NCBI GenBank assembly: GCA_041650995.1
Contig: JBAZJZ010000003.1
Location: 22,662-86,661, forward strand
Direction: 5' to 3'
Source of the DNA: Patescibacteria group bacterium
GTDB lineage: Bacteria > Patescibacteriota > Patescibacteriia > XYB2-FULL-38-15
Length of the DNA stretch: 64,000 nt
In this document: positions 1-64,000 of the stretch, in pieces
Position numbering within the stretch: the first letter of the stretch is position 1
Layout of the letters: each line of letters starts with the position of its first letter
Position numbers and translations under genes: made by a program
Notes under the pieces: generated by a model
What the model was told of the DNA's origin: nothing
Seen by the model: only the letters and a program-made list of their open reading frames with translations
The model's database searches: none

Positions 1-66
1 GCGACAACATCGGCCAATTTCTCTTTACCAAAACCGAACGCCGGCCAATGGTACTTCCAGTCATAA
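1..66 (+). CDS. 3' end of an upstream ORF (partial, C-terminal 21 codons, stop at 64-66)
   Basis: Open frame runs from the window edge to TAA at 64-66. No identifiable domain. Confidence 0.2.
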   Translation, partial: ATTSANFSLPKPNAGQWYFQS

Positions 67-86
67 TTGAGGTATAATATAAATAT

Positions 87-1067
87 ATGAAACCATGCGT
101 TTTTTCAGGAATAAGACCATCTGGAAGATTGCACATCGGCAATTATTTTGGCGCAATTCAGAATTGGTTAAAACTTCAGGACGAAGCCGATTGCATTTTT
201 GCTGTGGTTGATTATCACGGCATGACCACGCCCTACGATCCGAAAGAAATGATGAAGGAAAAATATGAAGTGGTGTTGGATTATCTGGCCGCTGGGATTG
301 ATCCGAAAAAAAGTACGTTGATTGTCCAGTCCCACGTTCCGGAACACGCTGAACTTGCCTGGATTTTGGGGACAATCACGCCAGTTTCCTGGCTGGAACG
401 CGTGCCGACTTTCAAAGAAAAAGTGGCGTTGCATCCAGAATATATAAATCTCGGACTTTTATCTTATCCGGTTTTGATGGCGGCGGATATTTTGATTTAT
501 AAAGCAAATATCGTGCCGGTCGGAGAAGATCAGCTGCCGCATATTGAACTGGCGCGGGAAATTGCCAACCGTTTTAATAAAATGTTTGGCAAAACTTTTC
601 CTTTGCCCAAAGAAGCGCTGACAAAAGGGGCAAGGATAATGTCCTTAGATGATCCGACGAAAAAAATGAGCAAGACCGGCGGCGGGGGAATTTTACTTTC
701 TGATACGCCGGAAGAAATTTGGAAAAAATTGGCGCCGGCCGTTACTGATCCAGCAAGAAAGCGGGCGACCGATCCGGGTACTCCAGAAATTTGTAATATT
801 TATAGTTTGCATAAAATAATGTCTTTGCCCGAGCAAATAAAAATGGTGGCGGATTCTTGCCGCCATGCTAAATTTGGATGTCTTGATTGCAAAAATATTT
901 TAGTTAAAAATATAGCTGATGAGTTTGAGGATTTTAGAAAGAAAAGAAAAGAGTTGGAAAAGAATCCAGAAAAAGTTCAGGAAATCTTGCGAGTCGGCGC
1001 GGAGCGAGCAAGAAAATTGGCCGCCGAAACTTTGGCTGAAGTGAAAAAGAAAACGGGGTTGGGGTAG
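87..1067 (+). CDS. trpS: Tryptophanyl-tRNA synthetase
   Basis: N-terminal GIRPSGRLHIGNY (class I HIGH region in TrpRS form) and KMSKT (KMSKS variant). Length 326 aa. C-terminal Cys cluster C-x21-C-x6-C-x2-C. Confidence 0.9.
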   Translation: MKPCVFSGIRPSGRLHIGNYFGAIQNWLKLQDEADCIFAVVDYHGMTTPYDPKEMMKEKYEVVLDYLAAGIDPKKSTLIVQSHVPEHAELAWILGTITPVSWLERVPTFKEKVALHPEYINLGLLSYPVLMAADILIYKANIVPVGEDQLPHIELAREIANRFNKMFGKTFPLPKEALTKGARIMSLDDPTKKMSKTGGGGILLSDTPEEIWKKLAPAVTDPARKRATDPGTPEICNIYSLHKIMSLPEQIKMVADSCRHAKFGCLDCKNILVKNIADEFEDFRKKRKELEKNPEKVQEILRVGAERARKLAAETLAEVKKKTGLG

Positions 1068-1219
1068 AATTCCAAAATCCAAAGCTCAAATGTCAAATCA
1101 AATCCAAAATATCAATGTCAAAATTTAGATTTTAGATTTTAATCATTGATTTGTCATTTAGATTTTGACATTTGGATTTTTAGCATCATGGTCTAGTAAT
1201 TTTGAACGTGAAAAAGGTC

Positions 1220-1248
1220 TTGACATTATCTATAAATTGTGTTATTTT
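1220..1248 (+). promoter_or_regulatory. Sigma70-like promoter for rnpB (TTGACA-17 nt-TATTTT, with TGT immediately upstream of the -10)
   Basis: TTGACA at 1220-1225, 17-nt spacer, TATTTT at 1243-1248, about 25 nt before the RNase P RNA P1 helix. Confidence 0.5.
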
Positions 1249-1271
1249 AAGAGATATTTTGGTACCTTAAA

Positions 1272-1738
1272 ATTTATCCGAGTAATGGGTAATCGCTCTC
1301 ATTTTTCCGTTTAAGATCGGGGAAAAGGGGGAGGAAAGTCCGGACACCGTTTCGACATAAAGTCGAAAGAGAGATAGTCGCTAACAGCGACGGGGAGTAT
1401 GCATTGTTGTTTGTGTTGCGTCTGCCGTTTACGCGGCGGGGGCAGCTTAATCGAACATCATTTGATGAAGCCCACGGACAGTGCAACAGAAAATATACCG
1501 CTCGAATCCCGACGAAAGTCGGGGTGAGACCCCGCAGTATTGCGGGGCGGGTAAGGTTGAAATCGTGAGGTAAGAGCTCACGCGGGACAGCCTGGTGACA
1601 GGCGCCGTGGAAAACACCTATCCGGTGCAAGGCAAAAATAGCCGCTTGAGGTTGCGAGCAATCGTGATCCCAGATAGATGATTACCGTTTCGCATCATTG
1701 CGGGATACAGAATCCGGCTTATAGTTACTCGGATAAAT
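1272..1738 (+). ncRNA. rnpB: RNase P RNA (bacterial type)
   Basis: Conserved P4 strands GGAGGAAAGTCCGGAC (about 1327-1342) and ACAGAATCCGGCTTA (1708-1722). AGTGCAACAGAAA motif present. Terminal P1 pairing ATCCGAGTAA (1276-1285) with TTACTCGGAT (1725-1734). Confidence 0.8.
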
Positions 1739-1753
1739 TTTAGGGGATCACTT

Positions 1754-2341
1754 ATGAAAGAATTTATTAAAGTTCAAGATAAAAATTTATTTTTGTTAAA
1801 CACGGAATTGTTGGGGTTAAGAGAGGCGCAACTATGGATTGGTTCGAGGGTTGAAGGTCCGACTGATAATAATGACGAGCGGGTTTTAAAGGAACGAGCC
1901 GAAGAAGAAACAAACAAAAATACGCCGGGTCATCGCATTTCTGGCATTGAAGCAGTCGATCTTTTAGAGAGTGAAAAATTTCCCGGTTGGCTTGAAGTTG
2001 ATACCTCTGATTGGCAACCCGGCATTTATCGATTTAATATTCATAGCAAAGCTTACGTCCAATCGGCTAAAGGAACTCCGTTGCGGCCCATTCGTGATGG
2101 CCAATATTCATGGCCAGGTTTTTCTGAAGAGGATTTAATGAATTTCTGCGACGAGCAAAAAAGTTTTCTGTATTTAGAAAAAAATAAGGCAGGGTTTTGC
2201 ATGCGAATAGAAAAAACGGAAGATGGAGGAATAAGGCCGGCGGGCGATGGGCGGGAATGGATAAAAAATTGGTCAGAAATAAAAAAAGGAGTTGAACAAC
2301 ATCATGCTGATAAAGTAAATCTTGGCAGACAAACTAAATAA
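1754..2341 (+). CDS. Hypothetical protein (195 aa)
   Basis: Uninterrupted ORF directly after rnpB. No recognisable motif. Confidence 0.4.
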   Translation: MKEFIKVQDKNLFLLNTELLGLREAQLWIGSRVEGPTDNNDERVLKERAEEETNKNTPGHRISGIEAVDLLESEKFPGWLEVDTSDWQPGIYRFNIHSKAYVQSAKGTPLRPIRDGQYSWPGFSEEDLMNFCDEQKSFLYLEKNKAGFCMRIEKTEDGGIRPAGDGREWIKNWSEIKKGVEQHHADKVNLGRQTK

Positions 2342-2348
2342 CATTATT

Positions 2349-3761
2349 ATGCTCAAAAAATCAGAACTTATTTTTTCCGTCATCTTGGTTCCTCTGGATT
2401 TTTTAATGCTCATCTTGGCAGCTCTGGCTGCTTATTTTTTAAGATTTGAAACATTTGCCGCTCTGCGACCGATTATTTATGAAATGCCTTTTGGTAATTT
2501 TTTAAATATCGCGGCGCTCACAGGTTTTCTTTGGCTTGCTATTTTTGCCCTCTCTGGACTTTACACGATTGGCGGAACGAGGCGAATTTTAGACGAACTC
2601 GCCAAAATTTTTTTAGCGTGTTCTGCCGGTTTAGCTGTCATAATTGTTTTGATTTTTTTCAATCGTGATTTATTTTCTTCCCGCTTTATAATTCTTGCTG
2701 CCTGGATCTTTGCCATTATTTTTGTGAGTTTTGGCCGGTTAGCCACGCGCTTTATTCAACGGGCGTTTTTTCGTCGAGGTATTGGCGTTCATCGAGTTGT
2801 GATTGTCGGTGAAGATAAAGCGGCTGATATTTTAGTTAATGAATTTTATAAAAATTCAGGGCTTGGCTTAAAGGTTATTAAAAGATACAAGAAATTTGAT
2901 GACGAAGCGGCGAGGGAGCTTGAAGAAATTTATCGGGCTGTCGGAGTTGACGAAATAATTCAGGCGCAAGGAGGAGCGAGTCGGGAGGAGACGATGAATC
3001 TTATTGATTTCTGCAACGAGCATCACATAGTTTTTAAGTATTCGGCTGATATTTTTTCCGTACAAGCAGCTAAAATTGATATCCGTGATTATGCCGGTGT
3101 GCCGGTTGCGGAAATTAAAAGAACTCGCCTTGAAGGTTGGGGGAGAATTTATAAAAGAATTTTTGATATTATTGGTTCGTTGATTTTGATGATTCTTTTT
3201 TCGCCGATCATGATTTTAACGGCTATTGCCATTAAGCTAGATTCTCGCGGTCCGATTTTTTGGAGCAAACTGGATGATGGAACGCCCGTAGAGAGAGTCG
3301 GCCAGAATGGCACCCCCTTTCATTACTTTAAATTTCGATCCATGAAGCCGCACACCCATAATTTGCGCTACACAGCGCTGGCCGAGCAGGATTTTAGAAA
3401 AGGGCCGCTTGTTAAAATTAAAGATGATCCGCGAATCACGCGCGTGGGAAAATTTATCCGACGTTTCAGTATTGATGAGTTGCCAGAGTTTTTTTTAGTG
3501 TTGACTGGAAAAATGAGTTTGGCTGGTCCGCGGCCGCATTTGCCCGAAGAGGTTGCTAGGTATAAAAAACACCACAAAAAAGTTTTAATTGTTAAGCCGG
3601 GCATCACGGGTCTTGCTCAAATTTCCGGTCGGGCCGATCTTGATTTTGAAGAAGAAGTTAAAATTGATGTATATTATATTGAAAATTGGTCGCTAAAACT
3701 CGATTTGTATATTTTGTTTAAAACCCCTTTAGTTGTTTTATTCGGCAAGGGGAGTGCCTAG
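2349..3761 (+). CDS. Polyprenyl-phosphate sugar phosphotransferase (bacterial sugar transferase, WbaP/WcaJ-like)
   Basis: N-terminal multi-TM region. C-terminal Bac_transf-type block ...SIDELPEFFLVLTGKMSLAGPRPHLPEE...KPGITGLAQISGR. The track ORF starts at a TTG (2322); the first ATG is 2349. Confidence 0.8.
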   Translation: MLKKSELIFSVILVPLDFLMLILAALAAYFLRFETFAALRPIIYEMPFGNFLNIAALTGFLWLAIFALSGLYTIGGTRRILDELAKIFLACSAGLAVIIVLIFFNRDLFSSRFIILAAWIFAIIFVSFGRLATRFIQRAFFRRGIGVHRVVIVGEDKAADILVNEFYKNSGLGLKVIKRYKKFDDEAARELEEIYRAVGVDEIIQAQGGASREETMNLIDFCNEHHIVFKYSADIFSVQAAKIDIRDYAGVPVAEIKRTRLEGWGRIYKRIFDIIGSLILMILFSPIMILTAIAIKLDSRGPIFWSKLDDGTPVERVGQNGTPFHYFKFRSMKPHTHNLRYTALAEQDFRKGPLVKIKDDPRITRVGKFIRRFSIDELPEFFLVLTGKMSLAGPRPHLPEEVARYKKHHKKVLIVKPGITGLAQISGRADLDFEEEVKIDVYYIENWSLKLDLYILFKTPLVVLFGKGSA

Positions 3762-3765
3762 ATTT

Positions 3766-4866
3766 ATGAAAGTCGCTTTGATTCATGATCATCTGACGCA
3801 AGATGGAGGGGCGGAAAGGGTGCTTAGGGTTTTTCGGGAAATTTTTCCAGAAGCTCCGGTTTATACCCTGGTTTATGATAAGAAAAAAATGGGAGCGGAG
3901 TTTGACGGAAAAAATATCAGAACATCTTTTATTCAAAAAATTCCCGGGGGAGTAAAAAAATTTAAATGGTTTTTGCCCCTGATGCCACTGGCTACGGAAA
4001 AACACGAATTGGACAGCTACGATGTGGTTCTTTCAAATTCCAGCGCGCTTTCAAAGGGCGTGATTACGCGCCCGGATGCCCTGCACATTTGTTATTGCCA
4101 TACGCCGACAAGATATCTTTGGACCGATACGCATCTTTATATCAAAGAATTGTCACATGGATCGCTCGTGAAAAAGGCCGTGTCGTTAATGCTTCCGAAA
4201 CTTAGAATGTGGGATCGGATGGCGGCCGAGAGAGTTGATAAATTTGTCGCCAATTCCAAAACCGTCCAGAAAAGAATTTCCAAATATTACGGCCGGGAAA
4301 GCGAGGTAATTTATCCGCCGGTTGATGTTTCAGAATTTAAAATTTCTGAGGCGCAAAAAAGATATTATTTAGCCGGCGGGAGATTGGTGCCATATAAAAG
4401 ATTCGATTTGGTTGTGCAGGCTTTTAACAAACTCGGCATTCCTTTAAAAATTTTTGGCGAAGGTCCGGAATTGCAAAAATTAAAAGAAATGGCCAAGGCT
4501 AATATTGAATTTTTAGGAAAGGTAACTGATGAAGAGAAAAAAGAGTTGTATGGAAAATGCATCGCCTTTATTCATCCGCAGGAAGAAGATTTTGGTTTAA
4601 TGGTAATTGAAGCTATGGCTTCTGGTCGGCCGGTTATTGCCTATCCTAAAGGCGGAGCGACGGAAACGGTGGCCGCGGGGAAAACGGGAACTTTTTTCCC
4701 GGATCAAAGCTGGGAATCGCTCGCGCATACGATTATTAGATTTAATCCAGAAGAATATAGACCGGAGGAAATTCGGGGGCACGCGGCGCAATTTGATACA
4801 ACAACCTTTAAGGATAAAATAAAAAGCTACATAGAAAATAGTTGGCAAGAATTTCAGAGTAAATAA
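3766..4866 (+). CDS. Glycosyltransferase family 4 (GT1 fold)
   Basis: GT4-like N-terminal region (HDHLTQDGGAERV) and C-terminal EEDFGLMVIEAMASGRPVIA motif. First ATG at 3766; the track start 3733 is TTG. Confidence 0.7.
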   Translation: MKVALIHDHLTQDGGAERVLRVFREIFPEAPVYTLVYDKKKMGAEFDGKNIRTSFIQKIPGGVKKFKWFLPLMPLATEKHELDSYDVVLSNSSALSKGVITRPDALHICYCHTPTRYLWTDTHLYIKELSHGSLVKKAVSLMLPKLRMWDRMAAERVDKFVANSKTVQKRISKYYGRESEVIYPPVDVSEFKISEAQKRYYLAGGRLVPYKRFDLVVQAFNKLGIPLKIFGEGPELQKLKEMAKANIEFLGKVTDEEKKELYGKCIAFIHPQEEDFGLMVIEAMASGRPVIAYPKGGATETVAAGKTGTFFPDQSWESLAHTIIRFNPEEYRPEEIRGHAAQFDTTTFKDKIKSYIENSWQEFQSK

Positions 4867-4867
4867 T

Positions 4868-6013
4868 ATGAATGTCGGCATTGACGTAAGATCATTACTT
4901 GAAAAAGAGCGGAGTGGCGTTGGGGAGTATACGTATGAACTCTTGAACGCCATTTTTAATATTGATAAAGAAAATCAATATTATCTTTTTTATAATTCCT
5001 TTAAAAAAGTTGGAGATAATTTTTTGGCAGAGTGGAAAAAACATCAGAATGTTCATTTTTGTGGATTTGGTTGGCCGAACAAATTATTGAATTTTTGTTT
5101 TAAATTTTTGAAGCGGCCCAGGGTTGATAAGACAATATTGCCAAAAGGTAAAATTGATTTATTTTTTATTCCAAATCTAAATTTTATTGCTCTATCGTCT
5201 GGCCTCCGAAAAATAATCACGGTTCACGATTTATCTTTTGAATTTTTTCCGAAATTTTTTTCTTGGAAGCGGCAATTATGGCATTGGTTTATAAATCCGC
5301 GCAAATTAATCAGCGGCGCAGATAAAATTATCGCCGTTTCGGAAAATACAAAAAGAGATTTGATTAATTTTTATAAAATTCCCGCGGAAAAAATAAAAAT
5401 AATCTATTCCGGCGTCGCCTGCCGTGAAAATGTTTTAGATATTGACGAAGTTAATAAAAAATATAATTTGCCAGATAATTTTATTTTATTTTTGGGGACG
5501 CTTGAACCAAGAAAAAATATTGATGGTCTGGTCCGCGCGTTTGAAATTTTAAAATCTTATCAGCCTATTGGCTTATCTGCTTATCAGCTGGTAATTGTCG
5601 GTCCGCGGGGGTGGCTTTATAAAAAAATATTGGCCCGCGCGGAAAAAAGTCCGGCGCGCGATGATATCAAATTTATAAATTATATTTCTCCCGAAGAAAA
5701 ATTTTCTTTTTATAAATTGGCCAAACTTTTTGTCTACCCGTCTTTCTATGAGGGATTTGGATTTCCTCCATTAGAAGCGACCCGAGCCGGAACGCCGGCA
5801 ATTGTAAGTTCAGTTTCATCTTTGCCCGAGGTTATCGGCGAAGCGGCTTTGATGGTTGATCCAAATAATCCGGCCGAGCTGGCAAAAGTAATGGCTGAAT
5901 GTTTGACCGATGAAAATCTACGCGCTACCTTGATTGAAAAAGGCAAAGCGCAAGCGGAAAAATTTAGCTGGACAAATGCCGCGAGGGAATTTTTGTCGCT
6001 AATTAATCAGTAA
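4868..6013 (+). CDS. Glycosyltransferase family 4
   Basis: C-terminal FVYPSFYEGFGFPPLEATRAGTPAIVSS (E-x7-E GT4 motif). Confidence 0.7.
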   Translation: MNVGIDVRSLLEKERSGVGEYTYELLNAIFNIDKENQYYLFYNSFKKVGDNFLAEWKKHQNVHFCGFGWPNKLLNFCFKFLKRPRVDKTILPKGKIDLFFIPNLNFIALSSGLRKIITVHDLSFEFFPKFFSWKRQLWHWFINPRKLISGADKIIAVSENTKRDLINFYKIPAEKIKIIYSGVACRENVLDIDEVNKKYNLPDNFILFLGTLEPRKNIDGLVRAFEILKSYQPIGLSAYQLVIVGPRGWLYKKILARAEKSPARDDIKFINYISPEEKFSFYKLAKLFVYPSFYEGFGFPPLEATRAGTPAIVSSVSSLPEVIGEAALMVDPNNPAELAKVMAECLTDENLRATLIEKGKAQAEKFSWTNAAREFLSLINQ

Positions 6014-6030
6014 TTGTTAAATAAAAGAAA

Positions 6031-6062
6031 GATGCAAAGGGCCAAAGAGGCCCTCTTTTTAC
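6031..6062 (+). terminator. Rho-independent terminator
   Basis: GC hairpin AGGGCCaaagaGGCCCT followed by CTTTTT. Confidence 0.5.
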
Positions 6063-6092
6063 TTGTGTACGATTTTTTGCTATAATTAATCT

Positions 6093-7322
6093 ATGAAAAT
6101 AGGTATTGATGCTCGTTTTTTTGGGCCGGTGGGTAAGGGTTTGGGAAGATATGTGGAGCGATTGGTAGAAAATCTGGAAAAACTTGACCCCATACGAAGT
6201 TTCAGTAAACCGATGAACTCGGCTGGGCAACAGTCAGAAGAGAAATCGAATGGTGGACACACTGACAAAACCTCTACTTCGTACGGGGCGGGTCCCCAAA
6301 ATGAATACATAATTTTTTTGCGAAAAGAAAATTGGGATTATTACGCTCCCAAATTTTCCAATTTCAAAAAAGTTTTGGCCGACTATCCATGGTACAGTTT
6401 AAAAGAACAGATAATGATGCCACTCGCGATCCGGCGGGAAAAACTAGACCTTGTCCATTTTCCGCACTTTAACATTCCTATTTTTTGTTCGACAAAATTT
6501 GTCGCGACAATTCATGATTTGATTTTGCTTCAATTTCCAACTCCGCGGGCGACAACTCTCGGTCCGTTACTTTATAAAATAAAATATTTTGGTTATCGGC
6601 TCGTGATCGGTCTTGGCCTTCGGCGGGCAAAAAAAGTCATTACCGTTTCCGATTGCACAAAAAAAGAATTGGTAAAATTTTTTAAAATCAATCCGGGAAA
6701 AATCGCCGTCACCTACGAAGCTTGCGACGGCGTGGAGTATGGCCAGTTAAAGATGCCGGAGAGAAAACACCTAGTGAAATTTGGAATTACAAAACCGTAT
6801 TTGCTTTACGTCGGCAACGCTTATCCGCATAAAAATTTAGAAGGACTGATAAAAATTTTTCCTAAATTAAATTTGAATTGCCAGTTAGTGCTTGTCGGCC
6901 GTGAGGATTATTTTTATAAAAGGATGAAAGGGGAAATTAAAGGAACGCCGATTGAAAAAAATATTATTTTTACAGATTTTGTTTCAGAGGCGGTTCTAGC
7001 CGATCTCTACCGCAACGCGCGAGTTTATGTTTTTCCGTCATTTGTGGAAGGATTTGGTCTACCTGGCCTTGAAGCTATGAGCTATGGTTTGCCGCTTGCG
7101 GCTTCAAATTCCTCCTGCCTTCCGGAAATTTATGGTGATGCCGCGATTTATTTTAATCCAAAAGACGAGCAAGACATGATAGAAAAAATAAAATTTGTTT
7201 GGACAGACGAGCCGACGCGGAAAAACCTTATAAAATTGGGCCTGGAACAGGTTAAAAAATATAGTTGGAAAAATTTAGCCGAAAAAACTTTACAAATTTA
7301 CCAAAATGCCGGCAAGAATTAA
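6093..7322 (+). CDS. Glycosyltransferase family 4
   Basis: VFPSFVEGFGLPGLEAMSYGLPLAASNSS motif. Third GT4 gene in a row. Confidence 0.7.
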   Translation: MKIGIDARFFGPVGKGLGRYVERLVENLEKLDPIRSFSKPMNSAGQQSEEKSNGGHTDKTSTSYGAGPQNEYIIFLRKENWDYYAPKFSNFKKVLADYPWYSLKEQIMMPLAIRREKLDLVHFPHFNIPIFCSTKFVATIHDLILLQFPTPRATTLGPLLYKIKYFGYRLVIGLGLRRAKKVITVSDCTKKELVKFFKINPGKIAVTYEACDGVEYGQLKMPERKHLVKFGITKPYLLYVGNAYPHKNLEGLIKIFPKLNLNCQLVLVGREDYFYKRMKGEIKGTPIEKNIIFTDFVSEAVLADLYRNARVYVFPSFVEGFGLPGLEAMSYGLPLAASNSSCLPEIYGDAAIYFNPKDEQDMIEKIKFVWTDEPTRKNLIKLGLEQVKKYSWKNLAEKTLQIYQNAGKN

Positions 7323-9642
7323 AAAAAAATTGGAGATGAAAATAGCCCCGAACATGGGAGAACACCCGTCGCCGCATGTTTTAGATTTGAAAAAAGTAGT
7401 GGCGAAAAAAAGTGAGGCAGTAAAACTTCCGGAAGAGTCGGTAAGGACAGCGGGCTTTAAGGCTCCAGTCAAACGCGAGAGAATAAACAGGTTGACTTTT
7501 GTCCGCGCAAGAATTGCCCTTACGAGAAATGTTAGAAATTTTATCTCTTTTTTCCTCCGCGGTCCGCAGAGATTATTTAAAAATTTAGGGTTGGGGATTC
7601 TTGCTGTTCCCAGATTTTTTAAATTTTTAAGTTTTGCCTTCGCTGATTGTAAAAAATTATTAAGTTTTGGAGCGTTAGCTTTTCTTTTTATCCTGCCGCT
7701 CCAAACATTTTCTTATTACGAGTCGCTCCGAGAGACCGAAAAAGCAACTCTTCAGACGGCCGAAGAGGCTTACGCAAATTTATCGGCTGGCGGCGTGGAA
7801 ATTATGAGTGCTGATTTTTCCGGCGCGGCGGATAATTTCAGCCAGGCCGCGCGCGCTTTTTCCCGTTCGGGCGAAGAAATTGGACAAGTTAATTCCATTG
7901 TTTTAAATCTTCTCCGAGCTATGCCAGGCGAGGGAGAAAAATTGGAAGCGGGCGAAGCGCTCCTTTTTGCTGGAGAAAAATTAACCTTGGCCGGGGAGAA
8001 TATTCTTAGAAGTTTAGCTAATTTTCCCGCGGCGGCGAGCGATAAAAAATTAACAGAAAAGTTAAAAATTTTAAGAGATCATTTGTCAATGGTCCTGCCC
8101 GACGTGGCTGCAGCATCGGATAAGGTTTATGCCATAAAAATTCAGGCCGTGCCCGAGGACAAGCGGGAGGTTTTTCAAATCTTACAAGGAAAATTACCGC
8201 AGCTCGTTTCCAGTATGAAAAATTTAATTTCGGTTTCCGATTTACTGATAAAATTTTTGGGCGACGAAATGGACAAAAGATACTTAGTGATTTTCCAAAA
8301 TCCCGGAGAAATACGGCCGACAGGCGGTTTTATTGGAAGTTTAGCTCTGGTTGATTTTGATCGAGGAGAAATAAAAAATATGGAAGTGCCGGGCGGAGGG
8401 TCTTACGATTTTCAAGGATCGCTAAAAGAGAGAATTGCCTCGCCTGAACCATTGCAACTTATCGCGGCCAGGTGGCAGCTTCAGGACGCGAACTGGTTTT
8501 TTGATTTTCCGACATCTGCGCAAAAAATAAAATGGTTTTATGAAAAAAGCGGTGGACCCACTATTGACGGAGTTATTGCCGTGAACGCAGATTTAATCGC
8601 AGATCTTTTAGCCGTTGTCGGTCCGATTGAAATGCCAGAATACGGTAAAACTCTAAGTAAAGAAAATTTCATTGAAGAAATTCAAAAAGCCGTGGAAATA
8701 GAATACGACAAGGCGGAGAATAAGCCGAAGAAAATCATTGGTGATATGGCCCCGAAATTGATAGCCAAATTAATTTCCGCCGGACCGAAACAGTTTGGTG
8801 AAATTTTATCAACACTTCTTCGCGCGCAGAAGGAAAAAAATATTTTGCTTTATTCTACTTTTCCGGAAATAGAACACGAAATTAAAAATTTTGATTGGGG
8901 CGGAGAAGTAAAATCCGTTCCGGAAAAGGTGGATTATCTGGCTGTGGTTAATACTAACATAGGCGGGCAAAAAACCGATCGGGTGATAGAACAGGCAGTA
9001 AATCTTGAAACGAATATCGTTGAAGGCGGCTATATTAAAAATAAGTTAACTATTACGAGAGCGCATAAAGGAATTAAAAGAGAATTGTTTACCGGCGTTA
9101 GGAATGTCGATTACCTAAGAGTTTATGTTCCTCTTGGCAGTTCCTTAATTTCAGCTACAGGATTTGAAGCTCCGCCGGCAAGCCTGTTTGAAAAACCGGA
9201 GGGTGATTATAAAATTGATATTGATTTAAAAAATAGCGAAAGATCTTCGGTCGACGCGCCGAGTGGAACATCAATTTCCAGCGAGTCCGGCAAAACAGTT
9301 TTTGGAAATTGGGTTCAAGTTGATCCGGGTGAGACGGCTACGGTTACCCTAGAATATATTTTACCTTTTAGACTTTCTTTGTCGGTTTTGGAGAAAAGTT
9401 GGTGGGATAATTTTGAAGAGAAATTTGGACAAAAAAAGGATTCGAGCGAAGTTTATCAACTGTTAGTTCAAAAACAATCGGGAGTATTATCAAATTTCAC
9501 GAGTAGCTTAAGTTTTCCTTGCGAGTGGCAGTTGGCCTGGCAATCGGGAAACGGCGTGAAAGTTGGTGCGGTGTCAATAGAATCTCAGAGCCAATTGGAT
9601 TCGGATAGATTTTATTTATTCGGTTTTACTTTAGCAGATTAG
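7306..9642 (+). CDS. Membrane protein, DUF4012-like (envelope polysaccharide-associated)
   Basis: TM segments after residue 110, then FQNPGEIRPTGGFIGS...GVIAVNADLIADLL block. DUF4012 recalled from memory, not verified. Confidence 0.4.
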   Translation: MPARIKKKLEMKIAPNMGEHPSPHVLDLKKVVAKKSEAVKLPEESVRTAGFKAPVKRERINRLTFVRARIALTRNVRNFISFFLRGPQRLFKNLGLGILAVPRFFKFLSFAFADCKKLLSFGALAFLFILPLQTFSYYESLRETEKATLQTAEEAYANLSAGGVEIMSADFSGAADNFSQAARAFSRSGEEIGQVNSIVLNLLRAMPGEGEKLEAGEALLFAGEKLTLAGENILRSLANFPAAASDKKLTEKLKILRDHLSMVLPDVAAASDKVYAIKIQAVPEDKREVFQILQGKLPQLVSSMKNLISVSDLLIKFLGDEMDKRYLVIFQNPGEIRPTGGFIGSLALVDFDRGEIKNMEVPGGGSYDFQGSLKERIASPEPLQLIAARWQLQDANWFFDFPTSAQKIKWFYEKSGGPTIDGVIAVNADLIADLLAVVGPIEMPEYGKTLSKENFIEEIQKAVEIEYDKAENKPKKIIGDMAPKLIAKLISAGPKQFGEILSTLLRAQKEKNILLYSTFPEIEHEIKNFDWGGEVKSVPEKVDYLAVVNTNIGGQKTDRVIEQAVNLETNIVEGGYIKNKLTITRAHKGIKRELFTGVRNVDYLRVYVPLGSSLISATGFEAPPASLFEKPEGDYKIDIDLKNSERSSVDAPSGTSISSESGKTVFGNWVQVDPGETATVTLEYILPFRLSLSVLEKSWWDNFEEKFGQKKDSSEVYQLLVQKQSGVLSNFTSSLSFPCEWQLAWQSGNGVKVGAVSIESQSQLDSDRFYLFGFTLAD

Positions 9643-9671
9643 ATAATTTTTAAAATAATTAAATTTAAAAT

Positions 9672-11717
9672 ATGGCAGAGACAAAAGAAAAAAAGAAAAA
9701 AGTGGTTAAAGTCCGGCCGATTAAAAAAATGGCAAGCCGCAAAGGAAAAGAGGTAAAAATGATTGAGGCAGCAGAAGAAATGGTGGAATTGCCTCCCATA
9801 AAAGAAGAAAAAATGTTAGAGACTGTTCGTCGGCCCGCACTTCCCAAGGGAAAAGAAAAACATTTAAGTAAAAAAGAGCTTGAAAAAGAACTAAGAGAAA
9901 TTTACGAAGACCAAGACGGTGAAATTTCGGATATGTCAAAAATTTATCATAAGAAAAAGAGCAGGGTGAAGAGATTTATGTTGGGGGCGCTGATATTTTT
10001 TGTCTGTGCCGCGGCGCTTTCCTGGGCAGGATTTTTCTTTTTTGGGCGGGGCAGGGCTTTTACTGGTGAAAATGTAAATCTGGAAATAATTTCGCCAGAT
10101 ACTATCGCGGGCGGAGAAAACGTGGAATTTATAATAAAATATAAAAATAACGAGACAGTCCCTCTCGGCCAGGCGGAAATAAGAGTAAGATTGCCGGATG
10201 ATTTCGCACAAAGCGGAGCGGAACCCGCTTCCTCGGACGGAGAAAATATTTGGAGAATCGGAAGCATCGCCGCGGGCAAGGGAGGGGAGATAAAAATCAT
10301 AGGATCACTTTTCGGCGCGGAGGAATCCCTAGAGACACTTCAGGCAGTTTTAACTTATAAGCCGGCAGATTTTAATTCTGAATTTCAAAAAGTGGCTACG
10401 GCTGTAACAAAAATACAAAGTTCCCTTTTAGACGTGTCTCTTTCCGGCCCAGAAAGAATTTTAACTAATAAGGAGACGTCTTTTAAAATAAAATATGAAA
10501 ATACAGGAGAGGCAACACTTCAGGGTATAAAAATTTCTGTAATCGCCCCCGCAGATTTTTCTTTTAAAGAAAAACAGGGAGAAAAGGAAATATCAAGTTG
10601 GGAAATTCTTGAGGCAGTGCCGAATGAAGAAAAGGAGATTAATTTTTTGGGGTCGTTTGGTTCGGCCGCTGAAGGAGAAAAGGAATTCAAGGTGCAGATA
10701 GGATTTATGAAAGGAGAAAAATTTTATCTGCAGAAAGAAAATTATTTCAAGACAAATGTTTTAGCCGGGGCAATCCTCCCGACACTTATTTTAAACGGCG
10801 ATTCCAAAGATCGCGCGTTAAATTTTGGGGATACGTTGAATTACGCCATTGTTTATCAAAATAAAGATAAAACAGATTTGTCTGACGTTGAAATAAAAAT
10901 GGTATTTGAATCAACTTCGCGCAACAACAAAATGATTTTAGATTGGGCCACCTTCAAAGATGATTATAATGGAACAGTGCTCGGCACCCAGCTTTCTCCG
11001 GAAATTCGTCAGGGAACAATTACTTGGACGAAACGGCAGGTTACCAATCTCTCCAAACTAGCGCCCGGCGTGGAAGAAACAATTAATCTCCAGATGAGGA
11101 TAAAACCTTTTTCCGAATTTCAAAATTGGGGCACTAAAGATTTTGAAGTTAAAAGCTGGGTGGAAGTTAATGTCGGGAAAAATGGGGCGGACGGGGCAGA
11201 GGAAACAATTCAAAGCAATAAAATTAATTTTAAAATAAACAGCGACATGGTTTTGCAAACAGCGGCGCGTTACTTTAACGATGATAATATCGCCGTTGGC
11301 AGCGGCCCTCTTCCTCCCAGAGTTGGAGAAGCCACGGCCTACAGAATTTTTTGGAACATAACAAACTCTTTGCACGAAATTACAGATTTGAAAATAAGCA
11401 CTATCTTGCCAGAGAACATTCGTTGGTCTAATAAACATGAAATTACCGCCGGCGAACTGAAATTCAACGAGGCGACGCGTGAAGTTTCTTGGACACTAAA
11501 TAGGATGCCGCTTGATGTTAATGCCCTTGGTGTTAATTTTGAAATTTTAGTTACGCCTACCGCGGCAGAAAAAGGTAAACTTTTAACTTTGCTTTTGGGA
11601 ACGAATTTAACAGCGACTGATAAATCAACCGGGGCAATAATTACGAAAACCGGAGAGGCGTTAACTTCCAATCTTGACGGCGATCCGGGAGCAGAGGGCA
11701 AGGGGATTGTGCGATAA
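9672..11717 (+). CDS. Large surface protein: Lys-rich cytoplasmic N-terminus, one TM, repeated beta-rich (DUF11/CARDB-like) extracellular domains
   Basis: KKKK-rich N-terminus, hydrophobic segment LGALIFFVCAAALSWAGFFFF, then repeated about 100-aa units with G-E-N/T-rich strands. Confidence 0.45.
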   Translation: MAETKEKKKKVVKVRPIKKMASRKGKEVKMIEAAEEMVELPPIKEEKMLETVRRPALPKGKEKHLSKKELEKELREIYEDQDGEISDMSKIYHKKKSRVKRFMLGALIFFVCAAALSWAGFFFFGRGRAFTGENVNLEIISPDTIAGGENVEFIIKYKNNETVPLGQAEIRVRLPDDFAQSGAEPASSDGENIWRIGSIAAGKGGEIKIIGSLFGAEESLETLQAVLTYKPADFNSEFQKVATAVTKIQSSLLDVSLSGPERILTNKETSFKIKYENTGEATLQGIKISVIAPADFSFKEKQGEKEISSWEILEAVPNEEKEINFLGSFGSAAEGEKEFKVQIGFMKGEKFYLQKENYFKTNVLAGAILPTLILNGDSKDRALNFGDTLNYAIVYQNKDKTDLSDVEIKMVFESTSRNNKMILDWATFKDDYNGTVLGTQLSPEIRQGTITWTKRQVTNLSKLAPGVEETINLQMRIKPFSEFQNWGTKDFEVKSWVEVNVGKNGADGAEETIQSNKINFKINSDMVLQTAARYFNDDNIAVGSGPLPPRVGEATAYRIFWNITNSLHEITDLKISTILPENIRWSNKHEITAGELKFNEATREVSWTLNRMPLDVNALGVNFEILVTPTAAEKGKLLTLLLGTNLTATDKSTGAIITKTGEALTSNLDGDPGAEGKGIVR

Positions 11718-11740
11718 GTGATAAAGAAATTAAAATTTAA

Positions 11741-11768
11741 ACCCGCCACAATAAGGCGGGTTTTGAGT
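11741..11768 (+). terminator. Rho-independent terminator
   Basis: AAACCCGCCacaataaGGCGGGTTTT hairpin with T-tract. Confidence 0.6.
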
Positions 11769-11818
11769 TGACGGTTTTAAGATTTTAAACTAAGTTTATG
11801 ATAGAAGGAGGATCAGCA

Positions 11819-12040
11819 ATGTGTCGATTCGGACAGGAAGGCGGAGCGCCGATCGGAGGCGGAGATTCTTCCATGACGGAGAGGCCGGATGCGCCGAATT
11901 GGCAGGAGGCCAACGAATATCTGCGGAGGATGCTCGGTCCGAGGGCCTATGCCAATTTGAGGTTCAATCGGAGGGAACTTTCGATGCGCGACGCAGAGCT
12001 CATTGTTCGGCGATACGGCGGATCGAAGGACAAAAAATAG
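11819..12040 (+). CDS. Hypothetical small protein (73 aa) in GC-rich islet
   Basis: Strong RBS GAAGGAGGA 7 nt before the ATG. GC-rich codons contrast with the flanking genes. Confidence 0.35.
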   Translation: MCRFGQEGGAPIGGGDSSMTERPDAPNWQEANEYLRRMLGPRAYANLRFNRRELSMRDAELIVRRYGGSKDKK

Positions 12041-12049
12041 GGGACGGAC

Positions 12050-12268
12050 ATGAACATCGGCCAATGGATCGAGAAGGTTCGTAATTCGCCAATCGGGCGG
12101 ACTCTTCTCGTACCAGTACGTACTCCAGGCGCGATAGTCAATTTCGTCTGGCAGACGTTTTCATACTGGCTGGACGAGCGGAACGCGAAGCGTGGCGTGA
12201 CACTTGATGTTGAGAGTGTTCGCCAGCGGGGCGAGCCGTTTCTGCCGGATCCGAGATGCCATCACTGA
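12050..12268 (+). CDS. Hypothetical small protein (72 aa) in GC-rich islet
   Basis: Starts 10 nt after the previous stop. Same GC-rich composition. Confidence 0.3.
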   Translation: MNIGQWIEKVRNSPIGRTLLVPVRTPGAIVNFVWQTFSYWLDERNAKRGVTLDVESVRQRGEPFLPDPRCHH

Positions 12269-12328
12269 CGTGAGAGAGGGGGGGCGAGTGGACCAAGGGT
12301 TCACTCTTTTTTTATTGTAACAAAGATT

Positions 12329-12654
12329 TATTCTATTTTTCTGCCATGAATCATTATCTGTATAAAAGCCGTTTGCTCAAATCCATGGCCAAAAAATGAT
12401 AAGCGGCCGGCCATTTTATAAAAATCGTCTAAATCCACGCCGCGTTCTTTGGCTAGATCTTCGAATTCGTTTATTAATTGCAGAGTAGTAACTTCTCCTT
12501 CAGTTATTGCTTCTAAGACATTGCCGCCGCGTTCTTTGATTATTTTTTTAACTCTTGTTCATGCCGAATGGCAATTTCTTTAGTTAATTCGACACCGCGT
12601 CTTGCATTAGCCATATTATCTTTTTGTTCATGTATTTTTCTCTCACCTTCCATA
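12329..12654 (-). pseudogene. Small ORF interrupted at an A7 homopolymer (possible frameshift or pseudogene, about 105 aa if fused)
   Basis: Minus-strand ORF MEGERKIHEQKDNMANARRGVELTKEIAIRHEQELKK ends with a stop directly after A_AAA_AAA. A -1 frame continues IIKERGGNVLEAITEGEV...GRKIE to 12329. Confidence 0.3.
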
Positions 12655-12665
12655 TTATTTATTAA

Positions 12666-12737
12666 TGCCCTCGGCAGGAATCGAACCTGCACCACCTCCT
12701 CCGGAGGGAGGCGTTGTATCCATTCAACTACGAGGGC
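12666..12737 (-). tRNA. tRNA-Arg (anticodon CCG)
   Basis: Cloverleaf: acceptor GCCCTCG/CGAGGGC, anticodon loop CTCCGGA, T-loop TTCGATT. 72 nt. Confidence 0.85.
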
Positions 12738-13690
12738 TTTAAAATTTTTTTAGCAAGATTGTAAATTTTATACCACAAATTATTAATTGGCAAATCAAAA
12801 GTTCCGGGATAAGAAATTTCAAAACCACCAAAGCCTTTTTTAAAACGAGTGACTCCCGGCCATTTTTTTTCATCAATTCCCCAAAAATCGTAAAATTTAT
12901 AACCAAGATTTTTTGCTTCCTTAATAATTTCCCAGTGCAGAAAATATGGGGCCATTAAACTTCGATACTCATGTGAGGAGGCGCCGTGAAGATAAGTGGC
13001 CGTGTCGCCAAAATATCCGACGATGGCGGCGGCGAGTGGCATGTTTTCAAAATAAGCGACCATAAGTTCCGCGCGCATTTCTGTTTTCCCATCGCCGTTT
13101 ATATTTTTTAGCATGGATTCATAATATTTTTTGGGGTGTGCATGAAATTTATCACGGGCAGTAGTTTCTTCCATCAATTTCCAAAAATCTTCCAGAGCCC
13201 CGGTTTTTAAAACCAGATTTTTTTTCTCTGCCAGACGAATGTTATAGCGAGTTTTTTCGTGCATTAGAGAAAGCAATTCTTCGTTGGTTTTTAGGAGATT
13301 TAAAACGAGCGTTTGTTTTGGTTGAACGGACGCGACGCGCAGTAGTGGTGGTAGCAAGATTTCTGTCAGCGGTTCTATTTTTAAAAATATAGCTCCATCT
13401 TTTTGAGTGGTTTTTTTAATTTTGTCGATTAGCTCTTCTGGTTCGCCGACCGGGCCTCGAGGAGCATAAAAATATCCTTTCCTGAACGGCAGTAATTTTA
13501 CAAGCACGCCACAGATCGCCTTAAGATTATTTTTTTCATCAACTAAACCGAGCCGGTAAATTTTATGGCCATTTATCTCCTGAAAATCCAGCCACTCGGC
13601 GCTCTGTAAAAAAATCCCAGTCTGAGTCGGCTGGTTTAATAAAAAATCATTCCATTTAATTTTATCGTCGATTTGTTTAACTTCTAACAT
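12728..13690 (-). CDS. FemAB-family peptidoglycan interpeptide-bridge aminoacyltransferase (FemX-like)
   Basis: 320 aa. N-terminal FLQSAEWLDFQ...YFYAPRGPV pattern typical of the FemABX family. The 3' end overlaps tRNA-Arg by about 10 nt. Confidence 0.55.
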   Translation of the reverse strand: MLEVKQIDDKIKWNDFLLNQPTQTGIFLQSAEWLDFQEINGHKIYRLGLVDEKNNLKAICGVLVKLLPFRKGYFYAPRGPVGEPEELIDKIKKTTQKDGAIFLKIEPLTEILLPPLLRVASVQPKQTLVLNLLKTNEELLSLMHEKTRYNIRLAEKKNLVLKTGALEDFWKLMEETTARDKFHAHPKKYYESMLKNINGDGKTEMRAELMVAYFENMPLAAAIVGYFGDTATYLHGASSHEYRSLMAPYFLHWEIIKEAKNLGYKFYDFWGIDEKKWPGVTRFKKGFGGFEISYPGTFDLPINNLWYKIYNLAKKILKPS

Positions 13691-13691
13691 T

Positions 13692-14246
13692 TTATTTGCC
13701 CAGATTTTTTAGGGCCGCTTTAATTTTGTTTTCCGCGCCTTCCACTTCTTCACCTATTTTTCCGACCGCTTCCTGTGCTTCATTTTTGGAATATCCAAGG
13801 CGGACAAGGGCATCCACAATTTCATTATCGCCCGAAACGGTTTTTCCGGTTACGAGCCTGCCTTTTAATTCCAGGATTATTTTTTGGGCGGTTTTTTTGC
13901 CCACGCCGGGAATAGTTCCGAGAATACCCAGATCGCCTTCGGAAACAGCCTTTTCTAATTTTTCCAGTTTATAAGCAGAGATAAGTTTGTGGGCCAGCTT
14001 TGGGCCAACGCCAGAGATGCCAATTAATTGCCAGAAAAATCTTAATTCTTCGGCCGTGCCAAAGCCGTAAAGTTCCCGGCTGTCTTCGCGTGCGTATTCA
14101 TGGGTGAAGACCTCAATAATTTCCCCGGATTTATATTTTAAAAGATGCGATTCCGGGAGAAAAACTTGATAACCGACGCCGCCTGTCTCCACAATAGCGA
14201 AATGGCCACCTTTATAAATGATTTTTCCTTTGAGATAGGAAATCAT
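13692..14246 (-). CDS. ruvA: Holliday junction DNA helicase subunit RuvA
   Basis: N-terminal OB domain MISYLKGKI...GVGYQV, HhH motifs GVGPKLA and GVGKKTAQKI, C-terminal domain. Confidence 0.85.
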   Translation of the reverse strand: MISYLKGKIIYKGGHFAIVETGGVGYQVFLPESHLLKYKSGEIIEVFTHEYAREDSRELYGFGTAEELRFFWQLIGISGVGPKLAHKLISAYKLEKLEKAVSEGDLGILGTIPGVGKKTAQKIILELKGRLVTGKTVSGDNEIVDALVRLGYSKNEAQEAVGKIGEEVEGAENKIKAALKNLGK

Positions 14247-14250
14247 AAAA

Positions 14251-15204
14251 TTATTTTTTCTTTTTAAATCTTTTGATGCGAATTAATCCGGAGCATGGAA
14301 TAATTTGAATTCCTCGTTTTTCCAGTTCATCTAAAAATAAATTCATACCGAGTGAATCGGATGACATGTGTCCGGCGATGATAACGTTGATGTGCGCCGC
14401 CTCGGCTTCCTTTTTATGTTCTTCGGATTGGTGCATGCCGATAATTGTGCCAACCCCGGCTTGAGCAAGCTTTTCATAAATTTTTGCTGAGGGTTCAGTT
14501 CCGCCAGTGATTTCCGTGACCGCCACTTTGCCACAATGATTTTCCGGATGGCCGGCGAAGAGCCGCGGTCCGGCGCCGAGTTTTATTGCTTCTTTATATT
14601 CAGGAATTTCTTTTAATAATTTTAAAATGTCGCCGACATATTCCGGTTTGGCCGCGGTGATTTTTTTCTTTAGAAAATTGGCTACCAAATTATCGCAAGG
14701 TGTATGGACATTTATATAGCTGATTTTTAAAAGGCGGGCAATATCAATCGGACGATAGTGATTAACAGGATTTACGCCGCGAGCCACTTCCTCAATTCGC
14801 GATTTTTGTACAGCCTCGGCGACGTTTATTGGCACACCATATTGGGCATAAACATCCGCCTGCAAATGCATTACGTCCGCCAAGTCCGTAAGGGCTTTGC
14901 CTCGCGGGTGATGGGCTAAAATTAAATCAGCGCCAAGCCGGTCAGCTAAGAAAATTTCGTCACCTTCCATATCAATGCCGGCGAGGATTTTTTTAATTGG
15001 AGTTTTTCCCGAGTCAAAATGGATTCGGCTATCCAAATATGGATTAGTCAGCGCTTCAAGATCAAACTCTTCTTTTTGTTCTTTATTTAATTTTTCGTAC
15101 TGTTCTTTTTTCCGTTTTAACATTTTCAAAACCGCCGTTTTTCCGCGTAAGTCGGAATTAATGCCCATCTGTATGCTTAAATCGAAAATTTGTTTTAGGT
15201 TCAT
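14251..15204 (-). CDS. Nif3-family dinuclear-metal-centre protein
   Basis: GADLILAHHP and later HxxE blocks. Start taken at the internal ATG (MNLKQIF) so that it does not overlap the ileS stop; the track start is 15240. Confidence 0.6.
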   Translation of the reverse strand: MNLKQIFDLSIQMGINSDLRGKTAVLKMLKRKKEQYEKLNKEQKEEFDLEALTNPYLDSRIHFDSGKTPIKKILAGIDMEGDEIFLADRLGADLILAHHPRGKALTDLADVMHLQADVYAQYGVPINVAEAVQKSRIEEVARGVNPVNHYRPIDIARLLKISYINVHTPCDNLVANFLKKKITAAKPEYVGDILKLLKEIPEYKEAIKLGAGPRLFAGHPENHCGKVAVTEITGGTEPSAKIYEKLAQAGVGTIIGMHQSEEHKKEAEAAHINVIIAGHMSSDSLGMNLFLDELEKRGIQIIPCSGLIRIKRFKKKK

Positions 15205-15205
15205 A

Positions 15206-18046
15206 TTAGATTTTTTTAATGCCAAGCCAGACACCCGCAATTTCTTTTTGTCCTAAAACTTCGGGTCGGCCTTTTTCTAAGTTATTGCTTAGTGTTTCTT
15301 TTTTAATTTTTTCGCCAAATTCTTCTATTGCCTTTTCCGCGGATTCGCTGCCATCATAATAAATGTTAACCCGGTCAGCAATTGAAAGGCCAGCTTCTTT
15401 TCGGAGAGAATTAACCGTCCGGACAATTTCACGAACCAGACCTTGGGCTTTCAATTCCTCGGTCAATTCCGTATCTAACTTATCTTCACCGAATTTTAAT
15501 TCCAAAATATTGAGTTCGTCTTTAATTATTTCAATATATTCCGTCGACAGCTCTTTTGTGAGTATAGTAGAATAAGAGGCGAGCGGCTGTCTGATTTTTA
15601 TTCCGACCGAGGCGCGCGCCGCAAGTCCGGTTTCCACGATTTTTTTAGCCAAGTCCATCTGATCTAATATTTTTTGGTTAACTAATTTTTTTTCAAATTT
15701 TGGCCAAGTTTCAAGATGAACGGAAAGATTTTTTTCCGCGAGTTCCTGGTAAATCTTTTCTGAAACAAAAGGAGTAAACGGAGCGAGTATCCTCCCAAGA
15801 GTAGCAAGGACAAGGTGCAAAGTTGCGAGCGCTTCGTTTTTTTCTTCACCTTCGCTCTTGAATCTATCCCGCGAGCGTCGCAGATACCAGGTTGATAATT
15901 CATTGCTGAAATCCTGCAGACCGCGAGCGGCACCAACTACGTCATATTCATCCAACTTTTTGGTAGTATTTTTTGTCAGGAGATTTAGTTTCGCGAGGAT
16001 CCATTTGTCCAAAATATGGGACGGTTTTATTTTTCCTTCTGGTTTTTTGTCGGCGTATAATTTATAAAAACTGATGATATTAAAGAGAATTAAAAAGAAT
16101 TTTTTGATGACCCCATCAACTTCAACCACGCTAAAATTTTTCGGATCGCCAGGTTGGTTTATCGTGTAAAAAAACCAGCGGGCTGCGTCCGAACCATATT
16201 TATTGATAATATCCCATGGGTCAACAATGTTGCCTTTTGATTTACTCATCTTCTCACCCTTGGCGTCGCGCAGGTGGCCGAGACAGATGACGTTTTTGTA
16301 AGGAGCGCCGTGGCCCAGGAGAGTTGAAACGGCGAGCAGGGTATAAAACCACCCGCGGGTTTGATCAATTGCTTCCGAAATAAATTCGGCCGGGAATTGT
16401 TCACCTTTATCAATTTTTTCTTTATTTTCAAACGGATAATGCCACTGGGCAAAAGGCATGGATCCGGAATCAAACCAGCAGTCCAGCACTTCCGGAGTTC
16501 GTCTCATTTCGCTGCCACATTTTGGACAGGGGAAAATGACAGCGTCGATAAACGGTCGGTGGAGATCTAAAGTTTTCAGATTTTTTCCGCTTAATTTTTC
16601 AAGTTCCTCGACTGAACCCACAAAATGTTTTTCTCCGCAAGCGCATTTCCAAACAGGCAGTGGCGTACCCCAATACCGTTCACGAGTCAGAGCCCAATCC
16701 TTAACTTCCCTGAGCCATTCGCCGAACCGGCCGTCTTTGATATAGTCAGGAACCCAATTAATTGTTTGATTATTTTTTAATAAATTTTTTTTGACTGTCG
16801 GATCAGACATTTTGATAAACCAAGAACGTTTCGCGTAGTAGAGGAGCGGCGTGCCGCAGCGCCAGCAGAAAGGATAATCATGAGTGTAGGCAAGAGTCCG
16901 ATAAAGCAGGTTACGAGATTTAAGATCTTCAATAATTTCCGGCTCAACATTTTTAACAAATTTTCCGGCCCACTTTTTGACACTCGGAAGAAATAATCCA
17001 TTTTCATCAACCGTGTGGACTTCAGGGAGGCCAATTTTTTTACCCAAATTGAAGTCATCTTCGCCATACATGACCGCAGTGTGTACGACGCCGGTGCCGT
17101 CTTCAGTCGAAACAAAATCAGCCGAGGTAACATACCAGGCGCGTTTTTCGCCGGGATCGAGATAGTCCGGGAAAAGCGGTTCATATTCCAAATTGATTAA
17201 GTCCTTACCCCTTAGTTCTTTTTCAATTTCGTACGGCTGCCCTTCGAGCGTCTTCTCAGCCAGATCTTTGGCAACAATTAAATATTCCTCGTTTTGTTTT
17301 ATGATAAGATAATCGATTTTTTCGCCAACCGCTAGGGCCACATTGCCGGGAAGAGTCCATGGTGTAGTTGTCCAAGACAAGATGTAGAGTGGTAATTTTT
17401 CTTTTAAGCCGAGTTTTTGATCCCTAACTAAAAATTTTATGTAGACCGAAGTTTCCAGAATATTTTTATAGCCCTGGGCGACTTCATGTGAAGAAAGGGC
17501 AGTCCCGCAGCGCGGACATTGCGGGACAATTTTATTTCCTTCGTAAAGTAGATCCTTATCCCAGATCTGTTTTAAAATCCACCAAAGAGATTCAATATAA
17601 TAATTTTCATAAGTAATATATGGATGTTCGAGGTCAAGCCAAAAAGCGATGCGCTCGGTCATCTTTTCCCATTCTTCTTTATAATACCAAACGCTTTCTT
17701 TACACTTTTTATTGAAGGCCTCAATGCCGTACTTTTCAATGTCGGGTTTGCCTGAAAATTTTAATTCTTTTTCAATTTGGAGTTCAACCGGCAGACCGTG
17801 AGTGTCCCAGCCCGCTTTGCGACCGACAAAAAATCCTTGCATTGTTTTATAACGACAAACAATATCTTTGAAAGCGCGGGCTTCGACATGGTGCAGACCA
17901 GGTTTTCCATTAGCGGTCGGCGGCCCCTCAAAAAAAATAAAGTTACCTTTAGAACTTTTTTTTGCTAAAGTTTTTTCAAAAATTTTTTTGTCTTTCCAAA
18001 ATTTTAGAATCTCTTCTTCCATCTGGGGAAAATTGATGTTTGCCAT
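15206..18046 (-). CDS. ileS: Isoleucyl-tRNA synthetase
   Basis: PPTANGKPGLHHV (HIGH region), KMSKSKGN, zinc-binding CWRCGTP / CPRCGTA motifs. 946 aa. Confidence 0.9.
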   Translation of the reverse strand: MANINFPQMEEEILKFWKDKKIFEKTLAKKSSKGNFIFFEGPPTANGKPGLHHVEARAFKDIVCRYKTMQGFFVGRKAGWDTHGLPVELQIEKELKFSGKPDIEKYGIEAFNKKCKESVWYYKEEWEKMTERIAFWLDLEHPYITYENYYIESLWWILKQIWDKDLLYEGNKIVPQCPRCGTALSSHEVAQGYKNILETSVYIKFLVRDQKLGLKEKLPLYILSWTTTPWTLPGNVALAVGEKIDYLIIKQNEEYLIVAKDLAEKTLEGQPYEIEKELRGKDLINLEYEPLFPDYLDPGEKRAWYVTSADFVSTEDGTGVVHTAVMYGEDDFNLGKKIGLPEVHTVDENGLFLPSVKKWAGKFVKNVEPEIIEDLKSRNLLYRTLAYTHDYPFCWRCGTPLLYYAKRSWFIKMSDPTVKKNLLKNNQTINWVPDYIKDGRFGEWLREVKDWALTRERYWGTPLPVWKCACGEKHFVGSVEELEKLSGKNLKTLDLHRPFIDAVIFPCPKCGSEMRRTPEVLDCWFDSGSMPFAQWHYPFENKEKIDKGEQFPAEFISEAIDQTRGWFYTLLAVSTLLGHGAPYKNVICLGHLRDAKGEKMSKSKGNIVDPWDIINKYGSDAARWFFYTINQPGDPKNFSVVEVDGVIKKFFLILFNIISFYKLYADKKPEGKIKPSHILDKWILAKLNLLTKNTTKKLDEYDVVGAARGLQDFSNELSTWYLRRSRDRFKSEGEEKNEALATLHLVLATLGRILAPFTPFVSEKIYQELAEKNLSVHLETWPKFEKKLVNQKILDQMDLAKKIVETGLAARASVGIKIRQPLASYSTILTKELSTEYIEIIKDELNILELKFGEDKLDTELTEELKAQGLVREIVRTVNSLRKEAGLSIADRVNIYYDGSESAEKAIEEFGEKIKKETLSNNLEKGRPEVLGQKEIAGVWLGIKKI

Positions 18047-18097
18047 ATATGATTTTACGGTATTTTCAAAATTAAAATTAGATTAAGATTTATGTAT

Positions 18098-18132
18098 ATC
18101 ATAACAAAAAACTCCCGATTTAGCAAGGAGTT
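18098..18132 (-). terminator. Hairpin terminator downstream of the MBL-fold gene
   Basis: AAACTCCcgatttagcaaGGAGTTT hairpin between the convergent or tandem minus-strand genes. Confidence 0.35.
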
Positions 18133-18152
18133 TATGGCAACGCGGGACCTCT

Positions 18153-18938
18153 TTAAATTTTAATCTTTAAGCCGTCGTAAGCTAAAATTACAGAAAATTT
18201 TATTTTGTTTTTCCGACAATAAGAGTTGATTTCTTTTTGGGCAATTTTATGCGGCGGATAATTGTGGCCGATTTGGGTTAAATATAATTTTTTAGCGTGG
18301 AATTTTTTGGCTAAAGCAATTGCCCGTTCAACTGATAAATGCCAAGCCATTTTTGTGCCAAGCCACATGGCGCTATCTAAAAATAATACTTTGGCATTTT
18401 TAAAATATTTTTCCGAAGATTTGGGAATAGAACTAACGTCCGAGGCGTAAACCAGCGGGCCAATTTTAAATCCCAGGGTTAGAAAAGTTTTTTCTCGGAG
18501 GGCGTGCTTTACGCGAAAGGGAACAATTTTTAAGCCAAAAATTTTTAGGGAACGGTTCGGTTTTATAATTCGGTTCGGCAAAAGTTTGCCATAAACTCGT
18601 TTAAGATATTTTAAAGTTTGTTTTTCGGAGAAAATTTTTAGAGCGTAGTCCGCGGCAGTCAATTTTTTTAAACCGCCCGTTGCATCCGCGTGTCCGTGGG
18701 TCAGAAGCACCGCGTCCGCCGTGACGATTTTTTCTCGTTTTATTTGTTCTAGAAAATCAGGACCACAATCGATTAAAATATTTTTTTTATGCCACGCCAA
18801 AACAATTGAACTTCTTGTTCGCCGGCTTTTGCTTTTTGGTTTACGCGAGTCAAGGCAAGTAGAACAACGGCATTTTTTTCGCGGGATTGTTTCCGATGGA
18901 CCACTGCCTAAAACGGTAAGTTTTATTGACATAAGCAT
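18153..18938 (-). CDS. MBL-fold metallo-hydrolase
   Basis: LLTHGHADATGG (HxHxDH-type metallo-beta-lactamase motif). Confidence 0.7.
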   Translation of the reverse strand: MLMSIKLTVLGSGPSETIPRKKCRCSTCLDSRKPKSKSRRTRSSIVLAWHKKNILIDCGPDFLEQIKREKIVTADAVLLTHGHADATGGLKKLTAADYALKIFSEKQTLKYLKRVYGKLLPNRIIKPNRSLKIFGLKIVPFRVKHALREKTFLTLGFKIGPLVYASDVSSIPKSSEKYFKNAKVLFLDSAMWLGTKMAWHLSVERAIALAKKFHAKKLYLTQIGHNYPPHKIAQKEINSYCRKNKIKFSVILAYDGLKIKI

Positions 18939-18966
18939 TAAATTATTATACCATAATTTATAACTT

Positions 18967-19037
18967 GGGCCGTTAGCTTAGTGGTAGAGCTTCCGGTTTG
19001 CATCCGGAGGACGGGAGTTCGATTCTCCCACGGTCCA
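18967..19037 (+). tRNA. tRNA-Ala (anticodon TGC)
   Basis: G3:U70 pair in the acceptor stem, anticodon loop TTTGCAT, T-loop TTCGATT. Confidence 0.85.
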
Positions 19038-19064
19038 TTGTGAGTTTAATCTTAAAATAAAATT

Positions 19065-19307
19065 ATGAACGCACAACAAATCTATATCGCGATGGCCATC
19101 GTAGCCTTAGCCATTATCGCGGGTTTGATGTTTTTTGTTAAAAAGGGAAATCATCAATATAAACTATCTCCGTTTGCTGCTTTAGCGTTTGCATTTGTTC
19201 TCGCAGGAATTGTTTTTGGGGAAAGCAGATTAGTTGGTTATGGTTTAATGGGAATTGGTGTGCTGCTCGCCGTAATTGATATGGTTCAGAAAATGAGAAA
19301 GAAATAG
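19065..19307 (+). CDS. Small membrane protein (80 aa, 2-3 TM)
   Basis: Hydrophobic throughout. ATG start. Confidence 0.4.
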   Translation: MNAQQIYIAMAIVALAIIAGLMFFVKKGNHQYKLSPFAALAFAFVLAGIVFGESRLVGYGLMGIGVLLAVIDMVQKMRKK

Positions 19308-19416
19308 GATTTAAGAAAACAATAAGCCCAAAAAAATCACCTGCCGAGGAGGCGGTTTTTGTTATCCCTTGACCTTGTATAGTTTTTTTTCGCGCGGCGA
19401 GGTAAAATGAAATAAC

Positions 19417-20610
19417 ATGAAAAGAATAATTTTAATTATTTTAGCAATATTGGTTCTTAGTCTTGGCACTTGGTTTGCGGTGTATGGGCTGTCTTCGTAT
19501 CGGGCACAATCGGCGGAACGGGAAAAAACAGAATTTTTAAATAAAGAAATTGAGCAGCTTCTTGATTCACGCCGTGATGGAACAGAAAAAAGCGAACCGG
19601 CCGATCCGTTTGGCGAAGATGGTGTGGCGCGCGTTCTTTTGATCGGGCTTGACCGGAGAACGGGGGATGATAAAGGTCACTGCGACGCGATCCAGCTTAT
19701 TACAATTGATAAAAAAAATCAGAAAGTTTCTATTACTGCCGTGCCGCGCGGAACTTATTCGCCATTGCCGCCGGGCGAGAAACATTTGCCGACGGATTAT
19801 TATGTGTCAAAGGCATGCGAGGTGGGCGGCCTTGAGTATGGTCTCGCGCAAATACAAAAAATTCTCGGGACAAAAGCTGACTATCTTGTCGTCGTTGGAT
19901 TTTCTGAAGCGCTCGGCATTTTTAGAAATCTCGGTCTTCCGACCACGGAGACGCTCCAATGGCTTCGGCAGCGCCAGGGTTATGCTATCGGCGAGCCGCA
20001 GCGGGCGCACAACCATTCCACGTTTATAAAACAGATGATGATCCGGTTTATCCCCAAGAGAAATTCAACCATGAACACGGCGTTAGAATATATTATGTAT
20101 AAGATAGTAAGGACTGATTTAACTTTTGCCGAGACGCAGGCATTAGTTGACACACTTTCCTCCATGGATTTGGAAAAGAATACGGAACGCGTAAGCCTCC
20201 TGATGAAGCCGGCGTATGTTGTGCAGGATATTCCTTACGCGGAGGAATACATTGGCGAATATATTGATAAAATGGTTAAGCCGATTAAAGATCTTCTTCC
20301 GGGGGGCGATTATTCCGGACTGACCGAAGAGGAAGTGCAAACAAAACTTCTGGAAATAATTGATGAAAAGAAAAATGACCCAGAGTTTGTTTCTTGGTCT
20401 TTTGAAAATAATCTTTGGCTTCAGATAGAGGATAAAGAAAAAAGATTAGCAACGCAATATGACCTTCTTGGATTGTATTTGCCGTCCCTTTCCGAAAAAT
20501 CAGAGCGCGAAAGTATTTTAGCCGATTATATTTTGGAAATGGAAAATTATGGTGAAGAAGAGTGGGCAAAGAAGGGTAAAGATCTGCTCGCAAAAGAGCT
20601 CGGCCAATAA
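19417..20610 (+). CDS. LytR-CpsA-Psr (LCP) family protein
   Basis: N-terminal TM, then VARVLLIGLDRR...HCDAIQLITID...VSITAVPRGT, matching the LCP core (R.D...SIPRD). Confidence 0.55.
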   Translation: MKRIILIILAILVLSLGTWFAVYGLSSYRAQSAEREKTEFLNKEIEQLLDSRRDGTEKSEPADPFGEDGVARVLLIGLDRRTGDDKGHCDAIQLITIDKKNQKVSITAVPRGTYSPLPPGEKHLPTDYYVSKACEVGGLEYGLAQIQKILGTKADYLVVVGFSEALGIFRNLGLPTTETLQWLRQRQGYAIGEPQRAHNHSTFIKQMMIRFIPKRNSTMNTALEYIMYKIVRTDLTFAETQALVDTLSSMDLEKNTERVSLLMKPAYVVQDIPYAEEYIGEYIDKMVKPIKDLLPGGDYSGLTEEEVQTKLLEIIDEKKNDPEFVSWSFENNLWLQIEDKEKRLATQYDLLGLYLPSLSEKSERESILADYILEMENYGEEEWAKKGKDLLAKELGQ

Positions 20611-20666
20611 CATTTTCCTCTTGGCATTTTAATTGATAGTTTGTATCAAAAAGGGATTTTTTTGAT

Positions 20667-20692
20667 TTATTTTAAGCGACGAAAGTCGTTTT
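20667..20692 (+). terminator. Hairpin terminator after the LCP gene
   Basis: GCGACgaaaGTCGT followed by TTTTAG. Confidence 0.4.
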
Positions 20693-20713
20693 TAGTTTTC
20701 TAAAATTTTATCT

Positions 20714-20748
20714 TGACAAGAATTTTTTTCAATGATAATTTATTGATA
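20714..20748 (+). promoter_or_regulatory. Sigma70-like promoter (TTGACA-16 nt-ATAATT)
   Basis: Consensus -35 at 20714-20719, ATAATT after a 16-nt spacer, upstream of the Cys-rich peptide gene. Confidence 0.4.
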
Positions 20749-20808
20749 TTGTGTTTATGGCGTAAAGTGGGGGAAAGCTCAAGCCGAGGGAAGGAGAGGG
20801 AAGAAAGA

Positions 20809-21072
20809 ATGACGACAAGAACGATTCTCGCTGAGGCCAAGCCGTTGGGGCATCCTTGCGGCCATTGCCGCACTCGCGGAACGTGCGGTTGTGACGTCTG
20901 TGTTCAAGGAGGCGGAGTTTGCGGGGAGTGCGGCGGACTCCGCTACTTCGTTCCTCCAACCACCATTTCCATGGATGAGTTCGATCCTCCACGAGAGGAG
21001 CCTCTTGCCAGAGTGGTCCTCGCCCGGCGGCCGAAGAAGCCACCGTTCGGGAGGAGGGTGGCTCGTCGCTAA
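20809..21072 (+). CDS. Cys-rich small protein (87 aa; 8 Cys in CGHCRTRGTCGCDVCVQGGGVCGECGG)
   Basis: RBS-like GGAAGGAGAGGGAAG before the ATG. Very GC-rich codons. Confidence 0.4.
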   Translation: MTTRTILAEAKPLGHPCGHCRTRGTCGCDVCVQGGGVCGECGGLRYFVPPTTISMDEFDPPREEPLARVVLARRPKKPPFGRRVARR

Positions 21073-21217
21073 TCAGCGCTTGATGCCGCGATCGCGGTAA
21101 GCGCAGCGCTTAAAGTCGTTTGGAGGAAATCGAAAAGTCCGAAGGGAAACAGACAAAAATTGTCGTGTCGCGCTCTGGTGCTTGCATCAGGGCGTTTTTT
21201 TATTTTTAATTTATAAA

Positions 21218-21249
21218 AAAACCGCAAGACAGGTGTCTCGCGGCGGACT
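21218..21249 (-). terminator. Rho-independent terminator (minus strand)
   Basis: Minus-strand hairpin CCGCGAGACAcctGTCTTGCGG followed by TTTTTTTAT. Confidence 0.4.
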
Positions 21250-21329
21250 CTCCTTAATCCCCGTTTTATCTCTCAAGCGGGTTTGCCCTGACTCAAGTGG
21301 TTTCTAGGATTTCTTCTTGAGAAATCCTC

Positions 21330-21575
21330 TTATTTTGGATGGCGCAGGTTGTCCTTCCCGCAAAAGGGGCAATGAGTGACGTTTTCCAGGTAGCCAGACT
21401 GGCCGCCGTCTTCCCGCTTGCTCTCTTCGTAGCCGCAATGCGGACAGACGAGACAGTATTCGTCGACGATACATTGATAGTTGGCGAAATGGCGCTCGGA
21501 ATTCACGTCGCCGACGTAAAGACACTTGCAGTCTTTATGGCACTTCGGACACTTTGGTTTCGTTTCGACCATCAT
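21330..21575 (-). CDS. Double zinc-ribbon small protein (81 aa)
   Basis: CPKC...CKC, CPHC...CPFC pairs. Co-oriented and 15 nt downstream of the 101-aa ORF. Confidence 0.45.
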   Translation of the reverse strand: MMVETKPKCPKCHKDCKCLYVGDVNSERHFANYQCIVDEYCLVCPHCGYEESKREDGGQSGYLENVTHCPFCGKDNLRHPK

Positions 21576-21592
21576 TTTCCCTCCTTTTTCTA

Positions 21593-21895
21593 TCTCTTGC
21601 CCTTGGGGTAAATGTAGCCCCGGTTGCCGTTCGGCAGGACGAAAGAGACTGTTCCGTCGTCCGTTTTTTTGATTAGCAGGTTTTTTCCCAGAGTGAAGTT
21701 TGAGTTGGGAAGATTTTTCCAGGGTCCGCGTTCGGCCGCGAATTGGCGGGCGAAATTCGCGAGCGTGAAGTGGACGAGAATGCCTTCCGGAAAAACCTGC
21801 GTGATGGTTCCCCGGAAAGTGAATCCGTCAGTCTGACAGGTTATCATCACCCGGCCGCAAAGGCCACTTCGGTCAATCAGTTCTCCGAGTGTCAT
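21593..21895 (-). CDS. Hypothetical protein (101 aa)
   Basis: Strong RBS AAGGAGG 5 nt before the ATG at 21895. The track ORF extends to 21943. Confidence 0.4.
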
Positions 21896-21929
21896 TGGTT
21901 CCTCCTTTACCAAAAGGCCCTTGATCAAT

Positions 21930-21966
21930 ATATTTAAGTTCAAATTTTTTAAAATGTCAAGGGATC
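21930..21966 (-). promoter_or_regulatory. Sigma70-like promoter (minus strand) TTGACA-17 nt-TTAAAT
   Basis: The reverse complement reads cccTTGACAttttaaaaaatttgaacTTAAAT, just upstream of the 101-aa ORF. Confidence 0.4.
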
Positions 21967-22065
21967 GCGTCCGGCGCGCTATTTCGTGATATAATAAAAA
22001 CGTTGTTACCTTTTAAATTTTAAAACGTAGATAAGAATAGAAGCTTCTTTAATTCCGGAATTAAT

Positions 22066-22632
22066 ATGGATCCAAACCAAGAAAAACAAATCATTAAAGC
22101 CTGCCAAGCCGGAAATTTTGAGGGTTTTGGTGAGCTCTACGAAGTGTACGTTAAAAAAATATACAGCTTTGTTTTTTACAAAACATATCATAAAGAAACG
22201 GCCGAAGATATTGTCTCGATAGTTTTTATGAAAGCTCTGGAAAATATCGGCTCCTATAAACCCGGCCGCGGGAGTTTTTCCGCCTGGCTTTACGGCATCG
22301 CTCGCCACGCCGTGGTTGATCATTTTCGTGCTGTCCGCCCGAGCGTTAACATTGAAGACGTTTGGGATTTGGCTGATGAGCAAAATTTAGAAATAGATCT
22401 TGACGCACGGGAAAAACTCAATGAAGTAAAAAAATATTTGGCAAAATTCAAGCCAACGCACCGCGAAATTATAATGATGCGTCTTTGGCAGGGATTGTCT
22501 TATCGGGAGATTTCAGAAATTATCGGATTCTCCGAGGCAAATTGCAAAATGATTTTTTCTCGCGAGATGGCAAAGCTTCGGGAGGAAATGGGAATAGTCG
22601 CGTTTTTACTTTTTATGTTTTTAAATATTTAA
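22066..22632 (+). CDS. ECF-type RNA polymerase sigma factor (sigma-70 regions 2 and 4)
   Basis: Region 2 (FSAWLYGIARHAVVDHFR) and region 4 HTH (LSYREISEIIGFSEANCKM). Extended -10 TGATATAAT upstream at about 21985-21993. Confidence 0.8.
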   Translation: MDPNQEKQIIKACQAGNFEGFGELYEVYVKKIYSFVFYKTYHKETAEDIVSIVFMKALENIGSYKPGRGSFSAWLYGIARHAVVDHFRAVRPSVNIEDVWDLADEQNLEIDLDAREKLNEVKKYLAKFKPTHREIIMMRLWQGLSYREISEIIGFSEANCKMIFSREMAKLREEMGIVAFLLFMFLNI

Positions 22633-22645
22633 TCTTAAAAAATAT

Positions 22646-24283
22646 ATGGAAAACTTAATCAAAGAAATAATGGACGAGTTATTTGCCATTGACCCGAGTT
22701 TGAAAAAATATCAAAAAGAATTGGAGGCGGCTACGGCTAAAATGATAGCCAACAAACCCGATGATAGGTTTGATGAAAATTTTCGGCAGGAATTGAAAAT
22801 GAAATTGCTCGCGCGGGCTGAAGAATTGGAAAAAGGAGAAAAAGTAAAATTTTCATTTTGGCGAAGTTTAAAATTTTGGCGGGGTTTTTCTTTGGCCGCG
22901 GTCGTGGCAGCGCTTGCCTTAATTGTCGTAATACCCGCGATTCAAAACGGTCAGTTTAGTTTATTTAATTTTAAAAGCGGCAGTCCGCTGTCTTTAATTT
23001 CCGGGACAATGAATATTGAAGAGGCGGGTGAGCGAGCTTTTGGCGATCTTGCTTCTTCCAGCCAGGCTTTAACTAATTTAGAATTAGGAGATTCATCAGA
23101 CGCTTATTATAGCGCGCCCACGCCCGCCGCCGCGCCGAAAACACAGTCTTCAACTTCGCGCGAAGAAATTCTCGCGCGTGAAGTTTCGGGGCTTGGTGGA
23201 GGTAGCGGAACGAACGCCGCCGCGCCGGACGTAAAAATGTTGCCACCCGAGTACGCGACAAAATATAATTATGTTTACATTGGCGAAGATTTTTCTTTCA
23301 CGGAAGAGAGTGTGGCCGTCTTAAAACGTCTTAAAAGTTATGGCAGTGAAAATCTCAGTTCGGTTTTAAACAATTTAAGCTTTGGACTTTTTGACGCGAG
23401 CAAATTAAGAAATGTTAAAGTTCAATCAATGTCTATTGCCGAGGATCGCGACGGGGGATACGTGGTAGATTTTAATCCTTATGAGGGCACGATTTCTTTT
23501 TACGAAAATTGGCAAAAAATAATGCCGGTTAATTATGAAACCCAGCCGCGACTTCGAGAGTCTGATGTTCCGACAGACGAAAAATTAATTGAGACAGCCA
23601 ATGATTTTTTGTCGCGCTTTGGAATTGACCGCGGAAATTATGGCACGCCAATTGTCGGCCAAAGCTGGAAATTGGGTTATGCCAATGTCCGGGACGAAGA
23701 TATTTGGATTCCTGACACGATGACCGTGCAATATCCGTTGCTCTTGGGCGGGAAGGAAGCTTGGGAGCAGGGCGGTTACGACCGAGCCGGATTTTCCGTT
23801 AACGTAAATATCAGAACAATGAAAGTCACGGGTCTTTACGGACTTACAACACAAAATTATCAAAGTTCAAATTACGCCGCGGAAACTGATAAAAATCGTC
23901 TCTTAAAATTCGCGCTGCAGGGAGATCTTTGGCCGCAGCCAACATATCCGGAAGAAAATTTTAAAGTGAAAGAAGTGGAAATAAAACTTGGCACGCCGAG
24001 CGTGCAATATATGAGATATTGGAAATATGAAGGAAATCAAAGCAGCGAACTTTTTCTTCCGGCTTTGGTTTTCCCGGTAATTGACAAGAGCCAGGCTGAC
24101 GAATATTTTACAAAAAAAGTGGTGGTAGTTCCGCTCGTTCGGGAAATTTTGGATAGCGCGGAAAGAGAAAACACCATTACGCCACCAGCAATTTTAGAAT
24201 ATAGAAAAGACATGGGGTCATCTTCATCTCAGATTTTAACTCCTACTCAGGAGCCCTTGCCGCCAGAGAAGGTTCAGAATTAA
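22646..24283 (+). CDS. Putative anti-sigma factor / membrane-anchored extracytoplasmic protein
   Basis: Immediately downstream of the ECF sigma gene. Short cytoplasmic N-terminus, a single TM (AAVVAALALIVVIPAI), and a large extracytoplasmic domain. Confidence 0.4.
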   Translation: MENLIKEIMDELFAIDPSLKKYQKELEAATAKMIANKPDDRFDENFRQELKMKLLARAEELEKGEKVKFSFWRSLKFWRGFSLAAVVAALALIVVIPAIQNGQFSLFNFKSGSPLSLISGTMNIEEAGERAFGDLASSSQALTNLELGDSSDAYYSAPTPAAAPKTQSSTSREEILAREVSGLGGGSGTNAAAPDVKMLPPEYATKYNYVYIGEDFSFTEESVAVLKRLKSYGSENLSSVLNNLSFGLFDASKLRNVKVQSMSIAEDRDGGYVVDFNPYEGTISFYENWQKIMPVNYETQPRLRESDVPTDEKLIETANDFLSRFGIDRGNYGTPIVGQSWKLGYANVRDEDIWIPDTMTVQYPLLLGGKEAWEQGGYDRAGFSVNVNIRTMKVTGLYGLTTQNYQSSNYAAETDKNRLLKFALQGDLWPQPTYPEENFKVKEVEIKLGTPSVQYMRYWKYEGNQSSELFLPALVFPVIDKSQADEYFTKKVVVVPLVREILDSAERENTITPPAILEYRKDMGSSSSQILTPTQEPLPPEKVQN

Positions 24284-24303
24284 AAATTAAAAAAGAAAAA
24301 TAT

Positions 24304-24336
24304 AGGCGCGGGGCCCCAACCCCGCGCTTTATTATT
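24304..24336 (+). terminator. Rho-independent terminator
   Basis: GCGCGGGGccccaaCCCCGCGC followed by TTTATTATTT. Confidence 0.6.
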
Positions 24337-24427
24337 TAGATAAACTCCAGCCCCAATTTTGCAACTAATTTAGTTTTGTAGATAATTTTTTTTGCCAAGG
24401 ACGGATCTAAAATTTAAATAAATAAAA

Positions 24428-24456
24428 AAAGAGGGACGCGCGGGGCGATCCCTCTG
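24428..24456 (-). terminator. Rho-independent terminator (minus strand) ending the three-paralog operon
   Basis: The minus strand reads AGAGGGAtcgccccgcgcgTCCCTCT followed by TTTTTTTA. Confidence 0.5.
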
Positions 24457-24483
24457 GAGCGGTTTCACGCTCGGTTGTCGGGA

Positions 24484-24816
24484 TTAGTTTGTCTCTTCCG
24501 GCTGGCAGGCGCCAAGCGGCGTGCCGAAGAGCTTCGTGGCGAACGGCCCGGCCGCGATGATGCTTCGCTGCCTCTTCTCGGCATGGCTCTGGAGAGCCGT
24601 CTCGAGATGAGCCTTGAGGCCGATCTGTTCGTCCGCGGAGACTTGCATCACCGCGGCCAGACTGGCCAAAGCGCCAAGGCAGATCTCCCTGTCTGCCGGC
24701 AGCAGGTCTGTCGTGCCCATCATGATGTCGCCCTTCGCGATGGAAAAGAAGCAGCTCTGGCCGTCTTTTGTGAAAGTGATGACCAGGCTGTGCACCATGA
24801 GTTTGAAAGCACCCAT
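24484..24816 (-). CDS. Small Cys-containing protein, paralog A (110 aa), unknown family
   Basis: RBS GGAAGGAGG 6 nt upstream. Shares KLM..., ...CF(F/L)...KG(D/E)I... and (E/R)(I/T)C(L/F)..L..LA(A/V) blocks with the two ORFs upstream. Confidence 0.5.
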   Translation of the reverse strand: MGAFKLMVHSLVITFTKDGQSCFFSIAKGDIMMGTTDLLPADREICLGALASLAAVMQVSADEQIGLKAHLETALQSHAEKRQRSIIAAGPFATKLFGTPLGACQPEETN

Positions 24817-24845
24817 CTTTCCTCCTTCCTTTTCGCGAGTAGTTG

Positions 24846-25175
24846 CTAGTTCAACTGCTGCGCGGCCTCGGTGCGCAGGATGTCGTTGATGATCTTTTCC
24901 GTGAAGAAGTCGCGTCCGACAGCGACCATCGGTCGCGTAGCTCTCTCGTACTCATCGAAAGCCGCGTTCAGTTGGTCCTTGAGCTTGGCGCATTCGGGCT
25001 CTGGGATTTGCTCCAGGTAAGCCACGAACTTTAGGGCCGCAAGGCAGGATCTCCTGGTCGGCCACATGAAAGGAACAGCCGCGAGCTCGACCCTATCCTT
25101 CAGGATGGCGAACGAGCCGTAACAGCAGCCGACGCCGAAGTTGAATTCCAAGGTGTAGGTTGCCTTGTTCTTCAT
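24846..25175 (-). CDS. Small Cys-containing protein, paralog B (109 aa)
   Basis: RBS GGAGGG upstream. Same architecture, more divergent (GCCYGSFAIL...RRSCLAALKFVAYL). Confidence 0.45.
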   Translation of the reverse strand: MKNKATYTLEFNFGVGCCYGSFAILKDRVELAAVPFMWPTRRSCLAALKFVAYLEQIPEPECAKLKDQLNAAFDEYERATRPMVAVGRDFFTEKIINDILRTEAAQQLN

Positions 25176-25244
25176 TTTTTAACCCTCCCTCTTTGGTCCG
25201 TCCGAGCCTTTCGCGCGGGCGGCCTGATTCCAAGAACCCAAACT

Positions 25245-25499
25245 TTACGGTTGACGTGTCTCGGCGTCGTGTTTTCGGAAAGCTTCCTCCAGCTGTGCAC
25301 GGAGATTATTCTGCTCCTCCTCCGGGACACCGTTTGACACAGCCAGGTTTTCCAGGACGCGAAAGCAGGTTTCCTGGTCTGCTTTGACCGGCGGCGCGAT
25401 CGCAACCAAGATCTCGCCTTTCTGAACGATGAGAAAGCACGTCGAGTCGCCGTTCATCCAACTCACCGCCAAGGCATACCTCATGAGCTTTGCATCCAT
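25245..25499 (-). CDS. Small Cys-containing protein, paralog C (about 84 aa)
   Basis: ATG at 25499 with GGAGGG 9 nt upstream (the track start 25517 is TTG). KLMRYALAVSW...STCFLIVQKGEIL...ETCFRVLENLAV aligns with paralog A. Confidence 0.45.
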   Translation of the reverse strand: MDAKLMRYALAVSWMNGDSTCFLIVQKGEILVAIAPPVKADQETCFRVLENLAVSNGVPEEEQNNLRAQLEEAFRKHDAETRQP

Positions 25500-25552
25500 T
25501 TTCCCCATTCCCTCCAACCCTCGCTCGTTTGAGAGTACATTATTTTATATCA

Positions 25553-25592
25553 TTTTTATCAGAGAATTGTCAAGAGGCAGGGGGTTTACTTT
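25553..25592 (-). promoter_or_regulatory. Sigma70-like promoter (minus strand) for the three-paralog operon
   Basis: The reverse complement reads cTTGACAattctctgataaaaaTGaTATAAA (-35 plus extended -10). Confidence 0.4.
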
Positions 25593-25646
25593 AAAGAGAT
25601 TTTCTGGGATAATTGGGGAAAGATTTGTTAATTTATTTTATAAAAT

Positions 25647-28600
25647 ATGAATGGTCAATTCGTGAAAGAATTTGTCTCCACAATTTCGGAAAAATATAAA
25701 ACCGGTCAGGCAAAAGAGATGGCCTATCGGCCGGCGCTTGAAAAACTATTTCAAGATATTACCGGCTTGAATGTGATAAACGACCCCAAGCGGAGCGAAT
25801 ACGGCGCGCCGGACTTTGTTTTTATAAAAGGTAAGATTGCCGCCGCTTATGCCGAAGCCAAAGACCTGGGTGTGTCGCTTGACGAAACGGAAAAGGGCGA
25901 GCAGATGGCACGTTATTTTGGTTATCCGAATTTAATTTTGACAAATTGTTTGGAGTTTAGGTTTTTTAGAAATGGAGAAAAATATGAAACCGTAAAAATT
26001 GCTGAAATAAAAAATAGCGAAATCGCGTCGGTTGAAGATAGTTTTAATCTTTTGGAAGATACACTCTTGGCATTTATCAAAGAAGCCAAAGAGCCGATTA
26101 AGTCCGGTGTTGTTCTCGCCAAAGTGATGGCCGGCCAGGCGCGGCGCATTCGCGACAATATCAAAAAATATTTAAAAGAGGGCGACGAAAAGAAAAATGA
26201 AAGTTTGATTGCCGTTTATAATACTATTAAAAAATTATTACTCGCCGATTTGGATCACGAAAAATTTGCCGATATGTACGCCCAGACAGTTGTCTACGGT
26301 TTATTCGCGGCTCGCTATCATGATAAAACGGCAGACACTTTTTCTCGTGGAGAGGCGCGCGATTTGGTGCCAAAATCCAACCCATTTTTACGTAAATTTT
26401 TTGACCACATTGCCGGAGAAGATTTTGACGAGCGCGTAGAGTTTATTGTCAATGAACTCTGCGAAGAATTTAAGCACGCCGATATTCAGGCGATCGTGCA
26501 TGATTATTACAAAGTGGAAAAGGACGACAGCCGCGACCCGATTGTTCATTTTTACGAAGATTTTTTGCAGGAGTATGATGCGGCCGAACGAAAAAAGATG
26601 GGAGTTTTTTATACCCCCTTGCCGGTGGTGTGTTTTATTGTTCGCGCGATTGATGATGTTTTGAAAAAAGAATTTGGTCTAAACGGTTTGGCTGATACTT
26701 CCAGAACGGAAATAAAAGGGTTGCAGGGAATGAAGGCAAAACAGTCGGTTCACAAAGTTCAAATACTTGATCCGGCGACCGGTACCGGCACATTTTTAAA
26801 CGAAGTGATTTTGCAAATTAAAAAATCATTTGTCGGACAAGAGGGCCGATGGTCAAGTTATGTTCGTGATGATTTACTGCCGCGGTTGCACGGATTTGAA
26901 ATAATGATGGCGCCGTACACCATCGCCCATCTTAAACTTTCCACGCTTTTGAAAGAAACTGGAGTGGATATAAAAGACGAACGTATAGAAATTTACCTCA
27001 CTAATTCTCTGGAAAAAGCGGATAAATATGATGATACGCTTTTTGCCGGTTTAGGTTTTGATAAAGCTATCACGGAAGAATCTCGTTTAGCCGGAAAAGT
27101 TAAAAATGATTTGCCAATAATGGTAGTGCTCGGCAATCCGCCGTACAATGTCAGCTCACAAAATAAAGGCGAATGGATCGGCGAGTTGATAAAAGATTAT
27201 AAAAAAGATCTGGATGAAAGGAATATACAACCTTTATCCGATGATTATATTAAATTTATCCGCTTCGCCCAATATCTTGTAGACAAAAATGGCGAGGGAA
27301 TTATTGGGATGATTACCAACAATTCTTACATTGACGGAATTACCCATCGCCAAATGCGTAAAAATCTTTTGGAAACTTTTGATAGTATTTATATTTTGGA
27401 TTTGCACGGCAATGCTAAGAAAAAAGAAACCGCGCCCGACGGCAGCGTTGATCAAAATGTATTTAGTATAATGCAAGGCGTGTCCATCGCGCTGTTTGTC
27501 AAAAAAGCAGGCAAGAAAAAATCACTCGGCACGGTTTATCACGCTGAATTATTTGGAAAGCAAAAAGACAAATACGAGGCGTTGAATAATTTTGATTTTG
27601 AAAAGATGAAATGGAATAAGATTGATTGCAAGGATCCGTATTACTTTTTTGTGCCAAAGGATTTTAGAGCAGAGGATGAGTATAAAGAGGGGATCAGCGT
27701 AACTAATTTATTTCAAAAATGGGCTTCGGGAGTTGCTACTGCGAAAGATGACCTGATAATAAAATTTTCAGTCGATGAGATCAAGGAGCTTCGCGCCAGT
27801 TTTAGTAGATATTCAGATCAAGAGATAGCGCAGAAATACCAAGTCGACCAGAAAAAGGTTGTTCAAGTCAGAAAGGATATGGATAACGTTATTGGCGAAT
27901 ACACCCCTATTTTATATCGACCATTTGACACAAGATATACCCTTTACTCTCCGAACAGTGAAGGCGTGTTTCAAAGACCAAGGCCAGAAATAATGAAGCA
28001 CTTGTTAAAAGACAATTTGGCAATTTTAACATGTAAACAACAGACTAGTTTTGATTTTCAGCATGTATTTTTGTCAGCGACAATTACAGATCGATGTGGT
28101 GTTTCATTACAAACCGGTGAAGTCGGATATGTTTTCCCTCTTTATCTTTATGCCGACGACGGATCAAAAATTCCGAATCTCAAAAAAGAAATTGTGGCTG
28201 AAATAGAAAAAATTGTCGGCAAGGTGACGCCGGAAAATGTTTTGGATTATATCTACGCCGTTTTGCACTCGCCGAGTTATCGCGAAAAATATAAAGAATT
28301 TTTGAAGATAGATTTTCCGCGGGTGCCGTATCCGAAAAATGAAAAGCGATTTTTCGCGTTGGCAAAATTGGGCGAGGAGTTGAGGCATCTGCATTTGTTG
28401 GAAAGTTCGAAGGTTGAAAAATTTATTACCACTTATCCCGAGGCAGGGGATAATTTGGTGGAAAAAGTTGTCTATAAAGATGGAAAAGTTTATATTAATG
28501 CTTCGCAATATTTCGGTGGCGTGCCGGAAATCGCCTGGAACTTTTCCATCGGCGGCTATCAGCCGGCGCAGAAATGGTTGAAAGATCGCAAAGGCCGCAA

Positions 28601-28697
28601 ACTCTCCAACGCCGACATTGAACATTATCAAAAAATTGTTGTGGCGTTGGTGGAGACGGATAAACTTATGAGAGGAATTGATAAAGTTAATAAATAA
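25647..28697 (+). CDS. Type IIG restriction enzyme / N6-adenine DNA methyltransferase fusion (MmeI-like)
   Basis: N-terminal PD-(D/E)xK-like GAPDFVF...AEAKD. Gamma-class MTase motif I ILDPATGTGTFL and motif IV VVLGNPPYN. Long C-terminal target-recognition region. 1016 aa. Confidence 0.7.
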   Translation: MNGQFVKEFVSTISEKYKTGQAKEMAYRPALEKLFQDITGLNVINDPKRSEYGAPDFVFIKGKIAAAYAEAKDLGVSLDETEKGEQMARYFGYPNLILTNCLEFRFFRNGEKYETVKIAEIKNSEIASVEDSFNLLEDTLLAFIKEAKEPIKSGVVLAKVMAGQARRIRDNIKKYLKEGDEKKNESLIAVYNTIKKLLLADLDHEKFADMYAQTVVYGLFAARYHDKTADTFSRGEARDLVPKSNPFLRKFFDHIAGEDFDERVEFIVNELCEEFKHADIQAIVHDYYKVEKDDSRDPIVHFYEDFLQEYDAAERKKMGVFYTPLPVVCFIVRAIDDVLKKEFGLNGLADTSRTEIKGLQGMKAKQSVHKVQILDPATGTGTFLNEVILQIKKSFVGQEGRWSSYVRDDLLPRLHGFEIMMAPYTIAHLKLSTLLKETGVDIKDERIEIYLTNSLEKADKYDDTLFAGLGFDKAITEESRLAGKVKNDLPIMVVLGNPPYNVSSQNKGEWIGELIKDYKKDLDERNIQPLSDDYIKFIRFAQYLVDKNGEGIIGMITNNSYIDGITHRQMRKNLLETFDSIYILDLHGNAKKKETAPDGSVDQNVFSIMQGVSIALFVKKAGKKKSLGTVYHAELFGKQKDKYEALNNFDFEKMKWNKIDCKDPYYFFVPKDFRAEDEYKEGISVTNLFQKWASGVATAKDDLIIKFSVDEIKELRASFSRYSDQEIAQKYQVDQKKVVQVRKDMDNVIGEYTPILYRPFDTRYTLYSPNSEGVFQRPRPEIMKHLLKDNLAILTCKQQTSFDFQHVFLSATITDRCGVSLQTGEVGYVFPLYLYADDGSKIPNLKKEIVAEIEKIVGKVTPENVLDYIYAVLHSPSYREKYKEFLKIDFPRVPYPKNEKRFFALAKLGEELRHLHLLESSKVEKFITTYPEAGDNLVEKVVYKDGKVYINASQYFGGVPEIAWNFSIGGYQPAQKWLKDRKGRKLSNADIEHYQKIVVALVETDKLMRGIDKVNK

Positions 28698-28715
28698 TTT
28701 TTTAAAAGTTATTAT

Positions 28716-29549
28716 ATGTGGAGGGTTAAACCGCATACAAGAGAAAAATTGGAATATTTCAGAAAGTATATCGAAGCATATACAACCGCAACTAAAAAAC
28801 TACCTTTGAAATATTATATTGATGCTTTCGCCGGAACAGGAAAGTGTGTCCTCTGCGGTGAAAAATGCAGTTCGGAGGGGTGGTCAAGATGTGAAAAGTG
28901 TGGCAGAGGTAATTTAATTGATGGATCGGCATTGATTTCCTTAAAAATAAAAAATAAATTTAATGGTTATTTATTTGTTGAGCTAAATAAAAAAAGTTTT
29001 AAAATTTTGAATAATTTAGTGATTTCTGAAAAAAGTAATGTCTCTCCATCCATTTCAGTGAAAACACGCAATGATGATTCGAATAAACTACTAAAAGATT
29101 TGTATAAATATATACCTTCTCGGGCTGGCTGTTTGGTATTTCTAGATCCGAAGGGCGCCGAGCTTTATTGGGAAACCGTTGTCTCCTTATCAAAGATTAG
29201 AAAAGTAGACATCCTCATTTTGTATCCTTATGACATGTCTCTTGTAAGATTAATCAGAGATTATCCAAAAAAATTAGATCTTTTTTATGGCTCTACGGAT
29301 TGGTCGAATGTTTATAACTCGAAAGATAATTATAATGAGAAGAGAAGGAAAGAAGCGTTATTAAGTTTTTATAGGGAAAATTTAAAAAAATTAGGATTTG
29401 AGTACGTTGTCTATAAACAGATAAGAAGAAATTTAAGATCTGGCAAGGCTCTTTATCATTTAATTTTGGTGACACATAGCTCCATCGGCAAAAAAATTAT
29501 GGAGAATATCTTTGATAAAGAGATAGATGGGCAGACAAAGCTTTGCTAG
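28716..29549 (+). CDS. Protein with MTase motif-I-like DAFAGTG plus a CxxC-x9-CxxC zinc ribbon; resembles 'three-Cys-motif partner protein (TcmP)' annotations
   Basis: YYIDAFAGTGKCVLCGEKCSSEGWSRCEKCG. 277 aa, about 30-33% GC. The TcmP assignment is from memory of family descriptions, not verified. Confidence 0.4.
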   Translation: MWRVKPHTREKLEYFRKYIEAYTTATKKLPLKYYIDAFAGTGKCVLCGEKCSSEGWSRCEKCGRGNLIDGSALISLKIKNKFNGYLFVELNKKSFKILNNLVISEKSNVSPSISVKTRNDDSNKLLKDLYKYIPSRAGCLVFLDPKGAELYWETVVSLSKIRKVDILILYPYDMSLVRLIRDYPKKLDLFYGSTDWSNVYNSKDNYNEKRRKEALLSFYRENLKKLGFEYVVYKQIRRNLRSGKALYHLILVTHSSIGKKIMENIFDKEIDGQTKLC

Positions 29550-29576
29550 AGTGGTTTTTGTTGTTATAATATAAGT

Positions 29577-30443
29577 ATGAAAAAGGCGGGGGAGATACAA
29601 AGGAAATCGCTTTTGTATAAAAGCGGCGTGGAGTACGCCGACTATTGTATTAATCACGCCGAAGGCTGCTCACACGGTTGCAGGTTTCCTTGCTACGCCA
29701 TGATGATGAAAAAACGGTGCGGTGTGATAAATAGTTATGAAGATTGGATCAAGCCCAAAATAGTTGCGAACGCCTTGGAACTTTTGGATAAAGAAATTCC
29801 AAAATTGAAAGATAAAATTAAAGTTGTTCACCTTTGCTTCACAACTGATCCATTCATGTATAAGCAAAAAGAAATTTCCGATTTGACTTTGAAAATTATA
29901 AAGAGACTGAACGACGATAATATAAAGTGCACGGTACTGACAAAAGGTGTCTACCCCAAGGAATTAATTGACGTTGAAAAATACGGCGGAAATAATGAGT
30001 ATGCAATCACGCTCGTATCTTTGAATGAAGGATTTAAAAAAAGATTTGAGCCGGGAGCCGCGCCGTACGAAGATAGGGTAAAATCTTTAAAATATTTGCA
30101 TGACCATGGATTGAAAACCTGGGTAAGCATGGAGCCGTACCCAACGCCGAACTTAGTGGATCAGGATTTAAAGAAAGTTTTGGCAAAGATTAATTTTGTT
30201 GATAAAATTATTTTTGGGAAATTGAATTATAACATTAAGGTGACAGAATTTCAGGACAATAAAGATTTCTACGATGGTTGCGCAAAAATTGTTATAAATT
30301 TTTGTGAGAAAAATAATATTGGATATCACATTAAATACGGAACTCAGAAAAAAGACAACAAAAAAACGGAAAAAATTTTTCGAAAGGATTTTGTTTCCGA
30401 GAAACAGAGACGGGTTGATTGTTTAGAGCCAGTATATTTATAG
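29577..30443 (+). CDS. Radical-SAM-like protein with a non-canonical Cys cluster (C-x6-C-x3-C-x3-C; SplB/COG1533-like)
   Basis: CINHAEGCSHGCRFPCYAMM near the N-terminus, 288 aa, 28 nt downstream of the previous gene, same low GC. Confidence 0.45.
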   Translation: MKKAGEIQRKSLLYKSGVEYADYCINHAEGCSHGCRFPCYAMMMKKRCGVINSYEDWIKPKIVANALELLDKEIPKLKDKIKVVHLCFTTDPFMYKQKEISDLTLKIIKRLNDDNIKCTVLTKGVYPKELIDVEKYGGNNEYAITLVSLNEGFKKRFEPGAAPYEDRVKSLKYLHDHGLKTWVSMEPYPTPNLVDQDLKKVLAKINFVDKIIFGKLNYNIKVTEFQDNKDFYDGCAKIVINFCEKNNIGYHIKYGTQKKDNKKTEKIFRKDFVSEKQRRVDCLEPVYL

Positions 30444-30457
30444 AAAACAGATTTTTA

Positions 30458-30487
30458 AAAAAGTGGCCCTTGCCACTTTTTCTTTAC
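30458..30487 (+). terminator. Bidirectional hairpin terminator
   Basis: AAGTGGCccttGCCACTT flanked by A- and T-tracts on both sides. Confidence 0.5.
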
Positions 30488-30577
30488 CGCAGCTCAAATC
30501 TCAATGTTTGTGAAGAGTGGTCTTGAATTTAAAACAAAAAGCCCCTCAAAAAGCTGACGGGAATTTTACTCAATCAA

Positions 30578-30763
30578 CTAAATTGTGGAGTCCACAATAT
30601 CAGCCGACCAAGCAATCAATTTTACTCGACTAGCAGAATTAATAGAGGCTTGCTTTGAGGAGTAAGCCTCACTCGCAGCGACCTTCTCGCCGTTTATGGC
30701 TTGAAGGCGCCATCTATGATATCCAGCAGCGTCTTTGTAAATGACGAATCGAGGATTTGTCAT
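30578..30763 (-). CDS. DUF1508 (YegP/UPF0339) domain protein, 61 aa
   Basis: FVIYKDAAGYHRWRLQAINGEKVAASEAYSSKQASINS matches the YegP repeat consensus (F.lykd..G.fRfrL.a.NGe.ia.SegY.sK). Confidence 0.7.
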   Translation of the reverse strand: MTNPRFVIYKDAAGYHRWRLQAINGEKVAASEAYSSKQASINSASRVKLIAWSADIVDSTI

Positions 30764-31077
30764 ATTTGTTCCGTTTATTTTTATTTAATCTAGGGAGTCG
30801 ACCTTTACGCTGCTCCCTTCTTCAAAACCTGTTTAGATTCTGAAGGAGAGAGGTAAAGGTGACTTAATCTAGAAAGAAATAAAAGTCCCGGAATATCCCG
30901 CCAGCTTTTCAAAGAGCTTTAACAGTAATTTTATCAAGGATTATTTTAGGGGTCAATGGTTTATGAAAAAAATATTTTATCTCATAATTTTTTCCATCGT
31001 AATTTTGAGATCAGCCGGTTGGCGCAAAGCAAAAAATTGTCCTTAAAAAATTTAGAACATCACAGACATAATAAAAT

Positions 31078-31584
31078 ATGACTCTTGAACAAAAAATCGC
31101 CAAAGCATTTAGGATGGATGAGAAAACTCGTCAACGACATTCAAATCCCTGGAGCGTCTATTCGCGTTTTTCCATGATCCCGCTCCTTGGTTTGGCATTC
31201 TGGAGCAGGGTATGGCTCGGTTGGTGGTCACTCGCGCTGATTGCTGTTGTGCTTTTATGGGTTTGGACAAATCCTCGAATTTTTTCTGCGCCAAAAAGTA
31301 CTAACAATTGGGCATCTAAAATAGTGCTTGGCGAATGGGTTTGGATGAATCGAAAAAACGTACCTGTGCCGACACATCATCAATACGCGCCCAATATCCT
31401 TTCCGCAATCGGAGCGATTGGCGCAATCCCTTTTATCTGGGGCCTGTACGCGCTTGAAATATGGCCGGCGGTTTTTGGCGGCGTTGTTATTGTCATAAGT
31501 AAATTGTGGTTTGCGGACCGCATGGTATGGTTATATGAAGATATGAAAGACGCCACGCCAGAATACAAAAGTTGGCTTTATTGA
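31078..31584 (+). CDS. Trp-rich integral membrane protein (168 aa)
   Basis: 3-4 predicted TM segments. Shared 18-nt motif upstream. Confidence 0.4.
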   Translation: MTLEQKIAKAFRMDEKTRQRHSNPWSVYSRFSMIPLLGLAFWSRVWLGWWSLALIAVVLLWVWTNPRIFSAPKSTNNWASKIVLGEWVWMNRKNVPVPTHHQYAPNILSAIGAIGAIPFIWGLYALEIWPAVFGGVVIVISKLWFADRMVWLYEDMKDATPEYKSWLY

Positions 31585-31642
31585 TTAGTTTAGTGATGTT
31601 TTTTACCCTGCAAAATTGTCCTTAAAAATAATTTAAAAATCC

Positions 31643-32290
31643 ATGAATAAATCTTTTTCAATATTTATTACAATCATTATTATCTTTGTCTTTGCCGCAA
31701 TGGCGTATTGGTTTTTAAGCACACAAATTAATCTTTCCGAAGTAAATAACCCAATTACAAATCTTGTAAACAACGCAGCGCCTAGCGCGGTTTCCGGAAA
31801 TAATTTGAATCAAAATCAGCCGAGTGGTGAAAACGTTTTGGCCACTGATGATTTTTCTTTAACTTATCCGGCTGGCTGGCGGTCGGCTCCGGCAATAACT
31901 GGCGTGTCGGCTATGATTGTCAAGGAAAATGAAAACATTGCCGATCCCGAGGCCAAGAAAATGAATTTTCAAACTTATTTGGCTGTTGCCTATGATTCCT
32001 CTGAAGGGCAAACAAAAGACGAAGTTGTGGAATATTTGAAAAACGAGTTGCGCGCGGTAATTCCCGAAATAGTTTTTTCCCGCGAGAATTTTTTAACTGT
32101 AAATGGGCGCGAAGTCTACGCCACGGAAATAACTTTCCGTAAAAGCGGACTTGATTTTCATGTGCTGGAAGTTCTTGTTTGGGGAAAAGAAAATGACCTC
32201 TGGGTGCTTTCCTACAATACTCTGGAAGAATTGTGGCAAGGATATGTTTCTGATTTTGAAAAAATTACACAGTCGTTTATTGTGAAATAA
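31643..32290 (+). CDS. Secreted / membrane-anchored protein (215 aa)
   Basis: N-terminal signal or anchor, SFSIFITIIIIFVFAAMAYWFL. Confidence 0.4.
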   Translation: MNKSFSIFITIIIIFVFAAMAYWFLSTQINLSEVNNPITNLVNNAAPSAVSGNNLNQNQPSGENVLATDDFSLTYPAGWRSAPAITGVSAMIVKENENIADPEAKKMNFQTYLAVAYDSSEGQTKDEVVEYLKNELRAVIPEIVFSRENFLTVNGREVYATEITFRKSGLDFHVLEVLVWGKENDLWVLSYNTLEELWQGYVSDFEKITQSFIVK

Positions 32291-32301
32291 AATATAAAAA
32301 T

Positions 32302-32961
32302 ATGAACAAAACTTTACTTATCGTCGCCGTTCTTGTTTCAATCTTAATTATCGCCGGGCTTGTCGTGGGTATTTTTATTTTGCTTCCTAAAATTTTTGTC
32401 GCGCCGATATCCGCGCCGGTGGCTTGCACTCTTGAAGCTAAACTTTGTCCGGACGGAAGTTATGTCGGCCGAGTTTTGCCGAGCTGCGAATTCGCGCCGT
32501 GTCCCGATAAAATTTCATACGAAAGCGAGCCGCGTATAGAAAATAGTGAATGGAAAATTTGGAGTGATGGTGTGATAGAATTTAGTTATCCGGAAAAATT
32601 GACAGCGAAATACATTGATACTGTTGAATGGCCGCCGAAAGTGATGATCGCGACAGGCGAATTTTCTTGCGCGGAAACTCCGGCGGAAAGCAGCCTGCCG
32701 GAATTTGTGGCGCGGCGGATGGTGGATGACAGAGTTTATTGTGTGAGAGCGGTAAATGAAGCCGCGGCTGGCAGTGTTTACTCAACTTACACATATTCCA
32801 CCGCGCGCGAAGGAAACATTATTGTTTTGGATTTTATTTTGCGTTATCCGCAATGTTTAAATTATGATGATCCGCAAAAAAGTGAATGCCAAGCGGAGCG
32901 GGAAACATTTGATTTGGACAGCGTGGTAGACCGGATTGTGGAGACAGTGATAATTGAGTAA
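32302..32961 (+). CDS. Membrane-anchored extracytoplasmic Cys-containing protein (219 aa)
   Basis: N-terminal TM, 9 Cys in the exported part. Confidence 0.4.
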   Translation: MNKTLLIVAVLVSILIIAGLVVGIFILLPKIFVAPISAPVACTLEAKLCPDGSYVGRVLPSCEFAPCPDKISYESEPRIENSEWKIWSDGVIEFSYPEKLTAKYIDTVEWPPKVMIATGEFSCAETPAESSLPEFVARRMVDDRVYCVRAVNEAAAGSVYSTYTYSTAREGNIIVLDFILRYPQCLNYDDPQKSECQAERETFDLDSVVDRIVETVIIE

Positions 32962-33204
32962 TCGGTAATTAGTAATTGAAAAGCGGTCCGAGCGGCCGCT
33001 TTTTGGTTTATAAAATTTTTTGTGGTAAAATTATAAAATAAAAATAGTTTTAATTTTTAAATTTGGGAAATTATGAAAAAACTTTTTGAAGGAGGGACAA
33101 AAGGTCGAATAGATCCCGCAGCATTGCAGGACCGAATAGATCCCGCAGGATTGCGGGACAGGCTCTTTGAAAATTCCGCCTTTGGCGGGAAAGGAGAATG
33201 GAAA

Positions 33205-33798
33205 ATGAAGAAAGGGATCATGCTCGTGACGGCACTCGTTGGCGTGCTGGTTTTGGTCGGTTGGGGTTGCGGGAATTCCGCGGCGCCCACTGACACAAAC
33301 TCGGATATGAATGTTTCCGAGACTTCCTCAGACAGCGTGCCAGAAGTCACGTCCGACACGACCGGAGAAATTCCGGCCGGTTGGACAGAGTACAGGAACG
33401 AGCAGTGGGGGGTGAATTTCATTTACCCCGCGGGCTGGCAGTACCAAGAGTATAGCGAGACAGTTGAAGGCGAAGAGGTGGCGACCCTCGCTTTCTCAGA
33501 CCAGGAGTTGCCAGAAACTTTGCCGCCAGAACCTTTGTTTCCGATCATGGTTTTCCGCGACGCGAGGACCGTAGAAAGCGCAATGTCTGACTACACGGAG
33601 GCTGTTGCTGCGGAAGATATCACGCTCGGGAGTAGAGTAGTAAAAAAGATTATTTACTACTCTAATATTCTCGAACAGAACGACAGGGTCTATCTAATTC
33701 CTCTGCGTGATGGGATTTTGAAACTCTTTGTACCAGATAGTGCGAGTTACGTTTCCACGGCTGAAACCATGATTGCCAACCTTACTGAGACAGAGTAG
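33205..33798 (+). CDS. Putative lipoprotein (GC-rich)
   Basis: RBS AAGGAGA 7 nt upstream. Signal peptide with LVGWGC lipobox-like cysteine. The track ORF starts upstream at 33073. Confidence 0.45.
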   Translation: MKKGIMLVTALVGVLVLVGWGCGNSAAPTDTNSDMNVSETSSDSVPEVTSDTTGEIPAGWTEYRNEQWGVNFIYPAGWQYQEYSETVEGEEVATLAFSDQELPETLPPEPLFPIMVFRDARTVESAMSDYTEAVAAEDITLGSRVVKKIIYYSNILEQNDRVYLIPLRDGILKLFVPDSASYVSTAETMIANLTETE

Positions 33799-33808
33799 GA
33801 GACAGACA

Positions 33809-36388
33809 ATGGAAAAGTTCAAGATGGGCGCGCTGTGCCTGGTGTTGTGGTTTTTGTTGCCGCGCAATTCCGAGGCAGAAGAGTTTCTGTACCTGCCGAT
33901 TACCAGAACGCCGGTCATCACTTCAGGTTTCTGTGGTTACCGGACCGCGTCTGGCGCTTGCCATGGTGGTATTGACTATGACGTTCGCGACGACGGCGAT
34001 GGAATCTTCGCCGCAGCGGATGGCGTAGTTGAGGTTGCAGAAGATGGCTGGCTAAATACCTACCATGGGAGACGGGTGTATGGCAATTACGTACAAATAC
34101 TTCACGACAACGGCTATCGTACCATCTATGCCCACTTTAAAAGAGGCAGCCTGGAAGTCAGTGTGGGCGATGAGGTCAGTGTCGGTCAACTTTTAGGAAT
34201 TGGTGATAACTCTGGTTGGTCAACTGGCTCGCACCTGCACTTCGAAGTCCGCGATTCGAGCGGACGCAAGGTAGATCCTTACGGCGACAGCCCATCATAT
34301 CCAAACTGTGGCGCAAATCACCTTTGGGTAAATTGCCCACCAACAGTGTGGGTTGACGAGGACAGAGATGCCGACACATGGACAGTTGAAGAAGGCGACT
34401 GTGACGACACAAATCCCAACATCTATCCCGGCGCGGTAGAACGCTGCAACGGCGTGGATGACAATTGCGCGGATGGCGTGGACGAGGAACCAGCGGCGAG
34501 TTACGCTTGCCGCGACAGCGTGGACTGCACCATTGACGCCTGCATGGTTGGCGCGCACGTTTGTACCAACCGTCAAAATGACGCGGCTTGCGAAGACGGC
34601 GATCCCTGCACTACAAACCTCTGTATTATTCTGACCGGCTGTCGCGCGATTCCCAAGGACACGGACTTGGACGGTTTCGTGGATATTTCCTGCGGCGGCG
34701 ATGACTGCGACGATTCCAATATGGCCATCCGCCCTGATGCCGCGGAGAAGTGCAATAACATTGATGACGACTGCGACACGGAAACCGACGAAGACTGGCT
34801 GTTACTCGGAACCAGTTGTAATGTTGGCTTTGGCGAATGTCGGCGAAGCGGCATCTGGGTTTGCGAACCTCTGGAGCGCGCCACAGTCTGCGACGCCGAG
34901 TATATTTCTGGCACGCCGGAACTTTGCGACGGCCTGGACAATGATTGCGACACAGAGACTGACGAGGATTGGCCTGAGCTTGGCACGGCCTGCGGAATTT
35001 TCCCCTGCGACGGGACATATGTCTGTTCTCTTGGCGGCTCTGGTTCATACTGCAATGCCAGTCCTGGCATGCCTGAGACTTGCGACGGCCTGGACAATGA
35101 CTGCGATGGTGAAACCGATGAATCTCCGGCGGAATTTTCCTGCGGCGACGGAAATGACTGCACGGTTGATTCGTGCGTGCTTGGCGCATGCCGACATTTT
35201 TCGCGCGATCGCGACGGCGACACTCATGGCGACGACCTCTGTGGTGGTACCGATTGTAACGATCTTAACCCCGCGGTTTGGGAATACGCTTTCAGCGAAT
35301 CGCGGTTGACAAACTCGGCTGGAGATTCTAATTCCCCGGCCGTGGCGTGGACAGGTTCAGAACTTGGAATTGTTTGGGAAGATTGGCGGGCGGGCATTCC
35401 CAACGCGGAAATATACTTCGCCCGGGCAGACACTTCGCTCGCGAGAATTGGCGATGAAGTCAGAGTGACAAATGCCTCATGGGGATCGCGCGAACCGTCT
35501 CTGAGCTGGACTGGCTCAGAGTATGGTGTGGCTTGGTATGACCTTCGGGTTGACTCTCGTTCCGAAGTCTTCTTTACTCGGCTTGATTCTACTGGGCTGG
35601 AAATTGGCGATGATATCCAACTGACAGACCATTTTGCTCTTTCCGGCGCGAGTTATGAACTATCTCTCACCTGGACAGGAAGTGACTATGGCATTGTCTT
35701 TCAGGATAGCCGCCTTAGCTCAATGGATATTTTCTTCGTGCGGCTGGATTCCGGCGGGATAGCGATTGCTCCCGAAGCGCCTGCTATTTCAGACAGCGGA
35801 CCTGAGAGTTTTCCAGTTCTTGTTTGGACAGGGAGTCAATACGGTCTGGCTTACACTGTTTCAATCGACGGCTATCAGCAGATCTTCTTCGCGCGGTTTG
35901 ATTCTTCCGGTGTAAGAACAGGCGCCGTTACGAGAGTTGCCTCGTTTGATTCGGGCGGGAGATTCTACGCTGAAACAGTCGATCTCGTTTGGCAAGGCAG
36001 AGAGTTCGCTTTGGTCTGGACAAAGAACATGGCGAGCGGCGCGAGGGAGGTTTATTTCCGGAGATTGGACGCGGCTGGTGTACCACTTGCTCCTGAGGTT
36101 CTGGTTGCGACTAGTCCGGACATAATCTATCGCGTTGCCATCGCGTGGAATGGGAGAGAATACGGGGTTATTTGGCAAGAAAGTTCTGGCATGTTGGCCA
36201 ATGTTTACTTTGTCCGGCTAGCTGAAGCTGGCAGTAGGCTCGGTACGGTGATCCGGATTTCAAGTACTGCCAGAAATTCGGAAAAGGAAGTCGTGGTTTG
36301 GACCGGTCACGAGTACGTCATGGCCTGGTCGGACAATCGCGACAGCGATTGGGAGATCTACCTTGGTCGCGTCAGTTGCGGCTGGTAG
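33809..36388 (+). CDS. Secreted multidomain protein: M23 (LytM-type) peptidase, Cys-rich MopE-like repeats, and a 7-blade beta-propeller
   Basis: Signal peptide. M23 core HGGIDY...DG...GSHLHFEVRD. Seven copies of the C..DxDCDxxTDE motif. Seven WTGSEYGxxW...(F/Y)FxRLD repeats. 55-60% GC. Confidence 0.65.
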   Translation: MEKFKMGALCLVLWFLLPRNSEAEEFLYLPITRTPVITSGFCGYRTASGACHGGIDYDVRDDGDGIFAAADGVVEVAEDGWLNTYHGRRVYGNYVQILHDNGYRTIYAHFKRGSLEVSVGDEVSVGQLLGIGDNSGWSTGSHLHFEVRDSSGRKVDPYGDSPSYPNCGANHLWVNCPPTVWVDEDRDADTWTVEEGDCDDTNPNIYPGAVERCNGVDDNCADGVDEEPAASYACRDSVDCTIDACMVGAHVCTNRQNDAACEDGDPCTTNLCIILTGCRAIPKDTDLDGFVDISCGGDDCDDSNMAIRPDAAEKCNNIDDDCDTETDEDWLLLGTSCNVGFGECRRSGIWVCEPLERATVCDAEYISGTPELCDGLDNDCDTETDEDWPELGTACGIFPCDGTYVCSLGGSGSYCNASPGMPETCDGLDNDCDGETDESPAEFSCGDGNDCTVDSCVLGACRHFSRDRDGDTHGDDLCGGTDCNDLNPAVWEYAFSESRLTNSAGDSNSPAVAWTGSELGIVWEDWRAGIPNAEIYFARADTSLARIGDEVRVTNASWGSREPSLSWTGSEYGVAWYDLRVDSRSEVFFTRLDSTGLEIGDDIQLTDHFALSGASYELSLTWTGSDYGIVFQDSRLSSMDIFFVRLDSGGIAIAPEAPAISDSGPESFPVLVWTGSQYGLAYTVSIDGYQQIFFARFDSSGVRTGAVTRVASFDSGGRFYAETVDLVWQGREFALVWTKNMASGAREVYFRRLDAAGVPLAPEVLVATSPDIIYRVAIAWNGREYGVIWQESSGMLANVYFVRLAEAGSRLGTVIRISSTARNSEKEVVVWTGHEYVMAWSDNRDSDWEIYLGRVSCGW

Positions 36389-36416
36389 GCGACGGAGAAC
36401 AGCGAAGAGCCGAAAC

Positions 36417-36463
36417 AAAACCGTTTCTCGTTGAGGGAGGAGAGACGGTTTTTATTTTTGACT
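36417..36463 (+). terminator. Rho-independent terminator
   Basis: ACCGTTTCTCgttgagggaggaGAGAGACGGT followed by TTTTATTTTT. Confidence 0.5.
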
Positions 36464-36494
36464 TTCTGCCGATTTTGCGAGATAATTTATAGAT
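36460..36494 (+). promoter_or_regulatory. Sigma70-like promoter TTGACT-17 nt-GATAAT
   Basis: Consensus-like hexamers upstream of the 36515 small membrane ORF. Confidence 0.4.
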
Positions 36495-36514
36495 AAGAAT
36501 ATTAATTTTGAATT

Positions 36515-36766
36515 ATGAATTACGTGCAAATTCTCCAAATCACTTCTATCGCGCTTGAGGGGTTGGTCGCCCTTATTTCTGCCGTAGCCGCGTTTCGAGG
36601 CCGTTCATATATGTACGGCTTTGCTTTCACCTTCGCGATCTATGTTTTTTATGACTTGGCCAAACTTTACGGCTGGGGCGTTCCTCAAAACGCGCTATCC
36701 ATAATTTTCTTTGTTGCCACACTTTCGGCTCTGGCCTCGGTTTGGCGGATTTCAAAAAGGAGATGA
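36515..36766 (+). CDS. Small membrane protein (83 aa)
   Basis: Three hydrophobic segments. Confidence 0.35.
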   Translation: MNYVQILQITSIALEGLVALISAVAAFRGRSYMYGFAFTFAIYVFYDLAKLYGWGVPQNALSIIFFVATLSALASVWRISKRR

Positions 36767-36805
36767 TTGAATAACAAGTAATTGGAAATTGTAAGTTATT
36801 TTATA

Positions 36806-37330
36806 ATGTTTCAAAAGTTAGATAAATATTTCAAACGCCCGATAGGTTTGATTTTGATTGTTCTTTACAAGGGTGTTTGGGGTCTTGTGGAAATTATTTT
36901 AGGAATCCTTGCTCTGATTTTCAGTTCTCTGATCCGCCACGCGGCGGCGAGCGATTTTATTCGCGGTCTGATCGCCCGGGGAATCGCCGAAGATCCGCAA
37001 GGGATTTTTATTAATTGGCTTGCGGCCCATGATCCAAGCGGAATTTTACAAAAATCAATTTCTTTGGGGTTGGGCCTTATAATTTTGGGCGTGATTGATT
37101 TGGCCATTGCTATTGCCGTTTGGTTCCGTTCTTGGTTTGTCCGGGACATTGGTATTGTTTTTTTCTCCGGAGTGGCGATTTATGGCATTGCCTCGCTCGC
37201 GATTAATTTTTCTTTTTTTAAACTTTTAGCCGTCGTTTTAAATATCTCCATTCTTTTTTATTTCTGGCAGATGTTGCCAAAACATTTGGGGCAGAGAGGT
37301 AAAAGAGCAGTGAATAATAATTCTAATTAA
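36806..37330 (+). CDS. Integral membrane protein (about 174 aa)
   Basis: 4 TM. First ATG at 36806; the track start is TTG. Confidence 0.4.
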   Translation: MFQKLDKYFKRPIGLILIVLYKGVWGLVEIILGILALIFSSLIRHAAASDFIRGLIARGIAEDPQGIFINWLAAHDPSGILQKSISLGLGLIILGVIDLAIAIAVWFRSWFVRDIGIVFFSGVAIYGIASLAINFSFFKLLAVVLNISILFYFWQMLPKHLGQRGKRAVNNNSN

Positions 37331-37356
37331 TTTTTTAAAATTTAACTAACACGCGT

Positions 37357-38496
37357 ATGCGAAATAAATTTTTTGTATGCCTGGCAATTGTGGTCATGAT
37401 TTTGGTCGCCTCCCCGATTGGCGCGGCGGAATTTAAAGCCGGCGAAGAATTTGCCTTAGGTAAAGACAAAACAATTTCCGACAATCTTTATACTGTCGGA
37501 AATAACGTAATTTTGAGCGGAGTAGTCGAGGGAGATTTTCTCGCGGCGGGAGGGACAATCCTTTTTACCGGTGAAGTGGTAGAGGATTTAGCAGTGGCAG
37601 GAGGAACAGTGAGTTTGATTGGTTTGGTTGGGGGAGATATTCGGGTTATGGGCGGAACGGTGATGGTTGGCGCGGCAGTAGCCGGAGAGGCGATTGCGAT
37701 AGGCGGCCAGGTAAGCGTGTCGGAAGAGGCGACTTTTGGAAAGGACGTAACTTTGGCCGGTGGAATGGTAACTTTTTCCGGTGAGACAAAAAGCGGCCTT
37801 AAAATTTATGGTGATGAAGCGGTTATTAATGGAAAAGTTTCCGGAAATGTTTTTGCGAAAATTAGAAAATTAACGATTGGTCCCGACGCGGAAATTTCGG
37901 GCTCGCTTTCTTATGAGGCGATGGAAGAAGCTAAGATTGATCCGGCGGCTGTGATTGGTGGAGCAGTTGATTTTAAAAAAACTGAAATTCAAAAAGGGGA
38001 AGATAAAGAGGCAATCTGGGGATTTCTCTTTGGAGTTTGGTTTTTGAAATTTTTGTCAATCCTTTTGGTCGGCCTGCTTCTTTACTGGATTTTTCAGCGT
38101 CAGACAAAAGAATTTGTTAAAAGGAATTTGGAAGAGTTCGGCTGGGATTTATTGCGCGGCGCAGCCATGGCGATTTGTTTGCCGATCGCGGCGATTATTT
38201 CTTTCATCACGATAATCGGCGGCGTGCTTGGCGCGGGCGGATTGCTTTTATATTTTTTCCTCATGATTTTAAGTCCAGCCTTGGGGGGTATGGCATTTGG
38301 AAGTTTGATTTGGAAGCTTTTCTCAAAAAAGAAAGAATTCAATTTTAATTGGAAAACAGTTGTGGTTGGTATTGCGTTGATGAGTTTAATTGGATTGATT
38401 CCTGTTCTTGGTTGGGTTTTTTGTCTTGTTTTCGGCGTGGCCGCTTTCGGCGGTTTGTGGGTAGCGCTTAGAATGATGTTTTTAGAGAAAAAATAA
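37357..38496 (+). CDS. Membrane protein with secreted bactofilin-like beta-helix repeat domain and C-terminal TM segments
   Basis: Signal peptide. Repeats of G(G/D)x(I/V)xVxG(G/E)VxGD type in LAAGGTILFTGEVVEDLAVAGGTVSLIGLVGGDIRVMGGTV. Four C-terminal TM helices. Confidence 0.4.
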   Translation: MRNKFFVCLAIVVMILVASPIGAAEFKAGEEFALGKDKTISDNLYTVGNNVILSGVVEGDFLAAGGTILFTGEVVEDLAVAGGTVSLIGLVGGDIRVMGGTVMVGAAVAGEAIAIGGQVSVSEEATFGKDVTLAGGMVTFSGETKSGLKIYGDEAVINGKVSGNVFAKIRKLTIGPDAEISGSLSYEAMEEAKIDPAAVIGGAVDFKKTEIQKGEDKEAIWGFLFGVWFLKFLSILLVGLLLYWIFQRQTKEFVKRNLEEFGWDLLRGAAMAICLPIAAIISFITIIGGVLGAGGLLLYFFLMILSPALGGMAFGSLIWKLFSKKKEFNFNWKTVVVGIALMSLIGLIPVLGWVFCLVFGVAAFGGLWVALRMMFLEKK

Positions 38497-38582
38497 AAAA
38501 AGTTAAAAATAAAATAAAAAAATTGTCACTCCCGGGCGGCATCGGTGTTGATTTTTGGCGAATATTCTAAAAGTTAAGTTTG

Positions 38583-38591
38583 TGTTATAAT
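38583..38591 (+). promoter_or_regulatory. Extended -10 element TGTTATAAT
   Basis: Perfect TGn-TATAAT 45 nt upstream of the SOR start. Strong RBS AAAGGAGAA at 38623. Confidence 0.4.
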
Positions 38592-38635
38592 AAACCAAAA
38601 TAAGACGCGTCGCAGAGCGATAAAAAGGAGAAAAT

Positions 38636-38944
38636 ATGGAGATTCAAAAAATGAAAGATTTTATGAATCCGACTGAGCTTGAGCAAAAACATACGCCGGT
38701 CATTGAACGAGTGGGAACCGGAGGGGAAGTTTTTGTTCGGGTCGGGCTTGTGCCGCATCCAATGGAAGAGGGGCATCATATTATGTGGATTGAGCTTTAC
38801 CGAAATAAGGCGCTGGTGGAACGAAAAAATCTTGAAGTCGGCAAGCGTGCCGAGGCAGTTTTTGAAATTCCGGATTTAAAACCGGAAGACATTCTTGTGG
38901 CTCGGGAGGAATGCAATATCCATGGGTTGTGGGAAAGCGTTTAA
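38636..38944 (+). CDS. sor: Superoxide reductase (neelaredoxin / desulfoferrodoxin Fe-centre II domain)
   Basis: EQKHTPVIE...HPMEEGHHIMWIEL...CNIHGLWES: the His/Cys ligand pattern of 1Fe-SOR. Confidence 0.75.
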   Translation: MEIQKMKDFMNPTELEQKHTPVIERVGTGGEVFVRVGLVPHPMEEGHHIMWIELYRNKALVERKNLEVGKRAEAVFEIPDLKPEDILVAREECNIHGLWESV

Positions 38945-39014
38945 ACAGTTTATGGTTCACGGTTAAAAGTTCATAGACTTTTGTACTCTATGAACTAATA
39001 ACTATTAACTCAAT

Positions 39015-39251
39015 ATGGAATTTTTGACGACAGTGCCGATTCTTTTTGGCCGCCCGGCGAATATTTGGCTGGGCATTATCTTGGGCGCGCTTTTATTATT
39101 CCAAATTTATCTCGGCATAATGATGACGCGCCGCGGCAGGATGAATCTTTTAAAGCTTCATAGGATCAACGCGATGTTGCTTTTAATCGCTGTTTTTTTT
39201 CACGCTTATTGGGGTTTGGGGATTTGGTTTTTTAATTTTACAATTAAATAA
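39015..39251 (+). CDS. Small membrane protein (78 aa)
   Basis: Two TM segments. Confidence 0.3.
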   Translation: MEFLTTVPILFGRPANIWLGIILGALLLFQIYLGIMMTRRGRMNLLKLHRINAMLLLIAVFFHAYWGLGIWFFNFTIK

Positions 39252-39256
39252 ATTTT

Positions 39257-39700
39257 ATGAAGAAAATTAATTTTATCATTTTTATTTTGGCGATTTTAGT
39301 TTTGGCGGGCGCGGGCTGTTATGGAGCATCACCCAATTTGACACCCGATACTAACGCGCCGGCTGCTAATGTTCCAGCGACAAATAATATTACGCCAACA
39401 AATGAAAATATTATTCCGCCGTCAGTCAACGTGGAACAACCAACCGGAGAAACTCCTAAAACGGCCACGGTTGTGATCCAGGATTACTCTTTTAATCCGC
39501 CGAGCGTGACCATTGCCGCGGGCGGCGAAGTAACGTGGACAAATAGCGATTTGGTAAATCATACCGTGACCGGCGAGGATTGGGGTAGCGAACTTTTTGG
39601 CAAAGACCGAAGTTTTACCAAAAAATTTGAAACGCCTGGAGTTTACCCATATCATTGCGCACCTCATCCGAATATGACTGGCAGAGTGGTTGTAAAATAA
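39257..39700 (+). CDS. Cupredoxin (blue copper) lipoprotein
   Basis: Signal peptide with LAGAGC lipobox. Type-1 Cu ligands His (NHTV) and C-x2-H-x2-M in YHCAPHPNM. Confidence 0.65.
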   Translation: MKKINFIIFILAILVLAGAGCYGASPNLTPDTNAPAANVPATNNITPTNENIIPPSVNVEQPTGETPKTATVVIQDYSFNPPSVTIAAGGEVTWTNSDLVNHTVTGEDWGSELFGKDRSFTKKFETPGVYPYHCAPHPNMTGRVVVK

Positions 39701-39713
39701 TTTGAAAAATCGT

Positions 39714-40502
39714 ATGGCTCAAAAAATGTGGGTCTGTAATAATTGCGGTTTTATTCACTCCGGTGATAAGCCGCCAAAAAATTGCCCGCGATGCGGTTCG
39801 GAAGCGGAGGAATTTGATTTGATGCCGGTTAAGCCTTCTTTCGAACGCGCCAAAGTTTTGAAACCCACAGATTATTTGATTATTAATGGTTCAAAACATC
39901 GCGCTCATAACACCCGTCTCTTCACGGATATGGTTGCTGAAGTTTTCCGGGAGCAAAAAAAATCGTATCAAGTGATAAATTTGTGCGAATACAGGGTTGA
40001 TATGTGTTGGCATTGTTACTCCATGTTTCAAAATCTTTGCCATGACCCTTGTCAAAATCAGGACGATGACATGAAATATTTTTATCCTTTGCTCAAAAAG
40101 TGCAAGGGATTTATCATTGTCTCTCCGATAAATTGGAATAATATGTCGGCGCTTTTGAAACATTTTCTGGATCGATTGACCGCGGTGCAAAATATGTTTT
40201 TAGTAAATGGCACAACACCAATGCTCGGAAAAACTTGTGGCATAATTATAAACGGCCACGAAGATGGCGCTTACAAAACGGCGTTTGATATTATGATGTA
40301 TCTGCAAAATTTAGGTTGTGTGCTAGCGCCGTACGGGATTACTTATACAACGCACGGAGCGCAATATAAAACCGAAGAAGATAAAAATTATTTTGCGAAA
40401 GACAAGCGGGCTCGCGAATTTGTCCGGGCGGTAGCAAATAATGTGATAAAATTTTCCGAGGTAAAATTTGATTATAGAAAAATTATTCCGTCGGCAGAAT
40501 AA
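39714..40502 (+). CDS. Rubredoxin-like domain fused to flavodoxin-like / NADPH-dependent FMN reductase-like domain
   Basis: N-terminal WVCNNCGFIH...NCPRCG (rubredoxin-type CxxC x2). C-terminal IIVSPINWNNMSALLKHFLDR (flavodoxin-like fold). ATG at 39714; the track start is TTG. Confidence 0.5.
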   Translation: MAQKMWVCNNCGFIHSGDKPPKNCPRCGSEAEEFDLMPVKPSFERAKVLKPTDYLIINGSKHRAHNTRLFTDMVAEVFREQKKSYQVINLCEYRVDMCWHCYSMFQNLCHDPCQNQDDDMKYFYPLLKKCKGFIIVSPINWNNMSALLKHFLDRLTAVQNMFLVNGTTPMLGKTCGIIINGHEDGAYKTAFDIMMYLQNLGCVLAPYGITYTTHGAQYKTEEDKNYFAKDKRAREFVRAVANNVIKFSEVKFDYRKIIPSAE

Positions 40503-40519
40503 TAATTAACCTGAAAAAT

Positions 40520-40738
40520 ATGATCCAAGACAACCAGGAAAATTTTGATAAATGCGGTTGTGAGTCGTGTCCGAGCTACAATGCCTGCATGCGCGGGGGC
40601 AATCAAAAACTTTTTTGTGGCAAAGACAAAAGTTCTTGCGAAGTTCCCATGAAAGGATGCACTTGCATGAATTGCGTTGTGCATCGGGAAAATAATCTTA
40701 CGTCGGGGTATTATTGTTTAAAAGGAAAAGAAGAATAA
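40520..40738 (+). CDS. Cys-rich small protein (72 aa, 10 Cys; DUF2769-like)
   Basis: CGCESCPSYNAC...C...C...CTCMNC. Located inside the redox cluster. Confidence 0.35.
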   Translation: MIQDNQENFDKCGCESCPSYNACMRGGNQKLFCGKDKSSCEVPMKGCTCMNCVVHRENNLTSGYYCLKGKEE

Positions 40739-40760
40739 TTTAATTTTTAATTTTATTTTT

Positions 40761-40928
40761 ATGGCAGTAAAAAACATCGGAGAAAAATATCGCTGCAATG
40801 TTTGCGGAAACGAAACAACTGTCACGGAAGTTGGTGGAGGGACTTTGGTTTGTTGTGAAGAAGAGATGGAATTAATGGAAGAAGCGGGAAGCGAAGAAGA
40901 AGGGGAATCGGAAGAAGAAAAAATTTAA
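40761..40928 (+). CDS. Desulforedoxin-like small protein (55 aa)
   Basis: KYRCNVCGNETTVTEVGGGTLVCCEEEM matches the desulforedoxin C-x2-C...CC Fe(Cys)4 motif. Acidic tail. Below the ORF-track size cutoff. Confidence 0.5.
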   Translation: MAVKNIGEKYRCNVCGNETTVTEVGGGTLVCCEEEMELMEEAGSEEEGESEEEKI

Positions 40929-40948
40929 CAACAGTTTAAATTTTTGAT

Positions 40949-41509
40949 ATGTCCAAAACTCAAGAAAATTTACGAAAAGCATTTGCCGGAGAAGCGATGG
41001 CTCGCGATAAATATACTTTCTTTGCGAAGAAAGCGCGCGAGGAAGGCTTTGAGGGAATTGCCAGAATTTTTGAAGAAACGGCAGACAACGAACGGGCGCA
41101 CGCCGAGCGCGAAATTAGTTTTATGAAAGGTGAAGTGACCACAAGTTTTCTAAATTATGGTGTGGCGGAGGTCGGCAGCACGGCGGAAAATTTGGAAGCA
41201 GCGGCGGCCGGAGAACATTGGGAGTGGAATGAAATGTATCCCGGTTTTGAAAAAATCGCCCGCGAAGAAGGAGAAAATGAAATTGCCGACATGTTCAAAG
41301 AAATCGCCGAAGTTGAGGAGCAGCATGAAAAAAGATATCAGATTATTTTGGCAAAAGTGAAAGAAAAAATGGTTTTCAAAACCGAGCAGCCGATTCGTTG
41401 GAAATGTTTAAATTGCGGTTATATTCACGAAGGGCCCGAAGCGCCGGCCAAGTGCCCAGCCTGCGGCAAGCCCCGCGCTTACTACGAACCGTGGTGTCAG
41501 AATTATTAA
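40949..41509 (+). CDS. rbr: Rubrerythrin (ferritin-like diiron domain plus C-terminal rubredoxin-like domain)
   Basis: E...ExxH diiron motifs (EETADNERAHAE, EVEEQHE) and WKCLNCGY...CPACG. Confidence 0.8.
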   Translation: MSKTQENLRKAFAGEAMARDKYTFFAKKAREEGFEGIARIFEETADNERAHAEREISFMKGEVTTSFLNYGVAEVGSTAENLEAAAAGEHWEWNEMYPGFEKIAREEGENEIADMFKEIAEVEEQHEKRYQIILAKVKEKMVFKTEQPIRWKCLNCGYIHEGPEAPAKCPACGKPRAYYEPWCQNY

Positions 41510-41530
41510 AGTAAAAATTTGATAAATAAA

Positions 41531-41565
41531 AAATCCGTCTGCCAAATTAGCGACGGATTTTTTGG
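41531..41565 (+). terminator. Rho-independent terminator
   Basis: AAATCCGTCtgccaaattagcGACGGATTT followed by TTTTG. Confidence 0.55.
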
Positions 41566-41639
41566 TGGGCGGCACAGGAGTCGAACCTGTGACCTTTACA
41601 ATGTCAATGTAACGCTCTAACCAGCTGAGCTAGCCGCCC
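41566..41639 (-). tRNA. tRNA-Val (anticodon GAC)
   Basis: Cloverleaf on the minus strand, anticodon loop TTGACAT, T-loop TTCGACT. Confidence 0.85.
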
Positions 41640-41665
41640 TCGGTATCTAGTAGTATTTTATACAA

Positions 41666-42823
41666 TTATTTTTTTAAAAGCAAATTCATTTTTATCTCTT
41701 CAATAATTTCTTTTTCCGCGTCAGTGAGTTTCATGCCCGTAAGACAGAATTGTTTGAAATCTTTTCCACCCTCGGCGGCGTGGGAAATCAGCCTATCGGC
41801 GGTGGCGCCTTTTAGGGACTTGATTAGACAGCAGATTTTTGTTTCGGGAGAATTAAGGTAAGGAATTTCATAAAAAAGAACAACAATATTCGCGTCAGGA
41901 GAATTGGCAATCAGCTCGTCGATTACTTCGGGCAATTCCTCAACTTCCGCACCGGAAGTTATAAAATCATCGCGCGTTAAGAGCGACCAGACTATTTTTG
42001 CCGACGGATCGTTTTTCAAACGCATTAAAACTCTGCCCCAGAGTTTTAGGGTACCTATTGTTTTTGTCTGATAAAGATTTTTGATAATTTCTTCGCGTCG
42101 GGCGCCGCGGGCGATGAGTTGTGAAGCGATGCCCAAAGTTCTTGGCGTGACATTTGGAGATTTGAAACTTCTGGTTTTAGAAATCATTCCTGCCAAAAGT
42201 AGTGTGGCGATTTCTTCATCAATCAAACGCGGGTCAAGCGATTCTAAAAAGTTGAAAAGAGTTTCCGCGGTGGAAGTGGAATTCATTTCCACGAGATTAA
42301 TTTGGCCGAATTGTTCGTTGGAAGGACTATGGTCAATATTTACGACCGGCGTGCGATAGAAAAAATCTGAATTTTGTTGATAAACATTTCCCAACGATTC
42401 AAGATCCGGCGTATCGAGAACGACGGCGAGATCGTAGCGGTAATCGGAAAGAGCGGTGGAAATATTTTTAGCGTCAATATTTTTTTCTTCCGGCGCGACA
42501 AAAATATTTAATTTGTTTCCCTGCATTTCATAATGTAGATCGCCGATTCGGTTTTCGGCCACGTCCAAGCTGATAATTAATTTTCTTAAATTATTGATAG
42601 TCGGTTTGATGGCGCCGACTTCAGGAAGAAAGGTGAATTTTTTCGGTGCGGAAAAACCATCAGAAGCAACGTCAACCATTGGTTTTCCGAGTTTTTTTAA
42701 AACGGAACGCAAAGCTAAACTAGTGGCGACGGCATCGCCGCTCCAGTTTTTGCGGAAAGCAATCAAGGGATGACTGCTTTTTTGCATTGTTTCAAATATT
42801 TGTTGGTTTAGGTTTAACGCCAC
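41666..42823 (-). CDS. DHH-family phosphoesterase (NrnA-like nanoRNase / pAp phosphatase)
   Basis: DHH and DHHA1 architecture with NIDHSPSNEQFG. 385 aa. Confidence 0.55.
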   Translation of the reverse strand: MALNLNQQIFETMQKSSHPLIAFRKNWSGDAVATSLALRSVLKKLGKPMVDVASDGFSAPKKFTFLPEVGAIKPTINNLRKLIISLDVAENRIGDLHYEMQGNKLNIFVAPEEKNIDAKNISTALSDYRYDLAVVLDTPDLESLGNVYQQNSDFFYRTPVVNIDHSPSNEQFGQINLVEMNSTSTAETLFNFLESLDPRLIDEEIATLLLAGMISKTRSFKSPNVTPRTLGIASQLIARGARREEIIKNLYQTKTIGTLKLWGRVLMRLKNDPSAKIVWSLLTRDDFITSGAEVEELPEVIDELIANSPDANIVVLFYEIPYLNSPETKICCLIKSLKGATADRLISHAAEGGKDFKQFCLTGMKLTDAEKEIIEEIKMNLLLKK

Positions 42824-42973
42824 AAGTGCTTCTTTAAGCTAAAAATTTAATTAGTATAGTAGTATAGTTTAAGGTTAAGATAGTGTCAATTGTGCATAAG
42901 ATTGTTATTTTAAGGTTTTTTTGTTAGAATAAAGGAATTAAAATCAGTTAAATTTGGCAATATTTGTTTATTT

Positions 42974-45409
42974 ATGCCAGAGCTAGAGAAAGCTTACAAT
43001 CCAAAGGCCGTGGAAGACGGGATTTACGAGAAATGGGAGAAATCTGGGTATTTTAATCCAGATAATTTATCGCGTCAAGGAAGGCCGTATTCCATTGTTA
43101 TGCCGCCGCCGAACGTCACTGGGACCTTGCATTTGGGCCATGCCGTGATGCTTGCGATTGAAGATATTTTGATTCGCTATCACAGGATGCGGGGTGATAG
43201 AACTTTATGGCTCCCGGGCACGGATCACGCGGCTATTGCCACTCAAACCAAAGTGGAAAAAATTTTAAAAGAACGAGAAGGAAAAACCCGCCATGATTTG
43301 GGCCGGGAAAAATTTTTAGCTGAAGTGGATAAATTTATCACGAGTACAAAAAGCACCATAAAAAATCAGATTCGGAAAATGGGGTCGTCTTGCGATTGGT
43401 CGCGCGAAGCGTATACATTAGACGAGCCCCGTTCGCGGGCGGTACGCACGGTTTTCAAAATGATGCATGACGACGGTTTAATTTATCGTGGCGAGCGGAT
43501 TGTGAATTGGTGCCCGGGATGCGGTTCAACTTTGGCTGATGATGAAGTGGAATATAAAACGCAAAAAGCTAAATTTTATACTTTTAAATATAGTAAAGAT
43601 TTTCCGTTTGCCATTGCGACGACCCGACCGGAAACAAAATTGGGCGACATGGCCGTGGCGGTTAATCCCGAAGACTCGCGTTATAAAAAATATGTTGGGA
43701 AAACATACGAGGTGAATTTTGTCGGCGTGCCATTGAAAATAAAAATTATTGCCGACCGGTCGATTGATATGGTTTTTGGCACAGGCGCGCTTGGCGTAAC
43801 GCCGGCTCACTCCACGGCCGACTGGCAGATGGCCGAGAAAAATGATTTGCCGATTATAAAAGTAATTGATGAACAAGGAAAAATCAGAGATGGTTTTACG
43901 GAATATTCCGGAAAATCCACGACCGCGGCGCGGGAGATGATTGTAGAAAAAATAAAAACCGCCGGACTTTTGGAAAAAGAAGAAGAAATAGAAAATAACT
44001 TATCAATTTGTTATCGTTGCGGCACGCCGGTTGAACCGTTGCCGTCGCTCCAGTGGTTTATTGATGTAAATAAAAAAATTAAAAAATATAAAAAATCTTT
44101 AAAGGAATTGTCACTTGAGGCGGTTAAAAAAGGTGTTTTTGGCCAGAAAAAGATAGAGATTATTCCCGAGCAATTTGAAAAAGTTTATTTTCATTGGATG
44201 GAAAATTTGCGCGACTGGTGCATTTCTCGCCAGATTTGGTTTGGCCATCGCGTCCCGGTTTGGTATAAAGAAAAAGAAATTTATGTTGGCATTGAGGCGC
44301 CGCAAGGTGAGGGTTGGACACAGGATCCAGATACGCTTGACACCTGGTTTTCCTCCGGGCTTTGGACTTTTTCAACTTTGGGCTGGCCGGAAAAAACAAA
44401 AGATTTGAAAAATTTTCATCCGACAGCAGTTTTGGAGACGGGTTATGACATTTTATTTTTCTGGATCGCGAGAATGATTTTGATGACGACTTATGTTTTG
44501 GGAGATATTCCTTTCAAAAACGTCTATCTGCACGGACTGGTCCGCGACGAGAAGGGTAAAAAAATGAGCAAGTCTCTCGGCAATATTATTGATCCATTAG
44601 ATATGATAGAAAAATACGGCACGGACGCGGTGCGCCTTTCTTTGGTGCTTGGCACTTCGCCGGGCAATGACATGAAATTGAGTGATGAAAAAATCGCTGG
44701 CTTCAGAAATTTTACGAATAAATTGTGGAACATATCACGTTATATATTAATGAATGTAAAGGATACAAGTATTGATACAAGGAACATAAAACCCAAAGAG
44801 AGGGCTGATAAATGGATTTTATATTACTTTAATGAACTTAAGAGCGATCAAGTCAAAAAGCATAAAGACTTTGGACAAGTTTCTGGGGGTGTAACGGGGA
44901 AATTAAACGTCTTTCAATTTTCTAACGCTGGTTTTGAACTGAGAAATTTTACATGGAGTCAGTTAGCTGATCACTATTTAGAAATGGCAAAGGGCAGAAA
45001 AGATAAAGTAAAAGACCAAATTTTGATATATATTTTGAAAGATTTATTGAAACTTTGGCACCCCTTTATGCCATTTGTGACAGAACATATTTGGCAAATG
45101 TTGGGTGAAAAAGAAATGCTTATTGTCCAAGAATGGCCCAAATTTGATAAGCGGTTTGAGAAATTTAAAAAAGAGGCAAAATTATTTGAGGACGAGATGC
45201 TTCTTGCTAATGCCGGTAAAGAAAAAATACGGTTGGAAAAAGAACTAGCAGAAGCGGAAAAATATTTAGGAATTTTAGAAAATAAATTATCTAATAAAGA
45301 ATTTCTCGCCAACGCGCCAAAAGAGTTGGTGGCTGGGGAAAAAGAAAAATTGGAATCGCAGAAAGAGAAAGTTCAAAAAATTAAAGATCAATTAAAAACT
45401 TTGTCATAA
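42974..45409 (+). CDS. valS: Valyl-tRNA synthetase
   Basis: PPPNVTGTLHLGHA, KMSKSLGN, C-terminal coiled coil. 811 aa. Confidence 0.9.
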   Translation: MPELEKAYNPKAVEDGIYEKWEKSGYFNPDNLSRQGRPYSIVMPPPNVTGTLHLGHAVMLAIEDILIRYHRMRGDRTLWLPGTDHAAIATQTKVEKILKEREGKTRHDLGREKFLAEVDKFITSTKSTIKNQIRKMGSSCDWSREAYTLDEPRSRAVRTVFKMMHDDGLIYRGERIVNWCPGCGSTLADDEVEYKTQKAKFYTFKYSKDFPFAIATTRPETKLGDMAVAVNPEDSRYKKYVGKTYEVNFVGVPLKIKIIADRSIDMVFGTGALGVTPAHSTADWQMAEKNDLPIIKVIDEQGKIRDGFTEYSGKSTTAAREMIVEKIKTAGLLEKEEEIENNLSICYRCGTPVEPLPSLQWFIDVNKKIKKYKKSLKELSLEAVKKGVFGQKKIEIIPEQFEKVYFHWMENLRDWCISRQIWFGHRVPVWYKEKEIYVGIEAPQGEGWTQDPDTLDTWFSSGLWTFSTLGWPEKTKDLKNFHPTAVLETGYDILFFWIARMILMTTYVLGDIPFKNVYLHGLVRDEKGKKMSKSLGNIIDPLDMIEKYGTDAVRLSLVLGTSPGNDMKLSDEKIAGFRNFTNKLWNISRYILMNVKDTSIDTRNIKPKERADKWILYYFNELKSDQVKKHKDFGQVSGGVTGKLNVFQFSNAGFELRNFTWSQLADHYLEMAKGRKDKVKDQILIYILKDLLKLWHPFMPFVTEHIWQMLGEKEMLIVQEWPKFDKRFEKFKKEAKLFEDEMLLANAGKEKIRLEKELAEAEKYLGILENKLSNKEFLANAPKELVAGEKEKLESQKEKVQKIKDQLKTLS

Positions 45410-45413
45410 ATTT

Positions 45414-46754
45414 ATGAAAGTGAGCACCGATGAAAAAAAAATCCAAGAGTTTCTGACGCGGGGGGTGGAAAATGTTTATCCGTCACGCGAAGAATTTGAA
45501 AAAGCGCTGCGAAGTGGAAAACAACTTACCATTTATAATGGTATTGACCCGACCGGTCTGACGCTTCATATTGGCCATGGCGTAGTGCTTTTAAAATTGC
45601 GCCAGTTGCAGGAACTCGGTCATAAAATAATTTTGTTGATTGGTGATTTTACCGGAATGATCGGCGATCCGACCGACAAGACGGCGACGAGAAAAAAATT
45701 AACGCGTAAAGAAGTGTTAGTAAATTGTAAAAATTACGCCAAGCAGGCCGGAAAGATTTTGGATATGAAAAAAGTCGATCTCAAATATAACAGTAAGTGG
45801 CTGGGGAAATTGAAATTTGCCGATATCGTGGAGTTGGCTTCTCATTTTACTGTACAGAGGATGCGTGAGCGAGATATGTTTTTAGAGAGAATGGCAGTAT
45901 GGGCCGCATGTAGACATTGTAAAAATAAATTTATTTCCCCGATACAGTTTAGTAAAGAAAGTTTTGATACAGCTCAGCTAAGTGGAAACACCACAGTTTG
46001 CCCGAATTGTCATAAGATAACAGGTTTAGATAAAAGTGATTTAATTTTTGAAACAGAACCAGTTTATCTTCATGAATTTTTGTATCCCCTGATGCAAGCG
46101 TATGACAGTGTGGCCATGGATGTTGATGCAGAAGTTGGCGGTAACGACCAGACATTTAATATGTTGGCTGGACGCGATTTAATGAAAGAATTAAAAAATA
46201 AAGAAAAATTTGTTTTGACGACGAAATTGCTCGTTGATCCGACCGGGAAAAAGATGGGCAAGACTGAAGGAAATATGGTGACGCTTGAAGATACACCGGA
46301 AGAGATGTATGGGAAAGTGATGAGCTGGCCGGATACTTTAATGCCCGTGGCTTTTGAAATTTGTACGCGCGTGCCAACGGATGAAATAAAAAATATTTTA
46401 GCCGGCGATCCGCGCGATGCAAAAATGCGCTTGGCGCGGGAAATTGTGACGTTGTATCATTCAGCCAAGGATGCGGAGAAGGCGGAAGAAAATTTTATTA
46501 AAGTTTTTCAGAAAAAAGAAGCGCCAAGTGAAGTTTTAAGTTTTAAGTTAAAAGTTAAAAGTTTAAACATCCTTGATTTGCTTGTGGAAACTAAACTGGC
46601 GGCGAGCAAGGGCGAAGCGCGAAGATTAGTGGAACAGGGCGGCGTAAAGGTGGGCGACCAAATTATTAATGATATTAACGCCGTAATAGAAATTCCTGCC
46701 GAGGGAGTTTTGATTCAAAAAGGAAAAAGACATTTTGTAAAAGTTAAAAGTTAA
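45414..46754 (+). CDS. tyrS: Tyrosyl-tRNA synthetase with CxxC...CxxC insertion and C-terminal S4 domain
   Basis: GIDPTGLTLHIGHG (HIGH), KMGKT (KMSKS). About 55-aa insertion carrying CRHC...CPNC. S4-like C-terminus. Confidence 0.85.
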   Translation: MKVSTDEKKIQEFLTRGVENVYPSREEFEKALRSGKQLTIYNGIDPTGLTLHIGHGVVLLKLRQLQELGHKIILLIGDFTGMIGDPTDKTATRKKLTRKEVLVNCKNYAKQAGKILDMKKVDLKYNSKWLGKLKFADIVELASHFTVQRMRERDMFLERMAVWAACRHCKNKFISPIQFSKESFDTAQLSGNTTVCPNCHKITGLDKSDLIFETEPVYLHEFLYPLMQAYDSVAMDVDAEVGGNDQTFNMLAGRDLMKELKNKEKFVLTTKLLVDPTGKKMGKTEGNMVTLEDTPEEMYGKVMSWPDTLMPVAFEICTRVPTDEIKNILAGDPRDAKMRLAREIVTLYHSAKDAEKAEENFIKVFQKKEAPSEVLSFKLKVKSLNILDLLVETKLAASKGEARRLVEQGGVKVGDQIINDINAVIEIPAEGVLIQKGKRHFVKVKS

Positions 46755-46760
46755 AATTCC

Positions 46761-48476
46761 ATGTGGTTAAAAATAAAAAAAGAAGTTACTGGTTTGGTTA
46801 AGAAAAATTTTCCAGATCTTCCAATCTCGGAAGAAGATTTTGCTTTTCCACCGAATCCGGAATTTGGAGACTTGTCTTTGCCATGTTTTAATTTTACCAA
46901 GGCGCTTGGAAATTCGCCGCTGGAAATCGCTAAAGAACTGGGTGAAAAAATTGAGCCATCCGGTATTGTCGGGAAAATTGTCGCGGCCGGGCCGTATCTT
47001 AATTTTTTTCTTGATAAAAGAGAAATGGCAAGATTGGTTTTAAACCAAATTTTGAAAGAAAAAGAAAAATTCGGAAACAGCAAGATAGGAAAAGGGAAGA
47101 GAGTGATGATAGAATTTTCCAATGCCAATACTCATAAAGAATATCATGTTGGCCATCTTCGAAATCTTTGTTACGGCGACGCGGTGACGCGATTGCTTTC
47201 CGCTTCCGGGCACAAAGCGATTCCCGTTTCATATATTAATGATTTTGGAATTCACGTTGCCAAGACACTTTGGTTTATGGAGAAGGATCAACATGCTCAA
47301 GGGATAATAAAGCAAAACACTGTTGAAGATAAAGGTTTCTTTTTGGGTAGGATGTATTCAGCTGCAACAAAAAAGATTGATGAAATCGGGGATAATGCAA
47401 AAAAGGAAGTTGGAGAATACATGACAAAAATTGAAAGTCGGCGCGGTCCGGAATATAAATTTTGGCAAGAGACGCGGGAGTGGAGCATCAAACAATTCGC
47501 GGAAATTTATGAAGAGATGGGCGTTAGTTTTGATAATATTTTTTACGAAAGCGAAGTGATTGATGAAGGCAGAAAAATAGTGGAGGAACTTTACCAAAAA
47601 AAATTTTTGGTAAAAAGTCAGGGAGCGATTATTGCCAATTTGGAAAAATACAATCTTGGCGTTCTGCTTTTTTTGCGCTCCGACGGGACGGCGCTTTATC
47701 CCGTGGCAGATCTGCCGCTCGCGTTAAAGAAGTTTAAAAAATATAAATTGAATGAATCGATTTATGTGGTTGACGTTCGGCAGAGTTTGTATTTTGAGCA
47801 GTTATTTAAAATTTTAGAATTGCTAGGATATAAACAAAAGATGGTTCATTTGGGATATGAATTTGTAAAATTGCCGTCGGGAATGATGTCTTCGCGCACA
47901 GGTAATGTCATTACTTATGAAGAATTACGGGAAGAGGCAATGAAGCGGGCAATTGACGAAACAACAAAACGCCATGCTAACTGGAGCGAAGAACAAATTA
48001 AGGAGACGGCGAAAAAAATTGTTGTTGGAGCGATGAGATTTGAAATGGTAAAAGTTGGTAAAGAACAAACAATCACTTTTGATATTGACAGAGCACTACA
48101 TTTTGAGGGTTTTACCGCCGCGTATCTGCAATACACGCACGCGAGAATTTGTTCCATTATTCGCAAGGCGGGAATAAAGATATCGGGGAAAATTGATTTT
48201 GATAAATTCAGAGAAAAATGGGAATATAATTTAGTGATTGAATTGGCGAAGTTTCCAGAGATTTTGGAAAAAGCGGCGCGCACTTATAGCCCAGCGGTGT
48301 TGGCTGATTATCTTTATGATTTGGCAAAAATTTTCAGTGATTTTTATCGAGATGTCAAAGTGATTGGAGCTGATCCGGAAGCGGGAAAAGCGAGAATTGC
48401 CCTAATTCACGCGGTGAAAATTGTTTTAGCTAAAGGTTTGGCAATTTTGGGCATGGCCGCGCCGGAAGAAATGTAG
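46761..48476 (+). CDS. argS: Arginyl-tRNA synthetase
   Basis: NANTHKEYHVGHLRN (HIGH), DALR anticodon-binding C-terminus (AAYLQYTHARICSI). Confidence 0.85.
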   Translation: MWLKIKKEVTGLVKKNFPDLPISEEDFAFPPNPEFGDLSLPCFNFTKALGNSPLEIAKELGEKIEPSGIVGKIVAAGPYLNFFLDKREMARLVLNQILKEKEKFGNSKIGKGKRVMIEFSNANTHKEYHVGHLRNLCYGDAVTRLLSASGHKAIPVSYINDFGIHVAKTLWFMEKDQHAQGIIKQNTVEDKGFFLGRMYSAATKKIDEIGDNAKKEVGEYMTKIESRRGPEYKFWQETREWSIKQFAEIYEEMGVSFDNIFYESEVIDEGRKIVEELYQKKFLVKSQGAIIANLEKYNLGVLLFLRSDGTALYPVADLPLALKKFKKYKLNESIYVVDVRQSLYFEQLFKILELLGYKQKMVHLGYEFVKLPSGMMSSRTGNVITYEELREEAMKRAIDETTKRHANWSEEQIKETAKKIVVGAMRFEMVKVGKEQTITFDIDRALHFEGFTAAYLQYTHARICSIIRKAGIKISGKIDFDKFREKWEYNLVIELAKFPEILEKAARTYSPAVLADYLYDLAKIFSDFYRDVKVIGADPEAGKARIALIHAVKIVLAKGLAILGMAAPEEM

Positions 48477-48547
48477 GTCTTGTTTTAGAGATTTTAAGAT
48501 GGTAAAATAAAAGAGTGATTTTAAAATTAGGTTTAAAATTAAAACTT

Positions 48548-48955
48548 ATGTTTAAAGAAATGTATCCAAAAGAAGGAGGGGATGTAGAGACAATCATTGG
48601 GCCTTCGGTAAAAGTTGAGGGAGATTTTACAAGCAAGGGTAATGTGACCGTGGAAGGAGTGGTTCACGGGTCTTTAAAAACTGAAAAAGATTTGAAAGTC
48701 GGAGTGGGCGCGAAAATTTCCGCCAGCGTTTTTGCCAACAATGCTTTTATTGCCGGAGAGGTTAAGGGTAATGTAAAAGCGAGCGGTCGGCTGGAGCTTA
48801 CTGACACTTCAAAAATTTATGGCGACATCGAAGCCAAAACAATCATAATGTCTGCTGGAGCATTGATGAATGGAAAATGTACGATGTGCAACGACGCCCT
48901 GCCGCTTCCCCATCTTCAAGATAACGACGCCCTGAAAAAGAATAACAAAAAGTAG
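48548..48955 (+). CDS. Bactofilin
   Basis: DUF583 pattern IIGPSVKVEGDF...GNVTVEGVVHG...GEVKGNVKASG. The track start (48515) is GTG; first ATG at 48548. Confidence 0.7.
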   Translation: MFKEMYPKEGGDVETIIGPSVKVEGDFTSKGNVTVEGVVHGSLKTEKDLKVGVGAKISASVFANNAFIAGEVKGNVKASGRLELTDTSKIYGDIEAKTIIMSAGALMNGKCTMCNDALPLPHLQDNDALKKNNKK

Positions 48956-48997
48956 CCACGGTTTTGTATTTTTGAGTTTCGTTTTTAGTTTTTTGTT

Positions 48998-49747
48998 ATG
49001 TATCAATATATTTACGATGCTTTTCTCTCGGAGGAAAAGTATCTCCGCCCAATGACGATTATTGAGAATCGTCTCGCCGATCTTGGACTTCAAGGGCGGG
49101 TAAATCGCCTAAATCTTTTTAAAGATCCTCGAGAGCTTATTCTAGAAGGAATAAAAAGAGGCGTGGATACTGTGGTGGCGGTAGGAAATGATGAAACACT
49201 TTCACGGGTGGTTAACGCCGTCGGCGATTTTAATTTAACTGTCGGCATGATTCCGATAGGTCCGAAAAACGAGATAACGAGAATCCTGGGAGTTGAGGAG
49301 GGTCTTTTAGCCTGCGATTGTCTTTCCAGCCGTTTAATCAGAAAAATAGATTTAGGAAAAATTAACGATATTTATTTTCTGGCTCACCTGAAAGCAGGGT
49401 CAGAAGTAAGTTTAAGATACGGAAAAGATTATCAGGTCAGGTCGCTTACAAATAATTTGGTGGAAATTTATAATTTGCCTACGCGGGAAGAGCAAGCAGA
49501 TCCGGAAGACGGTTATCTTGAGGCGCGCATCAGGCCATCGGAAAGAAAAATTTTTAAAAAAAATAGCAAGGGAGATTTTTCGCTTGATGGAAAAAGTTAT
49601 TTTCCGGTGCGTAAAGTTATTTTGGAAGGAAATGAAGGATCAAAAATTTTAGTTGATGGCTTAAAGCTAGTCAGTACTCCGGCTGAAGTTCAAATTTTGC
49701 CGCGTCAATTAAAAGTCATTGTAGGGAAAAATAGGTTTTTTAAATAA
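48998..49747 (+). CDS. Diacylglycerol-kinase catalytic-domain family lipid kinase (DAGK_cat/YegS-like)
   Basis: VVAVGNDETLSRVVNAV (GGDGT-type motif variant). Confidence 0.45.
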   Translation: MYQYIYDAFLSEEKYLRPMTIIENRLADLGLQGRVNRLNLFKDPRELILEGIKRGVDTVVAVGNDETLSRVVNAVGDFNLTVGMIPIGPKNEITRILGVEEGLLACDCLSSRLIRKIDLGKINDIYFLAHLKAGSEVSLRYGKDYQVRSLTNNLVEIYNLPTREEQADPEDGYLEARIRPSERKIFKKNSKGDFSLDGKSYFPVRKVILEGNEGSKILVDGLKLVSTPAEVQILPRQLKVIVGKNRFFK

Positions 49748-49764
49748 AAAGTAAAATATTTAAT

Positions 49765-49956
49765 ATGAAACCAAAAATAGACAGAGATCTATGCATTGGC
49801 TGCGGACTTTGTGAATCGCTTTGTCCAGCGGTTTTTAAGCTTGATGACGGAAAGTCGGTGGTTTTGGAAGGTGTTGATTACAAGGCAAACAGGGAATGCA
49901 CTCAAAAGGCCATTGAAAATTGTCCAGTGCAGGCAATCAGTTGGGAAGAAAAATAA
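49765..49956 (+). CDS. Ferredoxin (single [4Fe-4S]/[3Fe-4S] type, 63 aa)
   Basis: CIGCGLCESLCP...C cluster motif. Confidence 0.7.
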   Translation: MKPKIDRDLCIGCGLCESLCPAVFKLDDGKSVVLEGVDYKANRECTQKAIENCPVQAISWEEK

Positions 49957-50002
49957 GATATAGCCAAAATTCATGGGATGTGATAAATTGGGCGATAGGT
50001 TT

Positions 50003-50086
50003 GCCCAGGTGGCGGAATTGGCATACGCGCATGCTTGAGGTGCATGTTCCCGCAAGGGATTGGAGGTTCGAGTCCTCTCCTGGGCA
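50003..50086 (+). tRNA. tRNA-Leu (anticodon GAG), type II with long variable arm
   Basis: Acceptor GCCCAGG/CCTGGGC, anticodon loop TTGAGGT, 15-nt variable arm, T-loop TTCGAGT. Confidence 0.8.
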
Positions 50087-50178
50087 TATAAATTTTGTAT
50101 CTCTTTTTAGAGATTACAAAATTTATATAGTGCTCGAGGTGGCGAGAATTTCCCCCCTGTTAAGCCTTCGGGAAATTC

Positions 50179-50199
50179 TTCGAGTCCTCTCCTGGGCAT
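50179..50199 (+). pseudogene. Duplicated 21-nt 3' fragment of tRNA-Leu (att-like direct repeat)
   Basis: TTCGAGTCCTCTCCTGGGCAT is identical to 50066-50086(87). Preceded by perfect hairpins at 50089-50127 and 50142-50178. Confidence 0.6.
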
Positions 50200-50255
50200 T
50201 TGAGGAATTCGGTTTGGCGGAAGAGCATTCCTCACTTTCTTTTATTCCGCCCTTG

Positions 50256-50329
50256 GGGCGGCTAGCTCAGCTGGTTAGAGCGTCTCGTTTACACCGAGAA
50301 GGCCGGGGGTTCGAATCCCTCGCCGCCCA
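50256..50329 (+). tRNA. tRNA-Val (anticodon TAC)
   Basis: Acceptor and D-arm identical to tRNA-Val(GAC). Anticodon loop TTTACAC. Confidence 0.85.
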
Positions 50330-50345
50330 TTGTTAGTAAATAATT

Positions 50346-50597
50346 ATGATAACAAGAATTATAGTTGGAGTTATCGGGACAGTTATTGGTTCAATAATGG
50401 TCATCAAATCAGAATGGCTTCTGTCTTTTTTCGGCCGAATTAATTGGGCAGAAATTCATCTTGGCGCTGAGGGCGGCACAAGACTTTTTTACAAATTGAT
50501 CGGTATTTTGGCAATCATCATCTCGCTCATGATTATGACTGGTATGATTGAGGGTTTGCTCTTCGCGATTTTCGGTCCGTTATTTGGGCAACGTTGA
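50346..50597 (+). CDS. Small membrane protein (83 aa)
   Basis: Two TM helices. Confidence 0.35.
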   Translation: MITRIIVGVIGTVIGSIMVIKSEWLLSFFGRINWAEIHLGAEGGTRLFYKLIGILAIIISLMIMTGMIEGLLFAIFGPLFGQR

Positions 50598-50633
50598 GTT
50601 TAAAAAACAATAAATTAATTTTTTTAAATTTTT

Positions 50634-51203
50634 ATGCCCGAAGAATTAAAAGTTTTAAAAATTTCCGGTGGCAATGCTTTGCTTGACCCGTATGTTATTT
50701 TTGAACAGATTGGTTTGGGAGTTGGCGCCAAAATGGCTGACTTGGGTTGTGGCGCGGCCGGTCATTTTGTTATTCCGGCGGCAAAAATCGTCGGAGAAAA
50801 AGGGGCTGTTTATGCCGTGGATCTTTTAAAGTCAGTTCTCGAAGCAGTAAAAAGCAGAGCAAGGCTTGAAGGGGTGGGCAACATTGAAACTGTTTGGTCG
50901 AATCTTGAAATCTACGGAGCAACAGACATTGAAGAGGGCAGTCTTGATTTAGTACTTTTGGCCAACACGCTTTTTCAAATTCCAAAAAGAGAAGAGGTTT
51001 TTCGGGAAGCGGTAAGACTTACGAAGAAGGGTGGAAAAATCGCGGTAGTAGAATGGGGGCTTTTGGCCGCGCCGCTTGGTCCGCCGTTAGATCGTCGCCT
51101 TAACAAAGATGCGGTAAGAGAATTGGCGCGGGCTAGTGGTTTGACTGAGGTTAAAGAATTTAAGGCTGGGCCATATCATTACGGATTAATTTTTTCCAAA
51201 TAG
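50634..51203 (+). CDS. Class I SAM-dependent methyltransferase
   Basis: Motif I MADLGCGAAGH, motif II AVDL. Confidence 0.6.
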   Translation: MPEELKVLKISGGNALLDPYVIFEQIGLGVGAKMADLGCGAAGHFVIPAAKIVGEKGAVYAVDLLKSVLEAVKSRARLEGVGNIETVWSNLEIYGATDIEEGSLDLVLLANTLFQIPKREEVFREAVRLTKKGGKIAVVEWGLLAAPLGPPLDRRLNKDAVRELARASGLTEVKEFKAGPYHYGLIFSK

Positions 51204-51222
51204 TATAAAATAAAAAATAAAT

Positions 51223-51627
51223 ATGATTAATTTTGTGAGATTATTAGATTTAAATTTTTGGTTTGCTCTTCGGCCGGCCGCCCTAAGCGAACGGACGATG
51301 GTTATTTTAGTAGTCGGTTTCGCCGTATTTTTGGTACTGGCAATTGTTTGCGGTATTTCAGCAAAGGTTAAAAAACAAAACCCGCCTCTAGCGAAGCTTT
51401 TTCGAAAATTGAAAAAGATGCTTTCTACTATGGGCATACTCGGTTTTATTGTTTTATTTTTTAGCTATGAACAGATTTATCTTTTAGGCAGCCGTTTTTG
51501 GTTTTTGTTATGGTTTATCGGTTTTGTCGTTTGGGCAGTTTTTATTGTTCTTTACGCGGTGAAAAAAATGCCGAAAGAAAAAGATGAATTAGAAAAAAAA
51601 CAAAAATACCTTAAATATTTAGCCTAG
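51223..51627 (+). CDS. Membrane protein (134 aa)
   Basis: 3 TM helices. Confidence 0.35.
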   Translation: MINFVRLLDLNFWFALRPAALSERTMVILVVGFAVFLVLAIVCGISAKVKKQNPPLAKLFRKLKKMLSTMGILGFIVLFFSYEQIYLLGSRFWFLLWFIGFVVWAVFIVLYAVKKMPKEKDELEKKQKYLKYLA

Positions 51628-51634
51628 ACAAATA

Positions 51635-52003
51635 ATGTCGCACGATCGTCAGGATTTGGGGAAATTGGGAGAAGAATTGGCTTGCGATTTTTTGAAAAAA
51701 CAAGGATATATAATTCTCGATAATAATTATCGGACTCGCGGCGGAGAAATAGATATTGTGGCAAAGGAAGGTGAAATGATAGTTTTTGTTGAAGTGAAAA
51801 CTAGGGTGAGCAGAGAATTCGGTTATCCGGAAGAAGCGATTGACGCTCGGAAGCAGCATAAATTGGCCATGACCGCGGAGTGTTATCTTGCAACTCACGA
51901 ATTATATGAAAAAGATTACCGGATTGACGCGATTGGTATAGAAATGGAGCGCGATGGCCGATTAAAAAATTTGCGCCACGAAAAAGACGTTGTGGGGTGG
52001 TAG
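51635..52003 (+). CDS. yraN: YraN-family (UPF0102) endonuclease-like protein
   Basis: GEELACDFLKKQGYIILDNNYRTRGGEIDIVAKEG..VFVEVKTR matches the UPF0102 signature. Confidence 0.7.
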   Translation: MSHDRQDLGKLGEELACDFLKKQGYIILDNNYRTRGGEIDIVAKEGEMIVFVEVKTRVSREFGYPEEAIDARKQHKLAMTAECYLATHELYEKDYRIDAIGIEMERDGRLKNLRHEKDVVGW

Positions 52004-52098
52004 CACTTGATTTATTTATTATCATGTGTTATGATAAAAATGTAACTAGTTCCTTCCGGACTAGTTTATTTAATAAGTAAAAGTAAATATTAGAAATT

Positions 52099-53346
52099 AT
52101 GGCTTCACCCATTTATCAGGCGATCAAGCAAATTTGCGAAGAAAAAAATATTAAACCAGAATCAGTTATCGAAACTATCGAGGCGGCGCTCGCAGCGGCA
52201 TACCGCAAAGATTTTGGTACTAAAAATCAAAATATTAAAGTTGAATTTAATTCAGAAAGCGGAGATTTTCGGGTTTTTGATATAAAAACTGTGGCGACCG
52301 ATGAGCTCGCCGCCAAATATGAAGAAGAGAAAAAAGAAAGAGAAGAAAGAATTAAGGAGGGGCTGCCAGAAGAGAAAAAAGAAAGAGAAGAAAAGCCAGA
52401 GGAAACTGAAGGCGAAGAAGAATTGAAATTTAATCCAAAATTAAATTTAAGTCTTGCTGAAGCGCGGGCGTTGAAAGCCGATGCGAAATTAGATGAAGTT
52501 ATTAAAACCGAACTTGAGGTACCGGGAGCGTTTGGCCGTATGGCTGCTCAGACCGCGAAACAGGTAATTATCCAAAAATTAAGAGAAGCCGAGAGGGATA
52601 CTTTATATAATGAATTTAAAGGTAAAGAGGGGGAGATTTTGCAGGGAGTCATTCAAAGAACCGAAGGCAAGATGGTATTGGTTGATCTTGGCCACGTGAC
52701 CGCCCTTTTACCTCCTGATGAACAAATCGAAAAAGAAAAATATGCGCCAGGTTCGCGTATGAAATTTTATTTGAGGGAGGTAACCATGACGACAAAAGGA
52801 CCGCAACTTATTGTTTCCCGCGCGCATCCGGAAATTCTCAATAAACTTTTTACTTTTGAAATTCCAGAAATCGCGAATGGCGTGGTAAAAATTAGAGCGA
52901 TCGCAAGAGAGGCTGGCTCCAGATCTAAAGTCGCGGTTTCAACCGAGGATGAAAATATTGATCCGATTGGCTCATGCATCGGACAGAGAGGCACGCGTAT
53001 TCAGACAATCATAAACGAATTAAACGGCGAAAAAATAGATGTTATCCAGTGGAGCGATGATATAAAAGATCTTATCGCGAATGCCCTTTCTCCGGCTAAA
53101 ATTTCCAACATTGAAATTAAGGAGGAAGAAAAATCCGCTTTCGTCGAGGTCAAGGCGGACCAGCTTTCTTTGGCGATTGGCCGCGGTGGACAAAATGTTC
53201 GTTTAGCCGCCAAGTTAACTGGTTGGAAAATCAACATCGGAGGCGGAGAAGCGGCAACTGAAGAAGGGAGAGAAGAAAAAGCGGAGACGGGAGAAGATTT
53301 GCCAAAAGAAAGTTCAGAAGAAAAAAAAGAGGAAGAATCAAAATAA
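52099..53346 (+). CDS. nusA: Transcription termination/antitermination factor NusA (with Glu/Lys-rich insertion and acidic C-tail)
   Basis: N-terminal domain, S1, KH1/KH2 (GSCIGQRGTRIQ...; IGRGGQNVRLA). Tandem DNA repeat at 52325-52395. Confidence 0.85.
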   Translation: MASPIYQAIKQICEEKNIKPESVIETIEAALAAAYRKDFGTKNQNIKVEFNSESGDFRVFDIKTVATDELAAKYEEEKKEREERIKEGLPEEKKEREEKPEETEGEEELKFNPKLNLSLAEARALKADAKLDEVIKTELEVPGAFGRMAAQTAKQVIIQKLREAERDTLYNEFKGKEGEILQGVIQRTEGKMVLVDLGHVTALLPPDEQIEKEKYAPGSRMKFYLREVTMTTKGPQLIVSRAHPEILNKLFTFEIPEIANGVVKIRAIAREAGSRSKVAVSTEDENIDPIGSCIGQRGTRIQTIINELNGEKIDVIQWSDDIKDLIANALSPAKISNIEIKEEEKSAFVEVKADQLSLAIGRGGQNVRLAAKLTGWKINIGGGEAATEEGREEKAETGEDLPKESSEEKKEEESK

Positions 53347-53389
53347 TAAATTTAAACTTCGCTTATAATTATTTAATATTTTAAATTTT

Positions 53390-54130
53390 GTGATTGCACT
53401 TTTTAACACAATTTTTTATCAGCCGCTTTTTAATTTATTAGTTTGGTTTTATAATGTTATTCCTGGACATGATATTGGCATAGCGATCGTGCTTCTGACA
53501 ATTTTGATAAAATTAATTCTTTATCCGTTTTCCCTGCAGGCGATTCGCGCTCAAAAAGCGCTTGCCGAACTTCAGCCAAAGATGGAGGAATTAAAAGTCA
53601 AATACAAAGGTCAAAAGGAAGAGATGTCAAAGGCGATGATGGCTCTTTATAAGGAACATAAGGTTAATCCACTGTCGTCTTGTTTCCCAGTTTTAATTCA
53701 GTTGCCGTTTTTAATCGCCGTATACCAAGTTTTTATTCACGGTTTGAGCTCACAGGGATTAGAAAACCTTTATTCTTTCGTGGCTAATCCAGGTCATATC
53801 AATGCTGTTTCTTTCGGATTTCTTGATCTTTCAAAATCAAATATAGTTTTGGCAATCCTCGCTGGCGCGGCGCAGTTCTGGCAGGCAAAAATGATGCCGA
53901 GGGCCAAACCGAGTCCAAAAGTTCCGGGATCAAAAGATGAGAGTATGACAGCGATGATGAATAAACAGATGTTGTATTTTATGCCAGCCATTACTGTTTT
54001 TATCGGGGCGACCTTGCCTGGCGGTCTTACTTTTTATTGGTTTCTTACTACGCTTTTGACTGCTCTTCAACAATATTTTTATTTTAAAAAAGATAAGAAG
54101 TCTGATAATAAGCAACAAATAATGCCATAA
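53390..54130 (+). CDS. yidC: Membrane protein insertase YidC (short Oxa1-like form)
   Basis: 5 TM. PLSSCFPVLIQLPFLIAVYQV (conserved YidC TM2/TM3 region). Confidence 0.75.
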   Translation: MIALFNTIFYQPLFNLLVWFYNVIPGHDIGIAIVLLTILIKLILYPFSLQAIRAQKALAELQPKMEELKVKYKGQKEEMSKAMMALYKEHKVNPLSSCFPVLIQLPFLIAVYQVFIHGLSSQGLENLYSFVANPGHINAVSFGFLDLSKSNIVLAILAGAAQFWQAKMMPRAKPSPKVPGSKDESMTAMMNKQMLYFMPAITVFIGATLPGGLTFYWFLTTLLTALQQYFYFKKDKKSDNKQQIMP

Positions 54131-54149
54131 TTTTGGTGATAAGTTATTT

Positions 54150-54494
54150 ATGACCATAAGTCATAAAAATTTAATTGGTTTGCCGGTACAAACAAAAAGC
54201 GGTTTGCTTTTGGGAAAGATTGGAAGTTTTGAAATTGAAAGTGATACCCAAACCGTTTTGCGTTATATTGTTAAAAGTAGAAATTTGATCAGCAAATTAT
54301 TATCTGAAAAGGTTAGCGAAATAATAATCAGCCGAAACCAGGTAATATTTTTAGATGAGGAAAAAATGATTGTTGACGACGCTTCGGTTAAAGAATTCGG
54401 CGGCGTTAATGTGCTCCAAAGAGCGGAGAAAAATGCGCCGGCGCTCGGAAGCCGTTTAAGCATTTCAAAAATTAATGGAGAATGTTCAAAATAA
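54150..54494 (+). CDS. PRC-barrel domain protein
   Basis: LIGLPVQTKSGLLLGKIGSFEIESDT pattern. Confidence 0.4.
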   Translation: MTISHKNLIGLPVQTKSGLLLGKIGSFEIESDTQTVLRYIVKSRNLISKLLSEKVSEIIISRNQVIFLDEEKMIVDDASVKEFGGVNVLQRAEKNAPALGSRLSISKINGECSK

Positions 54495-55386
54495 TTTGGA
54501 AAAATCCATTTTGGCTACCATTGCCTATTTTGATATTTTTGATTATCCACTAACGATTACAGAAATTTGGAAGTGGCTGTATTTAGAAAAAGCAGAAGAA
54601 AACTCACCGACCATTGGAGAAATTTGGAAAATTTTGGAAAATAGTCAATTATTAAAATCCTTGGTTCAAAACAGCCGGGGATTTTATTTTTTAAAGAATC
54701 GTGAAGGATTATTGACAACTCGCGAAGAGAGATATGTTTTAGCTTTTAAAAAATTAAAGAGGGCCAAGCGAATCGCGGGAGTTTTAAAATTTATTCCTGG
54801 AATAAAAATGATTGCGATTTGCAATAGCCTTGCTTGGACAAACGCTCGGGAAGAAAGTGACATAGATTTTTTTATTGTTACGGATAAAAGTAAAATATGG
54901 ACAGCTCGTTTTTGGGCAGCCGGATTTTTACAGATTTTCGGCATGCGCCCGAGTAAAAAAAATAATAAAGATAAAATTTGTTTAAGTTTTTTTGTTAGTG
55001 AAGATTCCTTGAATTTAGAATCATTAGCTCTGGGGATTCCGGACATTTATTTAGTCTATTGGATCGCGCAGATCGCTCCACTTTTTGATTGCGGAGGAAT
55101 TTATAATAGATTTTGGCGAGTAAACGACTGGATTAAAAAATTTTTACCGAATGTTTTTTCAAGAGAAGGAACGGATAAAGTTAGTGAAAATCGGCCGACC
55201 AAAATCGGACTGGGAGAAAATTTTTTCCGCTGGCTGCAAATTAAAATGTTGCCGGAAAATTTAAAAGAAATGGCTAATCGCGACAGCCGGGTTGTAATTA
55301 CTGATAAAATTTTGAAATTTCACGCCAACGACCGACGCGAAGAATATAAAAAAATGTGGGAAGAAAAAATAGCTGAATTATTATGA
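54475..55386 (+). CDS. Nucleotidyltransferase-fold protein (hypothetical)
   Basis: ICNSLAWTN...ESDIDFFIV (GS-x(n)-DxD-like pol-beta NTase motif). Confidence 0.35.
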   Translation: MENVQNNLEKSILATIAYFDIFDYPLTITEIWKWLYLEKAEENSPTIGEIWKILENSQLLKSLVQNSRGFYFLKNREGLLTTREERYVLAFKKLKRAKRIAGVLKFIPGIKMIAICNSLAWTNAREESDIDFFIVTDKSKIWTARFWAAGFLQIFGMRPSKKNNKDKICLSFFVSEDSLNLESLALGIPDIYLVYWIAQIAPLFDCGGIYNRFWRVNDWIKKFLPNVFSREGTDKVSENRPTKIGLGENFFRWLQIKMLPENLKEMANRDSRVVITDKILKFHANDRREEYKKMWEEKIAELL

Positions 55387-56726
55387 AAATTTTGGAAAAA
55401 ATTATAGAATATGGATTATATCTCTTTGTTTTTCTCTTGCCTTGGCAGACGAGGTTAATTATCCGCGAAGGAAGCTTAAATGGCTACTGGGAATATGGAA
55501 CAATAAGTATTTATGCCACGGAAATTTTATTGTGGACAATATTTATGCTGGCGGCGGTTTGGTGGGTAATAAGAAAGTTTAGAGTTAAAAGTGAAAAGTT
55601 AAAAGTTCCAGTTGAAGATTTAAATTTAGAGGCAAACACTAAATACAAAATACTGAATACAAAATATTTTATTTTAAGTATTTTTGTCGTTTGGTCACTA
55701 ATTTCTTTTCTTTGGTCCGATTCAAAAATTTTATCACTTTATGTTTGGCATTGGCTCGCGGAAGTAGCCGGATTATTTTTAATTTTGCGAACCGTTAAAT
55801 TAGACGTCGCAAAATTGATGTGGGCGTTTGTGTTTTCCGCCGTGCTCCAGGCCGGACTTGGTCTCTGGCAATTTTTATCGCAATCAACATTTTCTTTCAA
55901 ATGGCTCGGAATGGCTTTCCATAATCCGGCCGTACCCGGAACAGTCGTCGTGGAAACAGCGGTTCGCCGTTGGCTTCGCGCTTATGGCGCGCTTCCGCAT
56001 CCAAACATGCTGGCGGGATTTTTGGCCGCGGCGATGTTTTTTTCTTTCAGACTTTATCAGAAGATTGGTTACGGCGTTAAAAAAATTTTTATACCCGTTA
56101 TTTTTTCGATTTTATCTCTCGGACTTTTTGCCACATTTTCTAAAAGTGTAATTTTAAGTTTTTCCGTAGTTTTAATTTTATCGTGGTTATTGTTTTTTAT
56201 TTTTAAGCAGTCTAGGGAATTTAAAATTGATTTATTAAAATTTACTTTGATTTTCTTAATAATCGCCGTGATTTTTTTCGCGATTTTTTGGGAACCGGTG
56301 GAAACGAGAATTCTCGGTACGGAAAGATTGGAAATAAAATCAACCACGGAAAGATTAAGTTATTTTGGTGAAGCGTGGCAATTAATAAAAAGTCATCCGG
56401 TTTTTGGCGTAGGTCTTGGCAACTATACCTTGGCCGTGCATAATGAGATTAACCCGAATTTACAATCTTGGGACTACCAACCGGTTCATAATATTTATTT
56501 GCTTGGATTGGCAGAGCTTGGGATTATCGGGTTTATTTTATGGTTGGTTTTGATCTTTTTCGTTATAAAAAAATTACCAATTACCAATTACCAATTACCA
56601 ATTATTTTTTTAATAATTGGTTTTTTTGACCATTACCTTTGGACACTTTATTTCGGAGTAATGCTATTTTGGTTGGCTTTGGGGTCAATACAAAAGGATC
56701 TTGACAACCCGCTTGACAGATCATAA
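55383..56726 (+). CDS. O-antigen ligase/polymerase-like (Wzy_C family) membrane protein
   Basis: 10+ TM. Large periplasmic loop. 447 aa. Contains the 7-bp x4 repeat at 56574-56601. Confidence 0.55.
   Translation: MKILEKIIEYGLYLFVFLLPWQTRLIIREGSLNGYWEYGTISIYATEILLWTIFMLAAVWWVIRKFRVKSEKLKVPVEDLNLEANTKYKILNTKYFILSIFVVWSLISFLWSDSKILSLYVWHWLAEVAGLFLILRTVKLDVAKLMWAFVFSAVLQAGLGLWQFLSQSTFSFKWLGMAFHNPAVPGTVVVETAVRRWLRAYGALPHPNMLAGFLAAAMFFSFRLYQKIGYGVKKIFIPVIFSILSLGLFATFSKSVILSFSVVLILSWLLFFIFKQSREFKIDLLKFTLIFLIIAVIFFAIFWEPVETRILGTERLEIKSTTERLSYFGEAWQLIKSHPVFGVGLGNYTLAVHNEINPNLQSWDYQPVHNIYLLGLAELGIIGFILWLVLIFFVIKKLPITNYQLPIIFLIIGFFDHYLWTLYFGVMLFWLALGSIQKDLDNPLDRS
56574..56601 (+). repeat. Heptanucleotide tandem repeat (TTACCAA) x4, with a partial fifth copy
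   Basis: Read directly. Located inside the CDS near its 3' end. Unit length is not a multiple of 3. Confidence 0.8.
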
Positions 56727-56808
56727 GATATAACATAAAATACTATGATAAAACAGACAATTAAGTCTGATTTTTATCTCTAAAATTAATATTAAATTAA
56801 AGGAAAAT

Positions 56809-57096
56809 ATGAACATCAAACCATTGGGTGATCGGGTAATTATTAGACCAATTGCCGAAGACATTACCACAAAATCAGGCATTGTTTTGCCGGAAACCGT
56901 GGAAAAGGAAAAGGCCGAAAAGGGTGAAGTTTTGGCTGTGGGTCCAGGTCGCGTGCTTGATAATGGATCTCTTGCGCCAATGTCTATTAAGGTCGGCGAC
57001 AAAGTGATGTTTAAAAAATATAGTCCTGATGAAATAAAAATTGAGGGCGAAGAACTTTTGATTATTTCTGAGTCGGATATTTTAGCGATTATTTAA
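56809..57096 (+). CDS. groES: Co-chaperonin GroES
   Basis: IKPLGDRVIIRP...GIVLPE...GEVLAVGPG. Confidence 0.9.
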   Translation: MNIKPLGDRVIIRPIAEDITTKSGIVLPETVEKEKAEKGEVLAVGPGRVLDNGSLAPMSIKVGDKVMFKKYSPDEIKIEGEELLIISESDILAII

Positions 57097-57114
57097 AAAT
57101 AAAATTAAATTTAA

Positions 57115-58743
<1,629 letters not shown>

Positions 58744-58759
58744 AAAGTAACTTTTATAA

Positions 58760-58790
58760 AAAGCCGGGGTTTAAATCCCGGCTTTTTTGT
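58760..58790 (+). terminator. Rho-independent terminator
   Basis: AAAGCCGGGgtttaaatCCCGGCTTTTTT. Confidence 0.65.
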
Positions 58791-58843
58791 ATGTCAAATT
58801 TATGTTATAATTATCTTGTTGTTTAATTTTTTCTTCATTTTTT

Positions 58844-60277
58844 ATGTTGAAACGCACAAAGATCGTTTGTACCATTGGTCCGGTCTCGGAGAAGCCGGCT
58901 ATCTTAAAAAAGATGATAAAGGCCGGCATGAATGTTGCCAGACTTAATTTTTCCCATGGCACGCATGCTTGGCATGGTAAAGTTATAAAAATTATCAGAA
59001 AAATTTCCAAAGAATCAGGCCAGCCGGTGGGCATTATCGCCGACCTGCAGGGACCGCGCATTAGGGTTGGAGAACTTCCGACGGCGGGAGTGAAACTTAA
59101 TCCCAAAGAGAAAATTACCTTGACGACCAATTTAAAAAATGCAAAAAATAAAATTCCAGTAACTTACGCAAATTTACATAAAGATTTATCTTCGGGCAAC
59201 AGAATTCTTCTGGACGAGGGTTTGCTTGAATTGAAAGTTTTAAAAATTTTAGGTCGTGATATTTTTTGCGAGGTTGTGGTTGGCGGAATTTTGACTTCGC
59301 ACAAAGGCATTAATTTACCGGATTCGTCAGTCAGTCTTCCTCCACTTACGGAAAAAGATAAAGACGATCTTTTATTCGCAGTTAAAGAAGGTGTTGATTG
59401 GGTCGCCCTTTCTTTTGTTTCTCGTGCTTCGGAAATTTATGATTTACGTTACTTAACTCGTTCTCTGGAAAAAAAATTAAAATTGCCCAAGAACGCTCCA
59501 ATTAAAATTATCGCTAAAATAGAGAAACATGAAGCTGTCAAAAATTTAGATGAGATTTTGGAGGCGGTGGACGGAATTATGATTGCTCGAGGTGATTTGG
59601 GTATTGAAACCCCAGCCGAAGATGTTCCGCTTTGGCAGAAAAAAATTATTGATAAATGTTTGGCCGTGGCCAAGCCCGTGATCGTTGCCACGCAGATGCT
59701 CGATTCCATGATTAGGAAACCTCGGCCGACAAGAGCCGAGGTTTCAGACGTTGCTAACGCCGTGATTGATCACACCGACGCAGTAATGCTTTCCGGAGAA
59801 ACAGCAAGCGGCCTTTATCCGCTTCTCGCGGTGGAAACAATGGCAAAAATAGTAAGTGAAACGGAAAAATCAATCTATGATGATTTGGTGATGGCGGGAA
59901 TAGTGAAAAAGATAAAAAATATTGATGATGCCGTGAGCCAGGTGGCTAAAATTTTGTCAAAAACGGTGGAGGCTAAAGCGATTTTAGCAGCATCTCTTTC
60001 TGGTTACGCAGGCCGTATCGTTGCCCGTTATCGGCCGGAACTGCCCATTCTTGTCACAACCGACAATCTTCGGGTTCAAAGGCAGTTAACGTTGTCTTGG
60101 GGCGTTATCCCTTTTGTCCTTCCGTCTTGTCGTTCGGTTGAGGAATTAGTTGATCGTTCTATCGGCTATATTAAAAAAAATAAATTTGTGGCTCGGGGAG
60201 AAAAAATTATCATCATCGCCGGAGAGCCAGTCGGCCGTTCGGGAAATATTAATTTGATCGAAATCAAAGAATTATAG
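58844..60277 (+). CDS. pyk: Pyruvate kinase
   Basis: KIVCTIGP...NVARLNFSHG...MIARGDLG. 477 aa. Extended -10 TGTTATAAT at 58803-58811. Confidence 0.9.
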   Translation: MLKRTKIVCTIGPVSEKPAILKKMIKAGMNVARLNFSHGTHAWHGKVIKIIRKISKESGQPVGIIADLQGPRIRVGELPTAGVKLNPKEKITLTTNLKNAKNKIPVTYANLHKDLSSGNRILLDEGLLELKVLKILGRDIFCEVVVGGILTSHKGINLPDSSVSLPPLTEKDKDDLLFAVKEGVDWVALSFVSRASEIYDLRYLTRSLEKKLKLPKNAPIKIIAKIEKHEAVKNLDEILEAVDGIMIARGDLGIETPAEDVPLWQKKIIDKCLAVAKPVIVATQMLDSMIRKPRPTRAEVSDVANAVIDHTDAVMLSGETASGLYPLLAVETMAKIVSETEKSIYDDLVMAGIVKKIKNIDDAVSQVAKILSKTVEAKAILAASLSGYAGRIVARYRPELPILVTTDNLRVQRQLTLSWGVIPFVLPSCRSVEELVDRSIGYIKKNKFVARGEKIIIIAGEPVGRSGNINLIEIKEL

Positions 60278-60280
60278 TTT

Positions 60281-62665
60281 ATGAATAAAAATAAAAAATT
60301 AATTCTCTGGTTTAACGAGATAAATATTAAAGATATCGGATTGGTCGGAGGAAAGAATGCGTCGCTCGGCGAGATGTACCAAAATTTAGAATCAAAAAAG
60401 ATTGCCATCCCAAATGGTTTTGCCATAACTGCCTATGCTTTTAGGCAGTTTTTGGAATTTAATAATTTAGAAAAGAAAATTGAGGATTTGCTTTCTACTG
60501 CCGATTCGGGAAGTATTAAAAATCTTCTCGCTGCCGGACATCAAATCAGAAATTTGATTATTAAGGGAAAACTTCCCCGTGTTCTTGTTTCCGAAATTAG
60601 TCACGCGTATAAAAAATTAACCGGGCGGGGCGGCTCGGGAGTGGCAGTTCGTTCTTCGGCTACGGCAGAGGATTTGCCTGTGGCTTCATTTGCCGGCCAG
60701 TTGGAAAGTTTTTTAAATATAAATGGAAAAAATCTTCCAGAGGTTGTTAAAAAATGTTTTGCCTCCCTTTATACGGACCGCGCCATAGCCTATTCTGTTA
60801 GCCATAAATTTAATCACGCGGAAATATCAATTTCTGTTGGAGTTCAAAGAATGGTTCGTTCGGATTTGGCTTCCGCGGGGGTAATTTTTACTTTGGACAC
60901 AGAAACTGGATTTAGAGACGCGATTTTGGTGAGTGCCGGCCTTGGGCTTGGAGAAAATGTTGTAAAAGGAAGAATTATTCCCGATCAGTATTATATTTTT
61001 AAACCGACCCTGCGGAAAGGTTTTCTGCCGTTAATCGGTAAAAATTTAGGAGCGAAAGAATTAAAATTAATTTATGGGAAAGCCGGCGCGTCCACGATTA
61101 ATTTGAAAACTAGCGCCCGGGAAAGAGAAAAATTTGCGCTTACCGATAATGAGGTTTTGGAGTTAGCCCGCTGGGCGGAAATTATTGAACATCATTATAA
61201 AAAACCAATGGATATAGAGTGGGCTAAAGATGGAATAGAAAATAAATTATATATTGTCCAGGCGCGTCCGGAAACTGTCCACGCGGAAAAAAACGGTAAA
61301 ATTTTAGAAGAATATAATTTAGAAAGAAAAAGTGAAGTGCTTTTGACTGGCACGGCGATTGGCACAAAAATCGGTAAGGGTTGGGTTAAAATTTTAGGAA
61401 GTATCAAAGAGATTGATAAATTTAAGGATGGCGAAGTGCTCGTTACCCAAATGACCGATCCGGATTGGGTGCCGATTATGAAAAAGGCAAGCGCTATTAT
61501 TACCGAATCCGGTGGTCGGACATGCCACGCCGCGATTGTTTCCCGCGAACTCGGCGTTCCTTGCGTGGTGGGCGCCGTCCGGGCGTGCGAGATTTTGAAA
61601 AATGGCCAGGGAGCCACGGTCAGTTGCGCCGAGGGAGAAGAAGGAAAGATTTATCAAGGTCTTTTACCGGTAAAGATTAAAAAAATTGATTTAGAAAAAA
61701 TTAAGCGGCCAAAAACAAAGATTATGATGAATGTTGGCGAACCTGAAAGGGCATTTGATTTTTCTTTTATCCCAAACGACGGAGTTGGTTTGGCTCGCGA
61801 AGAATTTATTATTTCCAATTATATCAAGATACATCCGCTTGCGCTGTTAAAAGTTAAAAATTTAAAATTAAAAGATCAAAGAATAATTGAGAGATTAACT
61901 TACGGATATAAAAATAAAACAAAATTTTTCGTTGATAAATTGGCCGAGGGCGTCGGCCGTATCGCCGCGGCGTTTTATCCGAAGCCGGTCATTGTTCGTT
62001 TTTCCGATTTTAAATCTAATGAATACGCCGGTCTTGTTGGCGGCGCGGAATTTGAGCCGAAGGAATCCAACCCCATGATGGGTTGGCGCGGCGCTACGCG
62101 TTATTTTGATAAAAATTATAAAAAAGCTTTTGCCCTGGAATGCGAGGCAATCAAAAAAGTTCGTAAGATTTTTGGATTAGATAATATTATTGTAATGGTT
62201 CCTTTTTGTCGAACCGTTTCTGGCGGGAAAAGAGTTGTTTCTCTCATTAAGGAATCTGGTTTGGGAAAATCTCCAAAATTAAAGCCATTAAAAATTTATA
62301 TGATGGTAGAAATACCCTCTAATGTTATTTTAGCCGATCAATTTGCTAAAGTTTTTGATGGATTTAGCATAGGCTCAAATGATTTAACGCAATTAATTTT
62401 GGGTGTTGATCGCGATTCGGAATTGGTTAGTCATCTTTTTGATGAAAGAAATGAGGCAGTAAAAAGGGCAATCCGGCAAGTAATTCAAGTAGCGCACAAA
62501 AGTAAGGTTAAAATTGGCATTTGCGGTCAAGCGCCGTCGGATTTTCCAGACTTTGCTGAGTTTTTGGTAAAAAATAAAATTGATAGTATTTCCCTAAATC
62601 CCGACTCAGTTTTAAAAACAACTTTAAGAATTTTAGAAACAGAGAAAAAATTAAAACATAAATAG
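60281..62665 (+). CDS. ppsA: Phosphoenolpyruvate synthase (pyruvate, water dikinase)
   Basis: N-terminal PPDK_N (LVGGKNASLGEM), phospho-His domain GGRTCHAAIVSRELGVPCVVG, C-terminal PEP-utilising domain. 794 aa. Confidence 0.85.
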   Translation: MNKNKKLILWFNEINIKDIGLVGGKNASLGEMYQNLESKKIAIPNGFAITAYAFRQFLEFNNLEKKIEDLLSTADSGSIKNLLAAGHQIRNLIIKGKLPRVLVSEISHAYKKLTGRGGSGVAVRSSATAEDLPVASFAGQLESFLNINGKNLPEVVKKCFASLYTDRAIAYSVSHKFNHAEISISVGVQRMVRSDLASAGVIFTLDTETGFRDAILVSAGLGLGENVVKGRIIPDQYYIFKPTLRKGFLPLIGKNLGAKELKLIYGKAGASTINLKTSAREREKFALTDNEVLELARWAEIIEHHYKKPMDIEWAKDGIENKLYIVQARPETVHAEKNGKILEEYNLERKSEVLLTGTAIGTKIGKGWVKILGSIKEIDKFKDGEVLVTQMTDPDWVPIMKKASAIITESGGRTCHAAIVSRELGVPCVVGAVRACEILKNGQGATVSCAEGEEGKIYQGLLPVKIKKIDLEKIKRPKTKIMMNVGEPERAFDFSFIPNDGVGLAREEFIISNYIKIHPLALLKVKNLKLKDQRIIERLTYGYKNKTKFFVDKLAEGVGRIAAAFYPKPVIVRFSDFKSNEYAGLVGGAEFEPKESNPMMGWRGATRYFDKNYKKAFALECEAIKKVRKIFGLDNIIVMVPFCRTVSGGKRVVSLIKESGLGKSPKLKPLKIYMMVEIPSNVILADQFAKVFDGFSIGSNDLTQLILGVDRDSELVSHLFDERNEAVKRAIRQVIQVAHKSKVKIGICGQAPSDFPDFAEFLVKNKIDSISLNPDSVLKTTLRILETEKKLKHK

Positions 62666-62675
62666 GAAAGACTTG

Positions 62676-62710
62676 ACAGTAACCGAAGATTACGGTAAGA
62701 TGAAAATCGG
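62676..62710 (+). promoter_or_regulatory. Sigma70-like promoter TTGACA-17 nt-TAAGAT
   Basis: Near-consensus hexamers about 80 nt upstream of the GC-rich small ORF. Confidence 0.45.
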
Positions 62711-62788
62711 TTGCTGTTTTTGTTTTGGCTCATACTGAGGGATGGGTCAAGCGGCCAAGAAGCCGTGAGAAAGGAGAGAAGGGAAGGA

Positions 62789-63007
62789 ATGGTGAATTCG
62801 CAATTGGGATGGAAAGTGGTCGTGCGAGATTCTGCAGGGGATATCCTGAAGGTGCACCGTCGCCTTTCGAAGGAGAAGGCGGAAGAGAAGAGGAGGCGCG
62901 CTCTGAAGCGTGGCTGCAAGGTCGAGATGACGGAAGAGCACCACGGCCGTTTCCGGCGGAGCGAGTCGTACGTCAACCGCCATCCCAAGGCGAGGCGGGC
63001 GGCCTAG
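62789..63007 (+). CDS. Small basic protein (72 aa) in GC-rich islet
   Basis: RBS GGAAGGA before the ATG. About 60% GC. Arg/Lys-rich. Confidence 0.35.
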   Translation: MVNSQLGWKVVVRDSAGDILKVHRRLSKEKAEEKRRRALKRGCKVEMTEEHHGRFRRSESYVNRHPKARRAA

Positions 63008-63175
63008 CCAGAAAGCGGGACAAGAACAACTAAAACCAAGACCCCGTTGCAAAAAGGGTGAATAACTCAATTGCCGGGGTCACTTTTATATCCAAAAGAC
63101 ATTGACAGATAAAATTTTTATTGGTAAAGTTATATAAATCAAGAGTATTTTATTTTTGATTTTTTATATAAAGAT

Positions 63176-63233
63176 GGGTCCGTGGTGTAGTCCGGTCTAA
63201 CACGCCCCGCAGTACTGCGGGGAGATCGAGGGT
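63176..63233 (+). pseudogene. Truncated tRNA-Asp-like copy (5' acceptor and D-arm identical; altered anticodon arm; no T-loop or 3' acceptor)
   Basis: First 29 nt GGGTCCGTGGTGTAGTCCGGTCTAACACG are identical to the intact tRNA-Asp. Then CCCCGCagtactGCGGGG (6-nt loop), GAGATCGAGGGT, and a break. Confidence 0.6.
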
Positions 63234-63390
63234 ATGAAATATTTTGTTTAGGTGTTACAAAATAAAGAGGGAAGATATTATGTGGGCTTTACGAATGATA
63301 GATAGTTCAATTATTGCCAAAAGACGTGAAAGTGAAATAAAAAAGAAAAAGAGAAAAACGTATATAGATTGGTTAATAAATAAAAATCTT

Positions 63391-63469
63391 GGGTCCGTGG
63401 TGTAGTCCGGTCTAACACGTCTCCCTGTCACGGAGAAGATCGAGGGTTCAAATCCCTTCGGACCCGCCA
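63391..63469 (+). tRNA. tRNA-Asp (anticodon GTC), CCA encoded
   Basis: Acceptor GGGTCCG/CGGACCC, anticodon loop CTGTCAC, discriminator G, then CCA. Confidence 0.85.
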
Positions 63470-63484
63470 TTAAATTAAAAAGAT

Positions 63485-64000
63485 ATGGCTAAATCTCGCA
63501 AAAAGTCCGCCGCCGAATCATTTGAATTTGGAAATTTAGGTGATCTTGAGGCGAAGAGGCGAGCGGCCAGACGAGAAAGAAAAAATCTAGAAAAATCACC
63601 TAAAGAGGCGAAAGACTGGAGAGAAGAGTTGGCAGAGGTGGGCGGCAAAGAATTGGTGGAAAAAAGAAGAAGGGGAAAAGCCCGGGAAGCGGCGATATAT
63701 TCTAATTTACGAACCAAGTATGACCAGGGAATTCTAAGTAAGGAAGCCCTGGTTGATTTTTTAGAAAGATTTCCTTCGCCGGAAGAATACGAAGCCCATG
63801 AAAGACTCGCTGAAGCTATCCGGGAGGGAGAGGTGAAGGCAGACATTGCAGATTTGAAAAGAGATCCGGCGGAAACATCCCGTACGAGAACCATAACCCA
63901 AAGAATAAGAGCGCCGAAAGAAGGAAGATGGGTTGATGAGAAAAAAAATGTGGAGGTAATACGAAGGTCGGGGATCGTTGTCCCGACCGGTACAAAAGCA
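63485..64000 (+). CDS. Hypothetical Lys/Arg/Glu-rich protein (5' partial; continues beyond the window)
   Basis: Open from the ATG at 63485 to the window end. The track's antisense ORF (63475-63894, minus) is Ser/Leu-rich and typical of a shadow ORF. Confidence 0.4.
   Translation, partial: MAKSRKKSAAESFEFGNLGDLEAKRRAARRERKNLEKSPKEAKDWREELAEVGGKELVEKRRRGKAREAAIYSNLRTKYDQGILSKEALVDFLERFPSPEEYEAHERLAEAIREGEVKADIADLKRDPAETSRTRTITQRIRAPKEGRWVDEKKNVEVIRRSGIVVPTGTKA

Follow-up and report, generated by a model that had tools for sequence, protein, structure and literature searches.

Lineage-specific small-protein genes are common in CPR genomes, and DUF4012-CLIPPER surface-protein genes are characteristic of CPR bacteria. 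Aureocin A53 and lacticin Q, which one of the proteins described here may resemble, are leaderless, aromatic-rich cationic bacteriocins of about 50 aa. Patescibacteria, as episymbionts, may use the DUF4012-CLIPPER surface apparatus for host contact. DUF4012 is a CPR-enriched, envelope-associated family (fam000574; PMC6744442), and CLIPPER is an isopeptide-bonded surface domain (bioRxiv 10.1101/2025.04.25.650565). We have analyzed a 64,000-nucleotide stretch of DNA from a Patescibacteria group bacterium (hereafter, the window) in which a GC-rich islet of two small genes, ORF1 and ORF2, follows a CLIPPER-domain gene. The explanation we favor, to which we assign about an even chance, is that the islet is a resident two-protein operon in which ORF1 is likeliest a small accessory or regulatory factor of the DUF4012-CLIPPER surface system.

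An initial sequence-only reading described two closely spaced GC-rich ORFs, one of 73 aa with a strong ribosome-binding site and the next of 72 aa, situated between the terminator of a surface-protein gene and tRNA-Arg(CCG). All of these features are present and positioned as described. The upstream gene, which encodes a 681-aa CLIPPER-domain surface protein, ends in an intrinsic terminator (11739..11767, + strand; hairpin 11739-11763, AAACCCGCC-loop-GGCGGGTTT then T's). This hairpin is the 5' boundary of the module and has an equivalent in L007, L008 and L012. Next on the + strand is a promoter-like site (11768..11796), composed of a -35 element TTGACG (11768-11773), a 17-nt spacer and a -10 element TAAGTT (11791-11796). 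Its TTGAC and TAA.TT columns are invariant in an alignment of seven sequences, and a -35/-10 arrangement of this kind followed by GGAGG occurs once in the window. Consensus and conservation suggest that the site acts as a promoter. The Shine-Dalgarno element GAAGGAGG (11804..11811, + strand) is located 7 nt before the ORF1 ATG and is invariant in the alignment, bar one base in L012.

ORF1 (73 aa, 11819..12040) and ORF2 (72 aa, 12050..12268) are both on the + strand, with ORF2 starting 9 nt past the ORF1 stop. In relatives the two genes either overlap, by up to 4 nt, or are separated by up to 14 nt. One promoter-like site and one terminator serve the pair. Between the ORF2 stop codon and the terminator of the module is a G7 run (12278..12284, + strand); a G6-G8 run occupies the equivalent place in every relative, the deletion remnant of L029 included. 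The intrinsic terminator itself (12286..12313, + strand; GAGTGGACC-AAG-GGTTCACTC then T7) has a stem that is 100% paired in the seven sequences, with compensatory changes at two of its seven pairs. To judge from these conserved signals, ORF1 and ORF2 are one self-contained transcription unit, a real two-gene operon.

The compositional anomaly is pronounced. The segment 11819-12298 is 57.7% GC, versus 41.6% for the whole window, and 200-nt segments over 11800-12300 have GC fractions of 0.54-0.59, versus about 0.35-0.45 in the surroundings. GC at codon positions 1/2/3 is 0.58/0.51/0.64 in ORF1 and 0.62/0.44/0.61 in ORF2, compared to 0.49/0.36/0.40 in the long ORFs of the window. GC is raised at all three positions, so amino-acid content and codon choice both contribute. 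The islet is not the sole GC-rich patch in the window; others are found at 20.7-21.6, 24.4-25.5 and 33.7-36.4 kb, and BLASTP of the module against these patches returned no similarity.

Patterns of substitution indicate that ORF1 and ORF2 are both real protein-coding genes under purifying selection. Six ORF1 homologues are 64-73% identical, with a dN/dS of 0.14-0.36 and an excess of third-position changes. ORF2 is open at 71-73 aa in every complete relative despite 31-43% identity between allele types, and its dN/dS is 0.15-0.5 (0.15-0.19 in close pairs).

A small, hitherto unannotated protein family has ORF1 as its founding member. The N-terminal tail of ORF1 is disordered and conserved within the clade (MCRFGQEGGAPIG), and is joined to a core of roughly 45 residues that bears the motif PDW.EANEYL...LRF.RR.LSM.DAELI and is modeled by AF2 as three helices (core pLDDT 81-91). 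Neither a signal peptide nor a transmembrane segment is predicted. We define the family, which has no public name, as proteins of some 60-120 aa that carry PDW.EANE[YF]L ... LRF.R.KLSMHDAELI. The ORF1 of the window is the top match of the family profile (E = 9e-40). In a search of 1.84 billion proteins, 12 representatives reach E < 1e-3, and the wider family comprises 23 clusters at 90% identity among about 5.8 billion. The homologues we found are all from Patescibacteria-like contexts; the viral contigs searched contain no members, and the window has no further copy, making the module single-copy. ORF1 has no match in Pfam, NCBIfam, PDB (by sequence) or viral structures, and a fold without structural relatives gives no functional hint. 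By sequence and structure prediction, ORF1 is a cytoplasmic member of a rare, Patescibacteria-specific family. We also considered the PIGGG of ORF1 as a double-glycine bacteriocin leader and rejected this reading because the GG is not conserved: type-A relatives read PIGREVS or PLGRGKT.

ORF2 also has no family match in Pfam, NCBIfam, PADLOC, PHROGs or PDB sequences, consistent with the initial impression that neither protein belongs to a recognized family. No homologues were found outside the clade, in a survey where ORF2 relatives came only from reading loci located via ORF1 and a word-indexed search missed even ORF2 itself. The protein is rich in Trp, Phe and Tyr and has a borderline-hydrophobic center around an invariant P-x-R-x-P. 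Its Kyte-Doolittle maximum over 19 residues is 1.06-1.88, which is under the usual transmembrane threshold in three of four alleles, and its net charge is +1 to +7. A single-sequence AF2 model is of low confidence (pLDDT 55). ORF2 alleles fall into two types, A and B, with which the C-terminal tail of ORF1 co-varies (...LIV..GG.K in A, ...LIIQRLGK in B). In the recombinant locus L012, the 3' part of ORF1 stays with ORF2. ORF1 and ORF2 may be physical partners.

The sequence-only reading had proposed that the pair is foreign cargo inserted at the tRNA. The orthologous region in related genomes has the same content and composition, and the insertion claim does not survive this comparison. The module is found between the CLIPPER gene and tRNA-Arg/FemAB at about 12 loci (L001, L004, L007, L008, L010, L011/L025, L012/L027, L023 and L028), and in all of these relatives its GC3 is 0.60-0.81 versus 0.36-0.49 in the flanks. 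The same GC-rich module at the same site in about 12 relatives is not freshly inserted cargo; comparative evidence places it as ancestral to the clade. L029 alone lacks most of the module. It retains the promoter, Shine-Dalgarno, ORF1 start, G-run and terminator, which marks an internal deletion and not an empty att site. At least one lineage can therefore do without the module. Direct repeats of the tRNA-Arg 3' end, which an integration event might have left, do not flank the islet: patterns of 20 nt (3 mismatches) and 14 nt (2 mismatches) matched only the tRNA itself and one chance site at 46.7 kb in the window, and a repeat scan of 11-14 kb gave chance-level matches only. We found no integrase, recombinase or transposase in the ORFs of 7.3-18 kb or among the Pfam tags of orthologous contigs; neighboring genes in the window and these contigs encode DUF4012, CLIPPER, FemAB, RuvA, NIF3, IleRS and Lactamase_B proteins. 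What stands of the foreign-module idea is that the anomaly in composition is real and the history of the module is distinct from that of its flanks; the integrase, att repeat and empty site expected of an insertion are missing. A GC-rich patch beside a tRNA is thus insufficient as evidence of an integrated element.

The favored reading of ORF1 draws on its genomic neighborhood. Distant members of the family (P0014; P0026 and P0010; 32-50% identity) lie directly 3' of DUF4012 and CLIPPER genes, an adjacency found in the clade of the window, in L016/L017 and in L018/L019. The CLIPPER proteins of L016/L017 and L018/L019 are about 32% identical to that of the window. Since these distant members also follow DUF4012-CLIPPER pairs, a cytoplasmic accessory role for the envelope system is suggested. 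At the distant loci, gaps of 37-44 nt without a terminator separate the CLIPPER gene from the family gene, and each locus has two tandem ORF1 paralogues. In the clade of the window, the module is set apart from the CLIPPER gene by a terminator and a promoter of its own, and no co-regulation of the two is apparent. Of the six lineages sampled from the wider family, three (L013, L014 and L022) have no DUF4012-CLIPPER neighbors. Gene neighborhood in this small sample suggests a functional tie between ORF1 and DUF4012-CLIPPER. In the window, the DUF4012 gene occupies 7306-9642 and the CLIPPER gene 9672-11717. ORF1 could bind the cytoplasmic parts of these membrane-anchored proteins, such as their N-terminal ~100 residues, or control their expression, and ORF2 would be a clade-specific partner translated together with ORF1. 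A rare unannotated family linked to DUF4012-CLIPPER is a candidate cytoplasmic handle on this envelope system.

The slot that holds the module has a complex history. Between L008 and L012, the flanks are 90-98% identical and the module and tRNA only 40-68%. The history of the module differs from that of the flanks because alleles have been swapped by recombination; the exchange, whose breakpoints fall within ORF1 and at the FemAB start, resembles homologous replacement between conserved flanks. The tRNA-Arg(CCG) is at the equivalent position in relatives and occurs as two sequence types, of 72 and 74 nt. In the window it is the 72-nt type (12666..12737, - strand) and overlaps by 10 nt the stop codon of its neighbor, a FemAB-family gene (12728-13690, - strand). 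Beside the tRNA, the content of the slot varies: the window has an interrupted ORF, L012 a zinc-ribbon ORF, and the others a hairpin only. Comparison of these loci indicates that the CLIPPER-tRNA-Arg/FemAB slot is recombination-prone, with module alleles, tRNA type and optional genes exchanged or lost. The stretch from CLIPPER to FemAB is thus a small hotspot of recombination among closely related uncultivated lineages. A role for ORF1 as an accessory factor leaves the allele swapping and the GC3 excess unaccounted for; a conflict-type module would fit them better.

The interrupted ORF (12328..12653, - strand) is AT-rich (37% GC) and is broken, as first noted from the sequence, at a homopolymer. 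The break is a heptamer, A_AAA_AAA, followed by TAA; it reads TTA AAA AAA TAA and corresponds to a T7 run at 12543-12549 on the + strand. The frame reopens, at 108 aa, with one added base or a -1 slip. The T7 run is identical in two other assemblies of this sequence (L020 and L021). The ORF is absent from L001, L004, L007, L008, L012, L025 and L029. Searches of metagenome contigs, viral contigs and phage genomes turned up nothing related to it, and there was only noise against Pfam, PHROGs, PADLOC and NCBIfam. In these comparisons, it is the sole part of the slot specific to the lineage of the window; relative to the other genomes, this ORF and not the GC-rich pair is the insert beside the tRNA.

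Alternatively, the GC-rich module may be old horizontally acquired DNA. The slot between CLIPPER and tRNA-Arg would collect GC-rich accessory genes from a pool of richer GC content, and the module would be its oldest and most widespread occupant. We regard this as possible, with a probability well short of even. It concerns the origin of the module and is compatible with function as either an accessory factor or a toxin-antidote pair. In L001 and L004, the module is part of a 2.6-kb GC-rich patch with a MopE-like gene (604 aa, 60% GC, GC3 0.66), and L012 has an extra zinc-ribbon ORF (133 aa, 58% GC) that adjoins the module. The discordant histories of module and flanks, and the further GC-rich accessory patches in the window, are also consistent with acquisition. 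However, the slot is without integrase, att repeats or transposase, we identified no GC-rich donor, and the homologues found are all in Patescibacteria-like contexts. Moreover, synonymous sites are near saturation between allele types and GC3 has not drifted towards the host value, which speaks for active upkeep of the composition and not for a foreign signature that is fading. Because its codon-level GC excess has outlasted saturated synonymous divergence, the module makes this locus a clean case for the study of local composition in reduced genomes.

It is also conceivable, but in our estimation unlikely, that the two genes make up a new module of the toxin-antidote, addiction or toxin-immunity kind. 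ORF2 would then be a membrane-active peptide, small, cationic and rich in aromatic residues, and ORF1 its cognate cytoplasmic neutralizer; diversifying selection with recombination would make matched allele pairs. The two genes are small, tightly linked and probably translationally coupled, and they are atypical in composition. Their alleles are of two divergent types, and the ORF1 C-terminus changes along with ORF2; the cassette has been replaced between the near-identical flanks of L008 and L012, and it has been lost in L029. The predicted central helix of ORF2 is hydrophobic and aromatic, and the protein carries a net charge of +1 to +7. Against this, its hydrophobicity is under the usual transmembrane threshold in three of four alleles, and within each type ORF2 is under purifying, not diversifying, selection (dN/dS 0.15-0.19). 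The module is fixed at one locus, neither scattered nor on mobile DNA, and distant lineages have ORF1-family genes without an ORF2 homologue, often as tandem ORF1 paralogues. The sequence-only reading had likened the pair to toxin-antitoxin or other addiction cargo. Searches of Pfam, NCBIfam, PADLOC and PHROGs lend this no support, as they returned no toxin-antitoxin, defense or phage family (the best match for either protein, a 10-residue alignment with the Fst type I toxin at E = 0.041, is noise), and the ORF1 family is absent from viral contigs.

In a related scenario, to which we would likewise give only a small chance, ORF1 and ORF2 would be a previously unknown cognate pair. Selection would keep the pair GC-rich, and Patescibacteria populations would trade it in the form of matched alleles. 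ORF2 would be a small peptide that acts on membranes or as an effector, with ORF1 as its specific partner. Such a pair could serve for addiction or immunity, as a new system of that kind, or it could set the specificity of the DUF4012-CLIPPER apparatus in a switchable way.

Least probable is that GC richness reflects a structured RNA, either a non-coding RNA instead of genes or a dual-function mRNA with a selected fold. The + strand does fold better than dinucleotide shuffles (z = -3.5; minus strand, -1.7), type-A alleles hardly vary over the first ~38 nt of ORF1, and RNAalifold proposes a long, 92% paired hairpin within ORF1, where both sides have changed in 18 pairs versus 14 +/- 2 in shuffles, counts that are inflated because the structure was derived from the alignment on which it was tested. 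Both ORFs have a clear protein-coding signature, however, and we reject a non-coding RNA as the main explanation because Rfam is empty over 11790-12320 (gathering threshold or E <= 10) and a control with synonymous-codon shuffles, in which protein and codon usage are fixed, abolished the fold signal in most homologues, with shuffles folding equally well in four of seven (z = -1.8, -0.1, +0.4, -3.7, -0.1, +0.9 and -1.2).

We thus return to a resident operon with ORF1 as a candidate envelope accessory factor, and compare it with systems that have been described. Like type II toxin-antitoxin loci beside tRNA genes, the module is a small adjacent gene pair with a short gap, its own promoter-like site and terminator, atypical composition, a tRNA neighbor and allelic diversity. 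Unlike them, it has no toxin or antitoxin homology and seemingly no recognizable DNA-binding antitoxin fold; it is also at one conserved, clade-wide position and is not patchy or mobile, it has ORF1 homologues without ORF2, and it has no att repeats or integrase. ORF2 may be likened to aureocin A53 and lacticin Q in being small, predicted helical, rich in Trp, Phe and Tyr, net cationic and free of a signal peptide. It differs in its length of 72 aa and modest hydrophobicity, and has no sequence or profile match and no nearby transporter or immunity gene. The variable content of the slot beside tRNA-Arg(CCG), with occupants of atypical GC, is reminiscent of tRNA-associated genomic islands. Here there is no integrase or duplicated tRNA 3' end, and the GC-rich pair is the constant, not the variable, part of the slot. 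Small accessory proteins beside envelope operons provide a further comparison. ORF1 and ORF2 are outside every described family, their linkage to the envelope genes in this clade is positional only, as a separate transcription unit, and half of the sampled distant members are located elsewhere. The likeness is that ORF1 is a small protein, helical and cytoplasmic by prediction, without enzymatic motifs, and that it is adjacent to DUF4012/CLIPPER genes in three deeply separated lineages.

The GC-rich islet between the CLIPPER-domain surface-protein gene and tRNA-Arg(CCG) holds two small genes, and a DNA alignment of seven sequences shows that they form a conserved transcription unit. The 681-aa CLIPPER-domain gene ends at a terminator hairpin (11739-11763). 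It is followed on the plus strand by a promoter-like site (11768-11796; -35 TTGACR, 17-nt spacer, -10 TAAnTT) and by a Shine-Dalgarno sequence, GAAGGAGG, 7 nt before the ATG of ORF1; both are conserved in the alignment, and the combined pattern occurs once in the window. ORF1 (11819-12040, plus strand, 73 aa) stops 9 nt before the start of ORF2 (12050-12268, plus strand, 72 aa), and across the aligned loci this junction is a short gap or a 4-nt overlap. A G-run (12278-12284) lies between the ORF2 stop codon and the plus-strand terminator that closes the pair (12286-12306, then T7). The run recurs as G6-G8 at the same position in every locus, including the remnant in the related locus L029, and the terminator stem is 100% paired in the alignment, with compensatory changes at two of its seven pairs. 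The tRNA-Arg(CCG) gene (12666-12737, minus strand) is overlapped at its 5' end by 10 nt (12728-12737) of a FemAB-family ORF (12728-13690, minus strand). In another relative, L012, the two are ~95 nt apart, and the overlap is thus a lineage-specific ORF extension. A sequence-only reading of the window had described the two linked GC-rich ORFs, the strong ribosome-binding site of the first and their setting between terminator and tRNA, all of which we confirm.

That reading recognized no family for either protein, and we likewise found no match to ORF1 or ORF2 in Pfam, NCBIfam, PHROGs, PADLOC or PDB sequences. Among 1.84 billion representatives, a profile search returned only 12 ORF1 relatives with E < 1e-3. 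With a word-indexed search and a wider alignment the family comprises 23 clusters, all of small proteins and none domain-annotated, with the core PDW.EANE[YF]L..LG.EVY..LRF.R.KLSMHDAELI. An AlphaFold2 model of ORF1 (22 sequences) has a disordered tail (residues 1-26) and helices at 28-39, 41-46 and 56-70, with a core pLDDT of 81-91. ORF2 is confined to the window's clade and is rich in aromatic residues; it has a borderline-hydrophobic segment (Kyte-Doolittle 1.06-1.88) around an invariant P-x-R-x-P, and its single-sequence model is helical with low confidence.

The strongest clue to function is gene neighbourhood. In the loci recovered through ORF1 (L001-L012 and L023-L028), which include a Patescibacteria group bacterium MAG, the order is DUF4012 gene, CLIPPER gene, module, tRNA-Arg(CCG) and, scored where the contig extends so far, FemAB-RuvA-NIF3-IleRS. 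Distant family members, P0014 in L016/L017 (L016 4001-4626) and P0026 and P0010 in L018/L019 (L018 3483-4357), also directly follow DUF4012 and CLIPPER genes, the CLIPPER proteins being only ~32% identical to that of the window. Each of these loci carries two tandem ORF1-family paralogues: the first begins 37-44 nt past the CLIPPER stop codon with no terminator between, and the second, like the module in the window, is served by a separate TTGACA promoter-like site and terminator. Tiny lineage-specific partner ORFs accompany the family in L018 (57 aa, acidic) and in L013 (family gene at 4001-4314; partner 37 aa, highly basic, overlapping the ORF1-family stop codon). In L013, L014 and L022 the neighbours are other than DUF4012-CLIPPER. 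DUF4012 is a CPR-enriched, envelope-tied family (PMC6744442), and CLIPPER (previously DUF11) is a domain with isopeptide bonds that occurs in surface proteins (bioRxiv 10.1101/2025.04.25.650565). Because of this neighbourhood we favour, as an inference of middling confidence, a role for ORF1 as a small cytoplasmic protein that would assist or regulate the DUF4012-CLIPPER surface system, with ORF2 as its clade-specific partner.

The module exists as two allele types, with the ORF1 C-terminal tail co-varying with the ORF2 type: type A in the window, L007, L008 and L011/L025, and type B in L001, L004, L010, L012/L027 and L023. L008 (3180-3770) and L012 (3020-4170) form a recombination mosaic. Their DNA identity is 90-98% over CLIPPER with its terminator, the promoter and the opening ~30 nt of ORF1, 40-68% over the remaining ORF1, ORF2 and the tRNA, and 93-95% again in FemAB, with breakpoints ~30 nt into ORF1 and at the FemAB start. 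L001 and L004 have flanks at synonymous saturation (pS 0.62-0.68) and similar modules (pS 0.25-0.37), and L007 and L008 have a module in common and differing tRNA-Arg types (74 and 72 nt). Module, tRNA-Arg(CCG) gene (72-/74-nt types) and optional genes are swapped independently among close lineages. L029, whose flanks are nearest to those of the window (87% amino acid identity for both DUF4012 and CLIPPER), is a natural deletion variant. Its promoter, Shine-Dalgarno sequence, G-run and terminator remain (L029 4001-4090), and a ~360-nt internal deletion leaves a 29-aa ORF, MCRFGQEGGAPSGREVSFAVKEPDGVDHH, which ends much like type-A ORF2 (...RRHH); P0015, from a deep protein search, is the same product. 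Both the L008/L012 breakpoint and the L029 deletion start just 3' of the first ~38 nt of ORF1 (11819-11856), a stretch that is near-invariant in DNA among type-A alleles and differs at one site when the window is compared with L007, L008 and L012, with flanking genes at synonymous saturation. From these mosaics and the deletion, we conclude that the module is ancestral, that at least one lineage can do without it, and that its exchange proceeds by homologous replacement, not site-specific integration. The earlier suspicion of a distinct history for the patch is borne out by the allele replacement. Matched allele types, cassette swapping, the L029 deletion and the nature of ORF2 itself would also suit a toxin-antidote pair and lend it some weight, but the fixed locus, purifying selection, zero family matches and the occurrence of ORF1 homologues that lack an ORF2 make such a pair improbable.

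GC-rich patches in AT-rich genomes are frequently structured RNAs, and this candidate was tested first. Rfam matches in the window comprise RNase P RNA (bacterial class A, 1277-1737, plus strand, 182 bits) and six tRNAs, with none in 11790-12320 even at E = 10. This RNase P RNA carries large insertions, extending over 461 nt against the model's 367 positions. The plus strand of the module folds more stably than dinucleotide shuffles (z = -3.5), and RNAalifold proposes a long hairpin within ORF1 with modest covariation. However, when synonymous codons were permuted in seven homologues, holding protein sequence and codon usage constant, native mRNAs were not consistently more stable (z = -1.8, -0.1, +0.4, -3.7, -0.1, +0.9 and -1.2). 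ORF1 has six homologues at 64-73% identity, with dN/dS of 0.14-0.36 and substitutions mostly at third codon positions. The ORF2 allele types are mutually 31-43% identical; the reading frame is intact (71-73 aa) in every complete relative, and dN/dS is 0.15-0.19 in close pairs. ORF1 and ORF2 are both genes, and selection on an RNA fold would at most add a little to their coding role; a structured RNA was set aside given the Rfam result, the coding signature and the inconsistent z-scores.

The composition itself may be maintained. GC is 0.54-0.59 across 11800-12300 versus ~0.35-0.45 on either side (57.7% over 11819-12298 versus 41.6% for the whole window), and is elevated at all three codon positions. 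Across module-bearing loci, GC3 is 0.62-0.69 in ORF1 and 0.60-0.81 in ORF2; in flanking genes it is 0.36-0.49. Between allele types, synonymous sites have nearly saturated, yet GC3 is high in every relative, which favours maintenance over a fading foreign signature. The synonymous-codon shuffles of seven homologues gave no consistent signal for mRNA stability as the cause. Other occupants of the slot are GC-rich too, a pattern consistent with an accessory gene pool of higher GC. In L001/L002/L004 (~4060-5875) a 604-aa Cys-rich MopE-like secreted-protein gene (60% GC, GC3 0.66) sits between CLIPPER and module, so that the patch in L001/L004 is 2.6 kb long. L012/L027 carry a 133-aa zinc-ribbon (CxxC) ORF (L012 3540-3941, minus strand, 58% GC). 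The window has further GC-rich patches at 20.7-21.6, 24.4-25.5 and 33.7-36.4 kb. The first holds a 119-aa Cys-rich ORF with CxxC motifs (20713-21072, plus strand) and the third an 871-aa protein (33773-36388, plus strand) with an N-terminal part that looks M23-peptidase-like by eye and Cys-rich repeats to which the MopE-like protein of L001/L004 is weakly similar (BLASTP); neither is related to the module. The second contains three small paralogous ORFs (110, 109 and 90 aa; 24484-25517, minus strand, 56-60% GC; BLASTP E = 2e-16 and 1e-6 among themselves). These lie immediately upstream of a 1016-aa ORF (25647-28697) that we judge, on its sequence only, a probable type IIG-like restriction-modification/methyltransferase gene.

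The variable part of the slot is the gap from module terminator to tRNA, which contains the zinc-ribbon ORF in L012/L027 and only a hairpin in L001, L004 and L008. In the window it holds an AT-rich minus-strand ORF (12328-12653, 37% GC), unrelated to the zinc-ribbon ORF and broken at a homopolymer, as had been noticed. The break falls at TTA AAA AAA TAA (T7 run 12543-12549), a perfect A_AAA_AAA -1 slippery heptamer with a stop codon right behind it; after a -1 shift the frame runs for 108 aa. The C-terminal part offers no start codon ahead of residue 73 (~35 codons into the downstream frame), and the two pieces were thus once a single gene. Two further assemblies, L020 and L021, show an identical T7 run; their read sets may overlap. 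The ORF is specific to the window's lineage, with no homologue in any collection searched, and may be a pseudogene or be subject to programmed frameshifting or transcriptional slippage.

The sequence-only reading took the pair for tRNA-integrated cargo such as a toxin-antitoxin module, an interpretation that is largely refuted by its own measure, because the relatives recovered through ORF1 (L001-L012 and L023-L028) all carry the same GC-rich module at the same site; an insertion at the tRNA is rejected, as there is also no repeat of the tRNA-Arg 3' end in the window, no integrase near the module, no family member in viral contigs and no second copy in the window. ORF1 and ORF2 instead belong among lineage-specific small-protein genes: they make up a conserved two-gene operon that adjoins CPR surface-protein genes, with ORF1 representing a new and rare family of small proteins.

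Follow-up and report, generated by a model that had tools for sequence, protein, structure and literature searches.

What is a short GC-rich patch coding for small cysteine-rich proteins doing in the AT-rich genome of a Patescibacteria group bacterium? The stretch of DNA analysed here (64,000 nucleotides of a Patescibacteria MAG, hereafter the window) has a GC content of 41.6%, with a mean of 0.416 and a standard deviation of 0.060 across 300-nt windows. An earlier note on this DNA had set the span 20713-21966 apart as a GC-rich islet in an AT-rich background and proposed a GC profile as a check. The computed profile bears the islet out, with 51.0% GC over that span, 53.4% over the gene block at 20809-21895 and a peak of 0.607 (z = 3.2) over cys87, its plus-strand gene. 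We read the islet as a lineage-restricted accessory cassette coding for small proteins that are stabilised by zinc and serve in binding or regulation, neither an artefact nor a RiPP locus, and give this reading a probability of roughly one in two.

Such a cassette would consist of two convergent transcription units, each read from a strong sigma-70-like housekeeping promoter and closed by its own intrinsic terminator, whose products are predicted to be three small soluble cytoplasmic proteins of orphan families. On the plus strand lies cys87 (20809-21072), coding for an 87-aa basic (pI 9.4) soluble protein that NCBI lists as hypothetical protein WC445_04090. On the minus strand, p101 (21590-21895) codes for a 101-aa basic soluble protein and is the first gene of an operon, 14 nt upstream of zn81 (21330-21575), which codes for an 81-aa CPxCG-type zinc-ribbon protein. 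None of the islet proteins has a hydrophobic segment. The three small genes and two convergent units proposed earlier are real: the islet genes evolve under purifying selection, with dN/dS of 0.07-0.24 at dS of 0.3-0.9, and the corresponding dN/dS values of the neighbouring lytR and sigma genes are 0.09-0.15. Moreover, more than 15 independent assemblies show the same gene order at the islet, and the region is therefore no assembly chimera. The two doubts raised in the earlier note, that the ORFs might lack conservation in any related genome or that a chimera might break at the GC transitions, are settled by these homologs and by an arrangement common to many independent assemblies.

In the window and some 15 related loci (labelled L below), the neighbours comprise LytR, a metallophosphoesterase, a SIMPL protein, p101 and an ECF sigma/anti-sigma pair. 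The position of the islet is constant across relatives and the gene content inside the region varies, with cysB (a shorter paralog of cys87), zn81 and the upstream Metallophos and SIMPL genes each present in some relatives and absent from others. By sequence comparison, the islet protein families are tiny and clade-restricted. All three proteins lack a match above threshold in Pfam, NCBIfam, PHROGs, PADLOC and PDB. For cys87, Pfam gave nothing at E <= 1, and a set of 12 cys87/cysB sequences gave nothing at E <= 10; zn81 had only sub-threshold zinc-ribbon matches there. PADLOC and PHROGs returned nothing for cys87, one chance-level PHROG match for p101 (fibritin neck whisker, E = 0.01) and knuckle-level matches only for zn81 (E = 0.001-0.007). 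Relatives of the islet families were likewise absent from phages and plasmids searched with tblastn, from IMG/VR and from the GTDB species representatives, and BFVD gave no fold match; no match placed the islet proteins among known anti-phage defence or anti-defence proteins. A full-text literature search turned up no paper on small Cys-rich proteins of Patescibacteria, and another yielded only general studies of gene transfer and genomic islands in the group.

Transcription signals frame both units. The cys87 promoter (20713-20741, plus strand) combines a perfect -35 element, TTGACA, with an extended -10 element, TGaTAATTT, 14 nt further on; it occurs without a single base change in 8 related loci, even in L013, the most divergent of them. 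The window contains five promoters of the class TTGACA-N14-TGnTAWWWT where 0.36 would be expected, including one 5' of the RNase P RNA. The p101-zn81 promoter (21932-21960, minus strand) has TTGACA at 21960-21955, a 17-nt spacer and TTAAAT at 21937-21932, and is kept as cTTGAC(A/T)-N17-TTAAATATATTGAT in the window, L007, L003, L005, L012 and L001; in the same comparison TTGACAA was also found in L008 and L009. The description of both promoters as near-consensus thus holds for the two perfect -35 elements and not for the -10 elements, neither of which is consensus. Convergence on hairpin terminators at 21170-21250, as originally described, is confirmed by two hairpins with z of about -5, each followed by a T-run. 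The cys87 terminator (21170-21205, plus strand) has an 11-bp stem and a T7 run, with 21170-21195 folding at -16.7 kcal/mol (z = -5.2), and the p101-zn81 terminator (21212-21244, minus strand) has a 10-bp stem and a T7 run, with 21244-21221 folding at -17.0 kcal/mol (z = -5.3). The two stand opposed across a common A/T tract. A further AU-rich hairpin (21306-21328, minus strand; -10.3 kcal/mol, z = -3.9) directly follows the zn81 stop codon.

The start of cys87 is the ATG at 20809, which has a purine-rich RBS and is kept in homologs; the mechanical ORF begins at a TTG at 20713. Homologs share 61-100% identity, four further metagenome loci add to them, and dN/dS for this gene is 0.18-0.24 at dS of 0.3-0.9. 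Its core is an invariant module, C17-x-H19-C20-x5-C26-x-C28-x2-C31-x6-C38-x2-C41-G-G, so that the eight cysteines first counted in a 25-residue stretch are in fact seven cysteines plus His19 (C17-C41). All eight ligands (C17, H19, C20, C26, C28, C31, C38 and C41) are invariant in 12 cys87/cysB sequences that are otherwise about 35% identical. Beyond the module, a conserved [YH]F-P-(L/P)-T-x-I-S-x-x-EF segment leads into an acidic linker and then a C-terminal tail rich in Arg, Lys and Pro; conservation is highest in the Cys core, and the first 15 residues and the tail vary. The paralog cysB directly follows cys87 in most relatives and has been lost from the present genome; its knuckles read CSHCRGRR...CTECEGLG, compared with CGHC...CGECGG in cys87. 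The ligands of cys87 most likely fit two zinc sites, a fold that rests on ligand counting because the AlphaFold2 model (pLDDT 45, pTM 0.14) is unusable. We suggest that the seven cysteines and the histidine coordinate two zinc ions tetrahedrally within a compact knuckle of 25 residues, in which case cys87 would be a zinc-stabilised module that binds a protein or a nucleic acid. Two signals around this gene were set aside. The C-terminal half of uS9 matched a 4-sequence profile at E = 0.025-0.4, but hhalign gave a probability of 5.9% and the match was gone with a 12-sequence profile (best then bL32m, E = 0.05), and we treat it as chance or compositional; a called 203-aa ORF in L014-L016 is spurious, being an antisense frame of cys87/cysB.

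A small Cys/Gly-rich peptide with GG motifs also calls a RiPP or bacteriocin precursor to mind, for cys87 and for cysB, and the tandem paralogs seen in relatives are common for precursor genes. The GG of cys87, however, lies inside the invariant Cys module (QGGGVCGECGG) and not at a leader/core junction: a leader/core split is not apparent, the termini are variable, and conservation peaks in the Cys core, contrary to what most RiPP cores show. No signal peptide or hydrophobic leader was found (maximum Kyte-Doolittle value over 15 residues, 0.97), and cys87 carries a long basic tail. A radical SAM gene does lie at 29577, yet it is 8.5 kb away, past an RM gene, and is not in L003, L004 or L005; the initial remark that no modifying enzyme is adjacent was correct, and no maturation enzyme, protease or exporter lies next to these genes, either here or in about 15 related loci. 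Because no locus offers a leader, a signal peptide or a modifying enzyme, the RiPP role first floated for this ORF is not supported, and we regard it as highly improbable.

The density of metal ligands, seven Cys and one His within 25 residues of cys87 and 10 Cys and 5 His in zn81, could alternatively point to a metallothionein-like metal buffer or metallochaperone and to an islet devoted to metal homeostasis, the more so as a GC-rich gene elsewhere in the window codes for an M23 peptidase with MopE copper-binding motifs. The number and spacing of the cys87 ligands suit two structural sites and not a metal-storage cluster, and more than half of the protein consists of the conserved non-Cys segment and the basic tail. 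Bacterial metallothioneins (SmtA/BmtA) consist almost wholly of a Cys/His cluster able to take up 3-4 or more metal ions; cys87 has eight ligands only, in one 25-residue module, and no Pfam metallothionein family at E <= 1; no locus has an adjoining metal transporter or sensor, and the cys87 promoter looks constitutive, not metal-regulated. The metallothionein-like character initially ascribed to the 87-aa ORF is thus not sustained, and a role in metal buffering appears quite unlikely. The fallback offered alongside it, a metal-binding or regulatory role, is supported.

Both genes of the minus-strand operon are real, with one adjustment to the original description of a 101-aa and an 81-aa product: zn81 probably starts at the second ATG (21572), giving 80 aa as in its homolog P0014. 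In 80-aa numbering its invariant residues are C8-P-x-C11, C17, C43-x-H45-C46-G, C68-P-x-C71 and H78, so that of 10 Cys and 5 His, seven Cys and one or two His do not vary, although the compared sequences are only 44-47% identical. The zn81 homologs form one cluster (85% identity, dN/dS 0.13), and larger proteins that are likewise encoded 3' of a p101 gene (L008, L018) share the module at their N-terminus with 40-47% identity. The gene is missing from L001-L003 and L010-L013 and frameshifted in L007. For p101, a fold consisting of an N-terminal helix and a small beta-barrel is predicted; an exhaustive HMMER search with its profile found only seven real clusters, and matches to a LysM-repeat protein and a 2399-aa repeat protein were spurious. 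A zn81-like gene follows p101 in three distinct genomic settings (the window clade, L008 and L017/L018), in some cases together with genes for a p101 paralog and a small 4-TM protein. This recurrent partnership suggests that p101 and zn81 may act together as a complex.

The zinc-ribbon and Cys-rich character first assigned to the islet products holds up, zn81 being of the CPxCG type and cys87 Cys-rich. CPxCG-related proteins were defined in 2008 as having fewer than 100 aa and two Cys/His patterns 7-40 residues apart, with at least one CPxCG, CPxCx or CxxCG; archaea have many such proteins and bacteria few (about 1.5% of small proteins), and members of the class are mostly annotated as hypothetical, with some regulating through binding (PMC2253796). 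In zn81 the corresponding motifs are CPKCH (8-12), CPHCG (43-47) and CPFCG (68-72), set 35 and 25 apart, and in cys87 they are CGHC (17-20) and CGECG (38-42), with a spacing of 21; both proteins thus fit the definition. Like the class, zn81 and cys87 are stand-alone proteins of fewer than 100 aa with paired CPxCG/CxxCG knuckles as their sole recognisable feature. However, this is a motif class and not a homologous family, neither Brz nor the characterised members show similarity to the islet proteins, and cys87 carries in addition a central CxCxxC and a His, for a total of eight ligands in 25 residues.

Two other groups of small zinc modules invite comparison. The DnaJ-type CXXCXGXG domains and the anti-TRAP protein of B. 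subtilis make protein-protein contacts through a small module that binds two zinc ions, and the Gly-rich CxxCxGxG-like knuckles of cysB and cys87 resemble them; cys87 and cysB differ in having three knuckles, a CxC and a His in place of four repeats that form two interleaved zinc sites, and for cys87/cysB there was no Pfam match to the DnaJ zinc domain (PF00684) and no DnaJ match in PDB profile searches. With the Lar restriction-alleviation proteins (TIGR03655), zn81 has in common that it is a small zinc-ribbon protein in an RM-containing region. Its match to that NCBIfam family scores 14.1 bits where 39.6 are required, and it extends over 11 residues in a single knuckle; a match this weak is no evidence of Lar membership.

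Next to the islet lie an ECF sigma factor gene (22066-22632) and a gene for a membrane anti-sigma-like partner (22646-24283), and the islet proteins might accordingly belong to the regulon of this sigma factor, as Cys/zinc effectors of redox or envelope stress (holdase-like or thiol-switch proteins). Cys/zinc modules are classical redox switches, as in RsrA and Hsp33. Furthermore, cys87, cysB and p101 adjoin the sigma/anti-sigma pair in every window-clade locus, including L013 (p101 45% identical), and p101 is divergent from the sigma gene across a common control region of 170 bp. Both islet promoters are nevertheless of the sigma-70 type (TTGACA with an extended or AT-rich -10), and no ECF-type promoter was found before the islet genes: the single ECF-like motif in the window, TGTTAC-N16-CGTA at 22004-22029, stands 5' of the sigma gene itself. 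In L008, L009 and L017/L018, p101 occurs with zn81-like genes and no sigma gene, and the adjacency seen elsewhere may reflect shared ancestry only, because lytR and other neighbours are equally syntenic. The HxxxCxxC motif of zinc-binding anti-sigma (ZAS) proteins is absent from cys87, where the sequence reads H15-P-C17-G-H-C20 and H15 is not conserved; the gene 3' of the sigma gene codes for a 545-aa protein with an apparent hydrophobic, membrane-spanning segment at about residues 80-100. Membership of the ECF regulon therefore strikes us as rather unlikely.

The composition of the islet raises a different question, namely whether the stretch is the ameliorating relic of a single old transfer, its ORFs having little or no function, or a structured RNA. 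GC3 of the three islet genes is 0.61, 0.66 and 0.65 compared with 0.391 ± 0.038 in 40 other ORFs (z = 5.8-7.1), and this atypical codon usage would suit a relic. The excess comes mainly from C-ending codons, with the preference reversed in NNY codon families. Codon bias of highly expressed genes does not account for it, as GroEL, pyruvate kinase and NusA are without the C-ending preference. GC-rich patches in AT-rich genomes are often structured RNAs, and one GC peak of the window is the RNase P RNA at 1277-1737; the predicted folds of the islet mRNAs are somewhat more stable than those of shuffled sequences (z = -2.3 and -3.2), values too small for strong RNA structure as the cause of the GC excess, and Rfam gave no match. 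Against a relic stand the purifying selection on the protein frames (dN/dS as above), with many synonymous changes, and the conservation of start codons, RBS and promoters. High GC3 is also kept in diverged orthologs at dS near 0.9. Polarised synonymous changes (S>W against W>S) are balanced in p101 (12:13), with cys87 slightly in excess for S>W at 14 to 9. Pooled, the changes compared with decay at sigma-gene rates gave P of about 0.02, with small counts of 23-31 per gene. The GC3 excess thus appears to be maintained and not decaying, to judge from these substitutions. The readings of no function and of RNA only are largely refuted, and we consider a decaying relic of this kind very unlikely.

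The accessory cassette favoured here has a counterpart in the same window, which lies outside the original observation. A second islet (24484-25517, minus strand), 2.6 kb from the first, holds three small genes for products of 110, 109 and about 84 aa, of which the 110- and 84-aa products are paralogous; its GC3 of 0.67-0.79 exceeds that of the first islet. It has its own TTGACA promoter and is divergent from a Type IIG RM gene at 25647-28697. Taken together, the genes of both islets differ from other genes in GC3 (0.61-0.79 vs 0.39) and in the fractions of TTC (0.85 vs 0.15), AAC (0.73 vs 0.23) and GAC (0.83 vs 0.28). Larger clusters of the same families elsewhere carry this codon signature too, and some of these GC3-rich clusters adjoin swapped RM genes. 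In L008 the second-islet family stands beside p101/zn81-type genes. The RM genes next to this family are of several kinds: the window has a Type IIG gene, L004/L005 have another Type IIG gene that is not orthologous to it, and L008 has HsdM together with RT. The direct RM or conflict link concerns the second-islet family only, and for p101/zn81 it is seen in two of about four independent contexts.

Patescibacteria have been reported to carry many genomic islands, acquired RM systems among them (PMC12455944). Like those islands, the islet is an atypical GC and codon patch (GC3 0.61-0.66 vs 0.39 ± 0.04) in a streamlined CPR genome, its content varies in close relatives and differing RM genes lie nearby. 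Unlike them, it measures about 1.1 kb (with a second islet of 1.0 kb) without integrase or repeats, and it is old and syntenic, with apparently maintained GC3. An integrase, a recombinase, meaningful flanking repeats, mobile-element borders and a tRNA edge were all looked for at the islet and were absent. Given the lack of integrase, repeats and tRNA edge together with long synteny (dS near 0.9), "mobile" is a weak label for it.

These observations are consistent with GC-rich codons as the mark of a shared pool of genes for small proteins, which move together, differ in content between close relatives and often lie beside interchangeable RM genes. Because the islet genes belong to such a variable, RM-adjacent, codon-marked pool, their products would most likely act as small regulators or inhibitors within an accessory or conflict region of variable content. 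A bolder and more tentative proposal, which we think improbable though worth stating, is that the islet is a piece of an unrecognised, modular set of co-travelling GC3-rich miniproteins at RM/conflict loci of a Patescibacteria clade, with actively maintained composition. Its members would include the cys87/cysB knuckles, the pair of p101 barrel and zn81 ribbon with the optional p101 paralog and 4-TM protein, the tandem 84-116-aa second-islet family and the "MKPIxLT" CxxC proteins of L008 and L009. At such loci they might serve, for example, as controllers or inhibitors, and their codon composition would be upheld either by selection or, with frequent exchange, by biased gene conversion instead of being a decaying transfer scar.

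If the cassette reading is true, three uncharacterised families, among them an unusual eight-ligand Cys7His module and a barrel/zinc-ribbon pair, would be added to the poorly known small proteome of CPR/Patescibacteria, along with a compositionally distinct pool of small genes reshuffled between close relatives beside exchangeable RM genes. Practical importance would be modest, because the islet products remain conserved hypothetical proteins on present evidence. A maintained GC3 excess in a 41% GC genome would nevertheless offer a small, clean case of a broader question, namely what holds codon composition off its genomic equilibrium. With regard to the second-islet family, the intergenic region is kept in all of its RM-adjacent loci.

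The GC-rich islet proposed in the earlier note is borne out by base composition: the gene block at 20809-21895 has 53.4% GC against 41.6% across the window, with a peak of 60.7% over cys87 (z = 3.2 among 300-nt windows), and the span of 20713-21966 outlined in that note averages 51.0%. The three small ORFs it described are all present, namely cys87 (20809-21072, plus strand, 87 aa), p101 (21895-21590, minus strand, 101 aa) and the zinc-ribbon gene zn81 (21575-21330, minus strand, 81 aa, with 80 aa from the second ATG more likely), and all have homologs and are under purifying selection. Homologs of cys87 share 61-83% identity, those of p101 45-98% and those of zn81 85%, with a further 40-47% to a module within larger proteins. 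Against orthologs at dS 0.3-0.9, dN/dS was 0.18-0.24 for cys87, 0.07-0.21 for p101 and 0.13 for zn81, a range shared by lytR and the ECF sigma gene, which flank the islet (0.09-0.15). A rival view of the islet as a neutral transfer relic or a structured RNA is countered by this selection on the reading frames. The window is part of a metagenome-assembled genome of Patescibacteria (CPR), and the NCBI entry 100% identical to cys87, encoded on a contig of 105,741 bp, is called 'hypothetical protein WC445_04090 [Patescibacteria group bacterium]'.

The conserved gene order runs LytR, (metallophosphoesterase), (SIMPL), cys87, (cysB), then zn81 (also variable) and p101 on the opposite strand, followed by the forward ECF sigma and anti-sigma-like genes, with the bracketed genes differing among loci. 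Because it recurs in contigs of more than 12 independent samples, an assembly chimera is excluded; with homologs at 45-98% identity and dN/dS of 0.07-0.24, a lack of conservation in related genomes is not the case, and both grounds on which the earlier note would have been overturned thus fall away.

The promoter and terminator claims also stood. The cys87 promoter, TTGACA-N14-TGaTAATTT (20713-20741, plus), is base-for-base identical across eight loci, even in L013, which is the most distant of them, and its class has 5 matches in the window against 0.36 expected, while the p101-zn81 promoter, cTTGACA-N17-TTAAAT (21960-21932, minus), is likewise conserved in related loci. The convergent units end in opposing intrinsic terminators at 21170-21195 (plus, -16.7 kcal/mol) and 21244-21221 (minus, -17.0 kcal/mol), respectively, each with z near -5. 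Both units would be transcribed from strong housekeeping-type promoters. That the islet adjoins an ECF sigma gene could instead mark its products as stress proteins of an ECF-sigma regulon, but this is disfavoured by the type of promoter and by loci where p101 occurs with no sigma gene. An extended -10 promoter of its own (TGATATAAT, 21987-21995, plus) precedes the sigma gene, and between the two stands a conserved ECF-like TGTTAC-N16-CGTA (22004-22029, plus), which has no second copy elsewhere in the window and is probably an autoregulated promoter. One of the five matches to the cys87 promoter class, a perfect TTGACA-N14-TGtTATTTT in the region 1220-1737, lies about 30 nt upstream of the bacterial RNase P RNA class A (1277-1737, plus, 181.8 bits).

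In most relatives, the cys87 homolog is directly followed by cysB, a shorter paralog of about 63 aa that is absent from the window and from L007, the closest relative. This uncalled gene lies at 10282-10473 in L003, 7119-7310 in L001, 7494-7685 in L005, 251-442 in L012 and 447-620 in L013; gene callers miss it and, the DNA here being GC-rich, predict long ORFs that overlap it or run antisense and are spurious, such as a 203-aa ORF in L014-L016, which is the antisense frame of cys87/cysB. An alignment of 12 cys87/cysB sequences, with about 35% identity between the two groups, has C17, H19, C20, C26, C28, C31, G36, C38, C41 and G43 invariant. The eight putative metal ligands follow the pattern CxHC-x5..10-CxCxxC-x6..12-CxxC-x-G and would fit two tetrahedral zinc sites; the stretch is Cys-rich as reported, with seven Cys and one His in place of the eight Cys counted before. 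Beyond this module, cys87 carries a conserved [YH]F-P-x-T-x-I-S-x-x-EF, then a linker of acidic residues and a tail rich in Arg, Lys and Pro. The protein is basic overall (pI 9.4), lacks any hydrophobic segment and may be a basic-tailed knuckle protein with two zinc sites. The two likenesses suggested previously are not supported: ligand count and overall architecture argue against a metallothionein, and neither enzyme, leader nor exporter of a RiPP precursor was found in any locus.

The invariant residues of zn81 are C8-P-x-C11, C17, C43-x-H45-C46-G, C68-P-x-C71 and H78, and p101 is modelled as an N-terminal helix with a small beta-barrel (pLDDT 75); the p101 barrel and zn81 zinc ribbon would form a pair, probably acting as a complex. 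In L007, whose p101 is 98% identical, zn81 matches are split over two reading frames (5516-5753), reflecting either a frameshift that made the gene a pseudogene or a mistake in the assembly. Searches of Pfam, NCBIfam, PHROGs and PADLOC gave no match for cys87, no significant match for p101, whose one PHROG match (E = 0.01) was at chance level, and only sub-threshold single-knuckle matches for zn81, and PDB profile searches gave no significant match. A weak likeness of cys87 to uS9 (E = 0.025) was lost in hhalign (5.9%) and with a broader profile. HMMER, run exhaustively against 1.84 billion cluster representatives, returned just seven genuine p101 clusters, and no relatives were found among GTDB representatives, IMG/VR, phages and plasmids. 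By motif, both cys87 and zn81 qualify as 'CPxCG-related small zinc finger proteins' (PMC2253796), a loose class with a regulator, Brz, as its characterised member, and they resemble DnaJ/anti-TRAP knuckles at motif level only. These are conserved hypothetical miniproteins, new as families and of a general kind already known, whose architecture would be consistent with a binding or regulatory action.

The GC excess is carried by the codons: GC3 reaches 0.61-0.66 in the islet and, in a second islet (24484-25517, minus), 0.67-0.79, compared with a mean of 0.39 ± 0.04 over 40 other ORFs. Islet-type genes shift to C-ending codons relative to the others (TTC 0.85/0.15, TAC 0.88/0.26, AAC 0.73/0.23, GAC 0.83/0.28, GTC 0.56/0.17), TTA/TTG give way to CTC/CTG, and AAG reaches 0.59 versus 0.17. 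Expression-linked codon bias of this genome was rejected, since GroEL, pyruvate kinase and NusA lack the C-ending bias. Ortholog GC3 stays at 0.48-0.69 beside neighbour genes at 0.36-0.44. Parsimony-polarised synonymous changes numbered 12 from G/C to A/T versus 13 in reverse for p101, and 14 versus 9 for cys87, implying equilibrium GC3 of 0.62 and 0.52 (sigma control, 0.41); the pooled G/C-to-A/T share was 54% versus the ~70% expected for decay at control rates (P ~0.02, small counts). Compared with shuffles, the islet mRNAs have only a moderate advantage in folding (z = -2.3 and -3.2). An apparently maintained GC3 excess, common to co-travelling families, is the one curious property of the islet.

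Gene content varies among relatives: the window and L007 hold cys87, zn81 (frameshifted in L007) and p101; L004-L006 have cysB in addition; L001-L003 and L010-L013 hold cys87, cysB and p101. The upstream metallophosphoesterase and SIMPL genes, of variable presence, part lytR from cys87 in relatives (L001 4499-6837, L003 8712-10000, L007) and are missing from 20611-20808 of the window, an indel hot spot. The best-supported reading is that of an accessory cassette, confined to the clade, whose genes encode small soluble proteins; it would be part of a small-gene pool set apart by its composition, which reshuffles locally and often lies close to exchangeable RM genes. Patescibacteria are reported to hold many genomic islands, acquired RM systems among them (PMC12455944); unlike these, the islet is old and has neither recombinases nor repeats.

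Outside the islet synteny, a zn81-type gene again follows p101 in L008 and L017/L018, in clusters of small genes with GC3 of 0.66-0.88. The L008 protein (274 aa) has an N-terminal zn81 module and then more Cys-rich knuckle stretches, and after its gene come a paralog of p101 and a gene for a 4-TM protein; L009 pairs p101 with the TM protein. The clusters in L008 (3210-7506), L009 (2172-3231) and L017/L018 comprise about 10 small genes (GC3 0.63-0.88) amid low-GC DNA, also hold three paralogous 'MKPIxLT' CxxC proteins and small zinc-ribbon-like ORFs, and have no Pfam match on record for their proteins.

The second islet has three small genes, whose products number 110, 109 and about 84 aa, the longest and shortest being paralogs, and it is paired divergently with the gene of a Type IIG enzyme (25647-28697, plus; PADLOC 1.7e-283). 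In L004 (2842-6681) and L005 (333-4172), the divergent partner of the same family is a different, non-orthologous Type IIG gene (28% identity over 140 aa), and in L008 (1525-4067) two members stand divergent to a Type I HsdM gene accompanied by a reverse transcriptase. All three contexts keep the intergenic promoters, and the arrangement suggests a small-protein module beside a slot where RM genes are exchanged.

Two further GC-rich stretches of the window (11751-12350 and 62701-63100, up to 57-59% GC) have no large ORFs and no Rfam match; their small GC3-rich ORFs at 11798-12040 (80 aa), 12050-12268 (72 aa) and 62789-63007 (72 aa, GC3 0.77) may be further members of this gene class. The ORF at 62789-63007 is preceded by a TTGACA-N17-TAAGAT promoter (~62672) and by a purine-rich leader resembling that of cys87. 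A third GC-rich region (33073-36388, plus, GC3 0.56) encodes two proteins: one of 241 aa, for which Pfam gave no match, and one of 871 aa, which combines a Peptidase_M23 domain with four MopE-type putative copper-binding motifs.

Follow-up and report, generated by a model that had tools for sequence, protein, structure and literature searches.

Independent gene modules at a variable Patescibacteria locus, and a widespread, uncharacterised TcmP/radical-SAM cassette among them

Introduction

Downstream of an ECF sigma/anti-sigma gene pair in a Patescibacteria group bacterium (GCA_041650995.1), 6.4 kb of DNA hold three small minus-strand genes, a large restriction-modification (RM) gene, a gene pair of low GC content and a DUF1508 gene. 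A sequence-only reading had taken this stretch (24428-30790) for one accessory or defence island whose combination of genes it did not recognise as a described system. Do these genes form one system, or one island, and what might the gene pair in their midst do? We examined the locus within a window of 64,000 nucleotides (JBAZJZ010000003.1:22662-86661), the whole stretch analysed, to which all coordinates refer.

Results

The genes, three terminators and composition steps noted from the sequence all lie where they had been placed (Table 1), and the three terminators, proposed as strong ones, all fold well (z -3.0 to -3.7). Pfam, NCBIfam and PADLOC searches bore out the families guessed for the genes, namely Type IIG RM, the methyltransferase-like protein (TcmP, three-Cys-motif partner protein), radical-SAM enzyme and DUF1508. 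Per-gene GC averages 43% in the window (sd 5.9). It is 55-59% in the small genes smA, smB and smC (z +2.0 to +2.7), 40.1% in the Type IIG gene (z -0.5), rightly described as native in composition, 32.7% in the TcmP gene (z -1.8, the window minimum), 36.1% in the radical-SAM gene (z -1.2) and 45% in the DUF1508 gene (z +0.4). TcmP has the lowest GC of all; the description of the two-gene cassette as markedly AT-rich goes slightly too far, for GC is also only 34-36% in genes at 54-56 kb. Moreover the window is patchy throughout, since further GC-rich patches occur at 20.7-21.9 kb and 33-36.4 kb.

Table 1 Features of the locus, with positions in the 64,000-nucleotide window.
Feature	Position	Strand	Description
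Intrinsic terminator after anti-sigma gene, bidirectional	24304-24329	.	10-bp GC-rich stem; -20.8 kcal/mol, z -3.6
Intrinsic terminator of sm operon	24428-24456	-	Stem then U7; -15.3 kcal/mol, z -3.7
smA	24484-24816	-	110 aa; small paralog 1, GC3 0.79
smB	24846-25175	-	109 aa; small paralog 2, GC3 0.79
smC	25245-25517	-	90 aa (84 aa from the start chosen by gene callers); small paralog 3
Promoter-like site upstream of putative RM operon	25585-25613	+	TTTACT-17-GATAAT with TG; consensus match only
Type IIG (DrdV/MmeI-like, 'Type IIL') RM enzyme	25647-28697	+	1016 aa; PADLOC, Pfam and PDB matches
Segment differing from closest relative L108	28687-31611	.	TcmP, radical SAM, DUF1508, DUF6653
TcmP (three-Cys-motif partner protein)	28716-29549	+	277 aa; predicted SAM-methyltransferase fold, Cys-rich Zn-ribbon-like insert
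Spore-photoproduct-lyase-like radical-SAM enzyme	29577-30443	+	288 aa; conserved C31-X3-C35-X3-C39
Bidirectional terminator closing putative RM-TcmP-radical-SAM operon and DUF1508 gene	30458-30487	.	A6-stem-loop-T5; -12.1 kcal/mol plus strand, -14.5 kcal/mol minus strand, z -3.0
DUF1508 (YegP-like)	30578-30763	-	61 aa; own transcription unit; PF07411 41.5 bits vs 22
DUF6653 membrane protein	31078-31584	+	168 aa; PF20358 217 bits

Alignment by blastn with the closest relative, L108, showed synteny over 19000-28686 and 31612-36738 (73-85% nucleotide identity). Conservation of gene order is therefore divided: the sm and Type IIG genes are syntenic in L108, but 28687-31611 is absent and its site holds 0.8 kb with one NYN-domain gene, 5 bp downstream of the RM ortholog. 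In two more distant relatives, L061 and L062, the same anti-sigma gene is followed by PDC-S14, a Type II RM, Fic and a radical-SAM-SPASM gene. Because L108, L061 and L062 differ in cargo at the site, known defence genes included, the site is a variable defence/accessory hotspot, in agreement with the suspected accessory or defence character. It does not follow that 24428-30790 was acquired recently as a single genomic island, as the sharp composition steps and the terminator at each end might suggest. This we find hardly credible: the synteny of the sm and Type IIG genes in L108 contradicts it, the modules have three different compositions, and the ends of 24428-30790 show no integrase, transposase or flanking repeat. 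Furthermore, the sm genes adjoin the sigma/anti-sigma genes within a clade of relatives; at least six assemblies have them beside the anti-sigma gene, the closest readable relatives included. Across 58 loci the TcmP/radical-SAM pair travels without any of the other four modules. The 6.4 kb thus consists of independent pieces, neither one system nor one island, and the proposal of a single unit has to be given up.

The smaller pieces can be dealt with briefly. The three sm genes all have coding periodicity (GC3 0.67-0.79 vs GC2 0.36-0.44) and matched nothing in Pfam, NCBIfam or PADLOC. smA is 36-38% identical to smC (E 1e-12) and 28% identical to smB (E 1e-7), with no BLASTP alignment between smB and smC; the paralogy proposed for them is thus real but distant, being found in two of three pairs. 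Their orthologs in L108 are 73% (smA), 94% (smB) and 54% (smC) identical, and the smB family, which has another member in L062 (62%), is very rare, with 21 matches in 1.84 billion representative proteins. They are fast-evolving, GC3-rich small paralogs. The DUF1508 gene is absent from L108, and none of the 58 loci has one near the pair. The DUF6653 gene lies between two identical 17-bp direct copies of a motif (31033-31049 and 31612-31628), of which L108 has a single 16/17 copy and no DUF6653 gene with it. These last two genes are unrelated small units.

The 1016-aa protein matches PADLOC REase_MTase_IIG (PDLC03610, 941.7 bits), Pfam Type_ISP_C, its C-terminal target-recognition domain (269.5 bits), and the N6_Mtase and Eco57I models; MmeI_Mtase scores 24.5 bits, under its 27-bit cut-off. 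The best PDB sequence matches are DrdV (7lo5, 1.4e-47, about 690 residues aligned), LlaBIII and LlaGI. The layout of nuclease, methyltransferase and recognition domain is that of the DrdV/MmeI-family Type IIG ('IIL') enzymes; unlike the Type ISP enzymes LlaGI and LlaBIII, it has no helicase. In the translation, the N-terminal PD-(D/E)xK nuclease motif (P54-D55...E70-A-K72) and gamma-class N6-adenine methyltransferase motifs I (D375-PATGTG) and IV (N497-PPY) are intact and, with the recognition domain also there, the gene looks intact. Its product would cut unmethylated DNA and N6-methylate its own recognition site. The L108 ortholog is 72% identical at the amino acid level with the recognition domain swapped, and the window enzyme looks like an ordinary family member with nothing notable about it.

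Both genes of the pair had been suggested for comparison with the three-Cys-motif family models. The 28716 ORF passes TIGR04474 (151.9 bits, cut-off 53), is identical to a protein annotated as TcmP in NCBI and matches PADLOC PDC-M41A (121 bits). In TcmP-DUF5131 pairs (TIGR04474; PDC-M41) TcmP is likewise accompanied by a small Cys-motif Fe-S/SAM-type enzyme, and we confirmed this standard pairing in Synechococcus phage Ssp-JY39, whose DUF5131 neighbour scores 311 bits. The 29577 ORF also adjoins TcmP and has three conserved cysteines, yet it lies outside DUF5131 (PF07505, Gp37/Gp68; 19.4 vs 28.9 bits, N-terminal part only) and is instead a larger enzyme of the PF04055 type resembling spore photoproduct lyase (SPL). 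Even with the limit relaxed to E<=10 it gave no match in PADLOC, PDC-M41B included, and the PDC-M41 system, which needs M41A and M41B, is not present since M41B is missing. PADLOC would catch only TcmP at such loci because it is without a model for this radical-SAM partner.

To follow the pair across genomes we surveyed 58 genomes of many phyla, which gave 53 informative loci. In 45 of these 53, TcmP and the radical-SAM gene are neighbours or form one fused gene: TcmP lies directly upstream on the same strand at 41 loci, the two are fused at three or four and divergent at one. TcmP and the radical-SAM protein are therefore a unit. Radical-SAM identity is 55-83% over Patescibacteria, Smithella, Nanoarchaeota and MAGs labelled Actinomycetota, Planctomycetota or Clostridiales. 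This high identity across phyla, the occurrence of the pair on 13 IMG/VR contigs and its absence from L108 mark it, as judged from sequence comparison, as mobile. The two partners differ in their rate of change, median identity at the same 36 loci being 69% for the radical-SAM protein vs 25% for TcmP (Spearman 0.24). The nearest radical-SAM relatives accompany another TcmP class, and viral contigs carry two TcmP paralogs per one radical-SAM gene. Because of this difference in identity, the class switch and the doubled TcmP, TcmP would fit a swappable targeting subunit.

The sequence of RM enzyme followed by the pair, singled out in the sequence-only reading, proved to be a recurrent context. 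In L024 a complete Type I hsdM-S-R operon leads directly into the pair; Type IIG genes lie upstream of it in L018, L023, L049 and L050; Type III Mod and Res genes adjoin it on nine viral contigs; the closest TcmP homolog has a DNA methyltransferase neighbour; and in L029 a NACHT NTPase stands beside the pair. RM or DNA-methyltransferase genes occur at no fewer than 16 of 57 loci, a raw count, uncorrected for genomic background. Most loci have no RM gene within 8 kb, and some neighbours are housekeeping genes (MreB, tRNA synthetases).

In the window, the RM, TcmP and radical-SAM genes follow one another on one strand, 18 and 27 bp apart, and the only terminator comes after the radical-SAM gene. 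We infer, the gaps and the lack of an intervening terminator being our sole grounds, that the three are probably co-transcribed. The promoter-like site before the RM gene sits in a 129-bp divergent intergenic region; another such site directly precedes the radical-SAM start codon. The same arrangement, together with Type IIG homologs adjoining the pair in L023 and L029, could be taken to mean that the three genes are an obligate restriction system in which the RM enzyme owes a further modification, or a licensing step, to the pair. We consider this distinctly improbable, as the RM ortholog in L108 does without the pair and has the NYN gene in its stead, a homolog of the window RM gene is found at only 2-3 of 58 loci, the neighbouring RM type varies (I, IIG, III) or is lacking at most loci, and GC is 40% in the RM gene vs 33-36% in the pair.

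Structural comparison gave further indications on the function of the pair. The TcmP model has an RlmJ/Trm1-like SAM-methyltransferase fold, with these two as best structural matches and no PDB match at sequence level. The likeness to RlmJ (23S rRNA m6A2030) and Trm1 (tRNA m2,2G26) is one of fold, with 12-16% identity; TcmP differs from both in its mobility, its hypervariability and its link to a radical-SAM partner, and its methyl transfer is putative. The radical-SAM ORF belongs to its superfamily by PF04055 (58.7 bits) and a partial TIM-barrel fold. Its conserved cluster motif is G-C31-x-H-G-C35-x-(F/Y)-P-C39-Y-A, that is CX3CX3C, the canonical CX3CX2C being absent, and the cluster loop (residues 28-51) is of low confidence in the model (pLDDT <50). 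The top structural match is SPL, a DNA enzyme, and the RNA methylases RlmN and Cfr are among the weaker matches.

Could the pair then be a DNA-repair module, in which the SPL-like enzyme reverses a lesion recognised by TcmP and has no role in defence? Homologs carry the JGI label 'DNA repair photolyase', SPL is the top match, and Rv2578c, which a study of the M. tuberculosis LexA regulon reportedly mentions, is among the nearest NCBIfam families. However, the repair-family models all score far under cut-off (PA0069 50.8 vs 360 bits, Rv2578c 49.3 vs 430, mob_pairB 47.8 vs 410), so that none of these families was assigned. SplB (PDB 4fhc) is 11% identical and longer, and no SPL-family HMM matches; SPL has CX3CX2C and no TcmP partner. 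The likeness to SPL/COG1533 families is one of fold only. A repair enzyme, moreover, would need neither a hypervariable, swappable partner nor two partner paralogs, and one would not expect it to recur in operons with restriction genes of Types I, IIG and III. Repair as the sole role is thus quite unlikely.

Discussion

TcmP is already known through NCBIfam, and TcmP cassettes are listed as the unvalidated PADLOC candidates PDC-M41 and PDC-M30; the pair is thus in part described already, though none of these has been characterised. Their embedding in RM, BREX or DISARM loci has led others, independently, to propose such cassettes as candidates for defence (bioRxiv 10.1101/2024.01.29.577857).

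The two predicted folds point to nucleic acids. RlmJ and Trm1 are RNA enzymes, and since they act on RNA an RNA target is possible. The pair might accordingly be a housekeeping rRNA- or tRNA-modification pair placed in a variable region by chance, which would suit the RlmJ, Trm1, RlmN and Cfr matches, the housekeeping neighbours and the radical-SAM protein itself, which is extremely well conserved and abounds in Patescibacteria metagenomes (over 7600 clusters). We nevertheless hold this to be unlikely: the closest relative lives without the pair, which is scattered over distant phyla and DPANN archaea (55-80% identity) and sits in Type III RM/AbiU/recombinase islands of viral contigs, TcmP evolves far too fast for a reader of conserved RNA, and the radical-SAM protein finds its best fold match in a DNA enzyme. 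For its part, the radical-SAM protein is conserved to a degree that is odd for a defence gene.

Among radical-SAM enzymes just one other has been described as acting on DNA, the SPL-like gp53 of phage M6, a radical-SAM isomerase of thymidine hypermodification tied to the restriction arms race (PMC8989533). It modifies DNA bases and resembles the window enzyme by description; its 5-hmdU/glycinyl pathway uses kinase and PLP enzymes, which are absent here.

A hotspot of independent pieces that includes TcmP and the radical-SAM protein as a DNA-directed modification or defence module is an explanation to which we give an even chance. The best reading of the pair itself, we infer, is a two-subunit module of this kind. 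Because natural fusions exist, TcmP and the radical-SAM protein may make up one enzyme. Both proteins are basic, and TcmP, with its RlmJ/Trm1-like base-flipping fold and variable insert, would be the subunit that selects the target and binds it, the nucleic acid being most likely DNA; on the base so presented, the highly conserved SPL-like subunit would carry out radical chemistry by means of a [4Fe-4S] cluster and SAM. The result would be a covalent DNA modification that serves phage defence together with restriction systems or in parallel to them. The TcmP/radical-SAM cassette, still uncharacterised, is widespread and repeatedly found beside restriction systems.

Layout and composition of the locus

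The genes under study lie between the ECF sigma and putative anti-sigma genes and a run of membrane-protein genes that starts at 31.6 kb. [quoted passage not shown] The three terminators named in a sequence-only reading of the region held up (folds of -20.8, -15.3 and -12.1/-14.5 kcal/mol, z about -3 to -3.7). This layout implies a first transcription unit of the sigma and anti-sigma genes, closed by the first terminator, a second of smC-smB-smA on the minus strand and a third of RM-TcmP-radical-SAM on the plus strand, whose genes lie 18 and 27 bp apart without an internal terminator. It likewise implies that DUF1508 and DUF6653 are each a separate unit. A good sigma-70-like promoter match (TTGCTA-16-TG-TATAAT) ends 7 bp upstream of the radical-SAM ATG, so that this gene may have a transcript of its own as well, possibly a near-leaderless one.

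Features of the window and of the comparison loci (L108, close relative; L061 and L062, more distant relatives sharing the anti-sigma gene; L063, another relative; other L numbers, further loci)
Feature	Locus	Position	Strand	Remarks
RNase P RNA and six tRNA genes	window	1277-1737; 12666-12737; 18966-19038; 41563-41639; 50002-50329; 63391-63469
GC-rich small genes	window	20713-21943; 24484-25517
GC-rich small genes	L062	3872-4099
GC-rich small genes	L063	2-334
ECF sigma gene	window	22066-22632
Putative anti-sigma gene	window	22646-24283
smA, smB, smC	window	24484-25517	-	no family match
Type IIG RM gene	window	25647-28697	+	1016 aa
Divergent part of Type IIG gene	window	27150-28200		residues ~501-850
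Type IIG ortholog	L108	6016-9057
TcmP gene	window	28716-29549	+	277 aa
Promoter match	window	29543-29570
Radical-SAM gene	window	29577-30443	+	288 aa
DUF1508 gene	window	30578-30763	-	61 aa
17-bp direct repeat	window	31033-31049; 31612-31628
DUF6653 gene	window	31078-31584	+	just beyond the range of the sequence-only reading
M23 peptidase gene	window	33773-36388		871 aa
NYN-domain gene	L108	5351-6010	-	219 aa
Alternative cargo past the anti-sigma gene	L061	1998-7800
Alternative cargo past the anti-sigma gene	L062	2381-3740
Full Type I hsdM-hsdS-hsdR operon, overlapping TcmP start, then radical-SAM	L024	1557-10371		Falkowbacteria genome
Type IIG genes beside pair	L018, L023, L049, L050, window			L023 also SNF2 helicase
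ResIII helicase	L032
Type III Mod and Res, then AbiU/AIPR and serine recombinase	8 viral contigs			e.g. L072 5938-15537
Type III Mod and Res	L077
DNA MTase	L112			closest TcmP homolog
NACHT NTPase; two radical-SAM copies	L029	8864-20050

The steps in composition claimed in the same reading are real. Against a per-gene GC mean of 43% for the window (sd 5.9), the sm genes stand at 55-59%, the RM gene at 40%, TcmP at 32.7%, radical-SAM at 36.1% and DUF1508 at 45%. Additional GC-rich and AT-rich patches occur elsewhere in the window, so that composition alone is weak evidence for recent transfer. A GC-rich 'ORF' at 1274-1630 is explained by the gene for RNase P RNA (bacterial class A, 181.8 bits), and another outlier, at 54% GC, is an M23 peptidase with Cys-rich MopE-type repeats that is kept in L108 (65% aa identity).

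The three small genes are paralogs as proposed, though distantly related, and their family had only 21 matches at E<=1e-3 in 1.84 billion representative proteins. They are clearly coding (GC3 of 0.67-0.79 in the window and 0.90 in the L062 homolog of smB), and a structured RNA was rejected because their codon periodicity is strong and Rfam gave no match. The codon changes counted between smB and its L062 homolog are 32 non-synonymous and 11 synonymous, an excess which indicates that the sm proteins are fast-evolving. The small genes around the sigma/anti-sigma pair (z119, z81, z117 and smA-C) have 51-59% GC in a genome of roughly 41%; GC3 is 0.64-0.79 in five of the six, and z119 has no codon-position periodicity (0.55/0.55/0.56). 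Because this GC bias is kept in relatives, high GC is no mark of recent transfer here. Nothing that we found connects the sm genes with TcmP or with the RM gene.

A hotspot for accessory genes

The 48.8-kb contig of L108 is collinear with window positions 19000-28686 and 31612-36738 at 73-85% nucleotide identity. All three sm genes are present in it (73%, 94% and 54% aa identity) together with the Type IIG gene (72%), and the sm genes adjoin the anti-sigma gene in five more assemblies of the same lineage. In place of window positions 28687-31611, which hold the TcmP, radical-SAM, DUF1508 and DUF6653 genes, L108 has a 0.8-kb stretch bearing a single NYN-domain gene. The latter begins 5 bp past the Type IIG stop codon; its product had no match in PADLOC or PHROG and is possibly a further accessory effector attached to RM. 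We conclude that the sm operon characterises the clade, that the RM gene is an older resident and that only this replaced segment is strain-specific.

The distant relatives (anti-sigma identity 62-78%) carry quite different genes downstream of the anti-sigma gene: a radical-SAM-SPASM gene with a Cys-rich peptide, the PADLOC candidate defence system PDC-S14, a Type II MTase with an REase, and Fic. In L061 and L062 the SPASM enzyme adjoins an 80-aa Cys-rich, RiPP-like peptide, and the REase, of DUF262/HNH type, lies beside the DNA MTase. Different cargo at the same site across relatives indicates a hotspot for accessory, largely defence, genes. The proposal of a mosaic accessory/defence island at 24428-30790 therefore stands as to the type of site and falls as to the single unit, since the sm and Type IIG genes are collinear in L108; that the whole range, with its steps in composition, is one island is very improbable.

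No integrase bounding the region was found among the gene calls of the window, and no convincing repeat bounds the island or the pair, with the exception of a perfect 17-bp direct repeat (AAAATTGTCCTTAAAAA) flanking DUF6653. One copy is the ancestral sequence 5' of the next gene; L108, without DUF6653, has one near-identical copy (16/17) upstream of that gene. On this sequence comparison DUF6653 looks like a gene-cassette insertion that duplicated the promoter region.

The Type IIG protein is a standard DrdV/MmeI-like enzyme of an already known, unremarkable kind. In agreement with the initial call it scored 942 bits on PADLOC REase_MTase_IIG; it aligns with DrdV (1.4e-47) and also with LlaBIII and LlaGI, and its PD...ExK, DPAxGxG and NPPY motifs are all intact. 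The window and L108 orthologs share 82-98% identity over residues 1-500 and 851-1000 and only 18-60% over residues 501-850; this is a swap of the recognition domain, implying another DNA specificity. DUF1508, a bona fide member of its family as initially assigned, is likewise a known and unremarkable kind, and neighbourhood comparison across the pair loci gave no link to any other module.

The TcmP and radical-SAM genes form a mobile pair

Database relatives of the radical-SAM protein number more than 7600; the top 120 all share at least 69% identity with it and are mostly from Patescibacteria. A scan of species-representative genomes yielded 58 loci (pattern-based locus searches being non-exhaustive) in many phyla and Nanoarchaeota, as labelled in MAGs that may contain binning errors. 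TcmP lies immediately 5' of radical-SAM on the same strand at 41 loci and is fused to a radical-SAM domain at three or four, L051 and L052 among them; one locus is divergent, five are cut by contig ends and eight, mostly from non-CPR lineages or doubtful matches, have no TcmP. Viral contigs gave no relatives in a single-sequence scan and 13 true relatives in a profile scan of IMG/VR; at eight loci a long TcmP gene is followed directly by a short one and then by a single radical-SAM gene. Plasmids yielded only distant radical-SAM proteins (27-30% identity). Adjacency and fusions show that the two genes form a unit, and this unit is mobile and accessory. It is very common in candidate-phyla-radiation bacteria, and especially common in Patescibacteria.

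The two partners evolve asymmetrically. At the same 36 loci median pairwise identity is 69% for radical-SAM versus 25% for TcmP (Spearman 0.24). The radical-SAM proteins nearest that of the window are paired with long-class TcmPs, while the TcmPs nearest that of the window are paired with more distant radical-SAM proteins, which indicates that partners have been exchanged.

All-vs-all clustering of 656 neighbouring ORFs, called by a simple longest-ORF rule, revealed no third conserved partner gene; the largest non-pair cluster was a DNA MTase at nine loci. An obligate three-gene system made of the pair and this RM enzyme is improbable; they share a transcription unit in the window, and L108 has the RM gene without the pair. 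A suspected terminase-like cluster (four loci) was dropped because it had no Pfam match.

Association of the pair with restriction genes is recurrent: such genes lie directly beside it in the same orientation (see table), and an RM or DNA-MTase gene occurs within 8 kb of the pair at no fewer than 16 of the 57 genome loci, as a raw count. Among the neighbours are also genes of a clearly housekeeping kind. On IMG/VR contigs L066, L069-L073, L075 and L076 a compact operon-like block runs long TcmP, short TcmP, radical-SAM, Type III Mod, Type III Res and AbiU/AIPR, with a serine recombinase and a DUF2800 PD-(D/E)xK nuclease close by. The radical-SAM copies of L029 are 70% and 52% identical to that of the window, the latter belonging to the lineage of fusion proteins; this locus also has a Type IIG gene (39% identical), and its NACHT NTPase has 1363 aa.

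The two proteins and their nearest known kinds

TcmP, correctly called MTase-like in the first reading, passed NCBIfam TIGR04474 and matched PDC-M41A, the TcmP component of the PADLOC candidate system PDC-M41. Its AlphaFold model (pLDDT 90.9) has a class I SAM-methyltransferase fold, with motif I (D36-AFAGxG) and a Trm1-like motif IV (F-L-D144-P-x-G) among the invariant positions. The subfamily of the window has a Cys-rich, Zn-ribbon-like insert (Cys 44, 47, 51, 59 and 62). Variability is spread along TcmP and not confined to one domain, and so speaks neither for nor against a discrete recognition domain. Both proteins are basic (pI 9.6 for TcmP, 9.1 for radical-SAM), and PDB sequence searches with them gave nothing useful.

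The family already has a name and has been put forward as a defence candidate. The TcmP-containing PDC-M30 and PDC-M41, like the other PDC candidates, were drawn from genes lying inside BREX, DISARM or Type I RM loci, and most of these candidates are unvalidated (bioRxiv 10.1101/2024.01.29.577857). Further family members occur in surroundings of a defence type: in S. meliloti one adjoins the Hna defence gene (PMC12445080), and in Gordonia phage BaxterFox another is flanked by the genes for the repressor and the integrase. In the literature searched, TcmP, DUF5131, PF07505, TIGR04474, PDC-M30/M41 and Rv2578c/PA0069 had incidental mentions only, and no characterisation.

The second protein is a radical-SAM enzyme, as had been read from the sequence, by the generic PF04055 model and no other family. 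It scored well under the cut-offs of the DUF5131, PA0069, Rv2578c and mobile-pair-B models, a BFVD fold search with its model gave generic radical-SAM matches only, and PADLOC gave no match even at E<=10. Its cluster motif, C31-X3-C35-X3-C39, is conserved and one residue longer than the canonical form. Whereas the canonical partner of TcmP is DUF5131, as in Synechococcus phage Ssp-JY39, that of the window resembles spore photoproduct lyase (SPL). SPL and DUF5131 share one megacluster in RadicalSAM.org (PMC9477430), which fits an enzyme intermediate between both. The only radical-SAM enzymes acting on DNA that we found described are SPL and the SPL-like gp53 of phage M6, which acts in hypermodification (PMC8989533, 2021). 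The specific partner, an SPL-like radical-SAM protein with CX3CX3C, is neither described nor modelled in the sources searched and is very abundant in Patescibacteria. Lesion repair, as a function for a pair with such an SPL-like member found next to restriction genes, is rather improbable.

A proposed role in DNA modification

Both folds belong to enzymes acting on nucleic-acid bases. Modification of RNA by the pair is unlikely. In the DNA mechanism that we favour, TcmP would bind DNA and select or flip the target base, as a specificity/modification subunit would, the radical-SAM subunit would carry out 5'-deoxyadenosyl-radical chemistry on that base, and the outcome would be modified DNA that serves restriction-type defence or works alongside it. 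We hold this overall picture, DNA targeting and defence role included, to be evenly balanced between right and wrong, and place much more confidence in the locus anatomy alone. It is possible rather than probable that the pair is a new two-subunit DNA-modifying immune module, in which a fast-diversifying, swappable methyltransferase-fold subunit picks the DNA target and a conserved radical-SAM enzyme uses radical chemistry to install or destroy a base.

If such a module is real, its enzyme would be the first of the radical-SAM kind with a demonstrated modification of cellular DNA within restriction-type defence. Nature supplies a comparison here: downstream of the same RM enzyme stands either the pair or an NYN-domain gene. 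The locus also exposes a detection gap, because PADLOC recognises only TcmP and has no model for the radical-SAM partner family. The abundance of the pair matters since the defence repertoire of candidate-phyla-radiation bacteria is poorly known, and a mobile, widespread, RM-linked combination that joins a base-flipping methyltransferase fold to an SPL-like radical-SAM enzyme makes a concrete candidate for new chemistry on DNA, be it in immunity or in epigenetics.
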